This document shows, piece after piece, positions 1-64,000 of a DNA stretch of 64,000 bases; position 1 is the stretch's first letter, and every line of letters starts with the position of its first letter. This DNA comes from Escherichia coli. Its GTDB lineage: Bacteria > Pseudomonadota > Gammaproteobacteria > Enterobacterales > Enterobacteriaceae. The stretch lies in NCBI RefSeq assembly GCF_044324785.1, contig NZ_CP172127.1; one strand, 5' to 3'. The notes under the pieces were generated by a model that worked only from the letters and a program-made list of their open reading frames with translations, was not told the origin of the DNA and searched no databases. The position numbers and the translations under genes were made by a program.

Positions 1-127
1 GTTATGATCGAGTGTGTTTCAAGAGTGTTTGCAACTCTGTTTTAAGGGCGAATGAAAAGGATTCGGACAGGATGACCGTGATTAATTTAACCCGGAAGCA
101 AAAGTTGATTTTCATTCTGATATGCCT

Positions 128-1252
128 TCAGTTTGTTAACGGACAAATCATGACCCGTTCATCAATGTTTGCGGGTAGCTCGCCTGGCGTGGGAACGCGT
201 TCACCCCGCTGAGCAGCCTGTGCCAGTGTGCGCAGCAAAAATACGCTGGCATGAGATATAGCCAGTTCCCGGGTTTCTGCACGGGTTTCAAGGTCGAAAT
301 CGTGCAGTGTCACGACAAACAGCCCGTTTCTGCACCCGACAGTTGCAGGGTAGGGAACAAAATAAGGTGAAATTTTGCTGGTCTGTTTACGCCTTGCATC
401 GAGTTTGCTGACCAGCTGATATGCCCGGAGATGCGTGTACCGTTTTAACATGTTCAGGGAGCGGTGGCCTGAAATAGCGGCAACTTCAATGACATTCAAT
501 GTACCAAGTTCGAAAAATCGGCTGATGGCTTCATGACGGAGATCGTGAAAATGCAGATTTTCTATTTTCAGGTCCAGAAGTGCGGTACGCCAGGCGCTTT
601 TGAAACCGGATGAGGTGTAACTGAACACATTGCCGTTTATCTGTTGTGGCAGAATTTGCAGGTAGTTGCGAGCTTTCCGGGAGAGTGGGACATCGCGTGG
701 TAAACCATTTTTCGTTTCAGGAAGATGCGCCACTCCGTGCTGCAAATCGAGGTGTTCCCAGCGTAATGTGAGAATTTCCCCCTGTCGCATTGCTGTTTCC
801 AGGGCCAGATGGAAGATAACGTAGAGCTGCTGATTTTTATCTCTGAAATAGCGGGAGAGTCGGCGTTCTTCGCCAGAAGTCAGGCGACGCTCTCGCCCAT
901 TACTGATTTTGGGTTTTCGGACCAGTTCAACAGGATTCATACGGCATGTCCCCCATTCCACACGGGCGATATTGAATAATGATGATAAAAGAGCAAGTTC
1001 AAGACGGACGGTGTTTCCGGTGATTTGACGCCCAGTTCGTGGGTTAATTTGAGCCAAACGCTGATCCCGGTAACTGGCGATATCAACGGTCGTGATTTCA
1101 TCCATATAGCGATCGGCCACAGGGTGACGTTTAATCACATTGACGCGATAAACCTCCTGCAGATGCCCTTTTTTATGGACGGAAACGGTTTTCAGGTATT
1201 TGTCCAGCGCCCGGTTGAGAGTCATTTTGCGAATTTTGATTTTTCGAAACAT
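128..1252 (-). CDS. rci: shufflon-specific tyrosine recombinase Rci (374 aa)
   Basis: Tyrosine-recombinase motifs in translation ([23 protein letters not shown]); lies immediately downstream of the pilV shufflon as in R64 and SPI-7. Start set to internal ATG at 1252 (MFRKIKIRK...); the 481-aa track ORF is an upstream extension that would run through shufflon repeat 1. Confidence 0.8.
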
Positions 1253-1314
1253 ATCGGCCTTCCACGATAAAAACGGGGAAGGTAGGAATAGTGAAACGGA
1301 AATGCAATATCGCC

Positions 1315-1333
1315 GTGCCAATCCGGTGTGTGG
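1315..1333 (+). repeat. shufflon 19-bp repeat 1 (gtgccaatccggtgtgtgg)
   Basis: Exact match to the repeat inside pilV (reverse complement of 2578..2596). Confidence 0.85.
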
Positions 1334-1705
1334 ATTGGCTTTGAATCCTACCCTGTGGGAAGCCCTATCCCATGGCCATCTGCCACTCCTCCACAAGGCT
1401 ATCTGTTGATGAACGGCCAGTCGTTTTCCTGTTCCCGGTATCCTCAGCTTGCCCGTGCTTATCCTGGCTGTAAATTGCCCGATCTGCGCGGTGTTTTTAT
1501 CCGTGGCTGGGATAACGGGAAGGGACTTGATGGTGATCGGAACAGACAACTCCTGAGTTATCAGGCCGATCAATCAGGCGTCTATCACGAACGTGGCGGA
1601 TGGCTGAAAGGGCATCATAGTGGTATGCCATACTGGGCACAGGGGAGTACCACAGAAATGCGTCCCAAAAATATTGCATTCAACTACATTGTTAAAGCCA
1701 GCTAG
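1315..1705 (+). CDS. silent alternative PilV C-terminal cassette A, phage tail-collar-like
   Basis: Open frame from repeat 1: [13 protein letters not shown]...[45 protein letters not shown], which resembles the conserved tail-fibre collar motif. No promoter or start of its own; expressed only after inversion. Confidence 0.6.
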
Positions 1706-1709
1706 GGAC

Positions 1710-2061
1710 TCACATCTGATAGGCATACACAGAGAAAACACCGTTACCACAGGCGTAATTTTGTGTTGGTCTGGAGATGATTTGATATGACGCTCCCACT
1801 GGCACGGCAAATGAAATAAATGCTGTCTTTCCGTAGGAGGGGTTATTGCTGGCATTCATACCAATGAAAGCGCCGTTCACATAGCCCTGAAGATTTGATG
1901 TGTTGGCGCAATCACCGCCACCGGCACCATTTCCACCGGAAGCGTACACAAACAAAGTTCCTCTGCCGTTATTTCTCCCGTTAAATGTTCCCCGGTGAGA
2001 ACCCAGATTGCTGTAACTTCCGTCAGGTGCACCAATCGTTCGCCACACACCGGATTGGCAC
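1710..2061 (-). CDS. silent alternative PilV C-terminal cassette A' (Gly/Asn-rich)
   Basis: Open frame on minus strand running from repeat 2 (CQSGVWRTIGAPDGSYSNLG...) to stop at 1710; convergent with cassette A. Confidence 0.55.
2043..2061 (-). repeat. shufflon 19-bp repeat 2 (inverted orientation)
   Basis: Plus strand reads ccacacaccggattggcac, the exact reverse complement of repeat 1. Confidence 0.85.
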
Positions 2062-2069
2062 GGAGGCCA

Positions 2070-2088
2070 GTGCCAATCCGGTTTGTGG
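2070..2088 (+). repeat. shufflon 19-bp repeat 3 (one mismatch: gtgccaatccggtttgtgg)
   Basis: Direct orientation; separated from repeat 2 by an 8-bp spacer. Confidence 0.8.
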
Positions 2089-2295
2089 CTTGGAGGCAAT
2101 AAAGTGAACTATTCTGCCTGTAAATGGTATGAAGCGACCTCCGCACATTTTATCGGTGGCAGAAGCGGAGGCTCTATTTATTACAAGCCGATTCAGTGCC
2201 CTGCCGGGTACGTCATGACAGGTACAAGAATGTACGGCATCGGAGATGGTGTTGATGAAGAGCACGTCGATGCTTACTGTTGCCCTTTTGGTTAG
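2070..2295 (+). CDS. silent alternative PilV C-terminal cassette B' (Cys-containing)
   Basis: Open frame from repeat 3: CQSGLWLGGNKVNYSACKWYEATSAHFIGG...CCPFG; convergent with the currently expressed pilV C-terminus. Confidence 0.55.
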
Positions 2296-2331
2296 ATTCC
2301 GAGGGCCGGTATTTAATTTTCTCCCGTTGGC

Positions 2332-3534
2332 TTATTTCTCACAGATTGCTATAGCCTGGAAACAACTCAGGGAGCCAGAGCCAGTAGCAATCCACCGATT
2401 GTTTTTGTAATCAGGGTAACTACCATCTGGTGAGTTGTATCCGTTATGGACCCACTGGGATAACCTGTAGCCGCCGGAGACCAACTTACTCCCCGATGGG
2501 CATACCGCGTAAGACGATGTCTGAAAGCACCCATTCCCGCCGGATACTGTGAAACGCTCTTTTTTGTCACTGTTTTGCCACACACCGGATTGGCACGAAA
2601 GTATTGCCCCTTTACTGTCGCGGCCTACAAGTCCGTCCGGTGAGCAGGAAGTACCTGCGGTGGCTGTTTTTTCCAGCTGTAAATACTCACCCGTGGAAAG
2701 ACGCCCCTCAGACCGGACAGTTCCACCACTGACTTTTCCTCCTTTGAGCTCTCCTTCGGTTGTGATCCCTTTGTTGTTAACAGCACGTATCCATTGGCTG
2801 TCCGTCATGGTGAAGCCGCCACCATTTGGATGTAACCAACGATTTGATGTGACATCGCCTGAAAATCTGGCGTTTTTACCACTGGCTTCATTGATATTGG
2901 TGATGCTGTTATTATTCATATCAATGCCAGTATGCATTCTGTTTAAATCGGGTCTTCCCTGAACGCTGTAGCGGTAAAGCCGATCGCTTTCCTCCAGATC
3001 TTTTCCAGCCATTCGCATGGCGATATGCCCCTTGTTGCAGGTAATCTGATAATTACTTCCCAGATCGGTCCAGCCGCCAAAGGCACCTGTAACGGAATTA
3101 TTCTGGAGCATAAAACCACCGAGTCCATTAATCTGGCCCGCTATGCGACGTAACCCATCTTCTTTAATATCCTGTCCTCCGGTTGTGCAGGTAAGTGCTT
3201 CCAGACGACCGGATAAATTATTTTTTCTGATACCGGTAATATAGCTGTGTCCAAAGGGGGAGCGGGAAAAACCGTTGTTCAGATATCCCTGCTGAATTAA
3301 TTCATTTACCGTGATGGTTTTACTGGAAAGTGAGCTGGTTTTATCAGCCACATAATTCTTTATTGCATTATTATATTCATCAGCATGTAAAGCCGCACTT
3401 TGATAAAGTTGTTCATTCAGCCAGTCTTCAATTTCTGAATAAATCATTGGCGTGGCGATACCAATTACTATCAGGCCTGCCAGAATTTCAAGCAGAATAA
3501 AACCTTTATCGTCATCGTGTCTGAATTTTTTCAC
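2332..3534 (-). CDS. pilV: type IVB minor pilin/adhesin PilV, current shufflon isoform (400 aa)
   Basis: Prepilin-like N-terminus (MKKFRHDDDKG/FILLEILAGLIVIGIA); C-terminal third lies inside shufflon segment B; GTG start overlapping the pilU stop. Confidence 0.8.
   Translation of the reverse strand: MKKFRHDDDKGFILLEILAGLIVIGIATPMIYSEIEDWLNEQLYQSAALHADEYNNAIKNYVADKTSSLSSKTITVNELIQQGYLNNGFSRSPFGHSYITGIRKNNLSGRLEALTCTTGGQDIKEDGLRRIAGQINGLGGFMLQNNSVTGAFGGWTDLGSNYQITCNKGHIAMRMAGKDLEESDRLYRYSVQGRPDLNRMHTGIDMNNNSITNINEASGKNARFSGDVTSNRWLHPNGGGFTMTDSQWIRAVNNKGITTEGELKGGKVSGGTVRSEGRLSTGEYLQLEKTATAGTSCSPDGLVGRDSKGAILSCQSGVWQNSDKKERFTVSGGNGCFQTSSYAVCPSGSKLVSGGYRLSQWVHNGYNSPDGSYPDYKNNRWIATGSGSLSCFQAIAICEK
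2578..2596 (-). repeat. shufflon 19-bp repeat 4, inside pilV at the constant/variable junction
   Basis: Plus strand reads ccacacaccggattggcac; in pilV it encodes CQSGVW. Confidence 0.85.
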
Positions 3535-4181
3535 GTGAATATCTCCGATGTGTGGATAACGGAATCAGGGAAGAGGGTCAGCACATACAGGGACCCGCAG
3601 AGAAACGGGGCAAACGGCAGCGCCAGCTGGCGTCTGCGACGGCAGAAAATGAGGATAAACAGAAATGCTCCGGAGGCTGCGGCGGTGATTATGAGTGGAG
3701 TGTGTTGCGGTTGCGTCCACATTGCGATCCCCGCAATCAGGAACACATCACCAAGGCCGAGCGCTTCCGTCCCTTTCGCTGCCAGAAAAATGCGTCGTAA
3801 CAGGTATATCATGCCGAACCACAGTGACGCGTTGAGCAGGGCATGAGCCAGTGAGTCCTGGCTGTATCTGAACGCTGCGCCCAGAATAATAAGAGAAAGC
3901 GTGAATATCCGGGGAAGCCGACAGACAGCAATATCCGTCAGCGTCATTACAGTTAATAATCCCGTCAGAATGGAAAGGAATAACAGTCCTGTCGCGTCAA
4001 CACCATATGCACCGTTGAGGCAAATGCTCAGGACAGCCAGAAGACAACAGATGCACACCGCAGCGTTGTGTGGGCGGGTATTGTGTACTTCTGATAAATA
4101 TACTGTGGCGGCGCTGTATGAAAGATACAGAATTGCCGCAAGGACAATCAGGATAATGCATATCGGGAGTAATTCAGACAC
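3531..4181 (-). CDS. pilU: prepilin peptidase (216 aa)
   Basis: Polytopic membrane protein in the expected pil-operon position; GTG start. Assigned by synteny with the R64 thin-pilus operon and hydrophobicity profile. Confidence 0.65.
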   Translation of the reverse strand: MSELLPICIILIVLAAILYLSYSAATVYLSEVHNTRPHNAAVCICCLLAVLSICLNGAYGVDATGLLFLSILTGLLTVMTLTDIAVCRLPRIFTLSLIILGAAFRYSQDSLAHALLNASLWFGMIYLLRRIFLAAKGTEALGLGDVFLIAGIAMWTQPQHTPLIITAAASGAFLFILIFCRRRRQLALPFAPFLCGSLYVLTLFPDSVIHTSEIFT

Positions 4182-4193
4182 AGTTACCTCAGC

Positions 4194-4670
4194 TTAATCT
4201 TTTCTGAAATACCGGTTGTGGATTATTCGGGCATATATCATGCGCCGGGCTGTGTTATTTTTGCTGAATCCTGCGTTGTAACTGCCAAGGCATTCCCAGT
4301 TAACGCCGCAGCGTTGAAAATGGCGGGCCAGTATCCAGGCACCGGTATGAATATTCAGGCAGGGCTTTTTAAGCAGTTCATCCTTGTTTTTAATGACGCC
4401 CAGTTTTTTCAGTTCAGGAATATGCACTGAATTAATCTGCATTATTCCGTAATCCGTACTGATGATTTTTCCGGATTTGTTTTTATTGTGATTTATCGCA
4501 GTGGCGACCAGGCCGCTTTCCTGCTGTGCAATGGTTTTCAGAAGCTCAGGGGCAATCAGGTAACGTTTTCCGGCCTGAATAAAACAGGAATCGAGATGAT
4601 TATTATTCATCACAGATGCGATTGATGTGTGACTGAATAAAAGCAGGACAGAGAGATATAACCATTTCAT
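4194..4670 (-). CDS. pilT: lytic transglycosylase, SLT domain (158 aa)
   Basis: Signal peptide followed by SLT-like motifs (TIAQQESG, YGIMQIN); in R64-type operons pilT is a transglycosylase, not the retraction ATPase. Confidence 0.75.
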   Translation of the reverse strand: MKWLYLSVLLLFSHTSIASVMNNNHLDSCFIQAGKRYLIAPELLKTIAQQESGLVATAINHNKNKSGKIISTDYGIMQINSVHIPELKKLGVIKNKDELLKKPCLNIHTGAWILARHFQRCGVNWECLGSYNAGFSKNNTARRMIYARIIHNRYFRKD

Positions 4671-4728
4671 TATGATAATCCCGGCAGTGACAGCATCCTC
4701 TGGTATTTAAGGATGCTGTCCGGAAACA

Positions 4729-5265
4729 TTAGCTGTTTGTTTCAAGGGTGATGTTATTTTTGTCGTTACTACATACTGTTACGGGATCCACAGTAGCCGG
4801 GGCGGTATTCATGATTTTGGTAAACATGGATGAACTGCGCAGGCTGTTAATGAGTTCCACGCAATTTTCTTTCGGTACATTATTGCTGGTAATCGTATAA
4901 CCATACTTATCTGCTGTTGCCTTAATGGTGACATCACCGCCCCAGGCATTTTTGGCCTTGTTACCACCGGCGATCATATCGGCCGGCAGGGAACCACTCT
5001 GCGTCAGCGTTTTGATATAATCACTGCTGGTATATTGTCCCTGGAACTTGTACTGCTTCATTTTTGTTGCAATAGTCTGCAGGTTTTTCAGTTCACGCTG
5101 GTTATCACTGGATGACATTGTGCTGGACATCTGACTTATTGCGAGAGATACCACAATACCGATGATAATCAGTGCACCGGCAACTTCCAGTAAGGTTAAA
5201 CCTTTATCCTCCTCTTTCTCTTTTTTTAAAGCAAAATAAGAATAAAGACATGATCTGAAGTTCAT
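4729..5265 (-). CDS. pilS: type IVB major prepilin (178 aa)
   Basis: Long leader then G/LTLLEV cleavage motif and hydrophobic alpha-helical N-terminus; AGGAG RBS upstream. Confidence 0.8.
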   Translation of the reverse strand: MNFRSCLYSYFALKKEKEEDKGLTLLEVAGALIIIGIVVSLAISQMSSTMSSSDNQRELKNLQTIATKMKQYKFQGQYTSSDYIKTLTQSGSLPADMIAGGNKAKNAWGGDVTIKATADKYGYTITSNNVPKENCVELINSLRSSSMFTKIMNTAPATVDPVTVCSNDKNNITLETNS

Positions 5266-5314
5266 ATATCACTCCTGGTTTATGGGATGTTTCAGAAATA
5301 TTCTGTATGCGGGA

Positions 5315-6415
5315 TTATTGTTTCAGCATGTCGCTGATACTGTAGATGGCAGATATCATGTTAAGAATAAAAAAGAAGACAAAACCTCCTGATATACCGG
5401 TAATAATTAATCCCATTCGTTTTACCCGTTTTTTTGCCTCTTCCAGCCACTGATCGGCATAGAGTGCCATGGTTGCCACTCTGTCCTCCCTTTCGGAGTT
5501 CAGGAGCAGTTTATTGATGCATATTCTGGACGGAAAATCGTAACCGGAATTTCGCATTGCTGTGGCCAGATTCTGACCGGATAATACATGTTTTCGTATT
5601 GCCTGAATTCTCTCCTTTAACCATTTATTCTTTTCTGCACCTTTTTCCATTCGGAGCAGCGCCTGCGAAAGAGGAATATTAATCTGCAGCATGGATGAAA
5701 TACTGAACAGATAATTCACCCCGTGTAAGGTCTGATACAGTGACCAGGGGGGAGCCTTGTCCAGCATCCTCCGGCCGGGGCCGGTATACCGGCTGAATGA
5801 AAAACGGATCAGAAGCGTCAGGGCGAAAATGGTCCCACAGAGCCAGAATCCGTACCCGATGAAAAATTCCGACATGCCGGCAAGCAATTTCATCTGGAAT
5901 GACCATTTATCTTCTGAAGCAAACGCACTGACGATGGGGATGATACGGGTATGGGCGTTGTACATATTCACCACACAGAGCGAAAGCAGCAGAAGGGGGT
6001 AGAGGCAGACGGCAATGAGGCTGGATGTCATTTCCCGCCGGGCTTTAACGGTTCTGGCCACCTGGAAAAGGGCGTCGGCAATATTTCCGCGCTCTTCCCC
6101 GTTTCTGATTAACGTGGCTTCCTCCGGTGGCACCCAGGTTAACAGGGCACCGGATAACATGCCGCTGGCTTTGATGGAATCGATGCATTCTTTTGCCAGA
6201 AAATACATGCCGGATGTGCCTTTCTTTTCACCAAAATCGGTTTCGATCTCGCAGAGAAATTCGAGTGCACGCAGGGACGGCGTTCCGTCACGTATCATGC
6301 CGCCCAGGGCTTCGTAGAACTCCACCCGGTTCAGGGCAAAGGTTTTTCTGGCTATCCAGACAGTCAGTGCTGTCAGCTCAATGTCGGTGTTGTTGAGTTT
6401 TTCCAGAAATCTCAT
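5315..6415 (-). CDS. pilR: type IV pilus inner-membrane platform protein, GspF/PilC-like (366 aa)
   Basis: Start set to ATG at 6415 (MRFLEKLNNTD...), immediately after the pilQ stop; size agrees with R64 PilR. Confidence 0.7.
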   Translation of the reverse strand: MRFLEKLNNTDIELTALTVWIARKTFALNRVEFYEALGGMIRDGTPSLRALEFLCEIETDFGEKKGTSGMYFLAKECIDSIKASGMLSGALLTWVPPEEATLIRNGEERGNIADALFQVARTVKARREMTSSLIAVCLYPLLLLSLCVVNMYNAHTRIIPIVSAFASEDKWSFQMKLLAGMSEFFIGYGFWLCGTIFALTLLIRFSFSRYTGPGRRMLDKAPPWSLYQTLHGVNYLFSISSMLQINIPLSQALLRMEKGAEKNKWLKERIQAIRKHVLSGQNLATAMRNSGYDFPSRICINKLLLNSEREDRVATMALYADQWLEEAKKRVKRMGLIITGISGGFVFFFILNMISAIYSISDMLKQ

Positions 6416-6416
6416 G

Positions 6417-7937
6417 TCAGTGCAGCAGCGTATAGCTGTCCTCGTCGATGGGAGAGATGTAATGGGCCGCCAGCGGATCAACCTGCCCGCTGTTGATTTT
6501 TCCCAGCAGATGCTGATTTCGTGTCATGCCGCCCAGCTCCCGGTGCCAGTATGTTCTGGCCTCAATACGCCCCTTTTCCCGGTACAACTGGAAAAAACGC
6601 GCATCCGGGGAGATGACTTCTGCGATCACCGTTCGTCCTGTCACGCCACGCCAGCAGTGCGGGCAGCCTTCATGATTTCGCAGATATACCTGGTCCGGGT
6701 TGCAGACGCTTTCCACCAGGCGCCGTTCATCATCCGTGCGCTCGGTAGCCACCTCATGCCAGGGGCGACGGCAGTGCGGACATATCAGCTGAACCAGACG
6801 CTGGCTCAGCAGGCCAATGAACAGTTGCGGGTCGGCAATCATCCTGGCCTGTACCCCCTCCATCTCAAGACGTTCGAGGATGTTAATCGGGTCGTTCGCA
6901 TGGATGGTGGTCAGCATCAGATGCCCGGTCATGGCGGCTTTTATTGCCGTAATGGCGGAATCGTGGTCACGGATTTCGCCGTTCAGGATCCCGTCAGGGT
7001 CAAGACGCAGTGCTGATTTAATGGAGTCCACCCAGCCCTGTGCGGAATCCATGACGGCGGTCTGAATGGCACCGGGTATACGGCCCTCTGGCGGGGATTC
7101 AATGGTGAACAGCCTGCGACGGGGCAGAAGAATACCGCCGGTATTGTTGAAGCCGTACTGTTCAAGGTACGCCGCAGAGGCGGTTCTCAGCGTGGTGGAT
7201 TTTCCTGAACCTGTTGGTCCTGAGAGCGTGATAATACCTTCAGGGCGCTGCAGAATACGGCGCAGGGTGCGCTCCTGCTCAGGGTGGTAGCCCAGCATGC
7301 TGAAGGTCGGGATTTGCTGACTGTCATCCTTGATCAGACGGAGCACAGCATAGAGGCCGCCCACGCAGGGATAGTGGGAGTAGCGTGCACCAAACAGACC
7401 GGCCAGTTTCAGGTACTGCTCTGAAAGACGCGCATCCTGAGGCACCCCGGGATCAAACTGTGTGCCCTTGATGACGTCGGTCATGCCGGAATAGGTGGCC
7501 CCCAGTAATTCGAGGCCTTCTTCTTTCCGGAGGATATCGAGCACTTCCAGTTCGCCGTGAACCCGGGCTTCCACATAGGTGAAGTCCGTGTTGTCTCGTC
7601 CCGGGGTCATATGAAGGTCTGAGGCATCCAGTTGAGCGGCTTTTCTGATGTAATCAAGAACTTTTCTTTGTACTGTGTTGATCCCTCCGTCGGATAAAAC
7701 GCCCGGTGCACGTTCCGTATTATTGCTGTTCAGGGTTGCGATAACGTCAAGAGTGGTAAAATCGAATTTGCTGATTTTTCCCGGATAGCGGGAGCGTAAG
7801 AGCGTCAGGTAACGTTGTACAGAGGTGATGTGCTTCTTCGCCTCGACGACTTTCACCCTGATTTTTCCGTCAGCGTCATGCTGAATTGCGACGAAATCAC
7901 GAATATCTTCAGGAGGCAGTTCGATAGTCTCTGGCAT
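6417..7937 (-). CDS. pilQ: type IV pilus assembly ATPase, GspE family (506 aa)
   Basis: Walker A (LSGPTGSGKSTTL) and tetracysteine motif (CPHC...CPHC). Confidence 0.85.
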   Translation of the reverse strand: MPETIELPPEDIRDFVAIQHDADGKIRVKVVEAKKHITSVQRYLTLLRSRYPGKISKFDFTTLDVIATLNSNNTERAPGVLSDGGINTVQRKVLDYIRKAAQLDASDLHMTPGRDNTDFTYVEARVHGELEVLDILRKEEGLELLGATYSGMTDVIKGTQFDPGVPQDARLSEQYLKLAGLFGARYSHYPCVGGLYAVLRLIKDDSQQIPTFSMLGYHPEQERTLRRILQRPEGIITLSGPTGSGKSTTLRTASAAYLEQYGFNNTGGILLPRRRLFTIESPPEGRIPGAIQTAVMDSAQGWVDSIKSALRLDPDGILNGEIRDHDSAITAIKAAMTGHLMLTTIHANDPINILERLEMEGVQARMIADPQLFIGLLSQRLVQLICPHCRRPWHEVATERTDDERRLVESVCNPDQVYLRNHEGCPHCWRGVTGRTVIAEVISPDARFFQLYREKGRIEARTYWHRELGGMTRNQHLLGKINSGQVDPLAAHYISPIDEDSYTLLH

Positions 7938-7946
7938 GATGGCACC

Positions 7947-8408
7947 TCACGGGAGTAGCGTCTGCCTGTTGCCGTTGTATTCCAGAATCACACTGTCCGG
8001 TGTGATTTGTTCCACCATGAACAGTGTACCGGGTAATGCCTGTCCGGCCCTGACATCAGTTTCAGTTCCTCCGGGGAGTATGACGCGTGCTGAAAGCTGT
8101 GGCTGAATACCAAAGATTTCTTTCAGACGGGGGGATGAAAATGCCTGTGAACCGGAGGAGGTGCCAGCCGCATTTTCCGGCTGATGTCCCGTGACAGAAC
8201 CGGAAACCGGGGAGATACCCTGTTCCAGTGTCCGCAATTCATGACGAATTTTTTCTCTTGCCAGCATCGCTTCATACAGGGCGGTTTCTTCCTGAATCTG
8301 CTCAATCTGCAGTTGTTTGTTCTGTGACGCGTCATTTTCGTTGCCGGCCACTGCCATTGCCGGTAACAGCAGGGCTGCAATCAGCAGCGCTTTTGTTTTA
8401 TCGTGCAT
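7947..8408 (-). CDS. pilP: pilus assembly protein PilP-like (153 aa)
   Basis: Internal ATG at 8408 gives a signal-peptide N-terminus (MHDKTKALLIAALLLPAMAVA); size matches R64 PilP. Confidence 0.65.
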   Translation of the reverse strand: MHDKTKALLIAALLLPAMAVAGNENDASQNKQLQIEQIQEETALYEAMLAREKIRHELRTLEQGISPVSGSVTGHQPENAAGTSSGSQAFSSPRLKEIFGIQPQLSARVILPGGTETDVRAGQALPGTLFMVEQITPDSVILEYNGNRQTLLP

Positions 8409-9693
8409 AATATTTACCTGTGAACTGATAACGGAAACGACCATTTTCCAGTTGTCTTGTGACAGAGAGAAAACGGACAGATGGCTCGCTGAAGCGCTCT
8501 GCCAGCTGGTTAGCCGGGAGTAGCGTCTGTATCTGCAGGTCATACTCTTTCCACGGTGGCTGGATGATGTTTCCGTTTTCATCAGTGAAGCTGTTATTGA
8601 CTTCCTGCCAGTCAATCTGCAGTTGAACTGACTGTGCGAGCGTGGTCAGTCGTTCCTGCAGGTCTCGGGTTTCCGGAAGGGAATCAACCGGGACAGGATT
8701 ATCCGGGAGCCGGAATGTGACCGGCAGTGCAACGCCGCCAGAGTTCCCTTCAGGCATAACAATAAACGGCCGGGTGTCTGTGAGTTCAGTGATGCGCCGG
8801 ATGAAGGCTGTCACTGTCGTGCCTGCTGTATTGGTGTATGAAGACCGCAGATTACCGCTGTTACCGTCAGAAGAACATTCAGCCAGGGTATAACGCCATC
8901 CGGCAGCAGACAGTGGCGTCTGGTTCCATGTTGTGCTGCATTGCCGGATAAATTCTCCGCTCTCAGGCTGCCTCGTCCATGGTGGCGTTATACGTGCTTC
9001 AGCTGCTTTCCGGGCGCTTTCTTCCCGTTCCGCTTTTTCCGCCTGCCAGATTTCATAACGTTGCCAGCCGTACCACGATGCGCCAAGCAGCGTGATGATG
9101 AGTAAGGCTGTCATTAACTGTGGGCCTCTGGACACGGGGAGCAGACGCGCTTCTGCCGGATGCTTTCTGGTGCTGATCAGGTTTGACAGCGGTAGCGGGA
9201 TACACCGACTGTCTGGTGAAAAACCGTCAGGTTCGTAGCGTACCCAGCCGTTTTCCGGTTCCGCATTGAGCATCAGGAACGTGTTGCGGGCTTCCGTGAT
9301 TTCAGTCGGGGTACCGGTAACGTCGTTAACCAGAATGCCATTAATCACCGATACAAACGCACAGGTGAGTTCAGCGTCGTCGTTCTCGTCGTTCCCGATG
9401 ATGAAAATGGCATACCCACCTGATTTGAGTAGCGGGCGTATTAACATTGCCAGTGACAGGCACTGGCGAATGTTACGGGGGATATCTGCATCCTGACGAC
9501 TGAGCAGGGCAATCATCATTTCATCACCGTTTTCACCGTCGTGGTTGTGGCAGGAAAGATACAGTTCTGCGCCCTGTGACCGGGCAAACCGCCGGGCATT
9601 CCGGTAACCGGGAGGTATGCTCTTCCAGTCAAGGCCCGCAAGGAATGCCTGTTTACCCGATATCAGTGAAACCGGACGAATTTTTTTCTGCAT
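8398..9693 (-). CDS. pilO: pilus assembly protein PilO-like (431 aa)
   Basis: Start at ATG 9693 (MQKKIRPV...); length equals R64 PilO as I recall it; one internal TM segment. Assigned by synteny. Confidence 0.65.
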   Translation of the reverse strand: MQKKIRPVSLISGKQAFLAGLDWKSIPPGYRNARRFARSQGAELYLSCHNHDGENGDEMMIALLSRQDADIPRNIRQCLSLAMLIRPLLKSGGYAIFIIGNDENDDAELTCAFVSVINGILVNDVTGTPTEITEARNTFLMLNAEPENGWVRYEPDGFSPDSRCIPLPLSNLISTRKHPAEARLLPVSRGPQLMTALLIITLLGASWYGWQRYEIWQAEKAEREESARKAAEARITPPWTRQPESGEFIRQCSTTWNQTPLSAAGWRYTLAECSSDGNSGNLRSSYTNTAGTTVTAFIRRITELTDTRPFIVMPEGNSGGVALPVTFRLPDNPVPVDSLPETRDLQERLTTLAQSVQLQIDWQEVNNSFTDENGNIIQPPWKEYDLQIQTLLPANQLAERFSEPSVRFLSVTRQLENGRFRYQFTGKYYAR

Positions 9694-9716
9694 TGACCCG
9701 TTCAAGGGAACCTCCG

Positions 9717-11342
9717 TCAGATTACGTGCGGTGTGATCAGCACAACCAGAATGGTGTCATCGTCACCGCTGTCAGTGCCGCCACCCAGCCCGAAGAATGC
9801 CGGGCTGCCGACGCCCTGGCGCACGGATTTGCTGCCGGACTGCCGGAATCCGCTGAGAATGACGGTCTGACCTGATTTCAGGTCGATGGTCTGGTTGATG
9901 GTTTTCAGGTCCACCGTGGGTACCTGTGCCCGGCTGCCGCCGCTCTCGAACACCTCAAAGGTGGGTTTGTCGGAGAGGTTCATGCTGAAGAGCAGCTGCA
10001 GGCTGCGCGCATCCGGCTGAATGAACGGCAGCAGGGTCATGTTGAAGCCGGTGGTGATGGTGGCGGCGTTCAGGGAGGTGCTGGTCCCGACGTTGGCCGT
10101 GGTGTCGGTGGTGACACCTTCGATATAGCCCTGCTGGCTGGCCACCTGCATGGGCACCGGCGTCATGTTTTTGGTGACGGCGGAGTTCTGTGTGACCACG
10201 CTGACGGTGCCCTGACTGGAGAGCGCCTTCAGGAAGGCCTTCGAGCCGGTGAGCTTACCGTCCACAATGGAGACGCCACTGGTGATGATGTCATCGGCGG
10301 CACTGCTGAATGCCCCTCCCAGCGTGAGGCCGAGACGTCCGTCGCTGAAGACGGCATTCCAGTCAATGCCGGCCTGGTCACGGCGGGTTTTTCTGACGCT
10401 GAGGACTTCCACGTTCAGCACCACCTGACGTCGCATCTCGCGGTTACGTGCCTCCACAAAACGGCTGACGGTGTCGAGGACCCGAGGGGTGTCGGTGACG
10501 GTGAGAAAGCCGGTGGCAAGCACCATCCGGCCGGTCCCGGGGGTCAGCATGGCACCGACGGCATTTTTCAGGTCCTCATAGAGGGTGGACTTCATGTCGA
10601 CCGTGGTGGTCTGGGTGTTGCTGGCCTCCCCGCTGAGGGTGCCGGCGTTACTGCCGGTACTGCTGCCGGATGAGGAGGAGGCGGTGCCACTGACCACCCG
10701 GGCGTTGTAGGTCACCTGAGAGTCCATGTAGGTGACCGGGAAGGTGCGTGTCTCCAGCCAGTAAAAGGTGATGGCGCGCCGGTCACTGTCGTAACGGTAC
10801 GAGATACCGAGCCGGGAGGCGACGGTATCCAGCAGCTGCCGCAGCCCGGTGGCGCTGAGTTCCGGCAGGACGGCACCGCCGCCCGGGGGGATGACCTGTG
10901 CGCCACTGCCGACGGCGGCCAGCGGCACCATGCCGTTCGGGTCCGGTGCGGGGATTGCGCCTGTCAGCTGCTGTGTGGGGCCGGTGGTGGCCAGCGCCTG
11001 CCAGACGTCGGCGGTGATGGTCACGGGGATACCGCAGCTTCCGGTGATGCGCTGGGCTATCTGCCGCAGGCTGATATCCCGGCGGGTGTTGATGATGATG
11101 GGGCAGCCCGGCAGGCTCTGGTGTGCGGGGCTGACGCTGACAGGGGAGGGGTTGATCCACTGTCGCGTGGTCTCCGTGACCACCGGCCGGGATTTACGGA
11201 GTTCGCCTGCGTGCCGGCGCGCTTTCTCCAGTGTGGCGGTGGCGTCTTTTTCCGTGTTGCTGATACGTTCGGCCGTACCGCAGCCTGACAGCAGCAGGGC
11301 GACGGCAGTCAGTGGCAGGAGCATGTGTTGTCTTTTTTTCAT
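9717..11342 (-). CDS. pilN: outer-membrane secretin lipoprotein (541 aa)
   Basis: Lipoprotein signal (MKKRQHMLLPLTAVALLLSGCG); secretin-like C-terminal region (...ILVVLITPHVI). Confidence 0.8.
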   Translation of the reverse strand: MKKRQHMLLPLTAVALLLSGCGTAERISNTEKDATATLEKARRHAGELRKSRPVVTETTRQWINPSPVSVSPAHQSLPGCPIIINTRRDISLRQIAQRITGSCGIPVTITADVWQALATTGPTQQLTGAIPAPDPNGMVPLAAVGSGAQVIPPGGGAVLPELSATGLRQLLDTVASRLGISYRYDSDRRAITFYWLETRTFPVTYMDSQVTYNARVVSGTASSSSGSSTGSNAGTLSGEASNTQTTTVDMKSTLYEDLKNAVGAMLTPGTGRMVLATGFLTVTDTPRVLDTVSRFVEARNREMRRQVVLNVEVLSVRKTRRDQAGIDWNAVFSDGRLGLTLGGAFSSAADDIITSGVSIVDGKLTGSKAFLKALSSQGTVSVVTQNSAVTKNMTPVPMQVASQQGYIEGVTTDTTANVGTSTSLNAATITTGFNMTLLPFIQPDARSLQLLFSMNLSDKPTFEVFESGGSRAQVPTVDLKTINQTIDLKSGQTVILSGFRQSGSKSVRQGVGSPAFFGLGGGTDSGDDDTILVVLITPHVI

Positions 11343-11531
11343 GCAGAAATCCTTGTGTGAAACGTGAAAACAGTGAGCAGAGCAGGGAGGGCAGAAGCGC
11401 TTCGGGACTGAAGTCTGCGCGTGATGGCGATATATCCGCGGGACATGACCGCGGCCGGATATGCAGACTTCAGTCCACAGGCTCCTCACACTGTGCGGGA
11501 CAGCGAAGGTTAACGGTGCAGTGATGTCCCG

Positions 11532-11969
11532 CTAGTTGAAATAAACAAATGCGCTGTCAGGAATGACGGACGGCACGCTGATACCGGTGTCCTGACCTGT
11601 GGTGTTCAGCAGTCGCCGCCCCTTCACCCGGCCTGCCAGCGCGGTTTTGTGGGTGATGTCTGCCAGCGCACCTGCAAGCCCCGGGCGGTCATCCTGCCAG
11701 ACAAAGACCCGCTGTCCGGCGATGATATGGCGGGTACCGTATACCGGGCGGAAACCCGTGGCGGTGACGGGGAGCGTGCCACCCCCCGTGCGCTCAGCCG
11801 GATGGGTGTACAGCCGGTCGTTAATGCCGTTCATGAGGCGGACCATCTCCCACGCACGTTCACGCATCTCCGCCTGCTCGCTGTACACGGTGACCCGGTG
11901 GGTACTGCTGTTGTGAAACCAGGTCAGCGCCACGGTCAGGGCCATGACCAGGGAGAGCGACCAGCCCAT
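11532..11969 (-). CDS. pilM: pilus assembly protein PilM-like (145 aa)
   Basis: Start at ATG 11969 (MGWSLSLVMALTVALTW...), directly after the pilL stop. Assigned by synteny and size. Confidence 0.6.
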   Translation of the reverse strand: MGWSLSLVMALTVALTWFHNSSTHRVTVYSEQAEMRERAWEMVRLMNGINDRLYTHPAERTGGGTLPVTATGFRPVYGTRHIIAGQRVFVWQDDRPGLAGALADITHKTALAGRVKGRRLLNTTGQDTGISVPSVIPDSAFVYFN

Positions 11970-11971
11970 GG

Positions 11972-12697
11972 TCAGTCTCCCGGTCTGTCGCTGACGTGCA
12001 CCACACACTGCGTGCTGTTGATGGCTGCATACAGCGGCGTCTGTGCGTCCTGATAGAGACGGAAGAGTTCACTGAGCGCGTGGCGGAACTCGCCGGTGAA
12101 ATGCAGCGGCGCATCGATGCTGTAATTGAGTCCGGGGTTCTGCCAGGCCAGCTGCCAGGTGCCACCGGCCTGACAGGGAACGGCGGCCACCCACTGCTCA
12201 AGACCGGCACGCAGCAGGGTTCCGCGGGCAAGAGTCCAGGTGGTCCGTGCATGCGCCGGTTGCGGCATGTTTGCTGATTTTTCCGCGGTTTTTTCCTGCA
12301 GACTGGTGGTGCCCGGGGTGGCCTGAGACGGACTGAACAGGGTGTTCCGCTCAATACGTACATGCTTCTTCTCCGTGTCGGTGATGGCGCGGAGCTGATA
12401 TTTTTTCAGCATGCGTTCCGTAACGTAATTCCACTGGTCATTTCCCTTCCATGACACCGTGCGGGGCGGCCTGACATCCGGTGCAATGTCAAATGTCCAT
12501 CCCGGCGGTATCAGTTGCTGCATGGCTTTTTTCAGTGATAACCCTTTACCGTCCCGGGGAATAAATTTCAGTGCTCCCGGAGCGCTGCTGACCGTGGACG
12601 ATGAGGGTGCACTGACCTGAGAAGGTGACGGTGCAGCAAAAAGTGGAACAGAAAATGCCAGCAGCGGCACAATAAGAAGTGGTTTCAGTGGTGTCAT
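11972..12697 (-). CDS. pilL: pilus assembly protein PilL-like, secreted (241 aa)
   Basis: Signal peptide (MTPLKPLLIVPLLAFSVPLFAAPSPS); first large gene of the operon. Assigned by synteny. Confidence 0.6.
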   Translation of the reverse strand: MTPLKPLLIVPLLAFSVPLFAAPSPSQVSAPSSSTVSSAPGALKFIPRDGKGLSLKKAMQQLIPPGWTFDIAPDVRPPRTVSWKGNDQWNYVTERMLKKYQLRAITDTEKKHVRIERNTLFSPSQATPGTTSLQEKTAEKSANMPQPAHARTTWTLARGTLLRAGLEQWVAAVPCQAGGTWQLAWQNPGLNYSIDAPLHFTGEFRHALSELFRLYQDAQTPLYAAINSTQCVVHVSDRPGD

Positions 12698-12749
12698 ATT
12701 ATGGTCCTGTATCGCACATTTTTTGTGTTTCCTGAGCCTGTATCCGGTT

Positions 12750-12968
12750 TTATTCCGGCTGAACTCTGCTGCATGAGAATGCGGTGACGTTCACTTTCAC
12801 ACTGAACGATTTACCGGCCTCTTTTTCTTTTGAAAACAGCCTGACGCATTCAGGCTCAGTCATCGGTGTGTTCTGAAAACGCACCCAGGATACCGGTGCA
12901 CCACCAGGCTTCAGGATGGTGGCTTCAATCCGGTATTTATGCGGTGTGGTGTCTGTTGTTGCTGTCAT
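12750..12968 (-). CDS. small hypothetical protein (72 aa) leading the pil operon
   Basis: ATG preceded by AGGAG at about 6-nt spacing; co-directional with pilL, about 50 bp upstream. Confidence 0.45.
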   Translation of the reverse strand: MTATTDTTPHKYRIEATILKPGGAPVSWVRFQNTPMTEPECVRLFSKEKEAGKSFSVKVNVTAFSCSRVQPE

Positions 12969-13005
12969 TCATGGCTCCTGTTGCCGGTTTCCGGTCCCGG
13001 AAAAA

Positions 13006-13047
13006 CAGGCGACATCAGCAACAAGGGGAAAAACGCGATGTCGCCTG
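13006..13047. promoter_or_regulatory. perfect 11-bp inverted repeat (caggcgacatc ... gatgtcgcctg) in the divergent control region between the pil operon and the helicase operon
   Basis: Seen directly in sequence; candidate operator or stem-loop. Confidence 0.35.
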
Positions 13048-13494
13048 AAAGGTACTGGTGCAGCGGTGCGTTGTACGGACGCAGGTCCGCACAACCGGAA
13101 ATACACGGGATGATTCGGTCAGTGTATTTTCGTGTTGTGCGCCTGTACTGATACGGCAGGGTGTGATGAGTGTTACCTGTGGCTGCAGGCGCGGCACGTC
13201 ACTCATAACGTAGCATTCTGTTTCCTCCTCAGCCCGGCTTCAGGGCGTTGCCGCAATACCCGATTGTTAAAGAGCCTTACCGGCATGGTGTCCGGTGTCA
13301 CCGCGCGGATAACGATACGGCGGTGTCTGAAGGGATGATGCTGCGGCGCTCTGCACATGGCGACGATTAATTCTTTTTGTGTTTCTGAAAATTTATTGCC
13401 GGGAAATTTCTGGTGTGACAGGGTGAATTAATTCTGGTCAGCGACGCTCCTGAGAAGGCAGAGTGCGCTGACATTTCGTGAACGGAGGAATGCC

Positions 13495-15003
13495 ATGTCC
13501 CTGAATCCCACCGATGAACAGTCAGCCATCATTCACTGGCAGGGGGAAAAACTGGTGGTGAATGCCTTTGCCGGTACAGGCAAAACCAGCACACTGGTGC
13601 AGTTCGCCGCAGCCTGCCCTGAGAGCCGGATGCTGTATCTGGCCTATAACCGCGCGATTCGTGATGAGGCGGAGCGCCGGTTTCCCTTTAATGTGGAGTG
13701 CAAAACCTCCCATCAGCTGGCGTATTCGCGGTTCGGAAAGCATTTCCGGCATCGTCTGGTGCCGGGGCTGTCAGTGACGGATGTAGCGAGAAAACTGAAC
13801 ACCCGCTACTGGACGCTTGCCCGTGTTGCCATGACCGCGCTGAATCAGTTCATCTGTTCGGCGGACGTGGCGCCCGGAATGCAGCATATGCCGCCTCCCG
13901 ACGAGATGAAGGGCATGTCGCCACAGGATGCGCTGCGTGCCGTGCAGATCCTCTGGCATGAAATGAGCAATCCGGATGGCAATTTTCCGGTCACTCACGA
14001 CACCTATCTGAAGCTCTATCAGCTTTCCTCACCGGATCTGTCACGCAGGTGGGATACGATCCTTTTTGATGAGGCCCAGGATGCGAATCCGGTGACGTCC
14101 GCACTGGTGCTGGGGCAGCGGTGCAGGGTGGTACTGGTTGGCGACCGTTACCAGCAGATTTATCGTTTTCGTGGTGCCAGCAATGCACTGTCGCATCCGG
14201 CACTGAACGGGGCGGACCGTCTCTGGCTGACGCAAAGTTTTCGTTTTGGTCCTGCCGTGGCCGGGGTGGCCAGCCAGTTACTGAAGCGTGCCGGCGAGAG
14301 CCGTGAGGTGACCGGCAGGGGCGGGGATGATGAAGTGCTGACGGCAGGTGAAATGCGTGCGCGCGTGAAGGCAGGGAAGATGACCGGTCACAGGGCGATA
14401 CTGAGCCGGACGGTGGCCGGTGTGATTGGCACCGCACTGATGGCGGCAATGCGTGGCAGGAAGGTTTACTGGGTGGGGGGCATTGAAGGCTACAGAACGG
14501 AGGCACTGGAAGATCTTTACTGGTTTCAGATGGATATGCCGGAGCGGATGCACAGTGACAGACTGCGGAAGGACTACCGGGGTTTTGACGAGTACCGTCA
14601 TATTGCGAAGGTGACGAAGGATGTGGAAATGAATCAGTCCATTCGTCTGCTGGAGCTGTGCTTTCCGCTGCCGAAGAAACTCGAACTTCTCAGAAAGCAC
14701 ACCGTCACGAATGAACAGGAGGCGGATATCACGGTCTCAACGGCACACCGCAGTAAGGGACTGGAGTGGTCACTGGTGGTACTCGATGATGATTTTCAGG
14801 ATATCACCGACCCGCTGATAAGCGAGCAGGAGCGGCGGGATGAAACCAATCTGCTCTATGTGGCGGTCACCCGGGCGCGCAGAACGCTGGTTCTCAATGA
14901 ACTCATGCAGCAGCTGACGGAAGCTGCCGGCGATGGTGGTGCACCCGGAAACGCGCCGGTGCAGGGGAAGGAAGACGATGGTGTGGAGGGAGAGGATGTT
15001 TAA
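13495..15003 (+). CDS. UvrD/Rep-like superfamily-1 DNA helicase, short form (502 aa)
   Basis: SF1 motifs in order: Walker A (AFAGTGKTS), DEAQD (motif II), VGDRYQQIYRFRGA (III), SFRFG, TAHRSKGLEW (V), LYVAVTRAR (VI); GGAGG RBS. Confidence 0.8.
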   Translation: MSLNPTDEQSAIIHWQGEKLVVNAFAGTGKTSTLVQFAAACPESRMLYLAYNRAIRDEAERRFPFNVECKTSHQLAYSRFGKHFRHRLVPGLSVTDVARKLNTRYWTLARVAMTALNQFICSADVAPGMQHMPPPDEMKGMSPQDALRAVQILWHEMSNPDGNFPVTHDTYLKLYQLSSPDLSRRWDTILFDEAQDANPVTSALVLGQRCRVVLVGDRYQQIYRFRGASNALSHPALNGADRLWLTQSFRFGPAVAGVASQLLKRAGESREVTGRGGDDEVLTAGEMRARVKAGKMTGHRAILSRTVAGVIGTALMAAMRGRKVYWVGGIEGYRTEALEDLYWFQMDMPERMHSDRLRKDYRGFDEYRHIAKVTKDVEMNQSIRLLELCFPLPKKLELLRKHTVTNEQEADITVSTAHRSKGLEWSLVVLDDDFQDITDPLISEQERRDETNLLYVAVTRARRTLVLNELMQQLTEAAGDGGAPGNAPVQGKEDDGVEGEDV

Positions 15004-16525
15004 GCGGTTCAGACGTATGCTGCCCGGCACAAAGGGCACGGAGCCTGGCGTGGTCGCGCCGGTGATACCGGCAGGGTTTTATGCGCCGCTCACGGCAGAG
15101 GCACTGTTATCACCAGAGCACAGGGAGCTGAGGCTCAGGCAGGTCTGGGATAACAATCCGATGCCCCGTGATGTATACGACAGGATGTGCCTTGAACCAC
15201 TCAGCCGGCTGCTGCTGAACACCCAGAACGTCCCGGCAACACGGGAAGGACGGTGGTCCCGTGCCGGTGGATTTGGTGATCTGACGGTACTGTACACCAC
15301 GTATGCCGTTCGTCTGGCAAGAGGGTACATGTTTCCACCGGATGCGACCCCGGAAGACCAGGCGGCTCAGGCCGCAGTCTGGCATGCGGTGATTTTCTGG
15401 TCAGCGCTGTTTTACCACCTGCCCCTGCTGGCGCACCTTGAGGGGGAACTGCTGAGTGGGCGGGGCTGGCAGCCAGGAATTTCTGTGCCTGACGAACCTT
15501 TCCGTTTCCGGTTCAGGAAGACGGCGCCGCAGGGTACGGAAGCGCAACAACTTGCGGCCCTGACTGCCGGCACGCTGTTACCGGACGGCGCAACGGCCTG
15601 GCTTGTGACGGCGCCGGGCGCACTGCAGAATCTGGCCGGGGCGCTCTGGCATCAGCATCCCGGGATGGCGCTGATTCGTGATGTGCTGCAGGAAGCGGCA
15701 AGGCAGACAGAGAGTCCGCTGAATACCTGCGCTGTCACTGCGCCGGTTACTGCGGAGGCTTCAGCAGACATTCGTCCTGCTGACCCGGTGGTGACCGGCA
15801 GCACGGACAGTGTGGTGGCAGTCACTGAGGTGCAGCCGGCAGAGGAGGTGAAGACTGAGAGCGTGCAGACAGAGACTGAAGGTGGTGGTGAGTCCGCCGG
15901 GGCGTCAGAGGTGCCGTCCGCACAGCAGGAACTGACGGTTCAGACAGCGCCAGTGGTGACGGCAGATGATGAAGCGGTCAGTGCTGCTCCTGCGGATCAG
16001 GACACAGCAATGCTGCTGAGTCTTTTTTCAGCAGATGAGTCCGAAACTGCTGAACCTGAAAACAGTATTAAATCGTCAGCCGATCGGGACGGCCAAAGTG
16101 ACGTACCGGCAGTACAGGGAGAACAAACCAGCGTTATTTATCCGGAGGGCGAAGCAGATACGGAAGAGGTGGATTTTATTACTTGGCTGAAATCGGGGTT
16201 GTCATCGGGGATGATTGAAATAAATACACCTTCCGCGAGAGTGCATTGTATTGCGGGGTATGTTTTTTTGTGTGTCCCGGATATTTTTTATCTGTATCAG
16301 AAAATGACGGGAAGCCGTCGTGACCGCAGGAGTGTTCAGGCGTTGTTTGAACGTTCCCGTATTCACAAAATCCGGGAAGGTGAGCGTTTTTTCAGCCTGC
16401 ATCTGTATAGTGTACCTGACAGAACAGGGAGTTATAAAGCTGTAAGCGGATATCTGGTTAAAAGCCGTTATCTGTGTGGTTATAACGCAGTGCCCGGGGA
16501 CAGTGAATACATTGCTTTTCCATAA
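14996..16525 (+). CDS. hypothetical 509-aa protein: N-terminal domain, long acidic low-complexity linker, conserved-looking C-terminal domain
   Basis: ATG overlaps the helicase stop (ATGTTTAA) with GGAGGG RBS; no Walker A and no HD motif found by eye; alternative starts at 14933 or 14978. Confidence 0.6.
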   Translation: MFKRFRRMLPGTKGTEPGVVAPVIPAGFYAPLTAEALLSPEHRELRLRQVWDNNPMPRDVYDRMCLEPLSRLLLNTQNVPATREGRWSRAGGFGDLTVLYTTYAVRLARGYMFPPDATPEDQAAQAAVWHAVIFWSALFYHLPLLAHLEGELLSGRGWQPGISVPDEPFRFRFRKTAPQGTEAQQLAALTAGTLLPDGATAWLVTAPGALQNLAGALWHQHPGMALIRDVLQEAARQTESPLNTCAVTAPVTAEASADIRPADPVVTGSTDSVVAVTEVQPAEEVKTESVQTETEGGGESAGASEVPSAQQELTVQTAPVVTADDEAVSAAPADQDTAMLLSLFSADESETAEPENSIKSSADRDGQSDVPAVQGEQTSVIYPEGEADTEEVDFITWLKSGLSSGMIEINTPSARVHCIAGYVFLCVPDIFYLYQKMTGSRRDRRSVQALFERSRIHKIREGERFFSLHLYSVPDRTGSYKAVSGYLVKSRYLCGYNAVPGDSEYIAFP

Positions 16526-16555
16526 CAGCACCGGGTCATTCATCCGTTCAGGGAG

Positions 16556-17668
16556 ATGTATTCCCCTATGAAGAAAGATGTCGAAAAAATAACGTGGGAG
16601 GAATTACTCTTTGAGTACTTCCTTGAGAAAAATCTTAAACCTGATACTGAACACAGCTACCGCAAAGTTGTCCGTCTGTTTGATAAGTTCCTGGGCGGTG
16701 ATTCCTGGCCCGGCGATGTCACACCGAGAGACATTCAGCGATGGCGACGTCATATGCTTAAAGATCAGGGGCGTTCAGTAAACACCTGGAATAACAGAGT
16801 GTCACATCTCCGACCGCTCCTGGCGCTTGGGATCAAGAAAAAGTGGTTACCACAGACGGAAAATCCGCTTGATGGCACTTCAGTGCCCGGGGCATCAAAA
16901 CAGAAAAAAACGCTCACTGATAAAGAGATGGTCAGGATTTACCGTACAGTTCAGGCTTTTGCTGAAGCTGAGGCCAATAAGATGGTGATCTGTGACAGGC
17001 GGCGCAATGCGATGTACCCTGCATGGTACTGGCTGATCGTGCTGGATACGCTGCGCTTCACGGGGATGCGTTTTAACCAGCTGAAACATATCAGGCTGAA
17101 GGATATTCATGAGGATGAGGCGGTGATTACCCTTCAGCTGGAAGGGAGTAAAACCCGACGTGAATGGCGTGTGCCGATTGTGGAATCGTTACGACTTTCA
17201 CTGAAACATCTTATTGAGTGCGCCCGTGTCAATGGTGCGTCGGATAATGACTATCTCTTTGATGTCTGCCTGTACAGCGAGCATTACAGTCCCGGGAAAT
17301 ACCAGTACTGTGCCAAAAGAGCGCATCAGTCGGTCAAATCTTTTTTCCGCAGACTGAGCCGTGAATGTGGTTTTTTTGTCTCGTCACACAGATTCAGACA
17401 CACACTGGCAACAAAGCTGATGGCGGCACCGGAGCGTAATCTGCACATGGTCAAATCCATTCTGGGGCACAGGAGTGTTGCCACCACCATGGAGTATATT
17501 GATTTTTCGGTGGAAGTTGCTGCTGAGGCACTGGAGGCTGAACTCGGTTTATCCACGGATGAGGCGACAAAAAGACGGATTAAAGAGGCGAAAAAACGCC
17601 GTGAGGCCAGTACCGGGAAAAAGGAAAAACAGGAAAGTTCTGGAGGGGAACTTTCTGACAAGGAATAA
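16556..17668 (+). CDS. int: tyrosine-type site-specific integrase (370 aa)
   Basis: Catalytic-domain motifs (RFRHTLATKLM; LGHRSVATTMEYIDF); about 200 bp from the tRNA-Phe 3' end. Confidence 0.85.
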   Translation: MYSPMKKDVEKITWEELLFEYFLEKNLKPDTEHSYRKVVRLFDKFLGGDSWPGDVTPRDIQRWRRHMLKDQGRSVNTWNNRVSHLRPLLALGIKKKWLPQTENPLDGTSVPGASKQKKTLTDKEMVRIYRTVQAFAEAEANKMVICDRRRNAMYPAWYWLIVLDTLRFTGMRFNQLKHIRLKDIHEDEAVITLQLEGSKTRREWRVPIVESLRLSLKHLIECARVNGASDNDYLFDVCLYSEHYSPGKYQYCAKRAHQSVKSFFRRLSRECGFFVSSHRFRHTLATKLMAAPERNLHMVKSILGHRSVATTMEYIDFSVEVAAEALEAELGLSTDEATKRRIKEAKKRREASTGKKEKQESSGGELSDKE

Positions 17669-17872
17669 ACATGCTTGACATCGGACCAGAATGGTGTAAG
17701 CATTTTTGCGTATGCGAGAGCGTGACACCTGTTACCAGCAGGTGCCACGCTTGAGGATACGATACTGAAACCACAGTGTAACCAGACTTACACGGAGATT
17801 TCGTTATGACCGGATCCTGTATTAGACGCCCGTTAAGGATCTCATCCCTTAACCAGCGTACTTTGATGCGTT

Positions 17873-17948
17873 TGGTGCCCGGAGGCGGAATCGAACCACC
17901 GACACGGGGATTTTCAATCCCCTGCTCTACCGACTGAGCTATCCGGGC
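17873..17948 (-). tRNA. pheV: tRNA-Phe (anticodon GAA), island integration site
   Basis: Reverse complement reads GCCCGGATAGCTCAGTCGGTAGAGCAGGGGATTGAAAATCCCCGTGTCGGTGGTTCGATTCCGCCTCCGGGCACCA; position downstream of yqgA matches pheV. Confidence 0.9.
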
Positions 17949-18053
17949 AACGGGGCGCATTAAACCTGATTCGCCTCGTCTCGTCAATCAAATTTCTTCA
18001 ATTTAGTGCAGACTGCACAATCTATCATCACTTTGCCGCTATTGCACACATTG

Positions 18054-18761
18054 TCAGGCAAACCAGGCGGTCCAGGCGGCGGAAAGCGGCATTGCCAGAA
18101 GGAGTGCTGGAAGCATGTTGACCACCGGGAACATTTTAATACCACAGATGCGTAATCCGGTTGCCAGCAGCAATAAACCGCCTACGGCGCTGAAGTCTGC
18201 CATCATCGACGGTGTGGTCAGCGGTAATATCAGCGCGGCAGCCCACGCCAGTGTTAACTGGATGATCAGTAATGGAATGCTAATCACCGACACCGCAATA
18301 CCCAGCGAGCAGGCGAAGATCATCGCCGTAAAGAAATCAAGAAATGACTTGGCGATTAAAATACTCGGATCGCCGGTCATCCCTTCGTTCATCGCCCCGA
18401 AGATTCCGGTGCCGCTGGCGCAAAACAGAACAATAATCGCGACAAAATTCTGAATAAAAGATTCATGCGCTGGCTTCTTACGCGAGTGGTGAAACAGATT
18501 ATGCGCTTTGACGACCACTGTATTGACGCCTTTTTCCAGCAGACAAATTTCGCCGATTAATGCTCCGAGTAAGGTTGCTAAAACCATCGCCGGAAGGTTG
18601 GCGCATTTCACCACCAGTAAAATACCAATCCCCAGCGATGCCAGACCAAAAATTGATGTCATGGAGACGCGGATACGTTCCGGTAAGCGTTGGCTAAGGA
18701 GTGCGCCGAAAACGCCACCCAGTAAGACTGCACTTGCGTTGATAAAAGGGCCGATGACCAC
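18054..18761 (-). CDS. yqgA: DUF554 inner-membrane protein YqgA (235 aa)
   Basis: Polytopic membrane protein; between speC and pheV as in K-12. Confidence 0.85.
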
Positions 18762-19159
18762 AAGAGTTCCTGTTAGCTGTATTGTTTGATTTTCTTATTA
18801 TGAACTTTTGGCGCCGTCGATGGCTTGTTTGTTCGCAAAGTCCTGGCTTGCACGCTTTAGCGAAAGGTGCCATGATTGCGCGAATTTTCTCCTCTCTGTA
18901 CGGAGTTTGCCCGATGCACGCCACCTCCTTACATTCTCTCGCTTATCGCCGTTTTGCGCGAAACTCTTCTCTTTTTATGCTACTGCTCATGCGGTGAAGT
19001 TAACGCACGCTCACTGCAGGACAACAGTAAAATCAGAGCGTTTCTGCTTTTACTGATGTCTGGTGGTCGGAGCTGGTGACCAGTTTGACCCATATCTCAT
19101 GGGGCAGGGTTTTCCACCTTGTCCGGTATTCTTACTTCCCCTAAACGGGTTTTGCGCTT

Positions 19160-21295
19160 ATGAAATCAATGAATATTGCCGCCAGTAGTGAACTGGTATC
19201 CCGACTTTCTACTCATCGCCGCGTGGTGGCGTTGGGAGATACTGATTTTACGGACGTCGCGGCAGTCGTCATTACCGCTGCGGATAGTCGCAGTGGCATT
19301 CTTGCGTTGCTTAAGCGCACCGGTTTTCATCTACCGGTGTTTTTGTATTCCGAACATGCTGTTGAATTACCTGCGGGCGTTACGGCGGTAATCAACGGCA
19401 ACGAGCAGCAGTGGCTGGAGCTGGAATCCGCAGCCTGTCAGTATGAAGAGAATTTGCTGCCACCGTTTTATGACACGCTGACGCAGTACGTTGAGATGGG
19501 TAATAGCACCTTTGCTTGCCCTGGACATCAACATGGTGCGTTCTTTAAAAAGCATCCTGCCGGACGCCATTTTTACGATTTCTTTGGCGAGAACATCTTT
19601 CGCGCCGATATGTGTAACGCTGACGTAAAATTGGGCGATCTGCTTATTCATGAAGGATCGGCGAAAGATGCGCAGAAATTTGCAGCCAAAGTCTTTCATG
19701 CCGATAAAACCTATTTTGTGCTGAACGGCACATCGGCAGCGAATAAAGTGGTGACGAATGCGCTGTTAACGCGTGGCGATCTGGTGCTCTTCGACCGTAA
19801 CAACCGTAAGTCGAATCATCATGGCGCGTTGATTCAGGCGGGGGCGACGCCGGTCTATCTGCAAGCTTCACGTAACCCGTTTGGTTTCATTGGCGGTATT
19901 GATGCGCACTGTTTTAATGAAGAGTATCTGCGCCAGCAAATTCGCGACGTTGCGCCAGAAAAAGCCGACCTGCCGCGCCCGTTTCGCCTGGCGATTATTC
20001 AGCTGGGAACCTATGACGGCACTGTCTATAACGCCCGTCAGGTGATCGATACCGTTGGGCATCTGTGTGATTACATTCTGTTTGATTCCGCGTGGGTCGG
20101 TTACGAACAGTTTATCCCGATGATGGCGGATAGCTCGCCGCTGCTGTTAGAACTTAACGAAAACGATCCGGGGATCTTTGTGACTCAGTCGGTGCACAAA
20201 CAGCAGGCGGGATTCTCACAGACGTCGCAGATCCATAAAAAAGATAACCATATCCGTGGACAGGCGCGTTTTTGCCCACATAAGCGGTTGAATAATGCCT
20301 TTATGCTCCATGCTTCTACCAGCCCGTTCTATCCGCTGTTCGCCGCCCTGGACGTTAACGCCAAAATTCATGAAGGGGAGAGTGGGCGTCGGCTGTGGGC
20401 TGAGTGCGTTGAGTTGGGTATTGAGTCGCGCAAGGCTATTCTTACGCGCTGTAAGCTGTTCCGCCCGTTTATCCCGCCCGTTGTTGATGGCAAATTGTGG
20501 CAGGATTATCCGACGTCAGTGTTAGCCAGCGACCGCCGTTTTTTCAGTTTTGAGCCGGGGGCGAATTGGCACGGCTTTGAAGGATATGCCGCGGATCAGT
20601 ATTTTGTTGATCCGTGCAAGCTGTTACTCACCACGCCGGGTATCGATGCCGAAACCGGCGAATATAGCGACTTTGGCGTTCCGGCGACGATTCTGGCGCA
20701 CTACCTGCGTGAGAACGGCATTGTGCCGGAGAAGTGCGATCTCAACTCCATTCTGTTCTTATTAACTCCGGCGGAAAGCCACGAGAAGCTGGCACAACTG
20801 GTGGCGATGCTGGCGCAGTTTGAACAGCATATTGAGGATGATTCGCCGCTGGCTGAGGTGTTGCCGAGCGTTTATAACAAATATCCGGTGCGCTATCGCG
20901 ACTACACCCTGCGCCAGTTGTGTCAGGAGATGCACGATTTGTATGTCAGTTTCGACGTCAAAGACCTACAAAAAGCGATGTTCCGCCAGCAGAGTTTCCC
21001 GTCAGTGGTGATGAATCCCCAGGATGCGCATAGCGCTTATATTCGCGGTGAAGTGGAGTTGGTGCGGATTCGTGATGCCGAAGGGCGAATTGCGGCAGAA
21101 GGGGCGTTGCCTTATCCACCTGGCGTGCTTTGCGTGGTACCCGGGGAAGTCTGGGGTGGGGCGGTTCAACGTTATTTCCTTGCGCTGGAAGAAGGCGTGA
21201 ATTTGTTGCCGGGATTTTCGCCGGAGTTGCAAGGTGTCTATAGCGAAACCGATGCGGATGGCATGAAACGGTTGTACGGTTATGTGTTGAAGTAA
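19160..21295 (+). CDS. speC: ornithine decarboxylase, constitutive (711 aa)
   Basis: 711-aa fold-I PLP decarboxylase; synteny speC-yqgA-pheV. Confidence 0.9.
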   Translation: MKSMNIAASSELVSRLSTHRRVVALGDTDFTDVAAVVITAADSRSGILALLKRTGFHLPVFLYSEHAVELPAGVTAVINGNEQQWLELESAACQYEENLLPPFYDTLTQYVEMGNSTFACPGHQHGAFFKKHPAGRHFYDFFGENIFRADMCNADVKLGDLLIHEGSAKDAQKFAAKVFHADKTYFVLNGTSAANKVVTNALLTRGDLVLFDRNNRKSNHHGALIQAGATPVYLQASRNPFGFIGGIDAHCFNEEYLRQQIRDVAPEKADLPRPFRLAIIQLGTYDGTVYNARQVIDTVGHLCDYILFDSAWVGYEQFIPMMADSSPLLLELNENDPGIFVTQSVHKQQAGFSQTSQIHKKDNHIRGQARFCPHKRLNNAFMLHASTSPFYPLFAALDVNAKIHEGESGRRLWAECVELGIESRKAILTRCKLFRPFIPPVVDGKLWQDYPTSVLASDRRFFSFEPGANWHGFEGYAADQYFVDPCKLLLTTPGIDAETGEYSDFGVPATILAHYLRENGIVPEKCDLNSILFLLTPAESHEKLAQLVAMLAQFEQHIEDDSPLAEVLPSVYNKYPVRYRDYTLRQLCQEMHDLYVSFDVKDLQKAMFRQQSFPSVVMNPQDAHSAYIRGEVELVRIRDAEGRIAAEGALPYPPGVLCVVPGEVWGGAVQRYFLALEEGVNLLPGFSPELQGVYSETDADGMKRLYGYVLK

Positions 21296-21300
21296 GAATA

Positions 21301-21337
21301 AAAAAACGGGTCACCTTCTGGCGACCCGTTTTTCTTT
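21301..21337. terminator. bidirectional rho-independent terminator between convergent speC and nupG
   Basis: Hairpin acgggtcacc/ggcgacccgt flanked by an A-run and a T-run. Confidence 0.7.
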
Positions 21338-21343
21338 GCGTAA

Positions 21344-22600
21344 TTAGTGGCTAACCGTCTGTGTACCTGTCGGGACACGAACGTGTTTATATTTGAACAT
21401 CGCCATGAACGCGAAGGCCAGAACCACGGAGTAACCTGCGAAAATCAGCCATACGGTCTGCCAGTCGGTAATGCCGTTTTGGGTGTACATCTCAACCACT
21501 TTACCGCTCACGATGCCGCCGAGGATACAGCCGAAGCCGTTGGTCATCATCAGGAACATCCCCTGCGCGCTGGCGCGAATTGCCGGGCTAACTTCTTTTT
21601 CGACAAACACCGAACCAGAGATGTTGAAGAAGTCGAATGCGCAACCGTAAACGATCATCGACAGTACCAGCAGTACAGTACCGAACGGAGTCGGGTCGCC
21701 GTAAGCAAACAGAGCAAAACGCAGGATCCACGCCACAATACTGATCATCATTACGTTCTTAATACCGTAGCGGCTTAAGAAGAACGGGATGGTCAGAATG
21801 AACAGGGTTTCAGAGATCTGCGAAATCGACATGATGATTGACGCATGCTGCACGATGAAGCTGCTGGCAAACATCGGATCTTTGTCGAAGCTGTGCAGGA
21901 AGGTATTACCGAACATGTTGGTAATCTGCAGTTCCGCGCCCAGCAGCATTGAGAAGATGAAGAAGATTGCCATGCGCTTGTTTTTAAACAGAGCGAATGC
22001 ATCGAGGCCCAGCAGGGTTGTCCAGCTCTGATTCGCTTGCTGTTTAGCAACCGGAATATGCGGCAGAGTCAGGGTAAACAGAACCAGAATGGCGGAAAGC
22101 GCTGCGCCAATATACAGCTGCATGTGGCTTAATTCGAAGCCGGACAGGCTCACCACCCACATTGCCATGATAAAGCCGATGGTGCCCCAGATACGGATTG
22201 GCGGGAAGTCAGTAACGATATCCATCCCGGCATTTTGCAGGCGATAGTAAGAGATGGTGTTGATTAACCCAAGCGTTGGCATATAAGCAAACGAGTTAAT
22301 CAATATCACAAGGAACATCGCCTCCGGCGTAGTGACCTCTGCCGCCATGAACAGCGTGATAGCGCCAATGGTGTGGCAAATGGCATAGACCCATTTCGCA
22401 CTTAACCATTTGTCGGCCACAATCCCCAGCAGCGCAGGCATAAAGACCGCGGCGATACCCAGTGAGCTATAAACTGCGCCGATAGAAGCACCGTCAAACT
22501 TCAGGGTAACAAACATATAGGAGCCGAGGGTCGTCAGCCAACTTCCCCACAGACAGAACTGCAGAAAAGAGAGGATTTTCAGCTGCAGCTTAAGATTCAT
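21344..22600 (-). CDS. nupG: nucleoside:H+ symporter NupG (418 aa)
   Basis: Start at internal ATG (MNLKLQLKILSFLQF...); MFS permease. Confidence 0.9.
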   Translation of the reverse strand: MNLKLQLKILSFLQFCLWGSWLTTLGSYMFVTLKFDGASIGAVYSSLGIAAVFMPALLGIVADKWLSAKWVYAICHTIGAITLFMAAEVTTPEAMFLVILINSFAYMPTLGLINTISYYRLQNAGMDIVTDFPPIRIWGTIGFIMAMWVVSLSGFELSHMQLYIGAALSAILVLFTLTLPHIPVAKQQANQSWTTLLGLDAFALFKNKRMAIFFIFSMLLGAELQITNMFGNTFLHSFDKDPMFASSFIVQHASIIMSISQISETLFILTIPFFLSRYGIKNVMMISIVAWILRFALFAYGDPTPFGTVLLVLSMIVYGCAFDFFNISGSVFVEKEVSPAIRASAQGMFLMMTNGFGCILGGIVSGKVVEMYTQNGITDWQTVWLIFAGYSVVLAFAFMAMFKYKHVRVPTGTQTVSH

Positions 22601-22801
22601 GTTAATTTCCTCACATCGTGATGCGGATGAGTGTTTGAAAAAGCACATTTGACCGTGCGAGATGATGCGATTCTATCAACTTCGCGGACTGGTTTTTTGT
22701 TACCTGTGGCAAATAATTGCAAACATTCCCAATTTGCAAAACGAAATTGTGATGTGGATAACATTTTTACCCCTGGGCATCGTCAGGGGCGGTTAGTGGA
22801 A

Positions 22802-23908
<1,107 letters not shown>

Positions 23909-23945
23909 TTATGCAAGTTGCCGGAGGCGTGCTCCGGCACTGTTT

Positions 23946-24224
<279 letters not shown>

Positions 24225-24248
24225 TCATCCTCTTTATCGACTCACGCG

Positions 24249-25301
24249 CTAAACCGGCGCGCCAGTGCGTAACTGCTGTAACAAACGCTCCACGGGAGCC
24301 GCCAGGCCAACTGACGGCGGTTGCGCTAAGTTATACCAGAGCGCATTGTCTTCATCCATGCAGCCGATGAATGACGACACGGGAAGCCACATAGGCACAA
24401 TATCTAAGTGGAAATGGCTGAAGGTATGCCGAAACGCTGTCAGCTGTGTCAGGTTATCGGCAGCAATCTGCCGTTGCGCCAGCCACTGCCGCAAACTTTC
24501 TTCATCGGCAAACTGCGGGAAACAGTATAAACCGCCCCACAATCCGCTCGGCGGACGCTGCGCCAGCAATACTTCATCTTCGTGCTGTAACAGCAAAAAG
24601 TAGCCGGTGCGCTCTGGCAGCGTCTGTTTCGGTTTTTTGCCCGGATAAAGCGACCAGCTATTGTTGGCGGCGGCAATACATCCGTTTTGTAGCGGACAGA
24701 GCGAGCATTTCGGCTTAGAGCGCGTACAAATCATCGCGCCCAAATCCATCATCGCCTGATTAAACCGCTCCACGCCGACCGCGGGCGTCACCTGCTCGCT
24801 CAAACTCCACAGTTTATTCTCGACCTCTTTTTTCCCAGGCCAGCCGCTTACAGCATAGCAGCGCGCCAGCACCCGTTTGACGTTACCGTCGAGAATCGGA
24901 AAGTGCTTACCTAGAGAAAGCGAGAGAATCGCGCCTGCGGTGGAACGCCCGACGCCCGGTAACGCCGCGACTTCTTCAAAGGTTTCCGGGAATTTACCGC
25001 CGTGTAAGGTCGCCACTTGTTGTGCCGCTTTATGCAGATTGCGCGCGCGGGCGTAATAGCCAAGCCCGGTCCACAAGTGGAGAACTTCGTCGAGCGGCGC
25101 ATTGGCGAGATCGGTCACCGTTGGGAAGCGCGCCATAAAGCGTTCAAAATAGGGGATAACGGTCGCAACCTGAGTTTGTTGCAACATCACTTCTGAGAGC
25201 CATACTTTGTAGGGCGTCTTGTCAATTTGCCAGGGCAGCGTTTTCCGCCCGTATTTATCGTACCAGTCCAGAACCTGGGCTGAAAATTGCGACGCTTGCA
25301 T
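24249..25301 (-). CDS. mutY: adenine DNA glycosylase MutY (350 aa)
   Basis: Start at internal ATG ([25 protein letters not shown]...). Confidence 0.9.
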
Positions 25302-25461
25302 GGTCACCGAATTCACTGTTGTTGGGGGCAAGATTGCAGCACAGCGACGGCAGGGTGTAAACCGGAACTTTCCGCAGCCACGGCCTTATCATGCTTGCAT
25401 CCGGCAACTAACTTTGGATAATGCCCGTTTTCAGAACACTTTCACAAGCGACTAAATCTTT

Positions 25462-26181
25462 ATGAAAAACGACGTCATCTCACCGGAATTTGATGAAAAC
25501 GGCCGCCCGCTGCGCCGTATCCGTAGTTTTGTGCGCCGCCAGGGGCGACTGACCAAAGGCCAGGAACATGCGCTGGAAAACTACTGGCCGGTGATGGGCG
25601 TTGAGTTCAGCGAAGATATGCTGGATTTCCCTGCGCTTTTTGGCCGTGAAGCGCCGGTGACGCTTGAGATTGGTTTTGGCATGGGCGCGTCGCTGGTGGC
25701 AATGGCTAAAGATCGCCCCGAGCAGGACTTCCTCGGCATTGAAGTGCATTCACCGGGCGTTGGTGCGTGCCTGTCTTCTGCGCATGAAGAGGGCTTAAGC
25801 AACCTGCGCGTGATGTGTCACGATGCGGTTGAAGTGCTGCATAAAATGATTCCTGACAATTCATTGCGCATGGTGCAGCTCTTTTTCCCTGACCCGTGGC
25901 ACAAAGCGCGCCATAATAAACGCCGTATCGTTCAGGTGCCGTTTGCCGAGCTGGTAAAAAGCAAACTGCAGCTGGGGGGCATATTCCATATGGCGACCGA
26001 CTGGGAACCTTATGCGGAACATATGCTTGAAGTGATGTCTTCTATTGACGGTTATAAAAACCTGTCAGAGAGCAATGATTACGTACCGCGTCCGGCATCA
26101 CGTCCGGTGACGAAATTTGAACAACGTGGTCATCGTCTTGGTCACGGAGTATGGGACTTAATGTTCGAGAGGGTGAAATAA
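25462..26181 (+). CDS. trmB: tRNA (guanine46-N7)-methyltransferase (239 aa)
   Basis: Recognisable translation; SAM-MTase. Confidence 0.9.
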
Positions 26182-26507
26182 TGGCAAAGAACCGTAGCCG
26201 TCGTCTGCGTAAAAAAATGCACATCGACGAATTCCAGGAATTAGGATTTTCGGTGGCATGGCGATTCCCGGAAGGTACATCGGAAGAACAGATTGATAAA
26301 ACCGTTGATGACTTTATTAACGAGGTTATCGAACCGAACAAACTGGCCTTTGACGGCAGCGGTTATCTGGCCTGGGAAGGTCTGATCTGCATGCAGGAAA
26401 TCGGCAAATGCACCGAAGAACATCAGGCGATTGTGCGTAAGTGGCTGGAAGAACGCAAACTGGAAGAGGTACGCACCAGCGAACTTTTCGACGTTTGGTG
26501 GGACTAA
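26181..26507 (+). CDS. yggL: DUF469 protein YggL (108 aa)
   Basis: Start ([18 protein letters not shown]...) overlaps the trmB stop (TAATG). Confidence 0.85.
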   Translation: MAKNRSRRLRKKMHIDEFQELGFSVAWRFPEGTSEEQIDKTVDDFINEVIEPNKLAFDGSGYLAWEGLICMQEIGKCTEEHQAIVRKWLEERKLEEVRTSELFDVWWD

Positions 26508-26537
26508 GAAAGCATACGGGCGATGACAAATGCAAAA

Positions 26538-26620
26538 CTGCCTGATGTGCTACGCTTATCAGGCCTATAAAGATGCACGATCGAGTAGGCTGGATAAGGC
26601 GTTTACGCCGCATCCGGCAT
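26538..26620. repeat. REP (repetitive extragenic palindromic) elements
   Basis: gcctgatg...cttatcaggc and ggataaggcgtttacgccgcatccggca motifs. Confidence 0.7.
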
Positions 26621-26690
26621 GGAAAACGCGCACTTTGTTATCAATCTGGGGCCAGCAAATGCTGGCCTGATTTGTTCTTGAGGGAAGACT

Positions 26691-27410
26691 ATGATGCGCA
26701 AAATGCTGCTGGCGGCAGCACTTTCAGTGACGGCAATGACCGCTCACGCCGACTACCAGTGCAGCGTCACGCCGCGTGACGATGTGATTGTCAGCCCGCA
26801 AACCGTGCAGGTGAAGGGCGAAAACGGCAATCTGGTGATCACGCCAGACGGCAACGTGATGTATAACGGTAAGCAATATTCCCTGAATGCCGCCCAGCGC
26901 GAGCAGGCGAAGGATTATCAGGCTGAACTACGTAGCACCCTGCCGTGGATTGATGAAGGCGCGAAAAGCCGCGTCGAGAAAGCCCGTATTGCGCTGGATA
27001 AAATTATCGTTCAGGAGATGGGCGAAAGCAGCAAAATGCGCAGCCGTCTGACCAAACTTGATGCGCAGCTGAAAGAGCAGATGAACCGCATTATCGAAAC
27101 GCGCAGCGATGGCCTGACGTTTCACTATAAAGCCATTGATCAGGTTCGTGCCGAAGGCCAGCAATTAGTGAATCAGGCAATGGGCGGAATTTTACAGGAC
27201 AGCATTAATGAAATGGGCGCGAAAGCGGTGCTGAAAAGCGGCGGTAACCCATTACAGAACGTGCTGGGAAGCCTGGGCGGTCTGCAATCCTCAATCCAAA
27301 CAGAGTGGAAAAAGCAGGAAAAAGATTTCCAGCAGTTTGGCAAAGATGTTTGTAGCCGCGTTGTGACTCTGGAAGATAGCCGCAAAGCCCTGGTCGGGAA
27401 TTTAAAATAA
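26691..27410 (+). CDS. yggN: DUF2884 periplasmic protein YggN (239 aa)
   Basis: Signal peptide; synteny. Confidence 0.85.
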   Translation: MMRKMLLAAALSVTAMTAHADYQCSVTPRDDVIVSPQTVQVKGENGNLVITPDGNVMYNGKQYSLNAAQREQAKDYQAELRSTLPWIDEGAKSRVEKARIALDKIIVQEMGESSKMRSRLTKLDAQLKEQMNRIIETRSDGLTFHYKAIDQVRAEGQQLVNQAMGGILQDSINEMGAKAVLKSGGNPLQNVLGSLGGLQSSIQTEWKKQEKDFQQFGKDVCSRVVTLEDSRKALVGNLK

Positions 27411-27585
27411 TCCTCTATTTTAAGACGGCATAATACTTTTTTATGCCGTTTAATTCTTCGTTTTGTTACCTGCCTCTAACTTTGTAGATCTCCAAAATAT
27501 ATTCACGTTGTAAATTGTTTAACGTCAAATTTCCCATACAAAGCTAAGGGATAATGCGTAGCGTTCACGTAACTGGAGGAATGAA

Positions 27586-28632
27586 ATGGAGTTTTTCAAA
27601 AAGACGGCACTTGCCGCACTGGTTATGGGTTTTAGTGGTGCAGCATTGGCATTACCCAATATCACCATTTTAGCAACCGGCGGGACCATTGCCGGTGGTG
27701 GTGACTCCGCAACCAAATCTAACTACACAGCGGGTAAAGTTGGCGTAGAAAATCTGGTTAATGCGGTGCCGCAACTGAAGGACATTGCGAACGTTAAAGG
27801 CGAGCAGGTAGTGAATATTGGCTCCCAGGACATGAACGATGATGTCTGGCTGACACTGGCGAAAAAAATTAACACCGACTGCGATAAAACTGACGGCTTC
27901 GTCATTACCCACGGTACCGACACGATGGAAGAAACCGCTTACTTCCTCGACCTGACGGTGAAATGCGACAAACCGGTGGTGATGGTCGGTGCAATGCGCC
28001 CGTCCACGTCTATGAGCGCAGACGGTCCATTCAACCTGTATAACGCGGTAGTGACCGCAGCTGATAAAGCCTCCGCTAATCGTGGCGTACTGGTAGTGAT
28101 GAACGACACCGTGCTTGATGGCCGTGATGTCACCAAAACCAACACCACCGACGTAGCGACCTTCAAGTCTGTTAACTACGGTCCTCTGGGTTACATTCAC
28201 AACGGTAAGATTGACTACCAACGTACCCCGGTACGTAAGCACACCAGCGACACGCCGTTCGATGTCTCTAAGCTGAATGAACTGCCGAAAGTCGGCATTG
28301 TTTATAACTACGCTAACGCATCCGATCTTCCGGCTAAAGCACTGGTAGATGCGGGCTATGATGGCATCGTTAGCGCTGGCGTGGGTAACGGCAACCTGTA
28401 TAAAACCGTATTTGACACCCTTGCAACCGCTGCGAAAAACGGCACTGCAGTAGTGCGTTCTTCCCGCGTACCGACGGGCGCTACCACTCAGGATGCCGAA
28501 GTGGATGATGCGAAATACGGCTTCGTCGCCTCTGGCACGTTGAACCCGCAAAAAGCGCGCGTTCTGCTGCAACTGGCTCTGACGCAAACTAAAGATCCGC
28601 AGCAGATCCAGCAGATCTTCAATCAGTACTAA
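27586..28632 (+). CDS. ansB: periplasmic L-asparaginase II (348 aa)
   Basis: Signal peptide plus asparaginase motifs (ILATGGTIAG; HGTDTMEETAYFL). Confidence 0.95.
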   Translation: MEFFKKTALAALVMGFSGAALALPNITILATGGTIAGGGDSATKSNYTAGKVGVENLVNAVPQLKDIANVKGEQVVNIGSQDMNDDVWLTLAKKINTDCDKTDGFVITHGTDTMEETAYFLDLTVKCDKPVVMVGAMRPSTSMSADGPFNLYNAVVTAADKASANRGVLVVMNDTVLDGRDVTKTNTTDVATFKSVNYGPLGYIHNGKIDYQRTPVRKHTSDTPFDVSKLNELPKVGIVYNYANASDLPAKALVDAGYDGIVSAGVGNGNLYKTVFDTLATAAKNGTAVVRSSRVPTGATTQDAEVDDAKYGFVASGTLNPQKARVLLQLALTQTKDPQQIQQIFNQY

Positions 28633-28639
28633 TCACTTC

Positions 28640-28662
28640 GCCCCGGTATCGTGCCGGGGCTT
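28640..28662 (+). terminator. putative ansB terminator hairpin (gccccggtatcgtgccggggc)
   Basis: GC-rich hairpin directly after the stop; weak T-tract. Confidence 0.4.
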
Positions 28663-28748
28663 ATTCACTTCAGACTCACGTCCATTGCCAATTTTTATTA
28701 CCCTAATGATAATCACCGGAATAAATTATTCCGCGCGAGGGTTTTCGG

Positions 28749-29756
28749 GTGAAAAAGCAATGGATTGTTGGTACGGCGCTGTTTATGTTGATGACTGGTA
28801 ATGTCCGGGCAGATGGTGAACCGCCAACTGAAAATATCTTAAAAGATCAATTCAAAAAGCAGTATCACGGCATTCTCAAGCTTGATGTCATCACCTTAAA
28901 AAATCTTGATGCTAAGGGTAATCAGGCCACCTGGTCAGCGGAAGGCGATGTCTCTTCCAGTGACGATCTCTATACCTGGGTCGGTCAGTTGGCAGATTAC
29001 GAGCTGCTCGAACAGACCTGGACGAAAGATAAACCGGTGAAATTCTCGGCGATGTTAACCAGTAAAGGAACGCCCGCGTCTGGCTGGTCGGTGAACTTTT
29101 ACTCTTTTCAGGCGGCAGCCAGCGATCGTGGGCGGGTGGTTGACGATATCAAAACCAATAATAAATATCTGATCGTGAATAGCGAAGATTTCAATTATCG
29201 CTTTAGTCAGCTTGAGTCTGCGTTGAATAACCAGAATAACTCGATTCCTGCACTGAAAAAGGATGTAAAAGCGCTTGATAAGCAAATGGTGGCGGCGCAG
29301 AAAGCAGCGGATGCATATTGGGGAAAAGATGCAAACGGTAAGCAAATGACCCGCGAAGACGCCTTTAAAAAAATTCACCAACAGCGTGATGATTTTAATA
29401 AACAGAACGATAGTGAGGCGTTCGCGGTTAAATATGACAAAGAGGTTTATCAACCGGCGATTGCGGCATGTCATAAACAGAGTGAAGAGTGTTATGAAGT
29501 GCCAATTCAGCAGAAACGAGATTTTGATATCAATGAACAACGGCGACAGACTTTTCTGCAATCACAAAAACTTAGCCGTAAATTGCAGGATGACTGGATA
29601 ACGCTCGAAAAAGGGCAATATCCGTTAACGATGAAAGTTTCAGAAATAAACAGTAAAAAAGTCACGATTTTGATGAAAATTGACGATATCAACCAGGCTA
29701 ATGAACGCTGGAAAAAAGATACCGAACAATTGCGGCGCAATGGGGTGATTAAGTAA
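28749..29756 (+). CDS. yggM: DUF1202 secreted protein YggM (335 aa)
   Basis: Signal peptide; synteny between ansB and hemW. Confidence 0.8.
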   Translation: MKKQWIVGTALFMLMTGNVRADGEPPTENILKDQFKKQYHGILKLDVITLKNLDAKGNQATWSAEGDVSSSDDLYTWVGQLADYELLEQTWTKDKPVKFSAMLTSKGTPASGWSVNFYSFQAAASDRGRVVDDIKTNNKYLIVNSEDFNYRFSQLESALNNQNNSIPALKKDVKALDKQMVAAQKAADAYWGKDANGKQMTREDAFKKIHQQRDDFNKQNDSEAFAVKYDKEVYQPAIAACHKQSEECYEVPIQQKRDFDINEQRRQTFLQSQKLSRKLQDDWITLEKGQYPLTMKVSEINSKKVTILMKIDDINQANERWKKDTEQLRRNGVIK

Positions 29757-29778
29757 TTTTTGCGATGACGCAAGAGTT

Positions 29779-29813
29779 GTAGCCGGATGTTGCGTACACG
29801 CCGCATCCGGCAA
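29779..29813. repeat. REP element
   Basis: gtagccggatg...cgccgcatccggca palindrome. Confidence 0.65.
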
Positions 29814-29820
29814 TACAAAT

Positions 29821-30957
29821 TTACTCAGCCAGAAAAAGCTCCAGCAGCGAATTTAAAAACAACTTCCCATGTTCCGTTATCTGCCAGTAATCCGCACATT
29901 CTGTGAGATAACCCTGAGCGATAGCCTCGTCTAACTGTGGGCGAATAACCTCTTCTGAAAGGCCAGTATACTGGCTAAACTCCACGCGCGGCGCGGCTTC
30001 CAGCAAACGGAAGCGATTCATAAAGAACTCAAATGGTTTATCTGCGGCTTCGACATCACGCTGGCTTTCCAGATACCGCCCCTGCATAAAACCACGTGGA
30101 TGACGCGTTTTGGTGGTACGCAGAATGCGCCCATCCGGGAAGGTCACTTTGCCATGCGCGCCGCAGCCAATACCGATGTAGTCACCAAAGCGCCAGTAGT
30201 TGAGATTGTGCTGGCACTGATAACCGGGTTTGGCGTAAGCGGAAGTTTCATATTGCTGATAACCCGCTGCGGTTAATAACTGATGCCCCTGTTCGAAAAT
30301 GTCCCACAGCGCGTCATCGTCCGGCAGTACAGGAGGGCGCGAGCCAAACAGCGTATTGGGTTCGATGGTCAGTTGATACCAGGAAAGATGCGGCGGATTC
30401 AGTTCAATGGCCTGGCGTAGATCGCCTAGCGCCTCTTCCAGTGATTGATCCGGTAGCCCATGCATCAAATCGAGGTTAAAGCTACGTAACCCTAAACCGC
30501 TCGCCAGATTTGCCGCTCGTTTCGCTTCTTGCGGGCCATGAATGCGCCCAAGTCGTTTCAGCTTTTCTTCGCTAAAACTCTGTACGCCAATGGAGATGCG
30601 GTTCACACCAGCACGCTGATAATCAACAAAGCGATCGGCTTCAACCGTACCAGGGTTCGCTTCCATCGTAATTTCTGCATCCGCTGCCAGCGGCAAACGC
30701 GCACGTACGCCGTTCAGCAGCGTTTGCATCGCCGGGCCGGAAAGCAGGCTCGGCGTACCACCGCCAATAAAGATTGTCTTTACTTCACGGCCCTGAGCGT
30801 AAGCCACATCGTTGTCCAGATCGTTAAGCAGATGCTGAACATAATCGTCGTGCGGCACTTCTCCTTTCAACGCGTGAGAGTTGAAATCGCAGTACGGGCA
30901 TTTCTGCACGCACCACGGGATGTGAATGTAGAGACTCAGCGGCGGTAATTTAACCAT
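29821..30957 (-). CDS. hemW: radical-SAM heme chaperone HemW (378 aa)
   Basis: CxxxCxxC radical-SAM motif ([10 protein letters not shown]). Confidence 0.9.
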
Positions 30958-31543
30958 TACGTAAAGCGTCCAGCAGCAGTTTCAACGCCTGACCACGGTG
31001 GGAAATGGCGCTCTTTTCTTCGCGGGTCAGTTCGGCAGCGGTTTTCCCTTCGGAAGGTACGAAGAAGATTGGATCATAACCAAAGCCACCAGTGCCCGCT
31101 GGTTCACGAGTAATCACGCCTGGCCAGCTACCGTGGCATACCAGCGGAGTGGGATCTTCCGCGTGACGCAGATATACCAGCACGCAGTGGAAACGCGCCT
31201 GACGTTGGTCGTCCGGTACGTCTTTCATTGTTTCCAGCAGTTTTTGCAGATTCTTTTGATCGGTCGCGTCTTCACCGGAATAACGCGCGGAGTAAATACC
31301 CGGCGCGCCACCCAGCGCATCTACCGCCAGACCGGAGTCGTCGGCAATTGCCGGTAAACCGGTCACTTTTGCCGCATGGCGCGCTTTCAGAATCGCGTTT
31401 TCGATAAAGGTCAGGCCGGTTTCTTCAGCGGAATCTACGCCGAGGTCTGTTTGGGCAACGATATCAAGACCGAAGTCGCTAAGCAGCGACGCCAGCTCAC
31501 GCACTTTACCGGCATTGCCGGTTGCGAGGACAACTTTTTGCAT
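30950..31543 (-). CDS. rdgB: dITP/XTP pyrophosphatase (197 aa)
   Basis: Ham1-family translation ([16 protein letters not shown]...); 8-bp overlap with hemW. Confidence 0.9.
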
Positions 31544-31550
31544 AGGATAC

Positions 31551-31841
31551 CTAATTAATTAACGCCGCGATTTCTGGCGGGATTTGTTGCGGATTAATGA
31601 TTTTAATTTGTTTGTGGCGGCCAAGTTCGCCTTTTTCAATCACCACCTGGCTTTTGGCAACCCGGAATAGCTTACCGAGAAACTTCACCAGATGGCTGTT
31701 GGCCTGGCCGTCAACCGGCGGCGCGGTAATGGCGACTTTTACCTCGTCGCCATGTAAACCGACAATAGAATCACGGCTGGCTTTCGGCTGAATATAGAGC
31801 CGTAAAACCAGACCGTCATCATTAACTGTTACGGCACTCAT
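31551..31841 (-). CDS. yggU: DUF167 protein YggU (96 aa)
   Basis: Start at internal ATG ([20 protein letters not shown]...). Confidence 0.8.
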
Positions 31842-32404
31842 AACGCCATCCACAGCCCCGGCAGCAGCATATTTCCGGTCGCCTGCAAGACTTCTGCGAC
31901 ACCCATATTGATGACATACAGCAGCAGAACGAGGATCATCGGCGAGAAATCAATCCCACCCATTGCCGGTAGCAAGCGGCGAATCGGGCGCAGCAGCGGA
32001 TCGGCCAGCTGAATCAGCACGTATTCAATCGGGCTACGACCCTGGCTTACCCAGCTCATAATCGCCATCACCAGCAGGACCCAGAAAATCAGCAGGCCGA
32101 TGGTTTTCAGCAGAATTAATAAACCGGCAATCCAAATGATTGGCAGGAAGGTCACCACTTTAAACAGCACGATGGCTTTAATGAAACTGAGAATATAGGC
32201 AACCAGCAGCGAGGCGCTATCAATGGGTCCCATTGCCGGAATAACGCGGCGCAGTGGCCCGATAATCGGCTGCGTTACCTTCACTACAAACTGTGAGAAG
32301 GGGTTGTAAAAATCACAATGAGCCCACTGCATCCAGATGCGTAATAACAGCACCATGGTATACAGCTCAATGACCGTTGAAAGCAGGAAAGTCAACGTAT
32401 TCAT
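31838..32404 (-). CDS. yggT: YggT-family inner-membrane protein (188 aa)
   Basis: Polytopic membrane protein; synteny. Confidence 0.85.
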
Positions 32405-32421
32405 GGCGTTCCTTTAATTCC

Positions 32422-33126
32422 TTATTTTTTAGAGTAATCACGCGCACCAAAAATTGCAGTGCCGATACGAACCATCGTGCTACCTGCCGCAATGGCGGCT
32501 TCCATATCGTCCGACATTCCCAGAGAGAGCGTGTCGATATGCGGGTAGCGCGTTTTCAGTCCGGCAAATGCTACAGCCATTTGGCGTGCAACTTCAAACT
32601 GCCTTACATATTCTGACTCAGGCGCAGGGATTGCCATCAGCCCGCGCAGACGTAAACGCGGTAGTTCAGCGACCGCAGCTGCCAGCTCGTCCAGTTCAGC
32701 CAGTTGAATCCCGGACTTACTGTTTTCATCACTAATATTAATTTGAATCAGTACGTTAAGAGGGGGAAGTTCTGCCGGGCGCTGGTCGTTCAGACGGGTA
32801 GCGATGCGCAAACGGTCGATGGTATGACACCAGTCGAAATGCTCTGCCACCAGGCGGCTTTTATTAGACTGCAACGGGCCAATAAAATGCCATTCTAATC
32901 CTGTTACGCCCAGTTCCTGAAAGTGGCGAATTTTATCTACCCCTTCCTGAACGTAGTTTTCACCAAATTGACGCTGCCCGGCATCAATGGCTTCTGCGAT
33001 GGCGCTCGCAGGTTTTGTTTTACTGACTGCAAGCAGCGTAATTTCTTCTGGAGAACGGCCGCAACGCGTTGCAGCCGCTGAGATTTTGTCCCGGACCTGT
33101 GCCAGGTTATGCGCAATATCGTTCAT
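32422..33126 (-). CDS. yggS: PLP homeostasis protein YggS (234 aa)
   Basis: Alanine-racemase-N-like fold-III PLP protein (...LAVSKTKP...). Confidence 0.9.
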   Translation of the reverse strand: MNDIAHNLAQVRDKISAAATRCGRSPEEITLLAVSKTKPASAIAEAIDAGQRQFGENYVQEGVDKIRHFQELGVTGLEWHFIGPLQSNKSRLVAEHFDWCHTIDRLRIATRLNDQRPAELPPLNVLIQINISDENSKSGIQLAELDELAAAVAELPRLRLRGLMAIPAPESEYVRQFEVARQMAVAFAGLKTRYPHIDTLSLGMSDDMEAAIAAGSTMVRIGTAIFGARDYSKK

Positions 33127-33143
33127 TTTCCGAGGATCTTAGT

Positions 33144-34124
33144 ATGAATATGGAAGAAATTGTGGCCCTTAGTGTAAAGCATAACGTCTCGGATCTACAC
33201 CTGTGCAGCGCCTGGCCCGCACGATGGCGTATTCGCGGGAGAATGGAAGCTGCGCCGTTTGACGCGCCGGACGTCGAAGAGCTACTGCGGGAGTGGCTGG
33301 ATGACGATCAGCGGGCAATATTGCTGGAGAATGGTCAGCTGGATTTTGCTGTGTCGCTGGCGGAAAACCAGCGATTGCGCGGCAGTGCGTTCGCACAACG
33401 GCAAGGTATTTCTCTGGCGTTACGGCTGTTACCTTCGCACTGCCCGCAGCTCGAACAGCTTGGCGCACCACCGGTATTGCCGGAATTACTCAAGAGCGAG
33501 AATGGCCTGATTCTGGTGACGGGGGCGACGGGGAGCGGCAAATCTACCACGCTGGCGGCGATGGTTGGCTATCTCAATCAACATGCCGATGCGCATATTC
33601 TGACGCTGGAAGATCCTGTGGAATATCTCTATACCAGTCAGCGATGTTTGATTCAGCAGCGGGAGATTGGTTTGCACTGTATGACTTTCGCATCGGGATT
33701 GCGGGCTGCATTGCGGGAAGATCCTGATGTGATTTTGCTCGGAGAGCTGCGTGATAGCGAGACAATCCGTCTGGCGCTGACGGCGGCAGAAACCGGGCAT
33801 CTGGTGCTGGCGACATTACACACGCGCGGCGCAGCGCAGGCAGTTGAGCGACTGGTGGATTCATTTCCTGCGCAGGAAAAAGATCCCGTGCGTAATCAAC
33901 TGGCAGGTAGTTTACGGGCAGTGTTGTCACAAAAACTGGAAGTGGATAAACAGGAAGGACGCGTGGCGCTGTTTGAATTACTGATTAACACACCCGCGGT
34001 GGGGAATTTGATTCGTGAAGGGAAAACCCACCAGTTACCGCATGTTATTCAAACCGGGCAGCAGGTGGGGATGATAACGTTTCAGCAGAGTTATCAGCAG
34101 CGGGTGAAAGAAGGGCGCTTGTGA
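33144..34124 (+). CDS. yggR: PilT-like type IV pilus retraction-ATPase homologue YggR (326 aa)
   Basis: Start at internal ATG (MNMEEIVALSVKH...); Walker A (GATGSGKSTT). This is a core gene, not part of the island. Confidence 0.85.
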   Translation: MNMEEIVALSVKHNVSDLHLCSAWPARWRIRGRMEAAPFDAPDVEELLREWLDDDQRAILLENGQLDFAVSLAENQRLRGSAFAQRQGISLALRLLPSHCPQLEQLGAPPVLPELLKSENGLILVTGATGSGKSTTLAAMVGYLNQHADAHILTLEDPVEYLYTSQRCLIQQREIGLHCMTFASGLRAALREDPDVILLGELRDSETIRLALTAAETGHLVLATLHTRGAAQAVERLVDSFPAQEKDPVRNQLAGSLRAVLSQKLEVDKQEGRVALFELLINTPAVGNLIREGKTHQLPHVIQTGQQVGMITFQQSYQQRVKEGRL

Positions 34125-34155
34125 CGTTGCTGTGTCTGATACGAATTGTAAATAT

Positions 34156-34250
34156 GCCCGATGCGCAAGCTTATCGGGCCTACAAGGGAAGCGTAACTTT
34201 GAATTCGCACTCACTGTAGGTTGGATAAGGCGTTTACGCCGCATCCAACA
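34156..34250. repeat. REP elements (two units)
   Basis: gcccgatgcgcaagcttatcgggcc and ggataaggcgtttacgccgcatcc motifs. Confidence 0.7.
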
Positions 34251-34297
34251 TGAAACAATGAGCACATTGTCAGAAATCTGTGCGCTAGTAAATCGCC

Positions 34298-34714
34298 TTA
34301 ATATCCCTGCTCGAAATAGCTTTCGAGAATAATAACCGCAGAGGCAGAGTCGACTTTGCCTTTGTTGAGCGCCCGATAGCCGCCCTGTTCAAACAGACCG
34401 GAACGTGCCTCCACGGTGCTAAGTCGCTCGTCATGGAGCTTTACTTCAACACCGAAACGACCATGAATACGGTTGGCAAATTTACGCGCTCTGGCGGTTA
34501 ACGGCTGTTCGGTGCCGTCCATATTCAGCGGCAAACCGACGATGATTTCGTCCGGCTGCCACTCTTTCAGTAAACGCTCGATAATGTTCCAGTCCGGCGT
34601 ACCGTCCTGCGCTTTAATTGCAGGCAAAGGGCGAGCGGTGCCGGTAATGCGTTGGCCGACCGCTACGCCAATGCTTTTGGTGCCGAAGTCGAAGGCGAGT
34701 AAGGTTCCACTCAT
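34298..34714 (-). CDS. ruvX: Holliday-junction-resolvase-like pre-16S rRNA nuclease RuvX/YqgF (138 aa)
   Basis: Start ([20 protein letters not shown]...) overlaps the yqgE stop. Confidence 0.9.
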
Positions 34715-35277
34715 CAGGCGTGTCCTGCCACACCAGGCATGGTGAGAATATCCACACCAATCAGTTTTGCCGCCTCGCGCCAGCGGTCGGCAATCGGCGT
34801 TTTGAACAGAATATTCAGATCTGCCGGGGCCGTTAGCCACGCGTTATCGAGAATTTCTTGTTCCAGTTGACCTTTCTCCCAGGAGGCATAACCCAGAGCC
34901 ACCAATACGTCAGACGGTTGTTTATCGGTGCCGAGCGTTTCCAGCACATCGCGGGAAGTGGTCATCACTGTGTTGTCTGAAATGCGAATGCTGGAAGCAA
35001 AATTGGAGGGCGGAGTATGCAAAATAAACCCGCGATCTTCAGCCAGCGGACCGCCGAGCATAACCGGTTTATCCAGACGGATTGATTCATCACGCGGCTC
35101 CGGCGTGATCTTCAGCTTTTCCAGAATCCCTTCAATTTTGAGATTTTCCAGCGGCTTGTTGACGATGATCCCCATTGCACCATTGGTATTATGTTCGCAA
35201 ATGTAGACCACGGAACGACGGAAAATCGGATCCTGGAGAGCAGGCATGGCAATAAGAAAGTGATGCTGTAAATTCAT
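34714..35277 (-). CDS. yqgE: UPF0301 protein YqgE (187 aa)
   Basis: Start at internal ATG ([17 protein letters not shown]...). Confidence 0.85.
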
Positions 35278-35385
35278 TGTCAGAGGTTCTGTTTCCTGGT
35301 TCAAAAAAGCAACAGCGCCCAGTATGCGTGGAAAGAAGGGCGCTGTCACTCAGAGTCTCAACGAGATCCTTCTCGCTAAGGTGGG

Positions 35386-36336
35386 TTACTGCTGCTGTAA
35401 ACGTGCTTCGATGGCATCCATTAACATTCCGGTGATCGACACCGGAAACTCTGCTTCAATCTCACGAATACAGGTTGGGCTGGTGACGTTAATTTCAGTC
35501 AGACGGTCGCCGATGATATCCAGACCAACAAAAATCAGCCCTTTTTCTTTCAGCGTCGGCCCAATCTGACGGGCGATTTTCCAGTCACTTTCCGTCAGCG
35601 GACGAGGTTCACCGCGACCACCGGCAGCCAGATTGCCACGGGTTTCGCCCCCCTGCGGAATACGCGCCAGGCAATACGGCACCGGCTCGCCATCCACTAC
35701 CAGCACGCGTTTGTCGCCATCTTTAATGGCTGGCAGGTAATTTTGCGCCATGCAGTAGCGAGTGCCATGCTCAGTCAGGGTTTCGGCAATCACGCCGAGG
35801 TTTGGATCACCTTCTTTCACGCGGAAAATCGACGCGCCGCCCATACCGTCCAGCGGCTTAAGAATGATGTCGCTGTGTTTTTCCCAGAAAGCTTTTAGCT
35901 GCGCTTTATTGCGTGTGACCAGCGTTTCTGGTGTTAAGTCAGAGAACCAGGCAGTGAACAGTTTTTCGTTACAATCGCGCAGGCTCTGCGGCTTGTTAAC
36001 GATCAGCGTCCCTTTATCTTCGGCACGTTCCAGAATATAGGTCGCGTAGATAAACTCGGTATCAAACGGCGGGTCTTTACGCATCAGGATCACATCGAGA
36101 TCGGCCAGCGGCAGATCCTGCTCACCCGTGAACTCGTACCATTTATCGTAGTTCTGTTCGACGCTCAAAGTACGGGTACGAGCGCGAGCCTCACCATTGA
36201 TCAAATAGAGATCGGCCATCTCCATATAGTGAAGTTCGTAACCACGACGCTGTGCTTCCAGCAACATAGCGAAACTGGAATCTTTCTTGATGTTGATGTT
36301 TGCGATGGGGTCCATCACGATGCCGAGCTTGATCAT
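35386..36336 (-). CDS. gshB: glutathione synthetase (316 aa)
   Basis: ATP-grasp translation (MIKLGIVMDPIANINIKKDSSFAMLLEAQRRG...). Confidence 0.95.
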   Translation of the reverse strand: MIKLGIVMDPIANINIKKDSSFAMLLEAQRRGYELHYMEMADLYLINGEARARTRTLSVEQNYDKWYEFTGEQDLPLADLDVILMRKDPPFDTEFIYATYILERAEDKGTLIVNKPQSLRDCNEKLFTAWFSDLTPETLVTRNKAQLKAFWEKHSDIILKPLDGMGGASIFRVKEGDPNLGVIAETLTEHGTRYCMAQNYLPAIKDGDKRVLVVDGEPVPYCLARIPQGGETRGNLAAGGRGEPRPLTESDWKIARQIGPTLKEKGLIFVGLDIIGDRLTEINVTSPTCIREIEAEFPVSITGMLMDAIEARLQQQ

Positions 36337-36348
36337 TATTCTTCTCCG

Positions 36349-37080
36349 TTAGCCCAAATCGCCAAAACGCACTTGTAGCGCGGTAATGGCGGTGAGCGCA
36401 GTTGTCTCAGTACGCAAAACGCGAGGTCCCAACAGGATATCAGTAAATTGATAGCGGGCAGTCATGGCAATTTCATCTGCCGATAAACCGCCTTCCGGGC
36501 CAATCAGCAGGCGGACGCGTTCGACCGGTAACGGCAACGTATTGATGCTGTTGCTGGCGCGCGGGTGAAGATTCAGTTTCAGTCCTTCATCCTGCTCTGC
36601 ACACCAGGCTTCCAGATCCATCGCTGGACGGATTTCCGGCACCCGGTTACGGCCACACTGCTCACAGGCAGCAATTGCAATCTTCTGCCACTGCTGGAGC
36701 TTCTTGTTCAGACGTTCACTATCCAGTTTAACGCCGCAGCGCTCAGAAAAAAGTGGCGTAATGAGGCTTACACCGAGTTCGATCGATTTCTGGATAGTAA
36801 ATTCCATTTTTTCACCACGCGACATCACCTGACCGAGGTGAATATGCAGCGGAGATTCGCGATCGTCGATCTGGCCTTCCAGCACCTTCACTTCCACGCT
36901 TTTTTTGCTGGCGCTGGTAATTTCGGCGTCAAAGACCTGGTTGCTGCCGTCAAACAATTGCAGCGCCTGTCCCGGCCCCATACGCAGTACGCGCCCGATA
37001 TGGTTGGCGGCATCTTCGCAAAGCGCGATGTGAGAATGGCTGGTCAGTGGTTCAGGATGATAAATGCGGGGGATACGCAT
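36349..37080 (-). CDS. rsmE: 16S rRNA m3U1498 methyltransferase RsmE (243 aa)
   Basis: Start at internal ATG ([12 protein letters not shown]...). Confidence 0.85.
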
Positions 37081-37159
37081 AGTTAAAAATCCGCGTCGTC
37101 TCCCCACGCGGTTGTACGCGTGGGGTAGGGGTTAACAAAAAGAATCCCGCTAGTGTAGG

Positions 37160-37867
37160 TTAGCTCTTTCGCGCCTGGCAAGCGCGTTGCACATACGGGT
37201 TATGATTGCCCTGCACCTTCGCGATGCGTTCATCACGCTCGCACTCCCAGTCGGTAACTGGATACATCTTGTCCCATGCGTTGAACAGCTGCGTTTGCTG
37301 ACGAGAGAGTGTCAGGTTGTATTGGTCACGCATATAGAAGTAGGTGCGCGCAATGGCACCGCGTGCACGCGCTGGTGGCTCGGCAACTTTTTCTTTGAAA
37401 TCGACCTTCATGGCGCATTGACCGTACTGGCCTTCACCGCCATTCCACTGGCTGTACATAAAGTTGCCGCGATCGCCATTCACCTCACCGACTGACGGCT
37501 GCAGGTTATGCATATCGCTTTCCATCTTGCGATAGACCGGATCTTTGGCGCAATTTTTACGTCCACCGTCCTGCCAGCACTGGCGCTGGTGACCGAATTG
37601 CCAGGCAGGAACGACGTGTTCCCACTCTACGCGGCTGGCACGGTTTTCATTTTTTCGCACCTGATAGCCGCACGATTGCAGATCAACAACGCCTTTTTTG
37701 CCCTGCCAGTTAATTTTACATCCGCAATAAAACGTACCGGGCGCGTCAGCGTGGACTTTTACCGCCGCGGCTTTCGCTTGAGAAAAACTATTGATACCTT
37801 CGGCCAATGCCGGGCCGGAAAATGCTGCGCTCAGTACCACCGCAGCAATAGACAAATAACGGTACAT
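37160..37867 (-). CDS. endA: periplasmic endonuclease I (235 aa)
   Basis: Signal peptide plus Cys-rich nuclease translation. Confidence 0.9.
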
Positions 37868-37961
37868 CACTTACTCCGTGTTAAAACGAGCCAGCAACGT
37901 AGCGAAAGTTGTTTTGGTATGCAATCAGCCAGATCAGGAAAGTTCCTGATAGTTCAGGTGG

Positions 37962-38459
37962 TTATTTCGCAACCAGCTGTTCGCCGCAGTGAACACAGCG
38001 ATAGACGGCTTCGCCACGAACTACGCGATTATGACGGCGTACGGTAAGCTGATGCTCCTGGCACTTGCAGCGGTAGGGGAAGGTGTTGCGGCGCACGGAT
38101 TGCAGTTCGAACTGATGCGTACGGCGGGCGGGAACGCCCAGCACGCTTTCCATCATCCACTTCCACTCTTTGCCATGTGGCGCTACGCGGCCGAAATGTT
38201 TCCATACCAGCAAATGTGCCAGTTCGTGCGGCACCACTTCTTCAATAAAGGCTTCACTGTTTTCCAACAGCAAAACGGGATTGAGACGAATTTCATAGCT
38301 TTCCAGCCAGGCTGTTCCGGCAGAGGTTCCGCGCTGGGTGTAAGAGAGTTTTGGCTCCGGGTAGTTACGCCCTAGCTTCAGGTTGGCCTGGGCGAGTTTT
38401 TCCCGCAGGCGACGCATAACGGCCTGTTGGATGGCGATAGGGAGACGGGATGTTTTCAT
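37962..38459 (-). CDS. sprT: SprT-like zinc metalloprotease (165 aa)
   Basis: HExxH ([11 protein letters not shown]) and C-terminal zinc ribbon (CxxC...CxxC). Confidence 0.85.
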
Positions 38460-38535
38460 AGCGGCAGAGGATAGAGCGAAGAAAAGATGACTGCAAGAGG
38501 TGGCTTCCTCCATGATGGGAGGAAGCCTGAGGAGA

Positions 38536-39930
38536 TTAATCGTGAGCGCCGATTTCGCGCAGTTTACGACCTTTCATCAGATTACGTTCAATATGTTCCA
38601 GCGAAACGTGTTTGGTTTCCGGTACCAGCCACAATGTCAGCAGGATAAACAGTACGTTCAGAGCAGCATACACCCAGAAGGTGTTGGCGTTACCCAGCGT
38701 GTTGAGCATGGTCAGGAACGTTGCGCCAACGATCATGTTGGCAATCCAGTTGGTGGCAGTGGAGCAGGTGATGCCAAAATCGCGGCCTTTCAGCGGCTGA
38801 ATTTCGGAGCACAGTACCCAAATCAGCGGACCGGCACTCATGGCAAAACCGACAATAAACATCAGCAGCATGGCGATGGCGAAATACTGCGCCGACGGAG
38901 AGTGGATACCGATATGCATCATTGTACCGAGTACGCCCATACCAGCAGCCATCACCAGGAAGCCCAGCGTTAGCGTTGGTTTACGTCCCCAGCGGTCAAC
39001 AAGGCCGATTGCGATAAAGGTGGCAAGTACGTTGGTCAGGCCGACAATCACTGTCCCCCACATTTGCTCGGTGGTGTTGGTATAACCCGCCAGTTCGAAG
39101 ATTTTCGGCGCGTAATACATGATGACGTTCATCCCGGTGAATTGCTGCATTACCTGCAATAGTACGCCAAGGAACACCGCGCGGCGGAAGTTGCTATTCT
39201 CTTTAAACAGCGCCCAGCCACTCTGTTTAACCTGCAAACTTTCACGGATTTCATCCAGTTCGCGTTTCGCTTCCGCGCTGGTGTCACGCAGGCGTAGCAG
39301 CACGCGTTCGGCATCAACAAAACGGCGTTTGGCGGCAAACCAACGTGGGCTGTCTGGCAGGAAGAAGACACCAATCAGCAGCAAAATTGCCGGGATGATA
39401 ATCACACCCAGCATCCAGCGCCATGCACCGGTGTAGCTGAAGGCGGTATCAGAAAGATAAGCGCCGAGGATCCCGATAGTGATCATCAACTGATACATCG
39501 AGATCATACTGCCGCGAATTTTTTCCGGCGCAATTTCAGAGAGGTACAGCGGTGCGGTATAAGAGGCCACACCCACTGCCAGCCCCAGCAAAACGCGGGA
39601 AAGAATCAGTACTTCAACGTTTGGCGCAGCAGCAGAGAACAGTGAACCGGCAACAAACAAGATTGCGCCGATCATCAGGCTCTTTTTGCGCCCGAGTTTA
39701 AAGGAGAGCCAGCCGCTGCCCACCGCACCGACTGCCGCACCGAACATCATGGAGCTTACGACCCATTCTTGCGTGTGCGAAGTAATCTGGAATTCATCTG
39801 CAATAAACGGCAGTGCGCCAGCAATTACACCGATATCCAGGCCAAAGAGTAATCCCGCCAGAGCGGCAAGGAAGCAGACGAAAAACGTCATTGCCTTGTT
39901 TGACCGCCCCTGTTTTTTAGCGTCAGGCAT
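38536..39930 (-). CDS. galP: galactose:H+ symporter GalP (464 aa)
   Basis: MFS sugar-porter translation ([43 protein letters not shown]...). Confidence 0.95.
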
Positions 39931-40012
39931 GATGCCCTCCAATATGGTTATTTTTTATTGTGAATTAAGATAGGTGAGTACGACGTAAAAAGATGTGAAG
40001 CAAATCACATCA

Positions 40013-40028
40013 GTGTAATCGCTTACAC
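40013..40028. promoter_or_regulatory. candidate GalR/GalS operator upstream of galP (gtgtaatcgcttacac)
   Basis: Palindrome resembling the gal operator consensus, roughly 85-100 bp upstream of the galP start. Confidence 0.45.
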
Positions 40029-40317
40029 TAACATTTATCTTAGTTATGATTTAAGTGCATGAAAATAATTGAGTTATATCATCATAGATTAAACGCTGTT
40101 ATCTGCAATTAAGACTTTACTGAAAAGAAATGTAACAACTGTGAAAACCGAATAATAATATGAAAATATTACAAATCTTTGTCTGGTGTGGTTGGTGTAA
40201 TCGGTTTCAGTAGCGATGATAATTTGCGGTAAAACGTGTTCAGGAAGAATGATGTTATTGTGCGGGCAGCTTTTTGCCGGATGCCGCGTGAACGCCTATC
40301 CACCGCGGTGAGGTAAA

Positions 40318-40352
40318 AGAAAAAGGCCAGCGCGAGGCTGGCCTTTGAAAGC
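40318..40352 (-). terminator. metK rho-independent terminator
   Basis: Hairpin ggccagcctcgcgctggcc followed by a T-run on the minus strand just after the metK stop. Confidence 0.6.
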
Positions 40353-40365
40353 AGGTGAAGAAAGA

Positions 40366-41520
40366 TTACTTCAGACCGGCAGCATCGCGCAGCAGCTGCG
40401 CTTTGTCGGTTTTTTCCCACGGGAAATGTTCGCGACCAAAGTGACCGTATGCTGCGGTTTCTTTGTAGATCGGGTGCAGCAGATCCAGCATCTGAATCAG
40501 ACCGTATGGACGCAGGTCAAAGAACTCACGTACCAGCAGAGTCAGTTGTTCAGAAGGCACTTTCTCGGTACCGAAAGTTTCCACCATGATAGAGGTCGGT
40601 TCAGCCACGCCGATTGCGTAGGAAACCTGAATTTCACAACGATCGGCCAGGCCAGCAGCAACGATGTTTTTCGCGACATAACGTGCTGCGTACGCTGCGG
40701 AACGGTCCACTTTTGATGGATCTTTACCAGAGAATGCACCACCACCGTGACGTGCCATGCCGCCGTAGGTATCAACGATAATTTTACGACCAGTCAGACC
40801 GCAGTCACCCATCGGGCCACCGATAACAAAACGACCGGTCGGGTTGATGAAGAATTTGGTGGCAGAAGTCAGCCATTCAGCCGGCAGAATCGGCTTGATG
40901 ATCTCTTCCATTACCGCTTCTTGCAGCGATTTCTGGTCGATTTCTTCAGAGTGCTGAGTGGAAAGCACGACAGCATCGATACCAACGATTTTGCCGTCGT
41001 CATACTGGAAAGTCACCTGGCTTTTCGCGTCCGGGCGCAGCCACGGCAGAGTGCCGTTTTTACGCACTTCAGCCTGACGCTGTACCAGACGGTGTGCATA
41101 GGTGATAGGCGCTGGCATCAGCACGTCGGTTTCATTGGTTGCGTAGCCAAACATCAGACCCTGGTCACCCGCGCCCTGTTCCAGCGGATCGGCACGGTCA
41201 ACGCCCTGGTTGATGTCAGGAGACTGTTTGCCGATAGCGCTCAGAACCGCACAGGAGTTAGCGTCAAAGCCCATGTCGGAATGTACATAGCCAATTTCGC
41301 GAACGGTGTTACGGGTGATCTCTTCGATGTCTACCCAGGCGCTGGTGGTGATTTCGCCGCCAACTAAAACCATGCCGGTTTTTACGTAGGTTTCGCAAGC
41401 AACGCGTGCTTTCGGATCCTGTTCGAGGATCGCGTCTAAAACGGCATCAGAGATTTGGTCAGCAATTTTGTCAGGATGCCCTTCAGAGACGGACTCGGAC
41501 GTAAAAAGGTGTTTTGCCAT
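40366..41520 (-). CDS. metK: S-adenosylmethionine synthetase (384 aa)
   Basis: Start at internal ATG ([32 protein letters not shown]...). Confidence 0.95.
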
Positions 41521-41560
41521 ATTTAATATCACCTAAAGAGAATTTGGTTAGCTCAAACTG

Positions 41561-41827
41561 TTGTGTGGATTTTCTGTGGTAGCGGATCCTACCACGACTC
41601 TGCAGGTTAAAAACACTGGCAGTCTGAGTGTTAATCGGTATGGATGGATTAACATCTGGATGGCTATTTTAGGTCAGTTCTTCACCCAATTTCCACTTTT
41701 TTTTGAATCGTGTCTCATTCTGTTAAAAACGTGGCTGGAAATTTTTCCTGACAATGCTGGCATTCTGCGTATTTATCTTTTGCAATTTTCTGCCATTGTG
41801 GGGTATAAAACGCGGCGCGCGGCTTAA
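41561..41827 (+). CDS. small hypothetical ORF in the metK-speA intergenic region
   Basis: Open frame only; sits where K-12 annotates small yqgC/yqgD-type ORFs. I do not recognise the sequence. Confidence 0.2.
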
Positions 41828-42174
41828 ATAAAAAGCACACGACGTTTCTTTCGTGTTGCCACTTCCAGCCGGGTTGAAATCAGAGTTTTGGCTTGTGGGT
41901 TCGTCTTAACAGGCGGCCGTGGAGGTGATACGAAATAATGAACCGTTGTCTGCTGCTTAACCTGTCTCACCGTTCTGGTGAAGATTCGTTCCCCGCACTC
42001 TGCATCTCTGCTTTGCATACCTGCCGATGTTATACCCATCTCGGCGCTTCTCAGGATTCAAGAGCTGGTTACAGTTACTGAGGACTGAACAAGGGCGCTC
42101 TTGTAAAAACAAGAGTTTTCTCGTGGTTTCGCCGAACTGTCACACTTACGTTCGGTTATGTGCTTAATAATGTT

Positions 42175-42306
42175 ATGAAAAAGAAACCGGTTGCGCAGTT
42201 GGAGCGTCAGCATTCACTGCTGGAAAATCCATGTGCTTATGGGTTGTTATCGCAGTTCCAGGCTGCGATAGTCGTTAACTGTTTTACACTTAATAAAATA
42301 ATTTGA
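42175..42306 (+). CDS. yqgB: small protein YqgB (43 aa)
   Basis: [43 protein letters not shown] directly upstream of speA; below the track's length cut-off, found by reading the sequence. Confidence 0.7.
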
Positions 42307-42314
42307 GGTTCGCT

Positions 42315-44291
42315 ATGTCTGACGACATGTCTATGGGTTTGCCTTCGTCAGCGGGCGAACACGGTGTACTACGCTCCATGCAGGAGGTTGCAATGAGCTC
42401 CCAGGAAGCCAGCAAGATGCTGCGTACTTACAATATTGCCTGGTGGGGCAATAACTACTATGACGTTAACGAGCTGGGCCACATTAGCGTGTGCCCGGAC
42501 CCGGACGTCCCGGAAGCTCGCGTCGATCTCGCGCAGTTAGTGAAAACTCGTGAAGCACAGGGCCAGCGTCTGCCTGCACTGTTCTGTTTCCCACAGATCC
42601 TGCAGCACCGTTTGCGTTCCATTAACGCCGCGTTCAAACGAGCGCGGGAATCCTACGGCTATAACGGCGATTACTTCCTCGTTTATCCGATCAAAGTTAA
42701 CCAGCACCGCCGCGTGATTGAGTCCCTGATTCATTCGGGCGAACCGCTGGGCCTGGAGGCCGGTTCCAAAGCGGAGTTGATGGCGGTGCTGGCACATGCT
42801 GGCATGACCCGTAGCGTCATCGTCTGCAACGGTTATAAGGACCGCGAATATATCCGCCTGGCATTAATTGGCGAGAAGATGGGCCACAAGGTCTATCTGG
42901 TCATTGAGAAGATGTCAGAAATTGCCATTGTGCTGGATGAAGCAGAACGTCTGAATGTCGTTCCTCGTCTGGGCGTGCGTGCACGTCTGGCTTCGCAGGG
43001 CTCGGGTAAATGGCAGTCCTCTGGCGGGGAAAAATCGAAGTTCGGCCTGGCGGCGACTCAGGTACTGCAACTGGTTGAAACGCTGCGTGAAGCCGGGCGT
43101 CTCGACAGCCTGCAACTGCTGCACTTCCACCTCGGTTCGCAGATGGCGAATATTCGCGATATCGCGACAGGCGTTCGTGAATCCGCGCGTTTCTATGTTG
43201 AGCTGCACAAGCTGGGCGTCAATATTCAGTGCTTCGACGTCGGCGGCGGTCTGGGCGTGGACTATGAAGGCACCCGTTCGCAGTCCGACTGTTCGGTGAA
43301 CTACGGCCTCAATGAATACGCCAACAACATCATCTGGGCGATTGGTGATGCGTGTGAAGAAAATGGTCTGCCGCATCCGACGGTAATCACCGAATCGGGT
43401 CGTGCGGTGACTGCGCATCACACCGTGCTGGTGTCGAATATCATCGGCGTGGAACGTAACGAATACACGGTGCCGACCGCGCCTGCAGAAGACGCACCGC
43501 GCGCCCTGCAAAGCATGTGGGAAACCTGGCAGGAGATGCACGAACCGGGAACTCGCCGTTCTCTGCGTGAATGGTTACACGACAGCCAGATGGATCTGCA
43601 CGATATTCATATCGGCTACTCTTCCGGCACCTTTAGCCTGCAAGAACGCGCATGGGCTGAGCAGCTTTATTTGAGCATGTGCCATGAAGTGCAAAAGCAG
43701 CTGGATCCGCAAAACCGTGCTCATCGTCCGATTATCGACGAGCTGCAGGAACGTATGGCGGACAAAATGTACGTCAACTTCTCGCTGTTCCAGTCGATGC
43801 CGGATGCGTGGGGGATCGACCAGTTGTTCCCGGTTCTGCCGCTGGAAGGGCTGGATCAAGTGCCGGAACGCCGCGCTGTGCTGCTGGATATTACCTGTGA
43901 CTCTGACGGTGCTATTGATCACTATATTGATGGTGATGGTATTGCCACGACAATGCCAATGCCGGAGTACGATCCAGAGAATCCGCCGATGCTCGGTTTC
44001 TTCATGGTCGGCGCATATCAGGAGATCCTCGGCAACATGCACAACCTGTTCGGTGATACCGAAGCGGTTGACGTGTTCGTCTTCCCTGACGGCAGCGTAG
44101 AAGTAGAACTGTCTGACGAAGGCGATACCGTGGCGGATATGCTGCAATATGTACAGCTCGATCCGAAAACGTTGTTAACCCAGTTCCGTGATCAAGTGAA
44201 GAAAACCGATCTTGATGCTGAACTGCAACAACAGTTCCTTGAAGAGTTCGAGGCAGGTTTGTACGGTTATACCTATCTTGAAGATGAATAA
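42315..44291 (+). CDS. speA: biosynthetic arginine decarboxylase (658 aa)
   Basis: Start at internal ATG ([49 protein letters not shown]...). Confidence 0.95.
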
Positions 44292-44308
44292 TTAAGATTA
44301 TTCCGCTG

Positions 44309-44350
44309 GCGGGTCGATTTATTTACGTAAATCGGCCCGCTTTCTTTTTA
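44309..44350 (+). terminator. rho-independent terminator after speA
   Basis: Hairpin gcgggtcgattt...aaatcggcccgc followed by tttcttttt. Confidence 0.55.
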
Positions 44351-44436
44351 TATATTCTTAAAAATAATTTAGCTGCTTTTCTTATTAAATAATCCCCCTA
44401 CAATCGCTGCATTAATTAAATACAGAGGGAACGGTT

Positions 44437-45168
44437 ATGAAAAAATGGAAAGTACGTAGCGCGTTGATAGCATTAGTCGTGCTGCTGACCGGTTGTTCCA
44501 GTAATGCGCAGTATAATAGCAGTACATCGGGCAATGTCGGCACCGCCTGGGGTGGGGATGTGCACTCATCGGTTCAGGGCGTATCTGCTGAGCGAGCCTG
44601 GCGCGATCCGGCAGAGATGATCGTTATTAGTTATTCGACTACTGTTCCTTCGGGCTACGACCGCGTTTATAGCATTCGTATTAACGAACTGGAATATGCT
44701 ATTCGCGATGGTAATTTTAATTCTCTACCTATTACGCGGGTTTATGATTCATCCAATAATGAACCACGCTATATTGTCCATGCCAGAATCGGAATGAATT
44801 ATCAATTATATATCCGTAATTACAGTCGTAACACCAACTACGAGATCGTTGCTACGGTTGATGGCCTGGATGTGCTGAACGGCAAGCAAGGTTCGCTGAA
44901 TAACAATGGCTATATTGTGAATGCCGGAGATTCGTTAGCGATTAAAGGATTCCGCAAAGATAAACATACCGAAGCGGCTTTTCAGTTCGCCAACGTTGCT
45001 GATTCCTACGCAGCCAATTCGGCGCAAGGCGATGTGCGTAATACCGGGGTAATCGGCTTTGCCGCCTTTGAATTACAAGGCCCGGCGCAAAACGCGATGC
45101 CACCGTGCTCTGGACAAGCCTTTCCGGCAGATAACAATGGCTATGCACCGCCACCGTGCCGGAAATAG
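44437..45168 (+). CDS. predicted lipoprotein of unknown function (243 aa) inserted between speA and speB
   Basis: Lipobox (LLTGCSS); AT-rich leader; own terminator downstream; function unknown. Confidence 0.65.
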   Translation: MKKWKVRSALIALVVLLTGCSSNAQYNSSTSGNVGTAWGGDVHSSVQGVSAERAWRDPAEMIVISYSTTVPSGYDRVYSIRINELEYAIRDGNFNSLPITRVYDSSNNEPRYIVHARIGMNYQLYIRNYSRNTNYEIVATVDGLDVLNGKQGSLNNNGYIVNAGDSLAIKGFRKDKHTEAAFQFANVADSYAANSAQGDVRNTGVIGFAAFELQGPAQNAMPPCSGQAFPADNNGYAPPPCRK

Positions 45169-45235
45169 CAACCTCGCTTGATGCCTCGTCCATTTAAGGC
45201 GATAATTAGCGCAAACTTGTGTTTCGCAAATCCAA

Positions 45236-45276
45236 CCCTTCCTCGTCGGGCCTAACGACGCGGAAGGGTTTTTTTA
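45236..45276 (+). terminator. rho-independent terminator after the lipoprotein gene
   Basis: Hairpin cccttcc...ggaaggg followed by a T7 run. Confidence 0.6.
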
Positions 45277-45303
45277 TATCGACTTTGTAATAGGAGTCCA
45301 TCC

Positions 45304-46224
45304 ATGAGCACCTTAGGTCATCAATACGATAACTCACTGGTTTCCAACGCCTTTGGTTTTTTACGCCTGCCGATGAACTTCCAGCCATATGACAGCGATG
45401 CTGACTGGGTGATTACTGGCGTGCCGTTCGATATGGCCACTTCTGGTCGTGCGGGGGGACGCCACGGTCCGGCAGCGATCCGTCAGGTTTCGACGAATCT
45501 GGCCTGGGAACACAATCGCTTCCCGTGGAATTTCGACATGCGTGAGCGCCTGAATGTCGTGGACTGCGGCGATCTGGTATATGCCTTCGGCGATGCCCGT
45601 GAGATGAGCGAGAAGCTGCAGGCGCACGCCGAGAAGCTGCTGGCTGCTGGTAAGCGTATGCTCTCCTTCGGTGGTGACCACTTTGTTACGCTGCCGCTGC
45701 TGCGTGCTCATGCGAAGCATTTCGGCAAAATGGCGCTGGTACACTTTGACGCCCACACCGACACCTATGCGAACGGTTGTGAATTTGACCACGGGACCAT
45801 GTTCTATACCGCGCCGAAAGAAGGTCTGATCGACCCGAATCATTCCGTGCAGATTGGTATTCGTACTGAGTTCGATAAAGACAACGGCTTTACCGTGCTG
45901 GACGCCTGCCAGGTGAACGATCGCAGCGTGGATGACGTTATCGCTCAGGTGAAACAGATTGTAGGTGATATGCCGGTTTACCTGACTTTTGATATCGACT
46001 GTCTGGATCCTGCTTTCGCGCCGGGAACTGGTACGCCGGTGATTGGCGGCCTGACCTCTGATCGCGCCATTAAACTGGTACGCGGCCTGAAAGATCTCAA
46101 CATTGTTGGGATGGACGTAGTGGAAGTGGCTCCGGCATACGATCAGTCGGAAATCACCGCTCTGGCTGCGGCGACGCTGGCGCTGGAGATGCTGTATATT
46201 CAGGCAGCGAAAAAGGGCGAGTAA
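45304..46224 (+). CDS. speB: agmatinase (306 aa)
   Basis: Ureohydrolase translation ([29 protein letters not shown]...). Confidence 0.95.
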
Positions 46225-46260
46225 GCGCCGGATAAGATGCGTTATGCGTCAAATCCGGCG
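46225..46260. repeat. REP-like palindromic element
   Basis: gcgccggataag...tccggcg. Confidence 0.5.
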
Positions 46261-46271
46261 TAATAAAATGC

Positions 46272-47030
46272 TTACTTAACTCCATCCGCGCTCATACGAT
46301 CGCGAATATGCTGGGCGCGTTCGGCGGATGCTGGATGGTCGTCAAACATTGAGCTTTGACGGCCTTCTTCCAGCTTCGCCAGTTTTTCAAAGCTGGTGGC
46401 AAGACCTGCCGGGCTGATGCCGCGTTGGCGCAGAAGATCGTAAGAATAATCATCGGCTTCTGCTTCCTGGCGCTGGGAGAATTGCGAATTGACTAATTTC
46501 TCGCCCAGATCACCGAGTTGTGATTGCGATAAACTGCCGACAATCCCGCCCGCAGAGGCCGCAGCTACTCGTACGGCATTTGTACCAAGTGCCACCTGCA
46601 TCCCTTTCTTCACATGGCCTAACGCTACGTGCCCCATCTCGTGACCGATCACCGCTTCGACTTCGTTATCTGTCATCATATCCATCAGCCCGCTATAGAC
46701 GCGGATACAGCCGTTAGCCATTGCAAAGGCGTTCACATCCTTCGCCATATACACTTTGTAATTCACCGGCTGACCGTTGATATTGTTGCCTAGCGCATTG
46801 GCAATAGTTGTCAGACGTTTAGCGTATTCGCTATTGGCTGGCGCAATCGTCGCCTTGCTGTCCATCTCCTGACATGCCTGATCGCTCAGGGTTTTCACCT
46901 GCGCATCACTCAAACTGTAAGCCTGAAAAGCTTCCGCTCCTGATGAGAGCAGTCCGTTGGAGTCCATATTCTGGCAACCGGTCAGTACCGTTGCCACGCT
47001 CATTGCTACCAATAAGGCGCGAATTTTCAT
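46272..47030 (-). CDS. loiP: M48 metalloprotease LoiP (252 aa)
   Basis: Start at internal ATG (MKIRALLVAMSVATVLTGCQN, lipobox); HEXXH motif (IGHEMGHVAL). Confidence 0.9.
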   Translation of the reverse strand: MKIRALLVAMSVATVLTGCQNMDSNGLLSSGAEAFQAYSLSDAQVKTLSDQACQEMDSKATIAPANSEYAKRLTTIANALGNNINGQPVNYKVYMAKDVNAFAMANGCIRVYSGLMDMMTDNEVEAVIGHEMGHVALGHVKKGMQVALGTNAVRVAAASAGGIVGSLSQSQLGDLGEKLVNSQFSQRQEAEADDYSYDLLRQRGISPAGLATSFEKLAKLEEGRQSSMFDDHPASAERAQHIRDRMSADGVK

Positions 47031-47307
47031 GTTTTCTCTTCCGCACAAGGTCAGGATTATTCTAAAAATGCGCCGTTTGCAGGTGAATCGACGCTTAGTC
47101 TCAGTATAAGGAAAAGCGCAGCGGACGGGCGAGTAGATTGCGCAACATGCGAGCATGATCCAGAGATTTCTGAAGCAGCAAAAGGATGTTCCATGTACAT
47201 GACGCGCGGCTTGCGGTAAATTGTTGGCAAATTTTCCGGCGTAGCCCAAAACGCGCTGTCGTCAAGTCGTTAAGGGCGTGCCCTTCATCATCCGATCTGG
47301 AGTCAAA

Positions 47308-49299
47308 ATGTCCTCACGTAAAGAGCTTGCCAATGCTATTCGTGCGCTGAGCATGGACGCAGTACAGAAAGCCAAATCCGGTCACCCGGGTGCCCCTATG
47401 GGTATGGCTGACATTGCCGAAGTCCTGTGGCGTGATTTCCTGAAACACAACCCGCAGAATCCGTCCTGGGCTGACCGTGACCGCTTCGTGCTGTCCAACG
47501 GCCACGGCTCCATGCTGATCTACAGCCTGCTGCACCTCACCGGTTACGATCTGCCGATGGAAGAACTGAAAAACTTCCGTCAGCTGCACTCTAAAACTCC
47601 GGGTCACCCGGAAGTGGGTTACACCGCTGGTGTGGAAACCACTACTGGTCCGCTGGGTCAGGGTATTGCCAACGCAGTCGGTATGGCGATTGCAGAAAAA
47701 ACGCTGGCGGCGCAGTTTAACCGTCCGGGCCACGACATTGTCGACCACTACACCTACGCCTTCATGGGCGACGGCTGCATGATGGAAGGCATCTCCCACG
47801 AGGTTTGCTCTCTGGCGGGTACGCTGAAGCTGGGTAAACTGATTGCGTTCTACGATGACAACGGTATCTCTATCGATGGTCACGTTGAAGGCTGGTTTAC
47901 TGACGACACCGCAATGCGTTTCGAAGCTTACGGCTGGCACGTTATTCGCGGCATCGACGGTCATGACGCGGCATCCATCAAACGCGCAGTAGAAGAAGCG
48001 CGCGCAGTGACTGACAAACCGTCCCTGCTGATGTGCAAAACCATCATCGGTTTCGGTTCACCGAACAAAGCCGGTACGCACGACTCCCACGGTGCGCCGC
48101 TGGGCGACGCTGAAATCGCCCTGACCCGCGAACAGCTGGGCTGGAAATATGCACCGTTCGAAATCCCGTCTGAAATCTATGCTCAGTGGGATGCGAAAGA
48201 AGCAGGCCAGGCGAAAGAATCCGCATGGAACGAGAAATTCGCAGCTTACGCGAAAGCTTATCCGCAGGAAGCCGCTGAATTTACCCGCCGTATGAAAGGC
48301 GAAATGCCGTCTGACTTCGACGCTAAAGCGAAAGAGTTCATCGCTAAACTGCAGGCTAACCCGGCGAAAATCGCCAGCCGTAAAGCGTCTCAGAATGCGA
48401 TTGAAGCGTTCGGTCCGCTGTTGCCGGAATTCCTCGGCGGCTCTGCTGACCTGGCACCGTCTAACCTGACCCTGTGGTCTGGTTCTAAAGCAATCAACGA
48501 AGATGCTGCGGGTAACTACATCCACTACGGTGTTCGCGAGTTCGGTATGACCGCGATTGCTAACGGTATCTCCCTGCACGGTGGCTTCCTGCCGTACACC
48601 TCCACCTTCCTGATGTTCGTGGAATACGCACGTAACGCCGTACGTATGGCTGCGCTGATGAAACAGCGTCAGGTGATGGTTTACACCCACGACTCCATCG
48701 GTCTGGGCGAAGATGGCCCGACTCACCAGCCGGTAGAGCAGGTTGCTTCTCTGCGCGTGACCCCGAACATGTCTACATGGCGTCCATGTGACCAGGTTGA
48801 ATCTGCAGTGGCATGGAAATACGGTGTTGAGCGTCAGGACGGCCCGACTGCGCTTATCCTCTCCCGTCAGAACCTGGCGCAGCAGGAGCGTACTGAAGAG
48901 CAGCTGGCAAACATCGCGCGCGGTGGTTATGTGCTGAAAGACTGTGCCGGTCAGCCGGAACTGATCTTCATCGCGACCGGTTCGGAAGTTGAACTGGCGG
49001 TTGCCGCCTACGAAAAACTGACTGCCGAAGGCGTGAAGGCGCGCGTGGTTTCCATGCCGTCTACCGACGCATTCGACAAGCAGGATGCGGCTTACCGTGA
49101 ATCCGTACTGCCGAAAGCGGTTACTGCACGCGTTGCGGTGGAAGCTGGCATTGCTGACTACTGGTACAAGTATGTTGGCCTGAACGGTGCTATCGTCGGC
49201 ATGACCACCTTCGGTGAGTCTGCCCCGGCAGAACTGCTGTTTGAAGAGTTCGGCTTCACCGTTGACAACGTTGTTGCGAAAGCAAAAGAACTGCTGTAA
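47308..49299 (+). CDS. tktA: transketolase 1 (663 aa)
   Basis: Start at internal ATG ([41 protein letters not shown]...). Confidence 0.95.
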
Positions 49300-49320
49300 T
49301 CGGTAAGATGCTTTGTGAGA

Positions 49321-49347
49321 AGGGCCGCGAAAGCGGCCCTTTTTTTA
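49321..49347. terminator. bidirectional rho-independent terminator between convergent tktA and the SPFH gene
   Basis: agggccgcgaaagcggccct followed by ttttttt; overlaps the SPFH stop codon. Confidence 0.75.
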
Positions 49348-50253
49348 CTTAGTAGAGATAAACGGAACTGTACTGCCGGGGATCATGGTATCGGGTAGCT
49401 TACCGTCCCAACGCTCAGCAGTGGTGAGGGCAACAAGTCCGGGATTATCCCGCAGAGCTTCACCGCGCAGGCGGATCGCTTCTGCTTCAGCCGCACTTTT
49501 TAAACGAATAGTTTCAGCCTCTGCCGCGCCTCTTACGCGAATAGTCTCAGCTTCTGCTTTGGCTGCCGCCAGTTTACTGTCTGCTTCTGCCTGGGCCTGA
49601 GTTACCGCTATTTGCGCCTGGATTTTCTCTGTTTCCAGATTTTGCTTACGCGTGGCAATGGCGACTTCTGCTTTCATTCGGTCTTCAATCGACTTTTCAT
49701 AAGCGTCAGAAAAATCAATATTTTCAATCTGGACCCCGTCAATTACCACTGGCCCAACAACGGCTTTGCGCATGGCATTTTGCAGATCCTGAACCAGTTT
49801 TGTACGATCCTGTACCGCGCTGATGGCGGTATATTGGCCGAAAACGTTCTCCAGTTGAGTTGGCAACTGACGGACAATCAGACGATCTTTTAATGCTTCA
49901 ATGGTGTTGTAGGTGGTATAAACCGCGCCTGCTTCTGAAGGTTTAATGTGGAAGCTGACTGATACTGTCATTTGTGCCGGTTGCTGGTCGCGGCTGTAGG
50001 CCTGTAATCCCTGATAGACCACAGCCTGATTACGCGTGGAAATTTTCTCCACGCTTTCCATAAACGGGATCTTAAAACCCAGACCCGGCTCGGCAACTTT
50101 TACGATTTTTCCGTAGCGCAGCAAAATGCCGCGTTCACCTTCATTAACGGTGTAATACGAGAGAAATGGCAGCACAACCACGGCAAGCACGCCAATGGCG
50201 ATAGCAAGAGATTTTTGTGGGCGAAATGAGGTTAATGAAACAGGTGCTTTCAT
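49345..50253 (-). CDS. SPFH/band-7 (prohibitin-like) membrane protein with Ala/Glu-rich repeated C-terminus (302 aa)
   Basis: Start at ATG 50253 with AAGGAAG RBS; N-terminal TM segment (LAIAIGVLAVVVLPFLSYY), SPFH core, then three 11-aa repeats (AEAETIRVRGA, AEAETIRLKSA, AEAEAIRLRGE). Confidence 0.75.
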   Translation of the reverse strand: MKAPVSLTSFRPQKSLAIAIGVLAVVVLPFLSYYTVNEGERGILLRYGKIVKVAEPGLGFKIPFMESVEKISTRNQAVVYQGLQAYSRDQQPAQMTVSVSFHIKPSEAGAVYTTYNTIEALKDRLIVRQLPTQLENVFGQYTAISAVQDRTKLVQDLQNAMRKAVVGPVVIDGVQIENIDFSDAYEKSIEDRMKAEVAIATRKQNLETEKIQAQIAVTQAQAEADSKLAAAKAEAETIRVRGAAEAETIRLKSAAEAEAIRLRGEALRDNPGLVALTTAERWDGKLPDTMIPGSTVPFISTK

Positions 50254-50629
50254 ATGAATCTTCCTTGAGTAAAGTGGGGAATATGTCACATGAGGTAAGG
50301 AGAAAATAGCCGACAGGTGAGAATTCAGAATCTATAAAGGGGTATAGCGAAAAAACGTTGCATTAAAAAAGTATGTTTTCGGATATTCAATAAATAAATG
50401 GCGATATGCATCACAAATACAATAACTAACAAAATGTTGATTTTGTGATAAACATAACAAATACAAAGTTGACTTTAAAAATATCAATTTCATATTGTTG
50501 TTATTTAAGGTTTTATTATTTTGGTTTATGGGGTTTTTCTTCTCGCGTACCCAATTGCTTTCATTAAACCGCACGAGTATTTTATTTTTACCGCCGGACG
50601 GTACCCTAAAAATAAAATAAGGATAATTT

Positions 50630-51073
50630 ATGCGGCTTAGTGATTATTTTCCAGAATCATCAATCTCAGTTATACATTCAGCAAAAGATTGGCAGGAAGC
50701 TATCGATTTCTCGATGGCATCATTGCTGGATAAAAACTATATCAGCGAGAATTACATTCAGGCAATTAAAGATTCCACCATTAACAATGGCCCTTATTAT
50801 ATTCTCGCGCCAGGTGTGGCAATGCCTCATGCGCGACCGGAATGTGGGGCGCTTAAAACCGGGATGTCTTTGACGTTACTTAAACAAGGCGTTTATTTTC
50901 CGGGGAATGACGAACCGATTAAATTACTCATCGGGCTTTCTGCTGCCGATGCCGATTCGCACATTGGCGCTATTCAGGCGTTAAGTGAATTACTGTGCGA
51001 AGAAGAAATACTCGAACAACTCTTAACAGCATCATCAGAAAAACAATTAGCGGACATTATCAGCTGCGGATAA
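50630..51073 (+). CDS. cmtB: PTS EIIA component, mannitol/fructose class, cryptic (147 aa)
   Basis: EIIA-2 fold with active-site His (GVAMPHAR); synteny tktA-cmtB-cmtA. Confidence 0.8.
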   Translation: MRLSDYFPESSISVIHSAKDWQEAIDFSMASLLDKNYISENYIQAIKDSTINNGPYYILAPGVAMPHARPECGALKTGMSLTLLKQGVYFPGNDEPIKLLIGLSAADADSHIGAIQALSELLCEEEILEQLLTASSEKQLADIISCG

Positions 51074-51100
51074 TGACTCTCTCCTCTACAGGATAATATT

Positions 51101-52489
51101 ATGGAAAACAAGTCTGCTCGTGCAAAGGTCCAGGCTTTTGGGGGCTTTTTGACGGCAATGGTCATCCCCAATATCGGTGCTTTTATTGCCTGGGGTTTTA
51201 TTACTGCATTATTTATTCCTACTGGTTGGCTGCCGAATGAACATTTCGCCAAAATTGTCGGCCCGATGATTACCTATTTATTGCCCGTGATGATTGGTTC
51301 TACCGGTGGTCATCTGGTCGGCGGTAAACGCGGCGCGGTCATGGGCGGAATTGGTACGATTGGTGTGATCGTCGGCGCAGAGATCCCGATGTTCCTTGGC
51401 TCAATGATTATGGGGCCGCTCGGTGGGCTGGTCATAAAATATGTCGATAAGGCACTGGAAAAACGCATACCTGCTGGTTTTGAGATGGTTATCAATAACT
51501 TCTCATTAGGTATCGCGGGGATGCTCCTTTGTCTGCTGGGTTTTGAAGTGATCGGCCCGGCGGTGTTAATTGCCAATACTTTCGTCAAAGAGTGTATTGA
51601 GGCGCTGGTACATGCGGGTTATCTGCCTCTGCTGTCAGTCATCAATGAACCGGCGAAAGTGCTTTTCCTTAATAATGCGATCGATCAGGGCGTCTATTAT
51701 CCGCTGGGAATGCAACAGGCTTCGGTTAACGGTAAATCCATCTTCTTTATGGTGGCCTCTAACCCAGGTCCGGGCCTGGGGCTGCTGCTGGCGTTTACCT
51801 TGTTTGGTAAAGGGATGAGTAAACGTTCTGCGCCCGGGGCGATGATTATTCACTTCCTCGGTGGGATCCACGAACTGTATTTCCCATATGTGCTGATGAA
51901 GCCGCTGACTATTATTGCCATGATTGCGGGCGGTATGTCTGGCACCTGGATGTTTAACTTACTGGACGGTGGTCTGGTGGCTGGCCCAAGTCCGGGGTCT
52001 ATCTTTGCTTACCTGGCGCTGACGCCGAAAGGTTCGTTCCTGGCGACAATTGCCGGTGTTACGGTAGGTACCCTGGTGTCCTTTGCTATCACTTCGCTGA
52101 TACTGAAGATGGAAAAAACGGTGGAAACGGAGAGCGAAGATGAGTTTGCTCAGTCAGCCAATGCGGTTAAGGCGATGAAACAAGAGGGTGCATTCTCGTT
52201 AAGCCGGGTTAAGCGTATCGCCTTTGTTTGCGATGCGGGGATGGGCTCCAGCGCGATGGGCGCAACCACCTTCCGTAAACGTCTGGAAAAAGCGGGGCTG
52301 GCAATTGAAGTAAAACATTACGCGATAGAAAACGTGCCTGCGGATGCGGATATCGTTGTTACTCATGCCAGTCTGGAAGGGCGCGTGAAACGTGTGACGG
52401 ATAAACCGCTGATACTGATTAATAACTATATTGGCGATCCAAAACTCGACACTTTATTTAATCAATTAACCGCCGAACATAAAAACTGA
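51101..52489 (+). CDS. cmtA: PTS EIICB component, mannitol-like, cryptic (462 aa)
   Basis: Polytopic EIIC followed by EIIB domain (FVCDAGMGSSAMGA). Confidence 0.8.
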   Translation: MENKSARAKVQAFGGFLTAMVIPNIGAFIAWGFITALFIPTGWLPNEHFAKIVGPMITYLLPVMIGSTGGHLVGGKRGAVMGGIGTIGVIVGAEIPMFLGSMIMGPLGGLVIKYVDKALEKRIPAGFEMVINNFSLGIAGMLLCLLGFEVIGPAVLIANTFVKECIEALVHAGYLPLLSVINEPAKVLFLNNAIDQGVYYPLGMQQASVNGKSIFFMVASNPGPGLGLLLAFTLFGKGMSKRSAPGAMIIHFLGGIHELYFPYVLMKPLTIIAMIAGGMSGTWMFNLLDGGLVAGPSPGSIFAYLALTPKGSFLATIAGVTVGTLVSFAITSLILKMEKTVETESEDEFAQSANAVKAMKQEGAFSLSRVKRIAFVCDAGMGSSAMGATTFRKRLEKAGLAIEVKHYAIENVPADADIVVTHASLEGRVKRVTDKPLILINNYIGDPKLDTLFNQLTAEHKN

Positions 52490-52503
52490 TTGCCGAGGTA
52501 AAA

Positions 52504-53781
52504 ATGAAAACCAAAGTTGCTGCTATTTATGGCAAGCGGGATGTCCGTCTGCGCGAATTTGAACTGCCAGAAATTACCGATAATGAACTGTTAGTGAGTG
52601 TGATTTCTGACAGCGTCTGTTTATCGACCTGGAAAGCGGCGTTACTCGGTAGTGAACATAAACGCGTACCCGACGATTTAGAAAATCATCCGGTCATTAC
52701 CGGGCATGAATGTGCCGGGGTTATTGTTGAAGTGGGTAAAAATCTCGCTGGCAAATATAAAAAAGGCCAGCGTTTTGTATTGCAACCGGCGATGGGGTTA
52801 CCAAGCGGATATTCAGCGGGCTACAGCTACGAATATTTTGGCGGTAACGCCACCTATATGATTATTCCCGAAATCGCCATTAATTTGGGCTGCGTATTAC
52901 CGTATCACGGCTCTTATTTTGCTGCGGCGTCGCTGGCAGAGCCTATGTGCTGCATTATTGGCGCTTATCATGCCAATTATCACACCACGCAATATGTTTA
53001 TGAGCATCGCATGGGCGTTAAACCTGGCGGCAATATTGCGCTGCTGGCATGTGCTGGTCCGATGGGCATTGGCGCTATCGATTACGCCATTAACGGCGGC
53101 ATACAACCGTCGCGAGTGGTGGTGGTCGATATCGACGACAAACGCCTGGCGCAGGTAGAGAAGCTGCTGCCGGTGGAACTGGCGGCCAGTAAAGGCATTG
53201 AGCTGGTGTATGTGAATACCAAAGGGATGAGCGATCCGGTCCAGACGCTGCGGGCGCTGACGGATGATGCCGGATTTGATGACGTATTTGTCTATGCAGC
53301 GGTGCCTTCAGTCGTCGAGATGGCTGATGAATTACTGGCGGAAGATGGCTGCCTGAACTTCTTTGCCGGGCCGACGGATAAAAACTTCAAAGTGCCGTTT
53401 AATTTCTACAACGTCCATTACAACAGCACGCATGTCGTCGGTACGTCCGGCGGTTCAACGGACGACATGAAAGAGGCGATTGCGCTTAGCGCCACAGGGC
53501 AGTTGCAGCCGTCGTTTATGGTGACCCATATCGGTGGGCTGGATGCGGTGCCTGATACCGTGCTCAATCTGCCGGATATCCCCGGCGGTAAAAAACTCAT
53601 TTATAACGGCGTCACCATGCCGCTCACTGCCATTGCCGATTTTGCCGAAAAAGGCAAAACCGATCCGCTGTTTAAAGAGCTGGCGCGGCTGGTTGAGGAA
53701 ACGCACGGCATCTGGAATGAGCAGGCCGAGAAATATCTGCTGGCGCAATTTGGCGTTGATATCGGGGAGGCCGCACAATGA
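52504..53781 (+). CDS. yggP: Zn-dependent polyol/alcohol dehydrogenase-like protein YggP (425 aa)
   Basis: MDR-family motifs (GHECAGV); synteny. Confidence 0.8.
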   Translation: MKTKVAAIYGKRDVRLREFELPEITDNELLVSVISDSVCLSTWKAALLGSEHKRVPDDLENHPVITGHECAGVIVEVGKNLAGKYKKGQRFVLQPAMGLPSGYSAGYSYEYFGGNATYMIIPEIAINLGCVLPYHGSYFAAASLAEPMCCIIGAYHANYHTTQYVYEHRMGVKPGGNIALLACAGPMGIGAIDYAINGGIQPSRVVVVDIDDKRLAQVEKLLPVELAASKGIELVYVNTKGMSDPVQTLRALTDDAGFDDVFVYAAVPSVVEMADELLAEDGCLNFFAGPTDKNFKVPFNFYNVHYNSTHVVGTSGGSTDDMKEAIALSATGQLQPSFMVTHIGGLDAVPDTVLNLPDIPGGKKLIYNGVTMPLTAIADFAEKGKTDPLFKELARLVEETHGIWNEQAEKYLLAQFGVDIGEAAQ

Positions 53782-54743
53782 TGTCCCTGGCGTGGCCATT
53801 ATTTCGCGTTACGGAACAGGCAGCGTTGGCTGCCTGGCCGCAAACCGGATGTGGCGACAAAAATAAAATTGATGGCCTGGCGGTCACCGCGATGCGCCAG
53901 GCATTAAACGACGTCGCTTTTCGTGGGCGAGTGGTTATCGGCGAGGGAGAGATTGACCATGCGCCGATGCTGTGGATTGGCGAAGAGGTGGGCAAAGGCG
54001 ATGGGCCAGAAGTCGATATCGCGGTTGACCCGATTGAAGGTACGCGGATGGTGGCGATGGGGCAGAGCAATGCGCTGGCGGTCATGGCTTTCGCCCCTCG
54101 AGATAGCCTGTTACACGCGCCCGATATGTATATGAAAAAACTGGTTGTTAATCGGCTGGCGGCGGGCGCGATTGATCTGTCCATGCCTCTGGCGGACAAC
54201 TTGCGCAACGTGGCGAAAGCGTTAGGCAAACCGCTGGACAAGCTGCGTATGGTTACGCTGGATAAACCGCGCCTGAGTGCCGCAATTGAGGAAGCAACAC
54301 AGCTGGGCGTGAAGGTTTTTGCCCTGCCGGATGGCGATGTCGCCGCCAGCGTGCTGACCTGCTGGCAGGATAATCCTTACGATGTGATGTACACCATCGG
54401 CGGTGCGCCAGAAGGCGTGATTTCTGCCTGTGCCGTTAAAGCATTAGGCGGGGATATGCAGGCCGAGCTGATTGACTTTTGTCAGGCTAAAGGGGATTAC
54501 ACGGAAAATCGGCAGATTGCAGAGCAGGAGCGCAAGCGTTGCAAGGAAATGGGCGTTGACGTTAACCGTGTGTACTCGCTCGATGAACTGGTGAGGGGGA
54601 ACGATATCCTCTTTAGCGCTACGGGCGTGACGGGCGGCGAGCTAGTGAACGGTATCCAACAGACGGCGAATGGGGTGCGGACGCAGACATTACTGATCGG
54701 CGGCGCGGACCAAACGTGTAATATAATAGACTCCCTGCATTGA
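53778..54743 (+). CDS. yggF: class II fructose-1,6-bisphosphatase paralogue (321 aa)
   Basis: GlpX-like translation; 4-bp overlap with yggP. Confidence 0.8.
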   Translation: MMSLAWPLFRVTEQAALAAWPQTGCGDKNKIDGLAVTAMRQALNDVAFRGRVVIGEGEIDHAPMLWIGEEVGKGDGPEVDIAVDPIEGTRMVAMGQSNALAVMAFAPRDSLLHAPDMYMKKLVVNRLAAGAIDLSMPLADNLRNVAKALGKPLDKLRMVTLDKPRLSAAIEEATQLGVKVFALPDGDVAASVLTCWQDNPYDVMYTIGGAPEGVISACAVKALGGDMQAELIDFCQAKGDYTENRQIAEQERKRCKEMGVDVNRVYSLDELVRGNDILFSATGVTGGELVNGIQQTANGVRTQTLLIGGADQTCNIIDSLH

Positions 54744-54764
54744 TGGTGATCTATCGGAAGACCA

Positions 54765-55274
54765 ATGGCGACGCTGACAGAAGATGATGTGCTTGAGCAA
54801 CTGGATGCACAGGACAATTTATTTTCATTTATGAAAACTGCGCATTCTATTTTGCTCCAGGGGATACGCCAGTTTCTGCCGTCGCTGTTTGTCGATAATG
54901 ATGAAGAGATCGTCGAATATGCAGTGAAGCCGTTACTCGCCCAAAGCGGCCCGCTTGACGATATTGATGTTGCACTGCGTTTGATTTACGCGCTGGGGAA
55001 AATGGATAAATGGTTGTACGCCGATATCACGCATTTTTCCCAGTTTTGGCATTACCTGAACGAACAGGATGAAACGCCCGGATTTGCCGATGATATAACC
55101 TGGGATTTTATCAGCAACGTCAATAGCATAATCCGCAATGCGAGTCTCTATGACGCGTTGAAAGCGATGAAATTCGCCGATTTCGCCGTCTGGTCAGAGG
55201 CGCGTTTTAGCGGGATGGTCAAAACGGCGCTGACGCTGGCAGTAACGACCACCTTAAAGGAATTAACGCCGTGA
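54765..55274 (+). CDS. yggD: MtlR-like regulator YggD (169 aa)
   Basis: Size and synteny. Confidence 0.7.
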   Translation: MATLTEDDVLEQLDAQDNLFSFMKTAHSILLQGIRQFLPSLFVDNDEEIVEYAVKPLLAQSGPLDDIDVALRLIYALGKMDKWLYADITHFSQFWHYLNEQDETPGFADDITWDFISNVNSIIRNASLYDALKAMKFADFAVWSEARFSGMVKTALTLAVTTTLKELTP

Positions 55275-55984
55275 AAATCGAACTGACGGTGAATGGACTA
55301 AAGGTACAGGCGCAGTACTCTGATGATGAAATTGAAAATGTACATAAACCGCTACTGCGTATGCTGGCGGCCTTACAGACGGTAAATCCGCAGCGGCGTA
55401 CGGTGGTTTTTCTTTGCGCTCCGCCGGGGACGGGTAAATCTACCCTAACCACCTTCTGGGAATATCTCGCGCAACAAGACCCGGAACTACCCGCTATTCA
55501 GACACTCCCGATGGATGGTTTTCACCATTACAATAGCTGGCTGGATGCGCATCAATTGCGCCCCTTCAAAGGCGCACCAGAGACATTTGACGTTGCGAAA
55601 CTGGCGGAAAATCTGCGCCAGGTCGTGGAAGGGGATTGTACGTGGCCGCAGTACGATCGACAAAAGCATGATCCTGTTGAAGATGCGTTGCACGTTACCG
55701 CACCACTCGTCATCGTCGAAGGAAACTGGCTATTACTGGATGATGAAAAGTGGCAGGAGTTGGCATCTTTCTGCGATTTTTCTATTTTTATTCATGCACC
55801 TGCTCAAATTCTGCGGGAGCGCTTGATTAGTCGTAAAATTGCGGGAGGATTATCGCGGCAAGAAGCCGAAGCTTTTTATGCCCGAACCGATGGTCCCAAT
55901 GTCGAGCGTGTGCTGGTGAATAGTCGTCAGGCCAATCTGATATTAGAGATGACCGAAGAAGGCAGATATCACTTCAAAAGCTGA
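55271..55984 (+). CDS. yggC: P-loop kinase-like protein YggC (237 aa)
   Basis: Walker A (CAPPGTGKST); 4-bp overlap with yggD. Confidence 0.8.
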   Translation: MKIELTVNGLKVQAQYSDDEIENVHKPLLRMLAALQTVNPQRRTVVFLCAPPGTGKSTLTTFWEYLAQQDPELPAIQTLPMDGFHHYNSWLDAHQLRPFKGAPETFDVAKLAENLRQVVEGDCTWPQYDRQKHDPVEDALHVTAPLVIVEGNWLLLDDEKWQELASFCDFSIFIHAPAQILRERLISRKIAGGLSRQEAEAFYARTDGPNVERVLVNSRQANLILEMTEEGRYHFKS

Positions 55985-56268
55985 CAATTTATTCCAGTTA
56001 TTGCAGGGGTATTATCACGCCAGCCTGGAATAAAGCCCCCTACAAAAGGGGATAAAAGTGTGACGTAAGTCAGATAAATGTCTTCTTCGGCTGGACAATC
56101 ATTCCTTTTATTCCACGTTTCGCTTATCCTAGCTGAAGCGTTTCAGTCGATTAAATGTTCGACAATTAACCAATCAGTCGCAGTTTGCGACAGGTAAGGT
56201 TTCCCCGGACGATTTGCTGGATTACTCTGTCTGGCAAATTTGCTCAGGGAAAACCTTGCAGGAGATCT

Positions 56269-57288
56269 ATGACCGTACGCGTAGCGATAAATGGCTTCGG
56301 TCGCATCGGGCGTAATGTGGTTCGTGCTTTGTATGAATCCGGACGCCGGGCGGAAATTACCGTGGTGGCAATCAACGAACTGGCGGATGCTGCGGGCATG
56401 GCGCATTTGTTGAAATATGACACCAGCCATGGCCGTTTTGCATGGGAAGTACGACAGGAACGCGATCAACTTTTTGTTGGTGATGACGCCATCCGCGTAT
56501 TGCATGAACGTTCACTGCAATCGCTCCCCTGGCGTGAACTTGGCGTTGATGTAGTCCTCGACTGCACCGGCGTATATGGCTCCCGCGAGCATGGCGAAGC
56601 GCATATTGCCGCCGGGGCTAAAAAAGTGCTCTTTTCACATCCTGGCAGTAACGATCTCGACGCGACCGTTGTTTATGGCGTCAATCAGGATCAACTTCGT
56701 GCGGAACACCGCATCGTTTCTAACGCTTCCTGTACCACGAATTGCATAATTCCCGTCATCAAATTGTTAGATGATGCGTACGGTATTGAGTCTGGCACTG
56801 TGACCACAATTCACTCCGCCATGCATGATCAACAGGTTATTGATGCATACCATCCTGACCTGCGTCGCACTCGGGCAGCCAGTCAGTCGATCATTCCGGT
56901 CGATACTAAACTGGCCGCCGGTATCACACGATTTTTTCCGCAATTTAACGATCGCTTTGAAGCGATTGCGGTACGTGTGCCAACCATAAATGTGACGGCA
57001 ATCGATTTAAGCGTGACGGTGAAGAAACCTGTAAAAGCCAATGAAGTCAACCTGTTGCTGCAAAAAGCAGCACAAGGTGCATTTCATGGTATAGTTGACT
57101 ATACGGAATTGCCGTTGGTCTCTGTAGATTTTAACCACGATCCGCACAGTGCCATTGTCGATGGCACCCAAACCCGGGTCAGTGGCGCACACCTGATCAA
57201 AACGTTGGTCTGGTGCGATAACGAATGGGGCTTTGCTAACCGAATGCTCGACACGACGTTAGCTATGGCTACTGTTGCTTTCAGGTAA
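56269..57288 (+). CDS. epd: erythrose-4-phosphate dehydrogenase (339 aa)
   Basis: Start at internal ATG ([21 protein letters not shown]...); GAPDH family. Confidence 0.95.
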
Positions 57289-57337
57289 GACGCAAGCAGC
57301 GTCTGCAAAACTTTTAGAATCAACGAGAGGATTCACC

Positions 57338-58501
57338 ATGTCTGTAATTAAGATGACCGATCTGGATCTTGCTGGGAAACGTGTATTTATCCGTGCGGAT
57401 CTGAACGTACCAGTAAAAGACGGGAAAGTAACCAGCGACGCGCGTATCCGTGCTTCTCTGCCGACCATCGAACTGGCCCTGAAACAAGGCGCAAAAGTGA
57501 TGGTAACTTCCCACCTGGGTCGTCCTACCGAAGGCGAGTACAACGAAGAATTCTCTCTGCTGCCGGTTGTTAACTACCTGAAAGACAAACTGTCTAACCC
57601 GGTTCGTTTGGTTAAAGATTACCTCGACGGCGTTGACGTTGCTGAAGGTGAACTGGTTGTTCTGGAAAACGTTCGCTTCAACAAAGGCGAGAAGAAAGAC
57701 GACGAAACTCTGTCCAAAAAATACGCTGCACTGTGTGACGTGTTCGTAATGGACGCATTCGGTACTGCTCACCGCGCGCAGGCTTCTACTCACGGTATCG
57801 GTAAATTTGCTGATGTTGCGTGCGCAGGCCCGCTGCTGGCAGCTGAACTGGACGCGCTGGGTAAAGCACTGAAAGAACCTGCTCGCCCGATGGTGGCTAT
57901 CGTTGGTGGTTCTAAAGTATCTACCAAACTGACCGTTCTGGACTCCCTGTCTAAAATCGCTGACCAGCTGATTGTTGGTGGTGGTATTGCTAACACCTTT
58001 ATCGCGGCACAAGGCCACGATGTGGGTAAATCCCTGTACGAAGCTGATCTGGTTGACGAAGCAAAACGTCTGCTGACCACCTGCAACATCCCGGTTCCGT
58101 CTGATGTTCGTGTAGCAACTGAGTTCTCTGAAACTGCACCGGCTACCCTGAAATCTGTTAACGATGTGAAAGCTGACGAGCAGATCCTGGATATCGGTGA
58201 TGCTTCCGCTCAGGAACTGGCTGAAATCCTGAAGAATGCGAAAACCATTCTGTGGAACGGTCCGGTTGGCGTGTTCGAATTCCCGAACTTCCGCAAAGGT
58301 ACTGAAATCGTGGCTAACGCTATCGCAGACAGCGAAGCGTTCTCCATCGCTGGCGGCGGCGACACTCTGGCAGCAATCGACCTGTTCGGCATTGCTGACA
58401 AAATCTCCTACATCTCCACTGGCGGCGGCGCATTCCTCGAATTCGTGGAAGGTAAAGTACTGCCTGCAGTAGCGATGCTCGAAGAGCGCGCTAAGAAGTA
58501 A
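57338..58501 (+). CDS. pgk: phosphoglycerate kinase (387 aa)
   Basis: Start at internal ATG ([25 protein letters not shown]...). Confidence 0.95.
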
Positions 58502-58507
58502 AAAATC

Positions 58508-58535
58508 ACAGGGCAGGGAAACCTGCCCTTGTTTC
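58508..58535 (+). terminator. terminator/attenuator hairpin after pgk
   Basis: agggcagg gaaa cctgccct followed by T-rich tail. Confidence 0.55.
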
Positions 58536-58715
58536 AGCGCGCTTTTAGAGCACGCAATTTTTCATACTCTAAATAATTCGAGTTGCAGGAAGGCGACAAG
58601 AGAGTGAATCCCCAGGAGCTTACATAAGTAAGTGACTGGGGTGAGCGAACGCAGACGCAGCACATGCAACTTGAAGTATGACGAGTATAAGGCCCGACGA
58701 TACAGGACAAGAGAC

Positions 58716-59795
58716 ATGTCTAAGATTTTTGATTTCGTAAAACCTGGCGTAATCACTGGTGATGACGTACAGAAAGTTTTCCAGGTAGCAAAAGAAAACA
58801 ACTTCGCACTGCCAGCAGTAAACTGCGTCGGTACTGACTCCATCAACGCCGTGCTGGAAACCGCTGCTAAAGTTAAAGCGCCGGTTATCGTTCAGTTCTC
58901 CAACGGTGGTGCTTCCTTTATCGCTGGTAAAGGCGTGAAATCTGACGTTCCGCAGGGTGCTGCTATCCTGGGCGCGATCTCTGGTGCGCATCACGTTCAC
59001 CAGATGGCTGAACATTATGGTGTTCCGGTTATCCTGCACACCGACCACTGCGCGAAGAAACTGCTGCCGTGGATCGACGGTCTGCTGGACGCGGGTGAAA
59101 AACACTTCGCAGCTACCGGCAAGCCGCTGTTCTCTTCTCACATGATCGACCTGTCAGAAGAATCTCTGCAAGAGAACATCGAAATCTGCTCTAAATACCT
59201 GGAGCGCATGTCCAAAATCGGCATGACTCTGGAAATCGAACTGGGTTGCACCGGTGGTGAAGAAGACGGCGTAGACAACAGCCACATGGACGCTTCTGCA
59301 CTGTACACCCAGCCGGAAGACGTTGATTACGCATACACCGAGCTGAGCAAAATCAGCCCGCGTTTCACCATCGCTGCGTCCTTCGGTAACGTACACGGTG
59401 TTTACAAGCCGGGTAACGTGGTTCTGACTCCGACCATCCTGCGTGATTCTCAGGAATATGTTTCTAAGAAACACAACCTGCCGCACAACAGCCTGAACTT
59501 CGTATTCCACGGTGGTTCCGGTTCTACTGCTCAGGAAATCAAAGACTCCGTAAGCTACGGCGTAGTGAAAATGAACATCGATACCGATACCCAATGGGCA
59601 ACCTGGGAAGGCGTTCTGAACTACTACAAAGAAAACGAAGCTTACTTGCAAGGCCAGCTGGGCAACCCGAAAGGCGAAGATCAGCCGAACAAGAAATACT
59701 ACGATCCGCGCGTATGGCTGCGTGCCGGTCAGACTTCGATGATCGCTCGTCTGGAAAAAGCATTCCAGGAACTGAACGCGATCGACGTTCTGTAA
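58716..59795 (+). CDS. fbaA: class II fructose-bisphosphate aldolase (359 aa)
   Basis: Start at internal ATG (MSKIFDFVKPGVITGDDVQKVFQVAKENNFALPAVNCVG...). Confidence 0.95.
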   Translation: MSKIFDFVKPGVITGDDVQKVFQVAKENNFALPAVNCVGTDSINAVLETAAKVKAPVIVQFSNGGASFIAGKGVKSDVPQGAAILGAISGAHHVHQMAEHYGVPVILHTDHCAKKLLPWIDGLLDAGEKHFAATGKPLFSSHMIDLSEESLQENIEICSKYLERMSKIGMTLEIELGCTGGEEDGVDNSHMDASALYTQPEDVDYAYTELSKISPRFTIAASFGNVHGVYKPGNVVLTPTILRDSQEYVSKKHNLPHNSLNFVFHGGSGSTAQEIKDSVSYGVVKMNIDTDTQWATWEGVLNYYKENEAYLQGQLGNPKGEDQPNKKYYDPRVWLRAGQTSMIARLEKAFQELNAIDVL

Positions 59796-59818
59796 GTCAT
59801 TCCTTTCTGCTTATCTCA

Positions 59819-59844
59819 AGGCCCGCTCTGCGGGTCTTTTTTTC
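59819..59844 (+). terminator. rho-independent terminator after fbaA
   Basis: gcccgctctgcgggtc followed by ttttttt. Confidence 0.75.
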
Positions 59845-59985
59845 GCCAAAAGCAAGGTGATACAGATGAGAAATCTGTGATCTATTTGGCAAAATTATGC
59901 TTTATTGTTTACCCTTGTCAGACTGCCCGTCATAAGGCGGCGGAGTGTATTTCTCCATTTTGAGTCAGTTGAAAAGGAATATTGA

Positions 59986-60846
<861 letters not shown>

Positions 60847-60984
60847 TCAACGCTGAGGCCAGATAATACTCTCTGGCCTCTCTCTTATTAGTTATTCTGA
60901 TTGCCAATTAATATTATCAATTTCCGCTAATAACAATCCCGCGATATAGTCTCTGCATCAGATACTTAATTCGGAATATCCAAC

Positions 60985-61620
60985 GTGTTTTCTTATTACT
61001 TTCAAGGTCTTGCTCTTGGCGCAGCTATGATCCTACCGCTCGGTCCACAAAATGCTTTTGTGATGAATCAGGGCATTCGTCGTCAGTACCACATTATGAT
61101 TGCCTTACTTTGCGCTATCAGCGATTTGGTCCTGATTTGCGCCGGGATTTTTGGTGGCAGCGCGTTATTGATGCAGTCGCCGTGGTTGCTGGCGCTGGTC
61201 ACCTGGGGCGGCGTAACCTTCTTGCTGTGGTATGGTTTTGGCGCTTTTAAAACAGCGATGAGCAGTAATATTGAGTTAGCCAGTGCCGAAGTCATGAAGC
61301 AAGGCAGATGGAAAATTATCGCCACCATGTTGGCAGTGACCTGGCTGAATCCGCATGTTTACCTGGATACTTTTGTTGTACTGGGCAGCCTTGGCGGGCA
61401 ACTTGATGTGGAACCAAAACGTTGGTTTGCACTCGGGACAATTAGCGCCTCTTTCCTGTGGTTCTTTGGTCTGGCTCTTCTCGCAGCCTGGCTGGCACCG
61501 CGTCTGCGCACGGCAAAAGCACAGCGCATTATCAATCTGGTTGTGGGATGTGTTATGTGGTTTATTGCCTTGCAGCTGGCGAGAGACGGTATTGCTCATG
61601 CACAGGCCTTGTTCAGTTAG
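60985..61620 (+). CDS. argO: arginine exporter ArgO, LysE family (211 aa)
   Basis: GTG start; translation [30 protein letters not shown].... Confidence 0.9.
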
Positions 61621-61712
61621 GCGCTATCTGATGGAAAAATAAAACAGAGGCGCTAAGCTTGCCTCCAGAGGTCCTGAATTTTAGGCAAGTCAATTAACAC
61701 GGAGAGACTAAC

Positions 61713-62453
61713 GTGAAGTTCAAAGTTATCGCCCTGGCGGCATTAATGGGTATTAGCGGGATGGCAGCGCAGGCTAACGAATTGCCGGATGGACCGCATA
61801 TTGTCACCTCCGGTACGGCAAGCGTGGATGCGGTGCCAGACATTGCCACTCTTGCGATTGAAGTCAACGTGGCCGCGAAGGATGCCGCTACTGCTAAGAA
61901 ACAGGCTGATGAGCGCGTCGCACAATACATTTCCTTCCTTGAACTCAATCAGATCGCGAAAAAAGATATCAGCTCAGCGAACTTACGCACCCAGCCAGAT
62001 TATGATTATCAGGATGGTAAAAGTATCCTGAAAGGCTACCGCGCTGTGAGAACGGTGGAAGTCACGCTCCGTCAGTTAGACAAACTGAATTCCTTGCTGG
62101 ATGGCGCGCTGAAGGCGGGTCTTAACGAAATTCGTTCTGTGTCGCTGGGCGTGGCGCAGCCGGATGCCTATAAAGACAAAGCGCGTAAGGCTGCGATTGA
62201 TAACGCGATTCATCAGGCGCAGGAACTGGCGAACGGCTTTCATCGTAAACTGGGGCCGGTATATAGCGTGCGCTACCATGTTTCCAACTATCAGCCCAGC
62301 CCAATGGTGCGGATGATGAAAGCCGATGCCGCGCCGGTGTCCGCCCAGGAAACTTACGAGCAGGCCGCTATTCAGTTTGATGATCAGGTCGATGTGGTCT
62401 TCCAGTTAGAACCTGTGGATCAACAACCCGCTAAAACACCTGCAGCACAATAA
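61713..62453 (+). CDS. yggE: DUF541/SIMPL periplasmic protein YggE (246 aa)
   Basis: GTG start, signal peptide; synteny. Confidence 0.85.
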   Translation: MKFKVIALAALMGISGMAAQANELPDGPHIVTSGTASVDAVPDIATLAIEVNVAAKDAATAKKQADERVAQYISFLELNQIAKKDISSANLRTQPDYDYQDGKSILKGYRAVRTVEVTLRQLDKLNSLLDGALKAGLNEIRSVSLGVAQPDAYKDKARKAAIDNAIHQAQELANGFHRKLGPVYSVRYHVSNYQPSPMVRMMKADAAPVSAQETYEQAAIQFDDQVDVVFQLEPVDQQPAKTPAAQ

Positions 62454-62460
62454 TACTTGT

Positions 62461-62482
62461 AGCCCGACGTATTCGTCGGGCT
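62461..62482 (+). terminator. putative yggE terminator hairpin (agcccgacg tatt cgtcgggct)
   Basis: Hairpin directly after the stop; weak T-tract. Confidence 0.4.
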
Positions 62483-62620
62483 AATGCCTTTACCCGATAT
62501 TGCCTCCTTTTTCTGTAATTTTCTGTAAAACCATGACGTAATCACCTATCTTTGCTCGCGGTTTCATCAAGGATAGGCTGACTGAAACGGTTAAGCGGAC
62601 AAGGATGCGGGGGAGGGGGG

Positions 62621-63517
62621 ATGGACATTTTTATTTCGAAAAAGATGCGCAATTTCATTTTATTAGCGCAAACCAATAATATTGCCCGGGCGGCAGAAAA
62701 AATCCATATGACGGCTTCGCCATTTGGTAAAAGCATTGCCGCGCTGGAAGAACAAATTGGCTATACGCTATTTACCCGCAAAGATAATAATATCAGCCTC
62801 AATAAAGCCGGACAGGAACTGTATCAAAAACTGTTCCCGGTTTATCAACGACTTTCTGCGATTGATAATGAAATCCATAACTCAGGGCGTCGTTCACGAG
62901 AAATTGTGATTGGCATAGATAATACTTATCCGACCATTATTTTTGATCAGTTGATTAGTCTCGGAGATAAGTATGAAGGCGTGACCGCCCAGCCAGTTGA
63001 GTTCAGCGAAAACGGCGTTATCGATAATCTTTTTGACCGCCAGTTAGATTTTATTATCTCCCCACAGCATGTATCTGCACGAGTTCAGGAACTGGAAAAC
63101 CTGACTATCAGTGAACTACCGCCGCTGCGATTGGGCTTTCTCGTTTCTCGCCGTTATGAAGAGCGACAAGAGCAAGAGCTGCTTCAGGAGCTGCCCTGGC
63201 TACAAATGCGCTTTCAGAACCGGGCCAACTTCGAAGCAATGATTGATGCGAATATGCGACCTTGTGGGATCAATCCAACCATTATTTATCGTCCCTACAG
63301 TTTTATGGCCAAAATAAGCGCCGTGGAGCGCGGACATTTTCTGACGGTGATCCCGCATTTTGCCTGGCGACTGGTGAATCCGGCAACGCTGAAATATTTT
63401 GATGCACCGCACAGGCCGATGTATATGCAGGAATATCTTTATTCAATCAGAAATCATCGTTATACCGCCACGATGCTTCAGCATATTGCTGAAGATCGTG
63501 ACGGGACGAGTCATTAA
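62621..63517 (+). CDS. ygfI: LysR-type transcriptional regulator (298 aa)
   Basis: N-terminal LysR HTH region; gene symbol assigned from position between yggE and scpC. Confidence 0.7.
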   Translation: MDIFISKKMRNFILLAQTNNIARAAEKIHMTASPFGKSIAALEEQIGYTLFTRKDNNISLNKAGQELYQKLFPVYQRLSAIDNEIHNSGRRSREIVIGIDNTYPTIIFDQLISLGDKYEGVTAQPVEFSENGVIDNLFDRQLDFIISPQHVSARVQELENLTISELPPLRLGFLVSRRYEERQEQELLQELPWLQMRFQNRANFEAMIDANMRPCGINPTIIYRPYSFMAKISAVERGHFLTVIPHFAWRLVNPATLKYFDAPHRPMYMQEYLYSIRNHRYTATMLQHIAEDRDGTSH

Positions 63518-64000
63518 CCCAGCATCGAGCCGGTTGCAATTAAATTACGGTGTAAGTCGAAGACGTGGCTAAGATCGTGGTGAATATGTCCGCCGGGCGC
63601 ATTTTCCAGATAGCGATGCAGATAATCCCGATACATAGGATGTGCACAATTATCAATGATAGTGCGGGCGCGTTGAAGCGGGGAAAGACCACGCAGATCG
63701 GCAATGCCTTGTTCGGTGATGATCACTTTGACGCTGTGTTCGCTGTGATCAACATGGCTGCACATTGGCACGACGGTTGAGATCTTGCCTTCTTTAGCAA
63801 TCGACGGGGCCATAAAGATCGACAGATACGCGTTGCGTTCAAAATCACCGCTGCCACCGATGCCGTTCATCAGATCGACCCCGGCTACGTGCGTTGAGTT
63901 GGCATGCCCGTAAATATCAAACTCCAGGCCGACGTTCAGAGCGATGACGCCCAGACGACGGATGATTTCCGGGTTATTGGAAATCTCCTGCGGACGCAAC
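63514..64000 (-). CDS. scpC: acetyl-CoA hydrolase/CoA-transferase family protein, C-terminal part only (5' end lies beyond the window)
   Basis: Open frame runs to the window edge; family and synteny suggest propionyl-CoA:succinate CoA-transferase. Confidence 0.6.
   Translation of the reverse strand, partial: LRPQEISNNPEIIRRLGVIALNVGLEFDIYGHANSTHVAGVDLMNGIGGSGDFERNAYLSIFMAPSIAKEGKISTVVPMCSHVDHSEHSVKVIITEQGIADLRGLSPLQRARTIIDNCAHPMYRDYLHRYLENAPGGHIHHDLSHVFDLHRNLIATGSMLG

Follow-up and report, generated by a model that had tools for sequence, protein, structure and literature searches.

Among the closest described relatives of the cmtBA-yggPFDC gene block is the mannitol operon mtlADR of Escherichia coli. 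Both encode permeases of a common family (CmtA is 52% identical to the IICB part of MtlA, with an identical IIB active-site loop) and, toward the end of the operon, a protein of the MtlR family (YggD shares 36% identity with MtlR over 105 residues and keeps the CRP-contact Arg and Leu), and CRP sites paired at 44 bp lie upstream of both. Unlike mtlADR, the block encodes its enzyme IIA as a separate protein (only 28% identical), has a SorE-type Zn-MDR dehydrogenase rather than MtlD, adds a P-loop kinase and a class II fructose-1,6-bisphosphatase (FBPase), and shows one CRP pair versus the five sites at mtl.

The dehydrogenase is most like that of the sor operon of Klebsiella pneumoniae and Lactobacillus. 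YggP and SorE are 42–45% identical over their full length, including a C-terminal extension, and have in common a Cys/His/Glu/Glu set (inferred Zn ligands) and the GTSGG and GGKKL motifs. They differ in a loop at YggP residues 95–112, which we take, judging from sequence, to be a substrate-binding loop. Otherwise, the sor operon relies on a four-subunit PTS of the mannose family, has SorC as its regulator and encodes a glucitol-6-phosphate dehydrogenase of the SDR type; it contains neither a kinase nor a phosphatase.

The gat operon combines a galactitol PTS, the Zn-dehydrogenase GatD and a tagatose-bisphosphate aldolase. It resembles the block in the order polyol PTS, Zn-MDR acting on a polyol phosphate, then ketose bisphosphate; however, GatD-type enzymes share only about 25% identity with YggP, the gat PTS is from a different family, and the block has no dedicated aldolase. 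In fruBKA, as in the route proposed below, a 1-phosphate PTS product is taken to a 1,6-bisphosphate before aldolase, and by the same logic an FBPase is required for hexose-6-phosphate. FruK is a PfkB-family kinase, whereas YggC is a P-loop kinase with a proposed activity, and the fru route lacks a dehydrogenase step. Finally, GlpX of the glp regulon is 58% identical to YggF, with all metal and catalytic motifs kept. In contrast to GlpX, YggF is part of a PTS operon; about 10% of E. coli do without it, and other lineages fill its slot with a non-homologous PHP enzyme or leave it empty. The cmtBA-yggPFDC locus itself is already known and has long been on record without an explained function.

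Layout and products of the six genes

The window analyzed here is a 64,000-nucleotide stretch of E. coli DNA (contig NZ_CP172127.1), in which the following features were identified:

50630..51073, + strand: cmtB, PTS enzyme IIA of the mannitol/fructose class (147 aa; PTS_EIIA_2; phosphorylation His67 present)
51101..52489, + strand: cmtA, PTS enzyme IICB (462 aa; PTS_EIIC and PTS_IIB domains)
52504..53781, + strand: yggP, Zn-dependent dehydrogenase (425 aa; ADH_N and ADH_zinc_N)
53024..53040, + strand: intragenic sigma-54 site inside yggP, CTGGCGGCAATATTGCG (1 mismatch; GG and GC kept)
53778..54743, + strand: yggF, class II (GlpX-type) FBPase (321 aa; FBPase_glpX, 406 bits)
54765..55274, + strand: yggD (RefSeq name fumE), MtlR-family protein (169 aa; MtlR profile, 176.7 bits)
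55271..55984, + strand: yggC, P-loop kinase of the PRK/uridine kinase/PanK superfamily (237 aa; GTG start)

The original prediction described a tight co-directional block with 4-bp overlaps, and this is what the ORF listing contains: six plus-strand ORFs occupy 98.8% of positions 50630–55984 (5293 of 5355 nt), none with an internal stop, and the predicted bounds coincide exactly with the start codon of cmtB and the stop codon of yggC. Both overlaps are 4 nt long, ATGA at yggP/yggF (53778–53781) and GTGA at yggD/yggC (55271–55274); the remaining gaps of 27, 14 and 21 nt each contain a Shine-Dalgarno-like motif. The predicted gene identities and family calls likewise hold, with profile matches for all six products.

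Together, CmtB and CmtA make up a mannitol-class PTS permease split over two proteins, and both of its phosphorylation sites are intact. CmtA scores above the cut-off of the NCBIfam mtlA subfamily, and its IIB loop, C377-DAGMGSSAM, is identical to MtlA 384–393. YggP is a member of the SorE subfamily of Zn-dehydrogenases: its full-length identity to sorE products of genuine sor operons is 45%, 45%, 44% and 42%, and the next nearest MDR is only 28% identical. Residues C39, H68, E69 and E146 are invariant and are presumably the catalytic Zn ligands, by analogy with sorbitol-dehydrogenase-type MDRs; a GPMG Rossmann motif is present, and D209 predicts use of NAD. YggC is an intact P-loop kinase, with a Walker A motif (APPGTGKST) at residue 50 and a match of 507 bits (cut-off 402) to the nucleoside/nucleotide-kinase family NF006742; an independent prediction likewise makes it a “sugar/polyol kinase.” YggF, a bisphosphatase of the GlpX type, keeps the DPIEGT, EGE and DGD motifs and passes TIGR00330 at 585 bits. 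The literature, citing Brown 2009, credits it with FBPase activity, reportedly less efficient than that of Fbp. The sigma-54 site within yggP has been reported in K-12 as IS35 (PMC4591121).

Conservation within and beyond E. coli

K-12 MG1655 (NC_000913.3) contains the same six genes at lengths identical to those in the window, and its yggP (b4465) is a single intact 425-aa CDS. The proposed strain difference, a full-length yggP here and a split one in K-12, therefore does not exist. An older, split annotation of the gene would account for the unused numbers b2931 and b2932, which fall between yggF (b2930) and cmtA (b2933); such a split is annotation history and no biological difference between strains. 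The block is core to E. coli, being found in 5425 of 5426 complete genomes. That it was described as retained intact is correct but unremarkable, because 5388 of the 5426 carry at least 80% of it. Purifying selection acts on all six genes (dN/dS 0.009–0.19). Two real polymorphisms had been overlooked: yggF alone carries an internal deletion in 572 of 5426 genomes (~10%), and the tktA-cmtB spacer varies, holding an SPFH gene in this window and in one third of strains. In one strain, cmtB through yggD has been lost to IS1.

A comparison across 80 species offers clues to the course of the pathway and to the way in which the operon is switched on. IIA, IICB, YggP and YggC are found together in every locus with enough flanking sequence (80 species loci), the lone exception being one decayed Vibrio copy. 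This linkage holds in unrelated contexts: between menF and menD in Hafnia, beside mtlADR in Rahnella, in the Vibrionaceae, and in the Clostridia, where yggC is placed between the IIA and IICB genes and a PRD-type regulator takes the place of YggD. The phosphatase slot is variable: 46 loci have a GlpX-type enzyme, 17 loci of the Vibrionaceae encode a PHP phosphoesterase resembling YcdX, and 6 have none. A reversible PPi-PFK is encoded upstream in two Clostridial loci. Gene families and cross-species linkage together bear out the original characterization of a coherent but unassigned sugar-alcohol route.

Upstream region and probable regulation by YggD

The region 5′ of cmtB contains the following features:

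50400..50415, + strand: CRP-like site 1, GGCGATATGCATCACA (2 mismatches to TGTGA-N6-TCACA)
50444..50459, + strand: CRP-like site 2, TGTGATAAACATAACA (1 mismatch)
50469..50496, + strand: putative cmtB promoter from a promoter scan (-35 TTGACT, 50469–50474; 16-nt spacer; -10 CATATT, 50491–50496)
50552..50629, + strand: 78-nt leader common with K-12, conserved across Enterobacteriaceae

New here is the arrangement of two CRP-like sites, their centers 44 bp apart, with the -35 hexamer 9 nt past site 2, which recurs across the Enterobacterales. A pair at 44/45 bp is found in 33 of 53 Enterobacterales upstream regions, whereas 300 dinucleotide shuffles averaged 0.01, and 11 further loci have a partner site with 3 mismatches (33–44 of 53 in all). 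In 43 of 46 pair-bearing sequences, a hexamer beginning with TTG lies exactly 9 nt 3′ of site 2. The scan also recovered the published 44/73/44 spacing at mtlA. The 44-bp pair was not found in the Vibrionaceae loci, although YggD is present there. Site 2 would lie near -52 from a guessed start, to our knowledge not a classical CRP activating position. The CRP sites in the window rest on consensus matches with 1–2 mismatches. The leader holds a perfect 13-nt inverted repeat (50578–50590/50607–50619) and the Shine-Dalgarno sequence AAGGA, and matches no Rfam family.

MtlR requires two CRP sites 43–46 bp apart and is sequestered by the dephosphorylated IIB domain. YggD is an MtlR-fold protein whose R147 and L158 occupy the alignment positions of R167 and L178, the residues through which MtlR contacts CRP; equivalents of both are kept in every YggD examined. 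Because the layout of the CRP pair matches the geometry at which MtlR was recently shown to be recruited, YggD is probably a CRP-anchored repressor. The paired sites and conserved contact residues favor the earlier call of an MtlR-like regulator over the RefSeq name fumarase E, a curated name that stems from an in vitro metabolomics screen. ChIP-exo of YggD gave zero peaks; it was performed in glucose medium, where cAMP-CRP is low, with a C-terminal tag beside the predicted CRP interface. SELEX with CRP identified the cmtB promoter as a target, and in a crp mutant this promoter, active in a reporter assay, loses activity. In the proposed mechanism, transcription would start from the weak promoter 9 nt 3′ of the CRP pair; YggD, which lacks a DNA-binding domain, would dock on both CRP dimers as MtlR does and repress; and transport, by leaving the IIB domain of CmtA dephosphorylated, would release it. 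It is also conceivable that MtlR itself, rather than YggD, uses the CRP pair; this, the Vibrionaceae loci lacking the pair, the consensus-only CRP sites, the -52 position and the absence of ChIP-exo peaks count against the mechanism.

A candidate route and its alternatives

Taking pathway and regulation together, we tentatively read cmtBA-yggPFDC as a single operon for the catabolism of a sugar alcohol resembling mannitol, a reading that falls a little short of an even chance. The PTS would deliver a polyol-1-phosphate, and YggP, using NAD+, would oxidize the carbon adjoining the phosphate to give a ketose-1-phosphate, the SorE reaction reversed. YggC would then phosphorylate the far end, yielding a ketose-1,6(7)-bisphosphate cleavable by class II aldolase. 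In an accessory step, YggF could take the 1-phosphate off part of the pool, supplying ketose-6(7)-phosphate for biosynthesis and the pentose-phosphate pathway. We infer which positions YggP oxidizes and YggC phosphorylates from the families of the two enzymes and from the logic of the operon. One point against the scheme is that pairing a kinase with a bisphosphatase could create a futile cycle, should both target the same carbon.

The standing annotation is that of a redundant, “cryptic” second mannitol system, in which CmtAB imports mannitol, an MtlD-like YggP converts mannitol-1-phosphate to fructose-6-phosphate, and YggF, YggD (as fumarase E) and YggC are housekeeping passengers. The 52% identity of CmtA to MtlA, its passing of the NCBIfam mannitol-permease cut-offs and the adjacency of the Rahnella block to mtlADR are consistent with this. 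We nevertheless consider it unlikely: YggP belongs to the SorE subfamily and not the MtlD family, and in every lineage, the Clostridia among them, YggC occurs with the PTS and YggP, which is unlike a passenger. Block-bearing genomes (E. coli, Rahnella) also have mtlADR, and such strong purifying selection would be unexpected for a pure duplicate. Moreover, Salmonella Weltevreden with the island equals serovars without it in mannitol growth (an unpublished test mentioned in a paper).

Two further schemes each deserve little credence. The Fru/Mtl PTS family includes some ketose permeases whose products are 1-phosphates, and YggP is ~45% identical to genuine L-sorbose-1-phosphate reductases; a PTS-derived ketose-1-phosphate could be reduced by YggP in the SorE direction to a hexitol-phosphate, with MtlD or SrlD encoded elsewhere finishing the route. 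However, CmtA is plainly of the mannitol type within the family, no second dehydrogenase corresponding to SorD is encoded in the block, and the universally linked YggC and the bisphosphatase would be left without a role. Alternatively, a heptitol such as volemitol could pass through sedoheptulose-1-phosphate to sedoheptulose-1,7-bisphosphate, with YggF acting as a sedoheptulose bisphosphatase that feeds transketolase/transaldolase, or with aldolase producing DHAP and erythrose-4-phosphate. Transketolase does adjoin the block beyond E. coli (four Vibrionaceae loci have tal-tkt upstream, V. mediterranei has tkt 19 nt downstream, and in Rahnella laticis the block is followed by fba-tkt), and some GlpX-type enzymes are dual FBPase/SBPases, judging from how PDB entries 3roj and 5a5l are named. 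Yet tkt-epd-pgk-fba is presumably an old gammaproteobacterial synteny block, and the tkt neighborhood may be a mere insertion hot spot; tkt is not near most loci (Aliivibrio, the V. harveyi clade, Hafnia, Serratia, Yersinia, Clostridia), and a literature search found no assay of YggF on sedoheptulose bisphosphate.

Compared with the operon reading that we favor, a silent relic without function in present E. coli is scarcely credible: the historical label “cryptic,” the weak promoter hexamers, the yggF deletion in ~10% of strains and the single IS1 loss of cmtB-yggD could suggest one, but it is contradicted by the dN/dS of 0.009–0.19 on all six genes and the 5388 of 5426 genomes with at least 80% of the block, by the CRP-dependent promoter active in the reporter assay, by an operator architecture kept across genera, and by cmtB expression that is 2–3-fold higher in bovine gut contents.

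The cmtB-yggC block in E. coli

The original prediction described six tightly packed, co-directional genes with two 4-nt overlaps. The ORF listing bears this out, including the extent given for the block, which is filled exactly by six plus-strand ORFs:

50630-51073, plus strand, cmtB, encoding the PTS IIA protein CmtB
51101-52489, plus strand, cmtA, encoding the IICB protein CmtA
52504-53781, plus strand, yggP, encoding a predicted dehydrogenase
53778-54743, plus strand, yggF, encoding a GlpX-type phosphatase
54765-55274, plus strand, yggD, encoding an MtlR-type protein named fumarase E (fumE) in RefSeq
55271-55984, plus strand, yggC, encoding a predicted kinase, with a GTG start

The overlaps are ATGA at 53778-53781 (yggP/yggF) and GTGA at 55271-55274 (yggD/yggC). 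The other junctions are gaps of 27, 14 and 21 nt, all of which contain a Shine-Dalgarno-like motif, and the coding density of the block is 98.8%. The family names proposed for the six products were all confirmed with Pfam and NCBIfam. The proposed strain difference, an intact yggP here against a split gene in K-12, is void. In K-12 MG1655 (NC_000913.3) yggP is a single CDS of 425 aa (b4465), the very finding that the prediction had named as removing the difference, and a strain-specific intact yggP is ruled out by this identical 425-aa ORF. An early split annotation, later merged, does fit the vacant numbers b2931 and b2932, which fall exactly at yggP. K-12 carries all six genes at the same lengths, with 94.7–98.0% nucleotide identity and 1–12 amino-acid changes per gene. 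The block is thus a real feature, rightly delimited and named, but it is a known E. coli locus that is annotated universally.

The block is among the larger unexplained carbohydrate operons of the best-studied bacterium, and it is carried by essentially every E. coli and by many gut, plant-associated and marine bacteria. Literature searches by gene name returned mostly noise and turned up no paper that gives it a substrate. What the present analysis adds is a pathway logic and a regulatory mechanism, both of them specific and testable. We propose tentatively, as possible rather than probable, that YggD is a second CRP-anchored, MtlR-type anti-activator and not a fumarase in the cell, and that the enzymes form a PTS route not described before, with a ketose-1-phosphate made by a SorE-type dehydrogenase and a ketose bisphosphate made from it by YggC.

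Within the species the block belongs to the core genome. It was matched in 5425 of 5426 complete E. coli genomes, with 5388 covering at least 80% of it in one place; one strain has lost cmtB through yggD beside an IS1 element. Purifying selection acts on each of the six genes, with dN/dS of 0.009–0.06 for cmtA and yggP and 0.04–0.19 for the other four in comparisons with K-12, other Escherichia species and other genera. Over 20000-40000 the window matches E. coli NRZ14408 and several other complete genomes at 100% identity, and from about 45000 to 59500 it differs from NRZ14408 by scattered or clustered SNPs, followed by an indel near 59600. Because these SNPs stand against otherwise identical genomes, the region of about 45–59.5 kb, from tktA through pgk, is read as a recombination tract. 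The tract accounts for the ceiling of 98.8% identity over the block among complete genomes (best matches 98.6–98.8%). These modest values had raised the suspicion of an Escherichia other than E. coli, which the full identity over 20000-40000 rejects; the window is ordinary E. coli.

Among other Escherichia (loci L006, L008, L010 and L012 of the cross-species comparison, each against the window), dS differs several-fold between neighbouring block genes of the same genome pair; for Escherichia sp. E1V33 it is 0.08 in cmtB and 0.72 in yggC. This pattern points to mosaic recombination, with yggC falling into distinct allele classes.

Gene content across species and a candidate polyol phosphate pathway

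A scan of species-representative genomes, with neighbours mapped by tblastn, gave 80 loci. The order IIA-IICB-YggP-YggF-YggD-YggC is found in 46 Enterobacterales loci, and in 17 Vibrionaceae loci YggF is missing from the series (IIA-IICB-YggP-YggD-YggC) and a YcdX-like PHP phosphoesterase comes after YggC. Eight Clostridial loci have the order IIA-YggC-IICB-YggP; five of the eight carry a PRD-type regulator instead of YggD, and two have a reversible PPi-dependent phosphofructokinase upstream. This distribution of gene content implies that the conserved unit consists of the PTS, YggP and YggC, and YggD occupies a gammaproteobacterial regulator slot. In one Vibrionaceae locus, that of Vibrio maritimus (L077), the block appears to be decaying: a full IICB match was not found and YggC is split in two.

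Both permease proteins are of the mannitol class. CmtA is a Fru/Mtl-family, mannitol-type EIICB (PF02378, 99 bits; PF02302, 49.9 bits) that passes the mannitol-permease models narrowly (TIGR00851, 480 bits against a cut-off of 468.4; NF011663, 592.5 against 589), and its phosphorylatable IIB residue Cys377 (VCDAGMGSS) aligns with MtlA Cys384. CmtB is a PTS EIIA type 2 protein (PF00359, 104.9 bits; NF007358, 323 bits, cut-off 192) whose active-site His67 aligns with MtlA His554.

YggP is assigned by alignment to the SorE subfamily of Zn-dependent MDR dehydrogenases. In tblastn searches of plasmid records it is 44–45% identical to sorE of Klebsiella, Citrobacter and Serratia, over 97–98% of its length, and 42% identical to a Lactiplantibacillus SorE homologue over the same proportion; the next MDRs after SorE are 28% identical. 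The two neighbourhoods inspected, those of the Klebsiella and Lactiplantibacillus matches, are canonical sor operons. Aligned, YggP and SorE have in common Cys/His/Glu/Glu, the Rossmann motif, GTSGG, GGKKL and a C-terminal extension. Residues C39, H68, E69, E146, G185-P-M-G188 and D209 of YggP are invariant (alignments A1 and A3); we take the first four to be the catalytic-Zn positions of sorbitol-dehydrogenase-type MDRs, and D209 predicts the use of NAD. YggP orthologues are unusually conserved, with 65% identity between E. coli and the Clostridia. SorE interconverts L-sorbose-1-phosphate and D-glucitol-6-phosphate, and therefore acts on the carbon adjoining the phosphorylated one. Unlike the sor operon, the context of YggP is a mannitol-type PTS without SorD or SorC; the locus does not qualify as a sorbose operon, and YggP is consequently regarded as a paralogous relative of SorE rather than SorE itself.

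YggC is classed from its sequence as a P-loop kinase of the PRK / uridine kinase / PanK superfamily. It matches the nucleoside/nucleotide-kinase family NF006742 at 507 bits (cut-off 402), has a Walker A motif APPGTGKST at residue 50 and invariant DGFH and EGNW motifs, and finds its nearest solved chain in 3C8U (labelled “fructokinase,” E = 1e-21); PF00485 was recorded for the Vibrio and Clostridial orthologues. An independent comparative study has predicted YggC to be a “sugar/polyol kinase” (PMC3223725).

These assignments could be joined in a four-step pathway, which we infer without specifying the polyol. The mannitol-class PTS would deliver a polyol-1-phosphate, which the SorE-type enzyme YggP, run oxidatively, would convert to a ketose-1-phosphate. 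The always-linked kinase YggC would then form a ketose-1,6(7)-bisphosphate, cleavable by class II aldolase, from which a bisphosphatase would supply the 6(7)-phosphate for biosynthesis. The scheme would account for the universal presence of the kinase and for a phosphatase that is useful yet dispensable, its step being accessory. It would likewise account for both the FBPase activity reported for YggF and the kinase prediction for YggC. One of two questions sharpened by the comparison is whether YggP and YggC jointly turn a polyol phosphate into a ketose bisphosphate; the other is whether YggD represses cmtB from a seat on two CRP dimers.

YggF itself is a member of the class II, GlpX-type FBPase family (PF03320, 406 bits; TIGR00330, 585 bits, cut-off 259). 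It keeps with GlpX the residues D32, E56/E58, D84-P-I-E87-G-T89, D185/D187 and E212, and the DPIEGT, EGE and DGD motifs are in place. Its FBPase activity was reported by Brown et al. 2009, as cited in PMC8719807 and PMC3105977. A deletion of about 650 bp inside yggF has left a pseudogene in 572 of the 5426 complete E. coli genomes, among them that of the type strain ATCC 11775 (and, for example, locus L088), and the five other genes of the block are intact there. The phosphatase is also absent from the block in five Rahnella species and in Budvicia. Its slot is accessory and is taken by enzymes that are not homologous to one another, and in two of the eight Clostridial loci its role is possibly covered by the reversible PPi-dependent phosphofructokinase.

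The position of the block between tktA and epd in E. coli was discounted as a functional clue, since Hafnia, Rahnella, Serratia, Yersinia and others hold the block elsewhere: it lies between menF and menD in Hafnia and adjoins mtlADR in Rahnella, and in Salmonella it has been described as a serovar-specific island. Transketolase adjoins the block in non-E. coli contexts as well (loci L059, L070, L076, L081, L075 and L047). It is accompanied by transaldolase in four Vibrionaceae loci and by class II aldolase in Rahnella laticis, and in V. mediterranei it follows the PHP gene after 19 nt; most loci lack it. Because transketolase recurs beside the block in several contexts, there is a hint that the product enters metabolism at the FBP/SBP-pentose-phosphate node, which keeps a heptitol route open.

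YggD and a proposed cmtB operator

YggD has the MtlR fold. It matches PF05068 at 176.7 bits, has a near-identical solved chain in 3C8G and matches the MtlR structures 6KCR and 3BRJ. In Pfam and NCBIfam it matched MtlR-type families only, and its sequence is unrelated to fumarases; the name “fumarase E” goes back to a screen done in vitro, which PMC8464067 cites. According to a July 2026 paper, MtlR is without a DNA-binding domain and, to repress mtl, docks on a pair of CRP dimers, bound at sites 43–46 bp apart with an optimum of 44–45 bp, for which it requires R167 and L178. Such spacing was reported there for the mtl operator only, among 331 CRP-regulated transcription units; the paper makes no mention of YggD or cmt. 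YggD residues R147 and L158 align without gaps with these two MtlR residues and are conserved in all six YggD sequences aligned (window, Citrobacter, Yersinia, Rahnella, Hafnia and Aliivibrio).

Upstream of cmtB, consensus matches identify two putative CRP sites, at 50400-50415 (site 1) and 50444-50459 (site 2), with centres 44 bp apart. Exactly nine nucleotides after site 2 comes TTGACT, which 16 nt separate from CATATT. The K-12 spacer has diverged too far to be aligned by megablast; even so, its layout and the distances from the ATG are the same. SELEX reportedly identified the cmtB promoter as a target of CRP, and its activity falls in a crp mutant.

The same geometry recurs at related loci. 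A pair of CRP-like sites, each with at most two mismatches and 43–46 bp apart, is present in 33 of 53 Enterobacterales upstream regions; in 300 shuffles that preserved dinucleotides the mean was 0.01 and the maximum 1. The scan took in 72 regions altogether, with 26 cases of a 44-bp spacing and 8 of a 45-bp spacing, and a further 11 loci have a partner site with three mismatches at 44 or 45 bp. A TTG-initial hexamer begins 9 nt past site 2 in 43 of the 46 sequences that have the pair. The sequences of the sites vary widely between genera, and the geometry is retained; the loci compared share a phylogenetic history. At mtlA the scan recovered the published 44/73/44 spacing; in the upstream regions of the Vibrionaceae loci it did not find the pair.

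Since the operator geometry, R147/L158 and the IIB loop of CmtA (CDAGMGSSAM, identical to the MtlA loop on which MtlR docks) all match the MtlR system, we propose that YggD would be a CRP-anchored repressor of its own operon. A rival reading is that MtlR itself might use the CRP pair at cmtB. A ChIP-exo experiment with YggD was negative; it used glucose medium and a tag at the C terminus, conditions that would hide a protein which depends on CRP and docks through its C-terminal end. If YggD does act as proposed, the cmtB operator would join that of mtl as a second natural case of two CRP sites spaced by 44 bp, the mtl and cmt systems could engage in cross-talk by way of their identical IIB loop, and the “fumarase E” label, which has spread to thousands of genomes, would be corrected.

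A generic scan of the block for promoters and terminators gave counts not above those of shuffles, and became useful only after the CRP pair had pointed to the TTGACT hexamer. A weak promoter-like TTGCTT-17-TATTTT in the last 78 nt before cmtB was initially considered the main promoter, and was dropped once the architecture of two CRP sites, 9 nt and TTGAC emerged. The motif could serve as a second promoter, or it could belong to the conserved leader in which it lies.

Leader, spacer and intragenic features

Four further features lie in or beside the block:

50552-50629, plus strand, leader before cmtB, conserved across Enterobacteriaceae
49345-50289, minus strand, SPFH/Band-7 (“prohibitin family”) gene of 314 aa, between tktA and cmtB
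49284-49351, GC hairpin flanked by T/A runs, between tktA and the SPFH gene convergent with it
53024-53040, plus strand, intragenic sigma-54 site in yggP

The leader contains a perfect 13-nt, AT-only inverted repeat (50578-50590 and 50607-50619) that encloses a short GC dyad and stops just short of the Shine-Dalgarno sequence. An Rfam search with 50552-50629 gave no match, and the arms of the repeat are conserved in sequence and so offer no covariation by which an RNA structure could be tested. Across genera the right arm is shortened in some and the left arm is kept, and the central dyad shifts position.

The rest of the tktA-cmtB spacer (49300-50551) is dimorphic. The form with the SPFH gene is found in 1816 of 5426 complete E. 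coli genomes, and K-12 has a 313-bp spacer without this gene; in blastn the alignment between the two is limited to the last 78 bp before cmtB. The hairpin looks like a bidirectional terminator. Its Rfam match to AaHKsRNA20 is sub-threshold (30.5 bits, gathering score 43) and probably due to chance.

Binding of sigma-54 inside yggP has been mapped in K-12 (site IS35; PMC4591121). The corresponding site in the window differs from it by one change, from …TTGCA to …TTGCG, which leaves the GG and GC dinucleotides in place.

At the other end of the block, many strains and genera (for example loci L088 and L013) carry a four-gene ECF/ABC-type transporter cassette in the gap between yggC and epd (55985-56268). 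It is absent from the window and from K-12; a paper on E. coli W called it a cobalt transporter.
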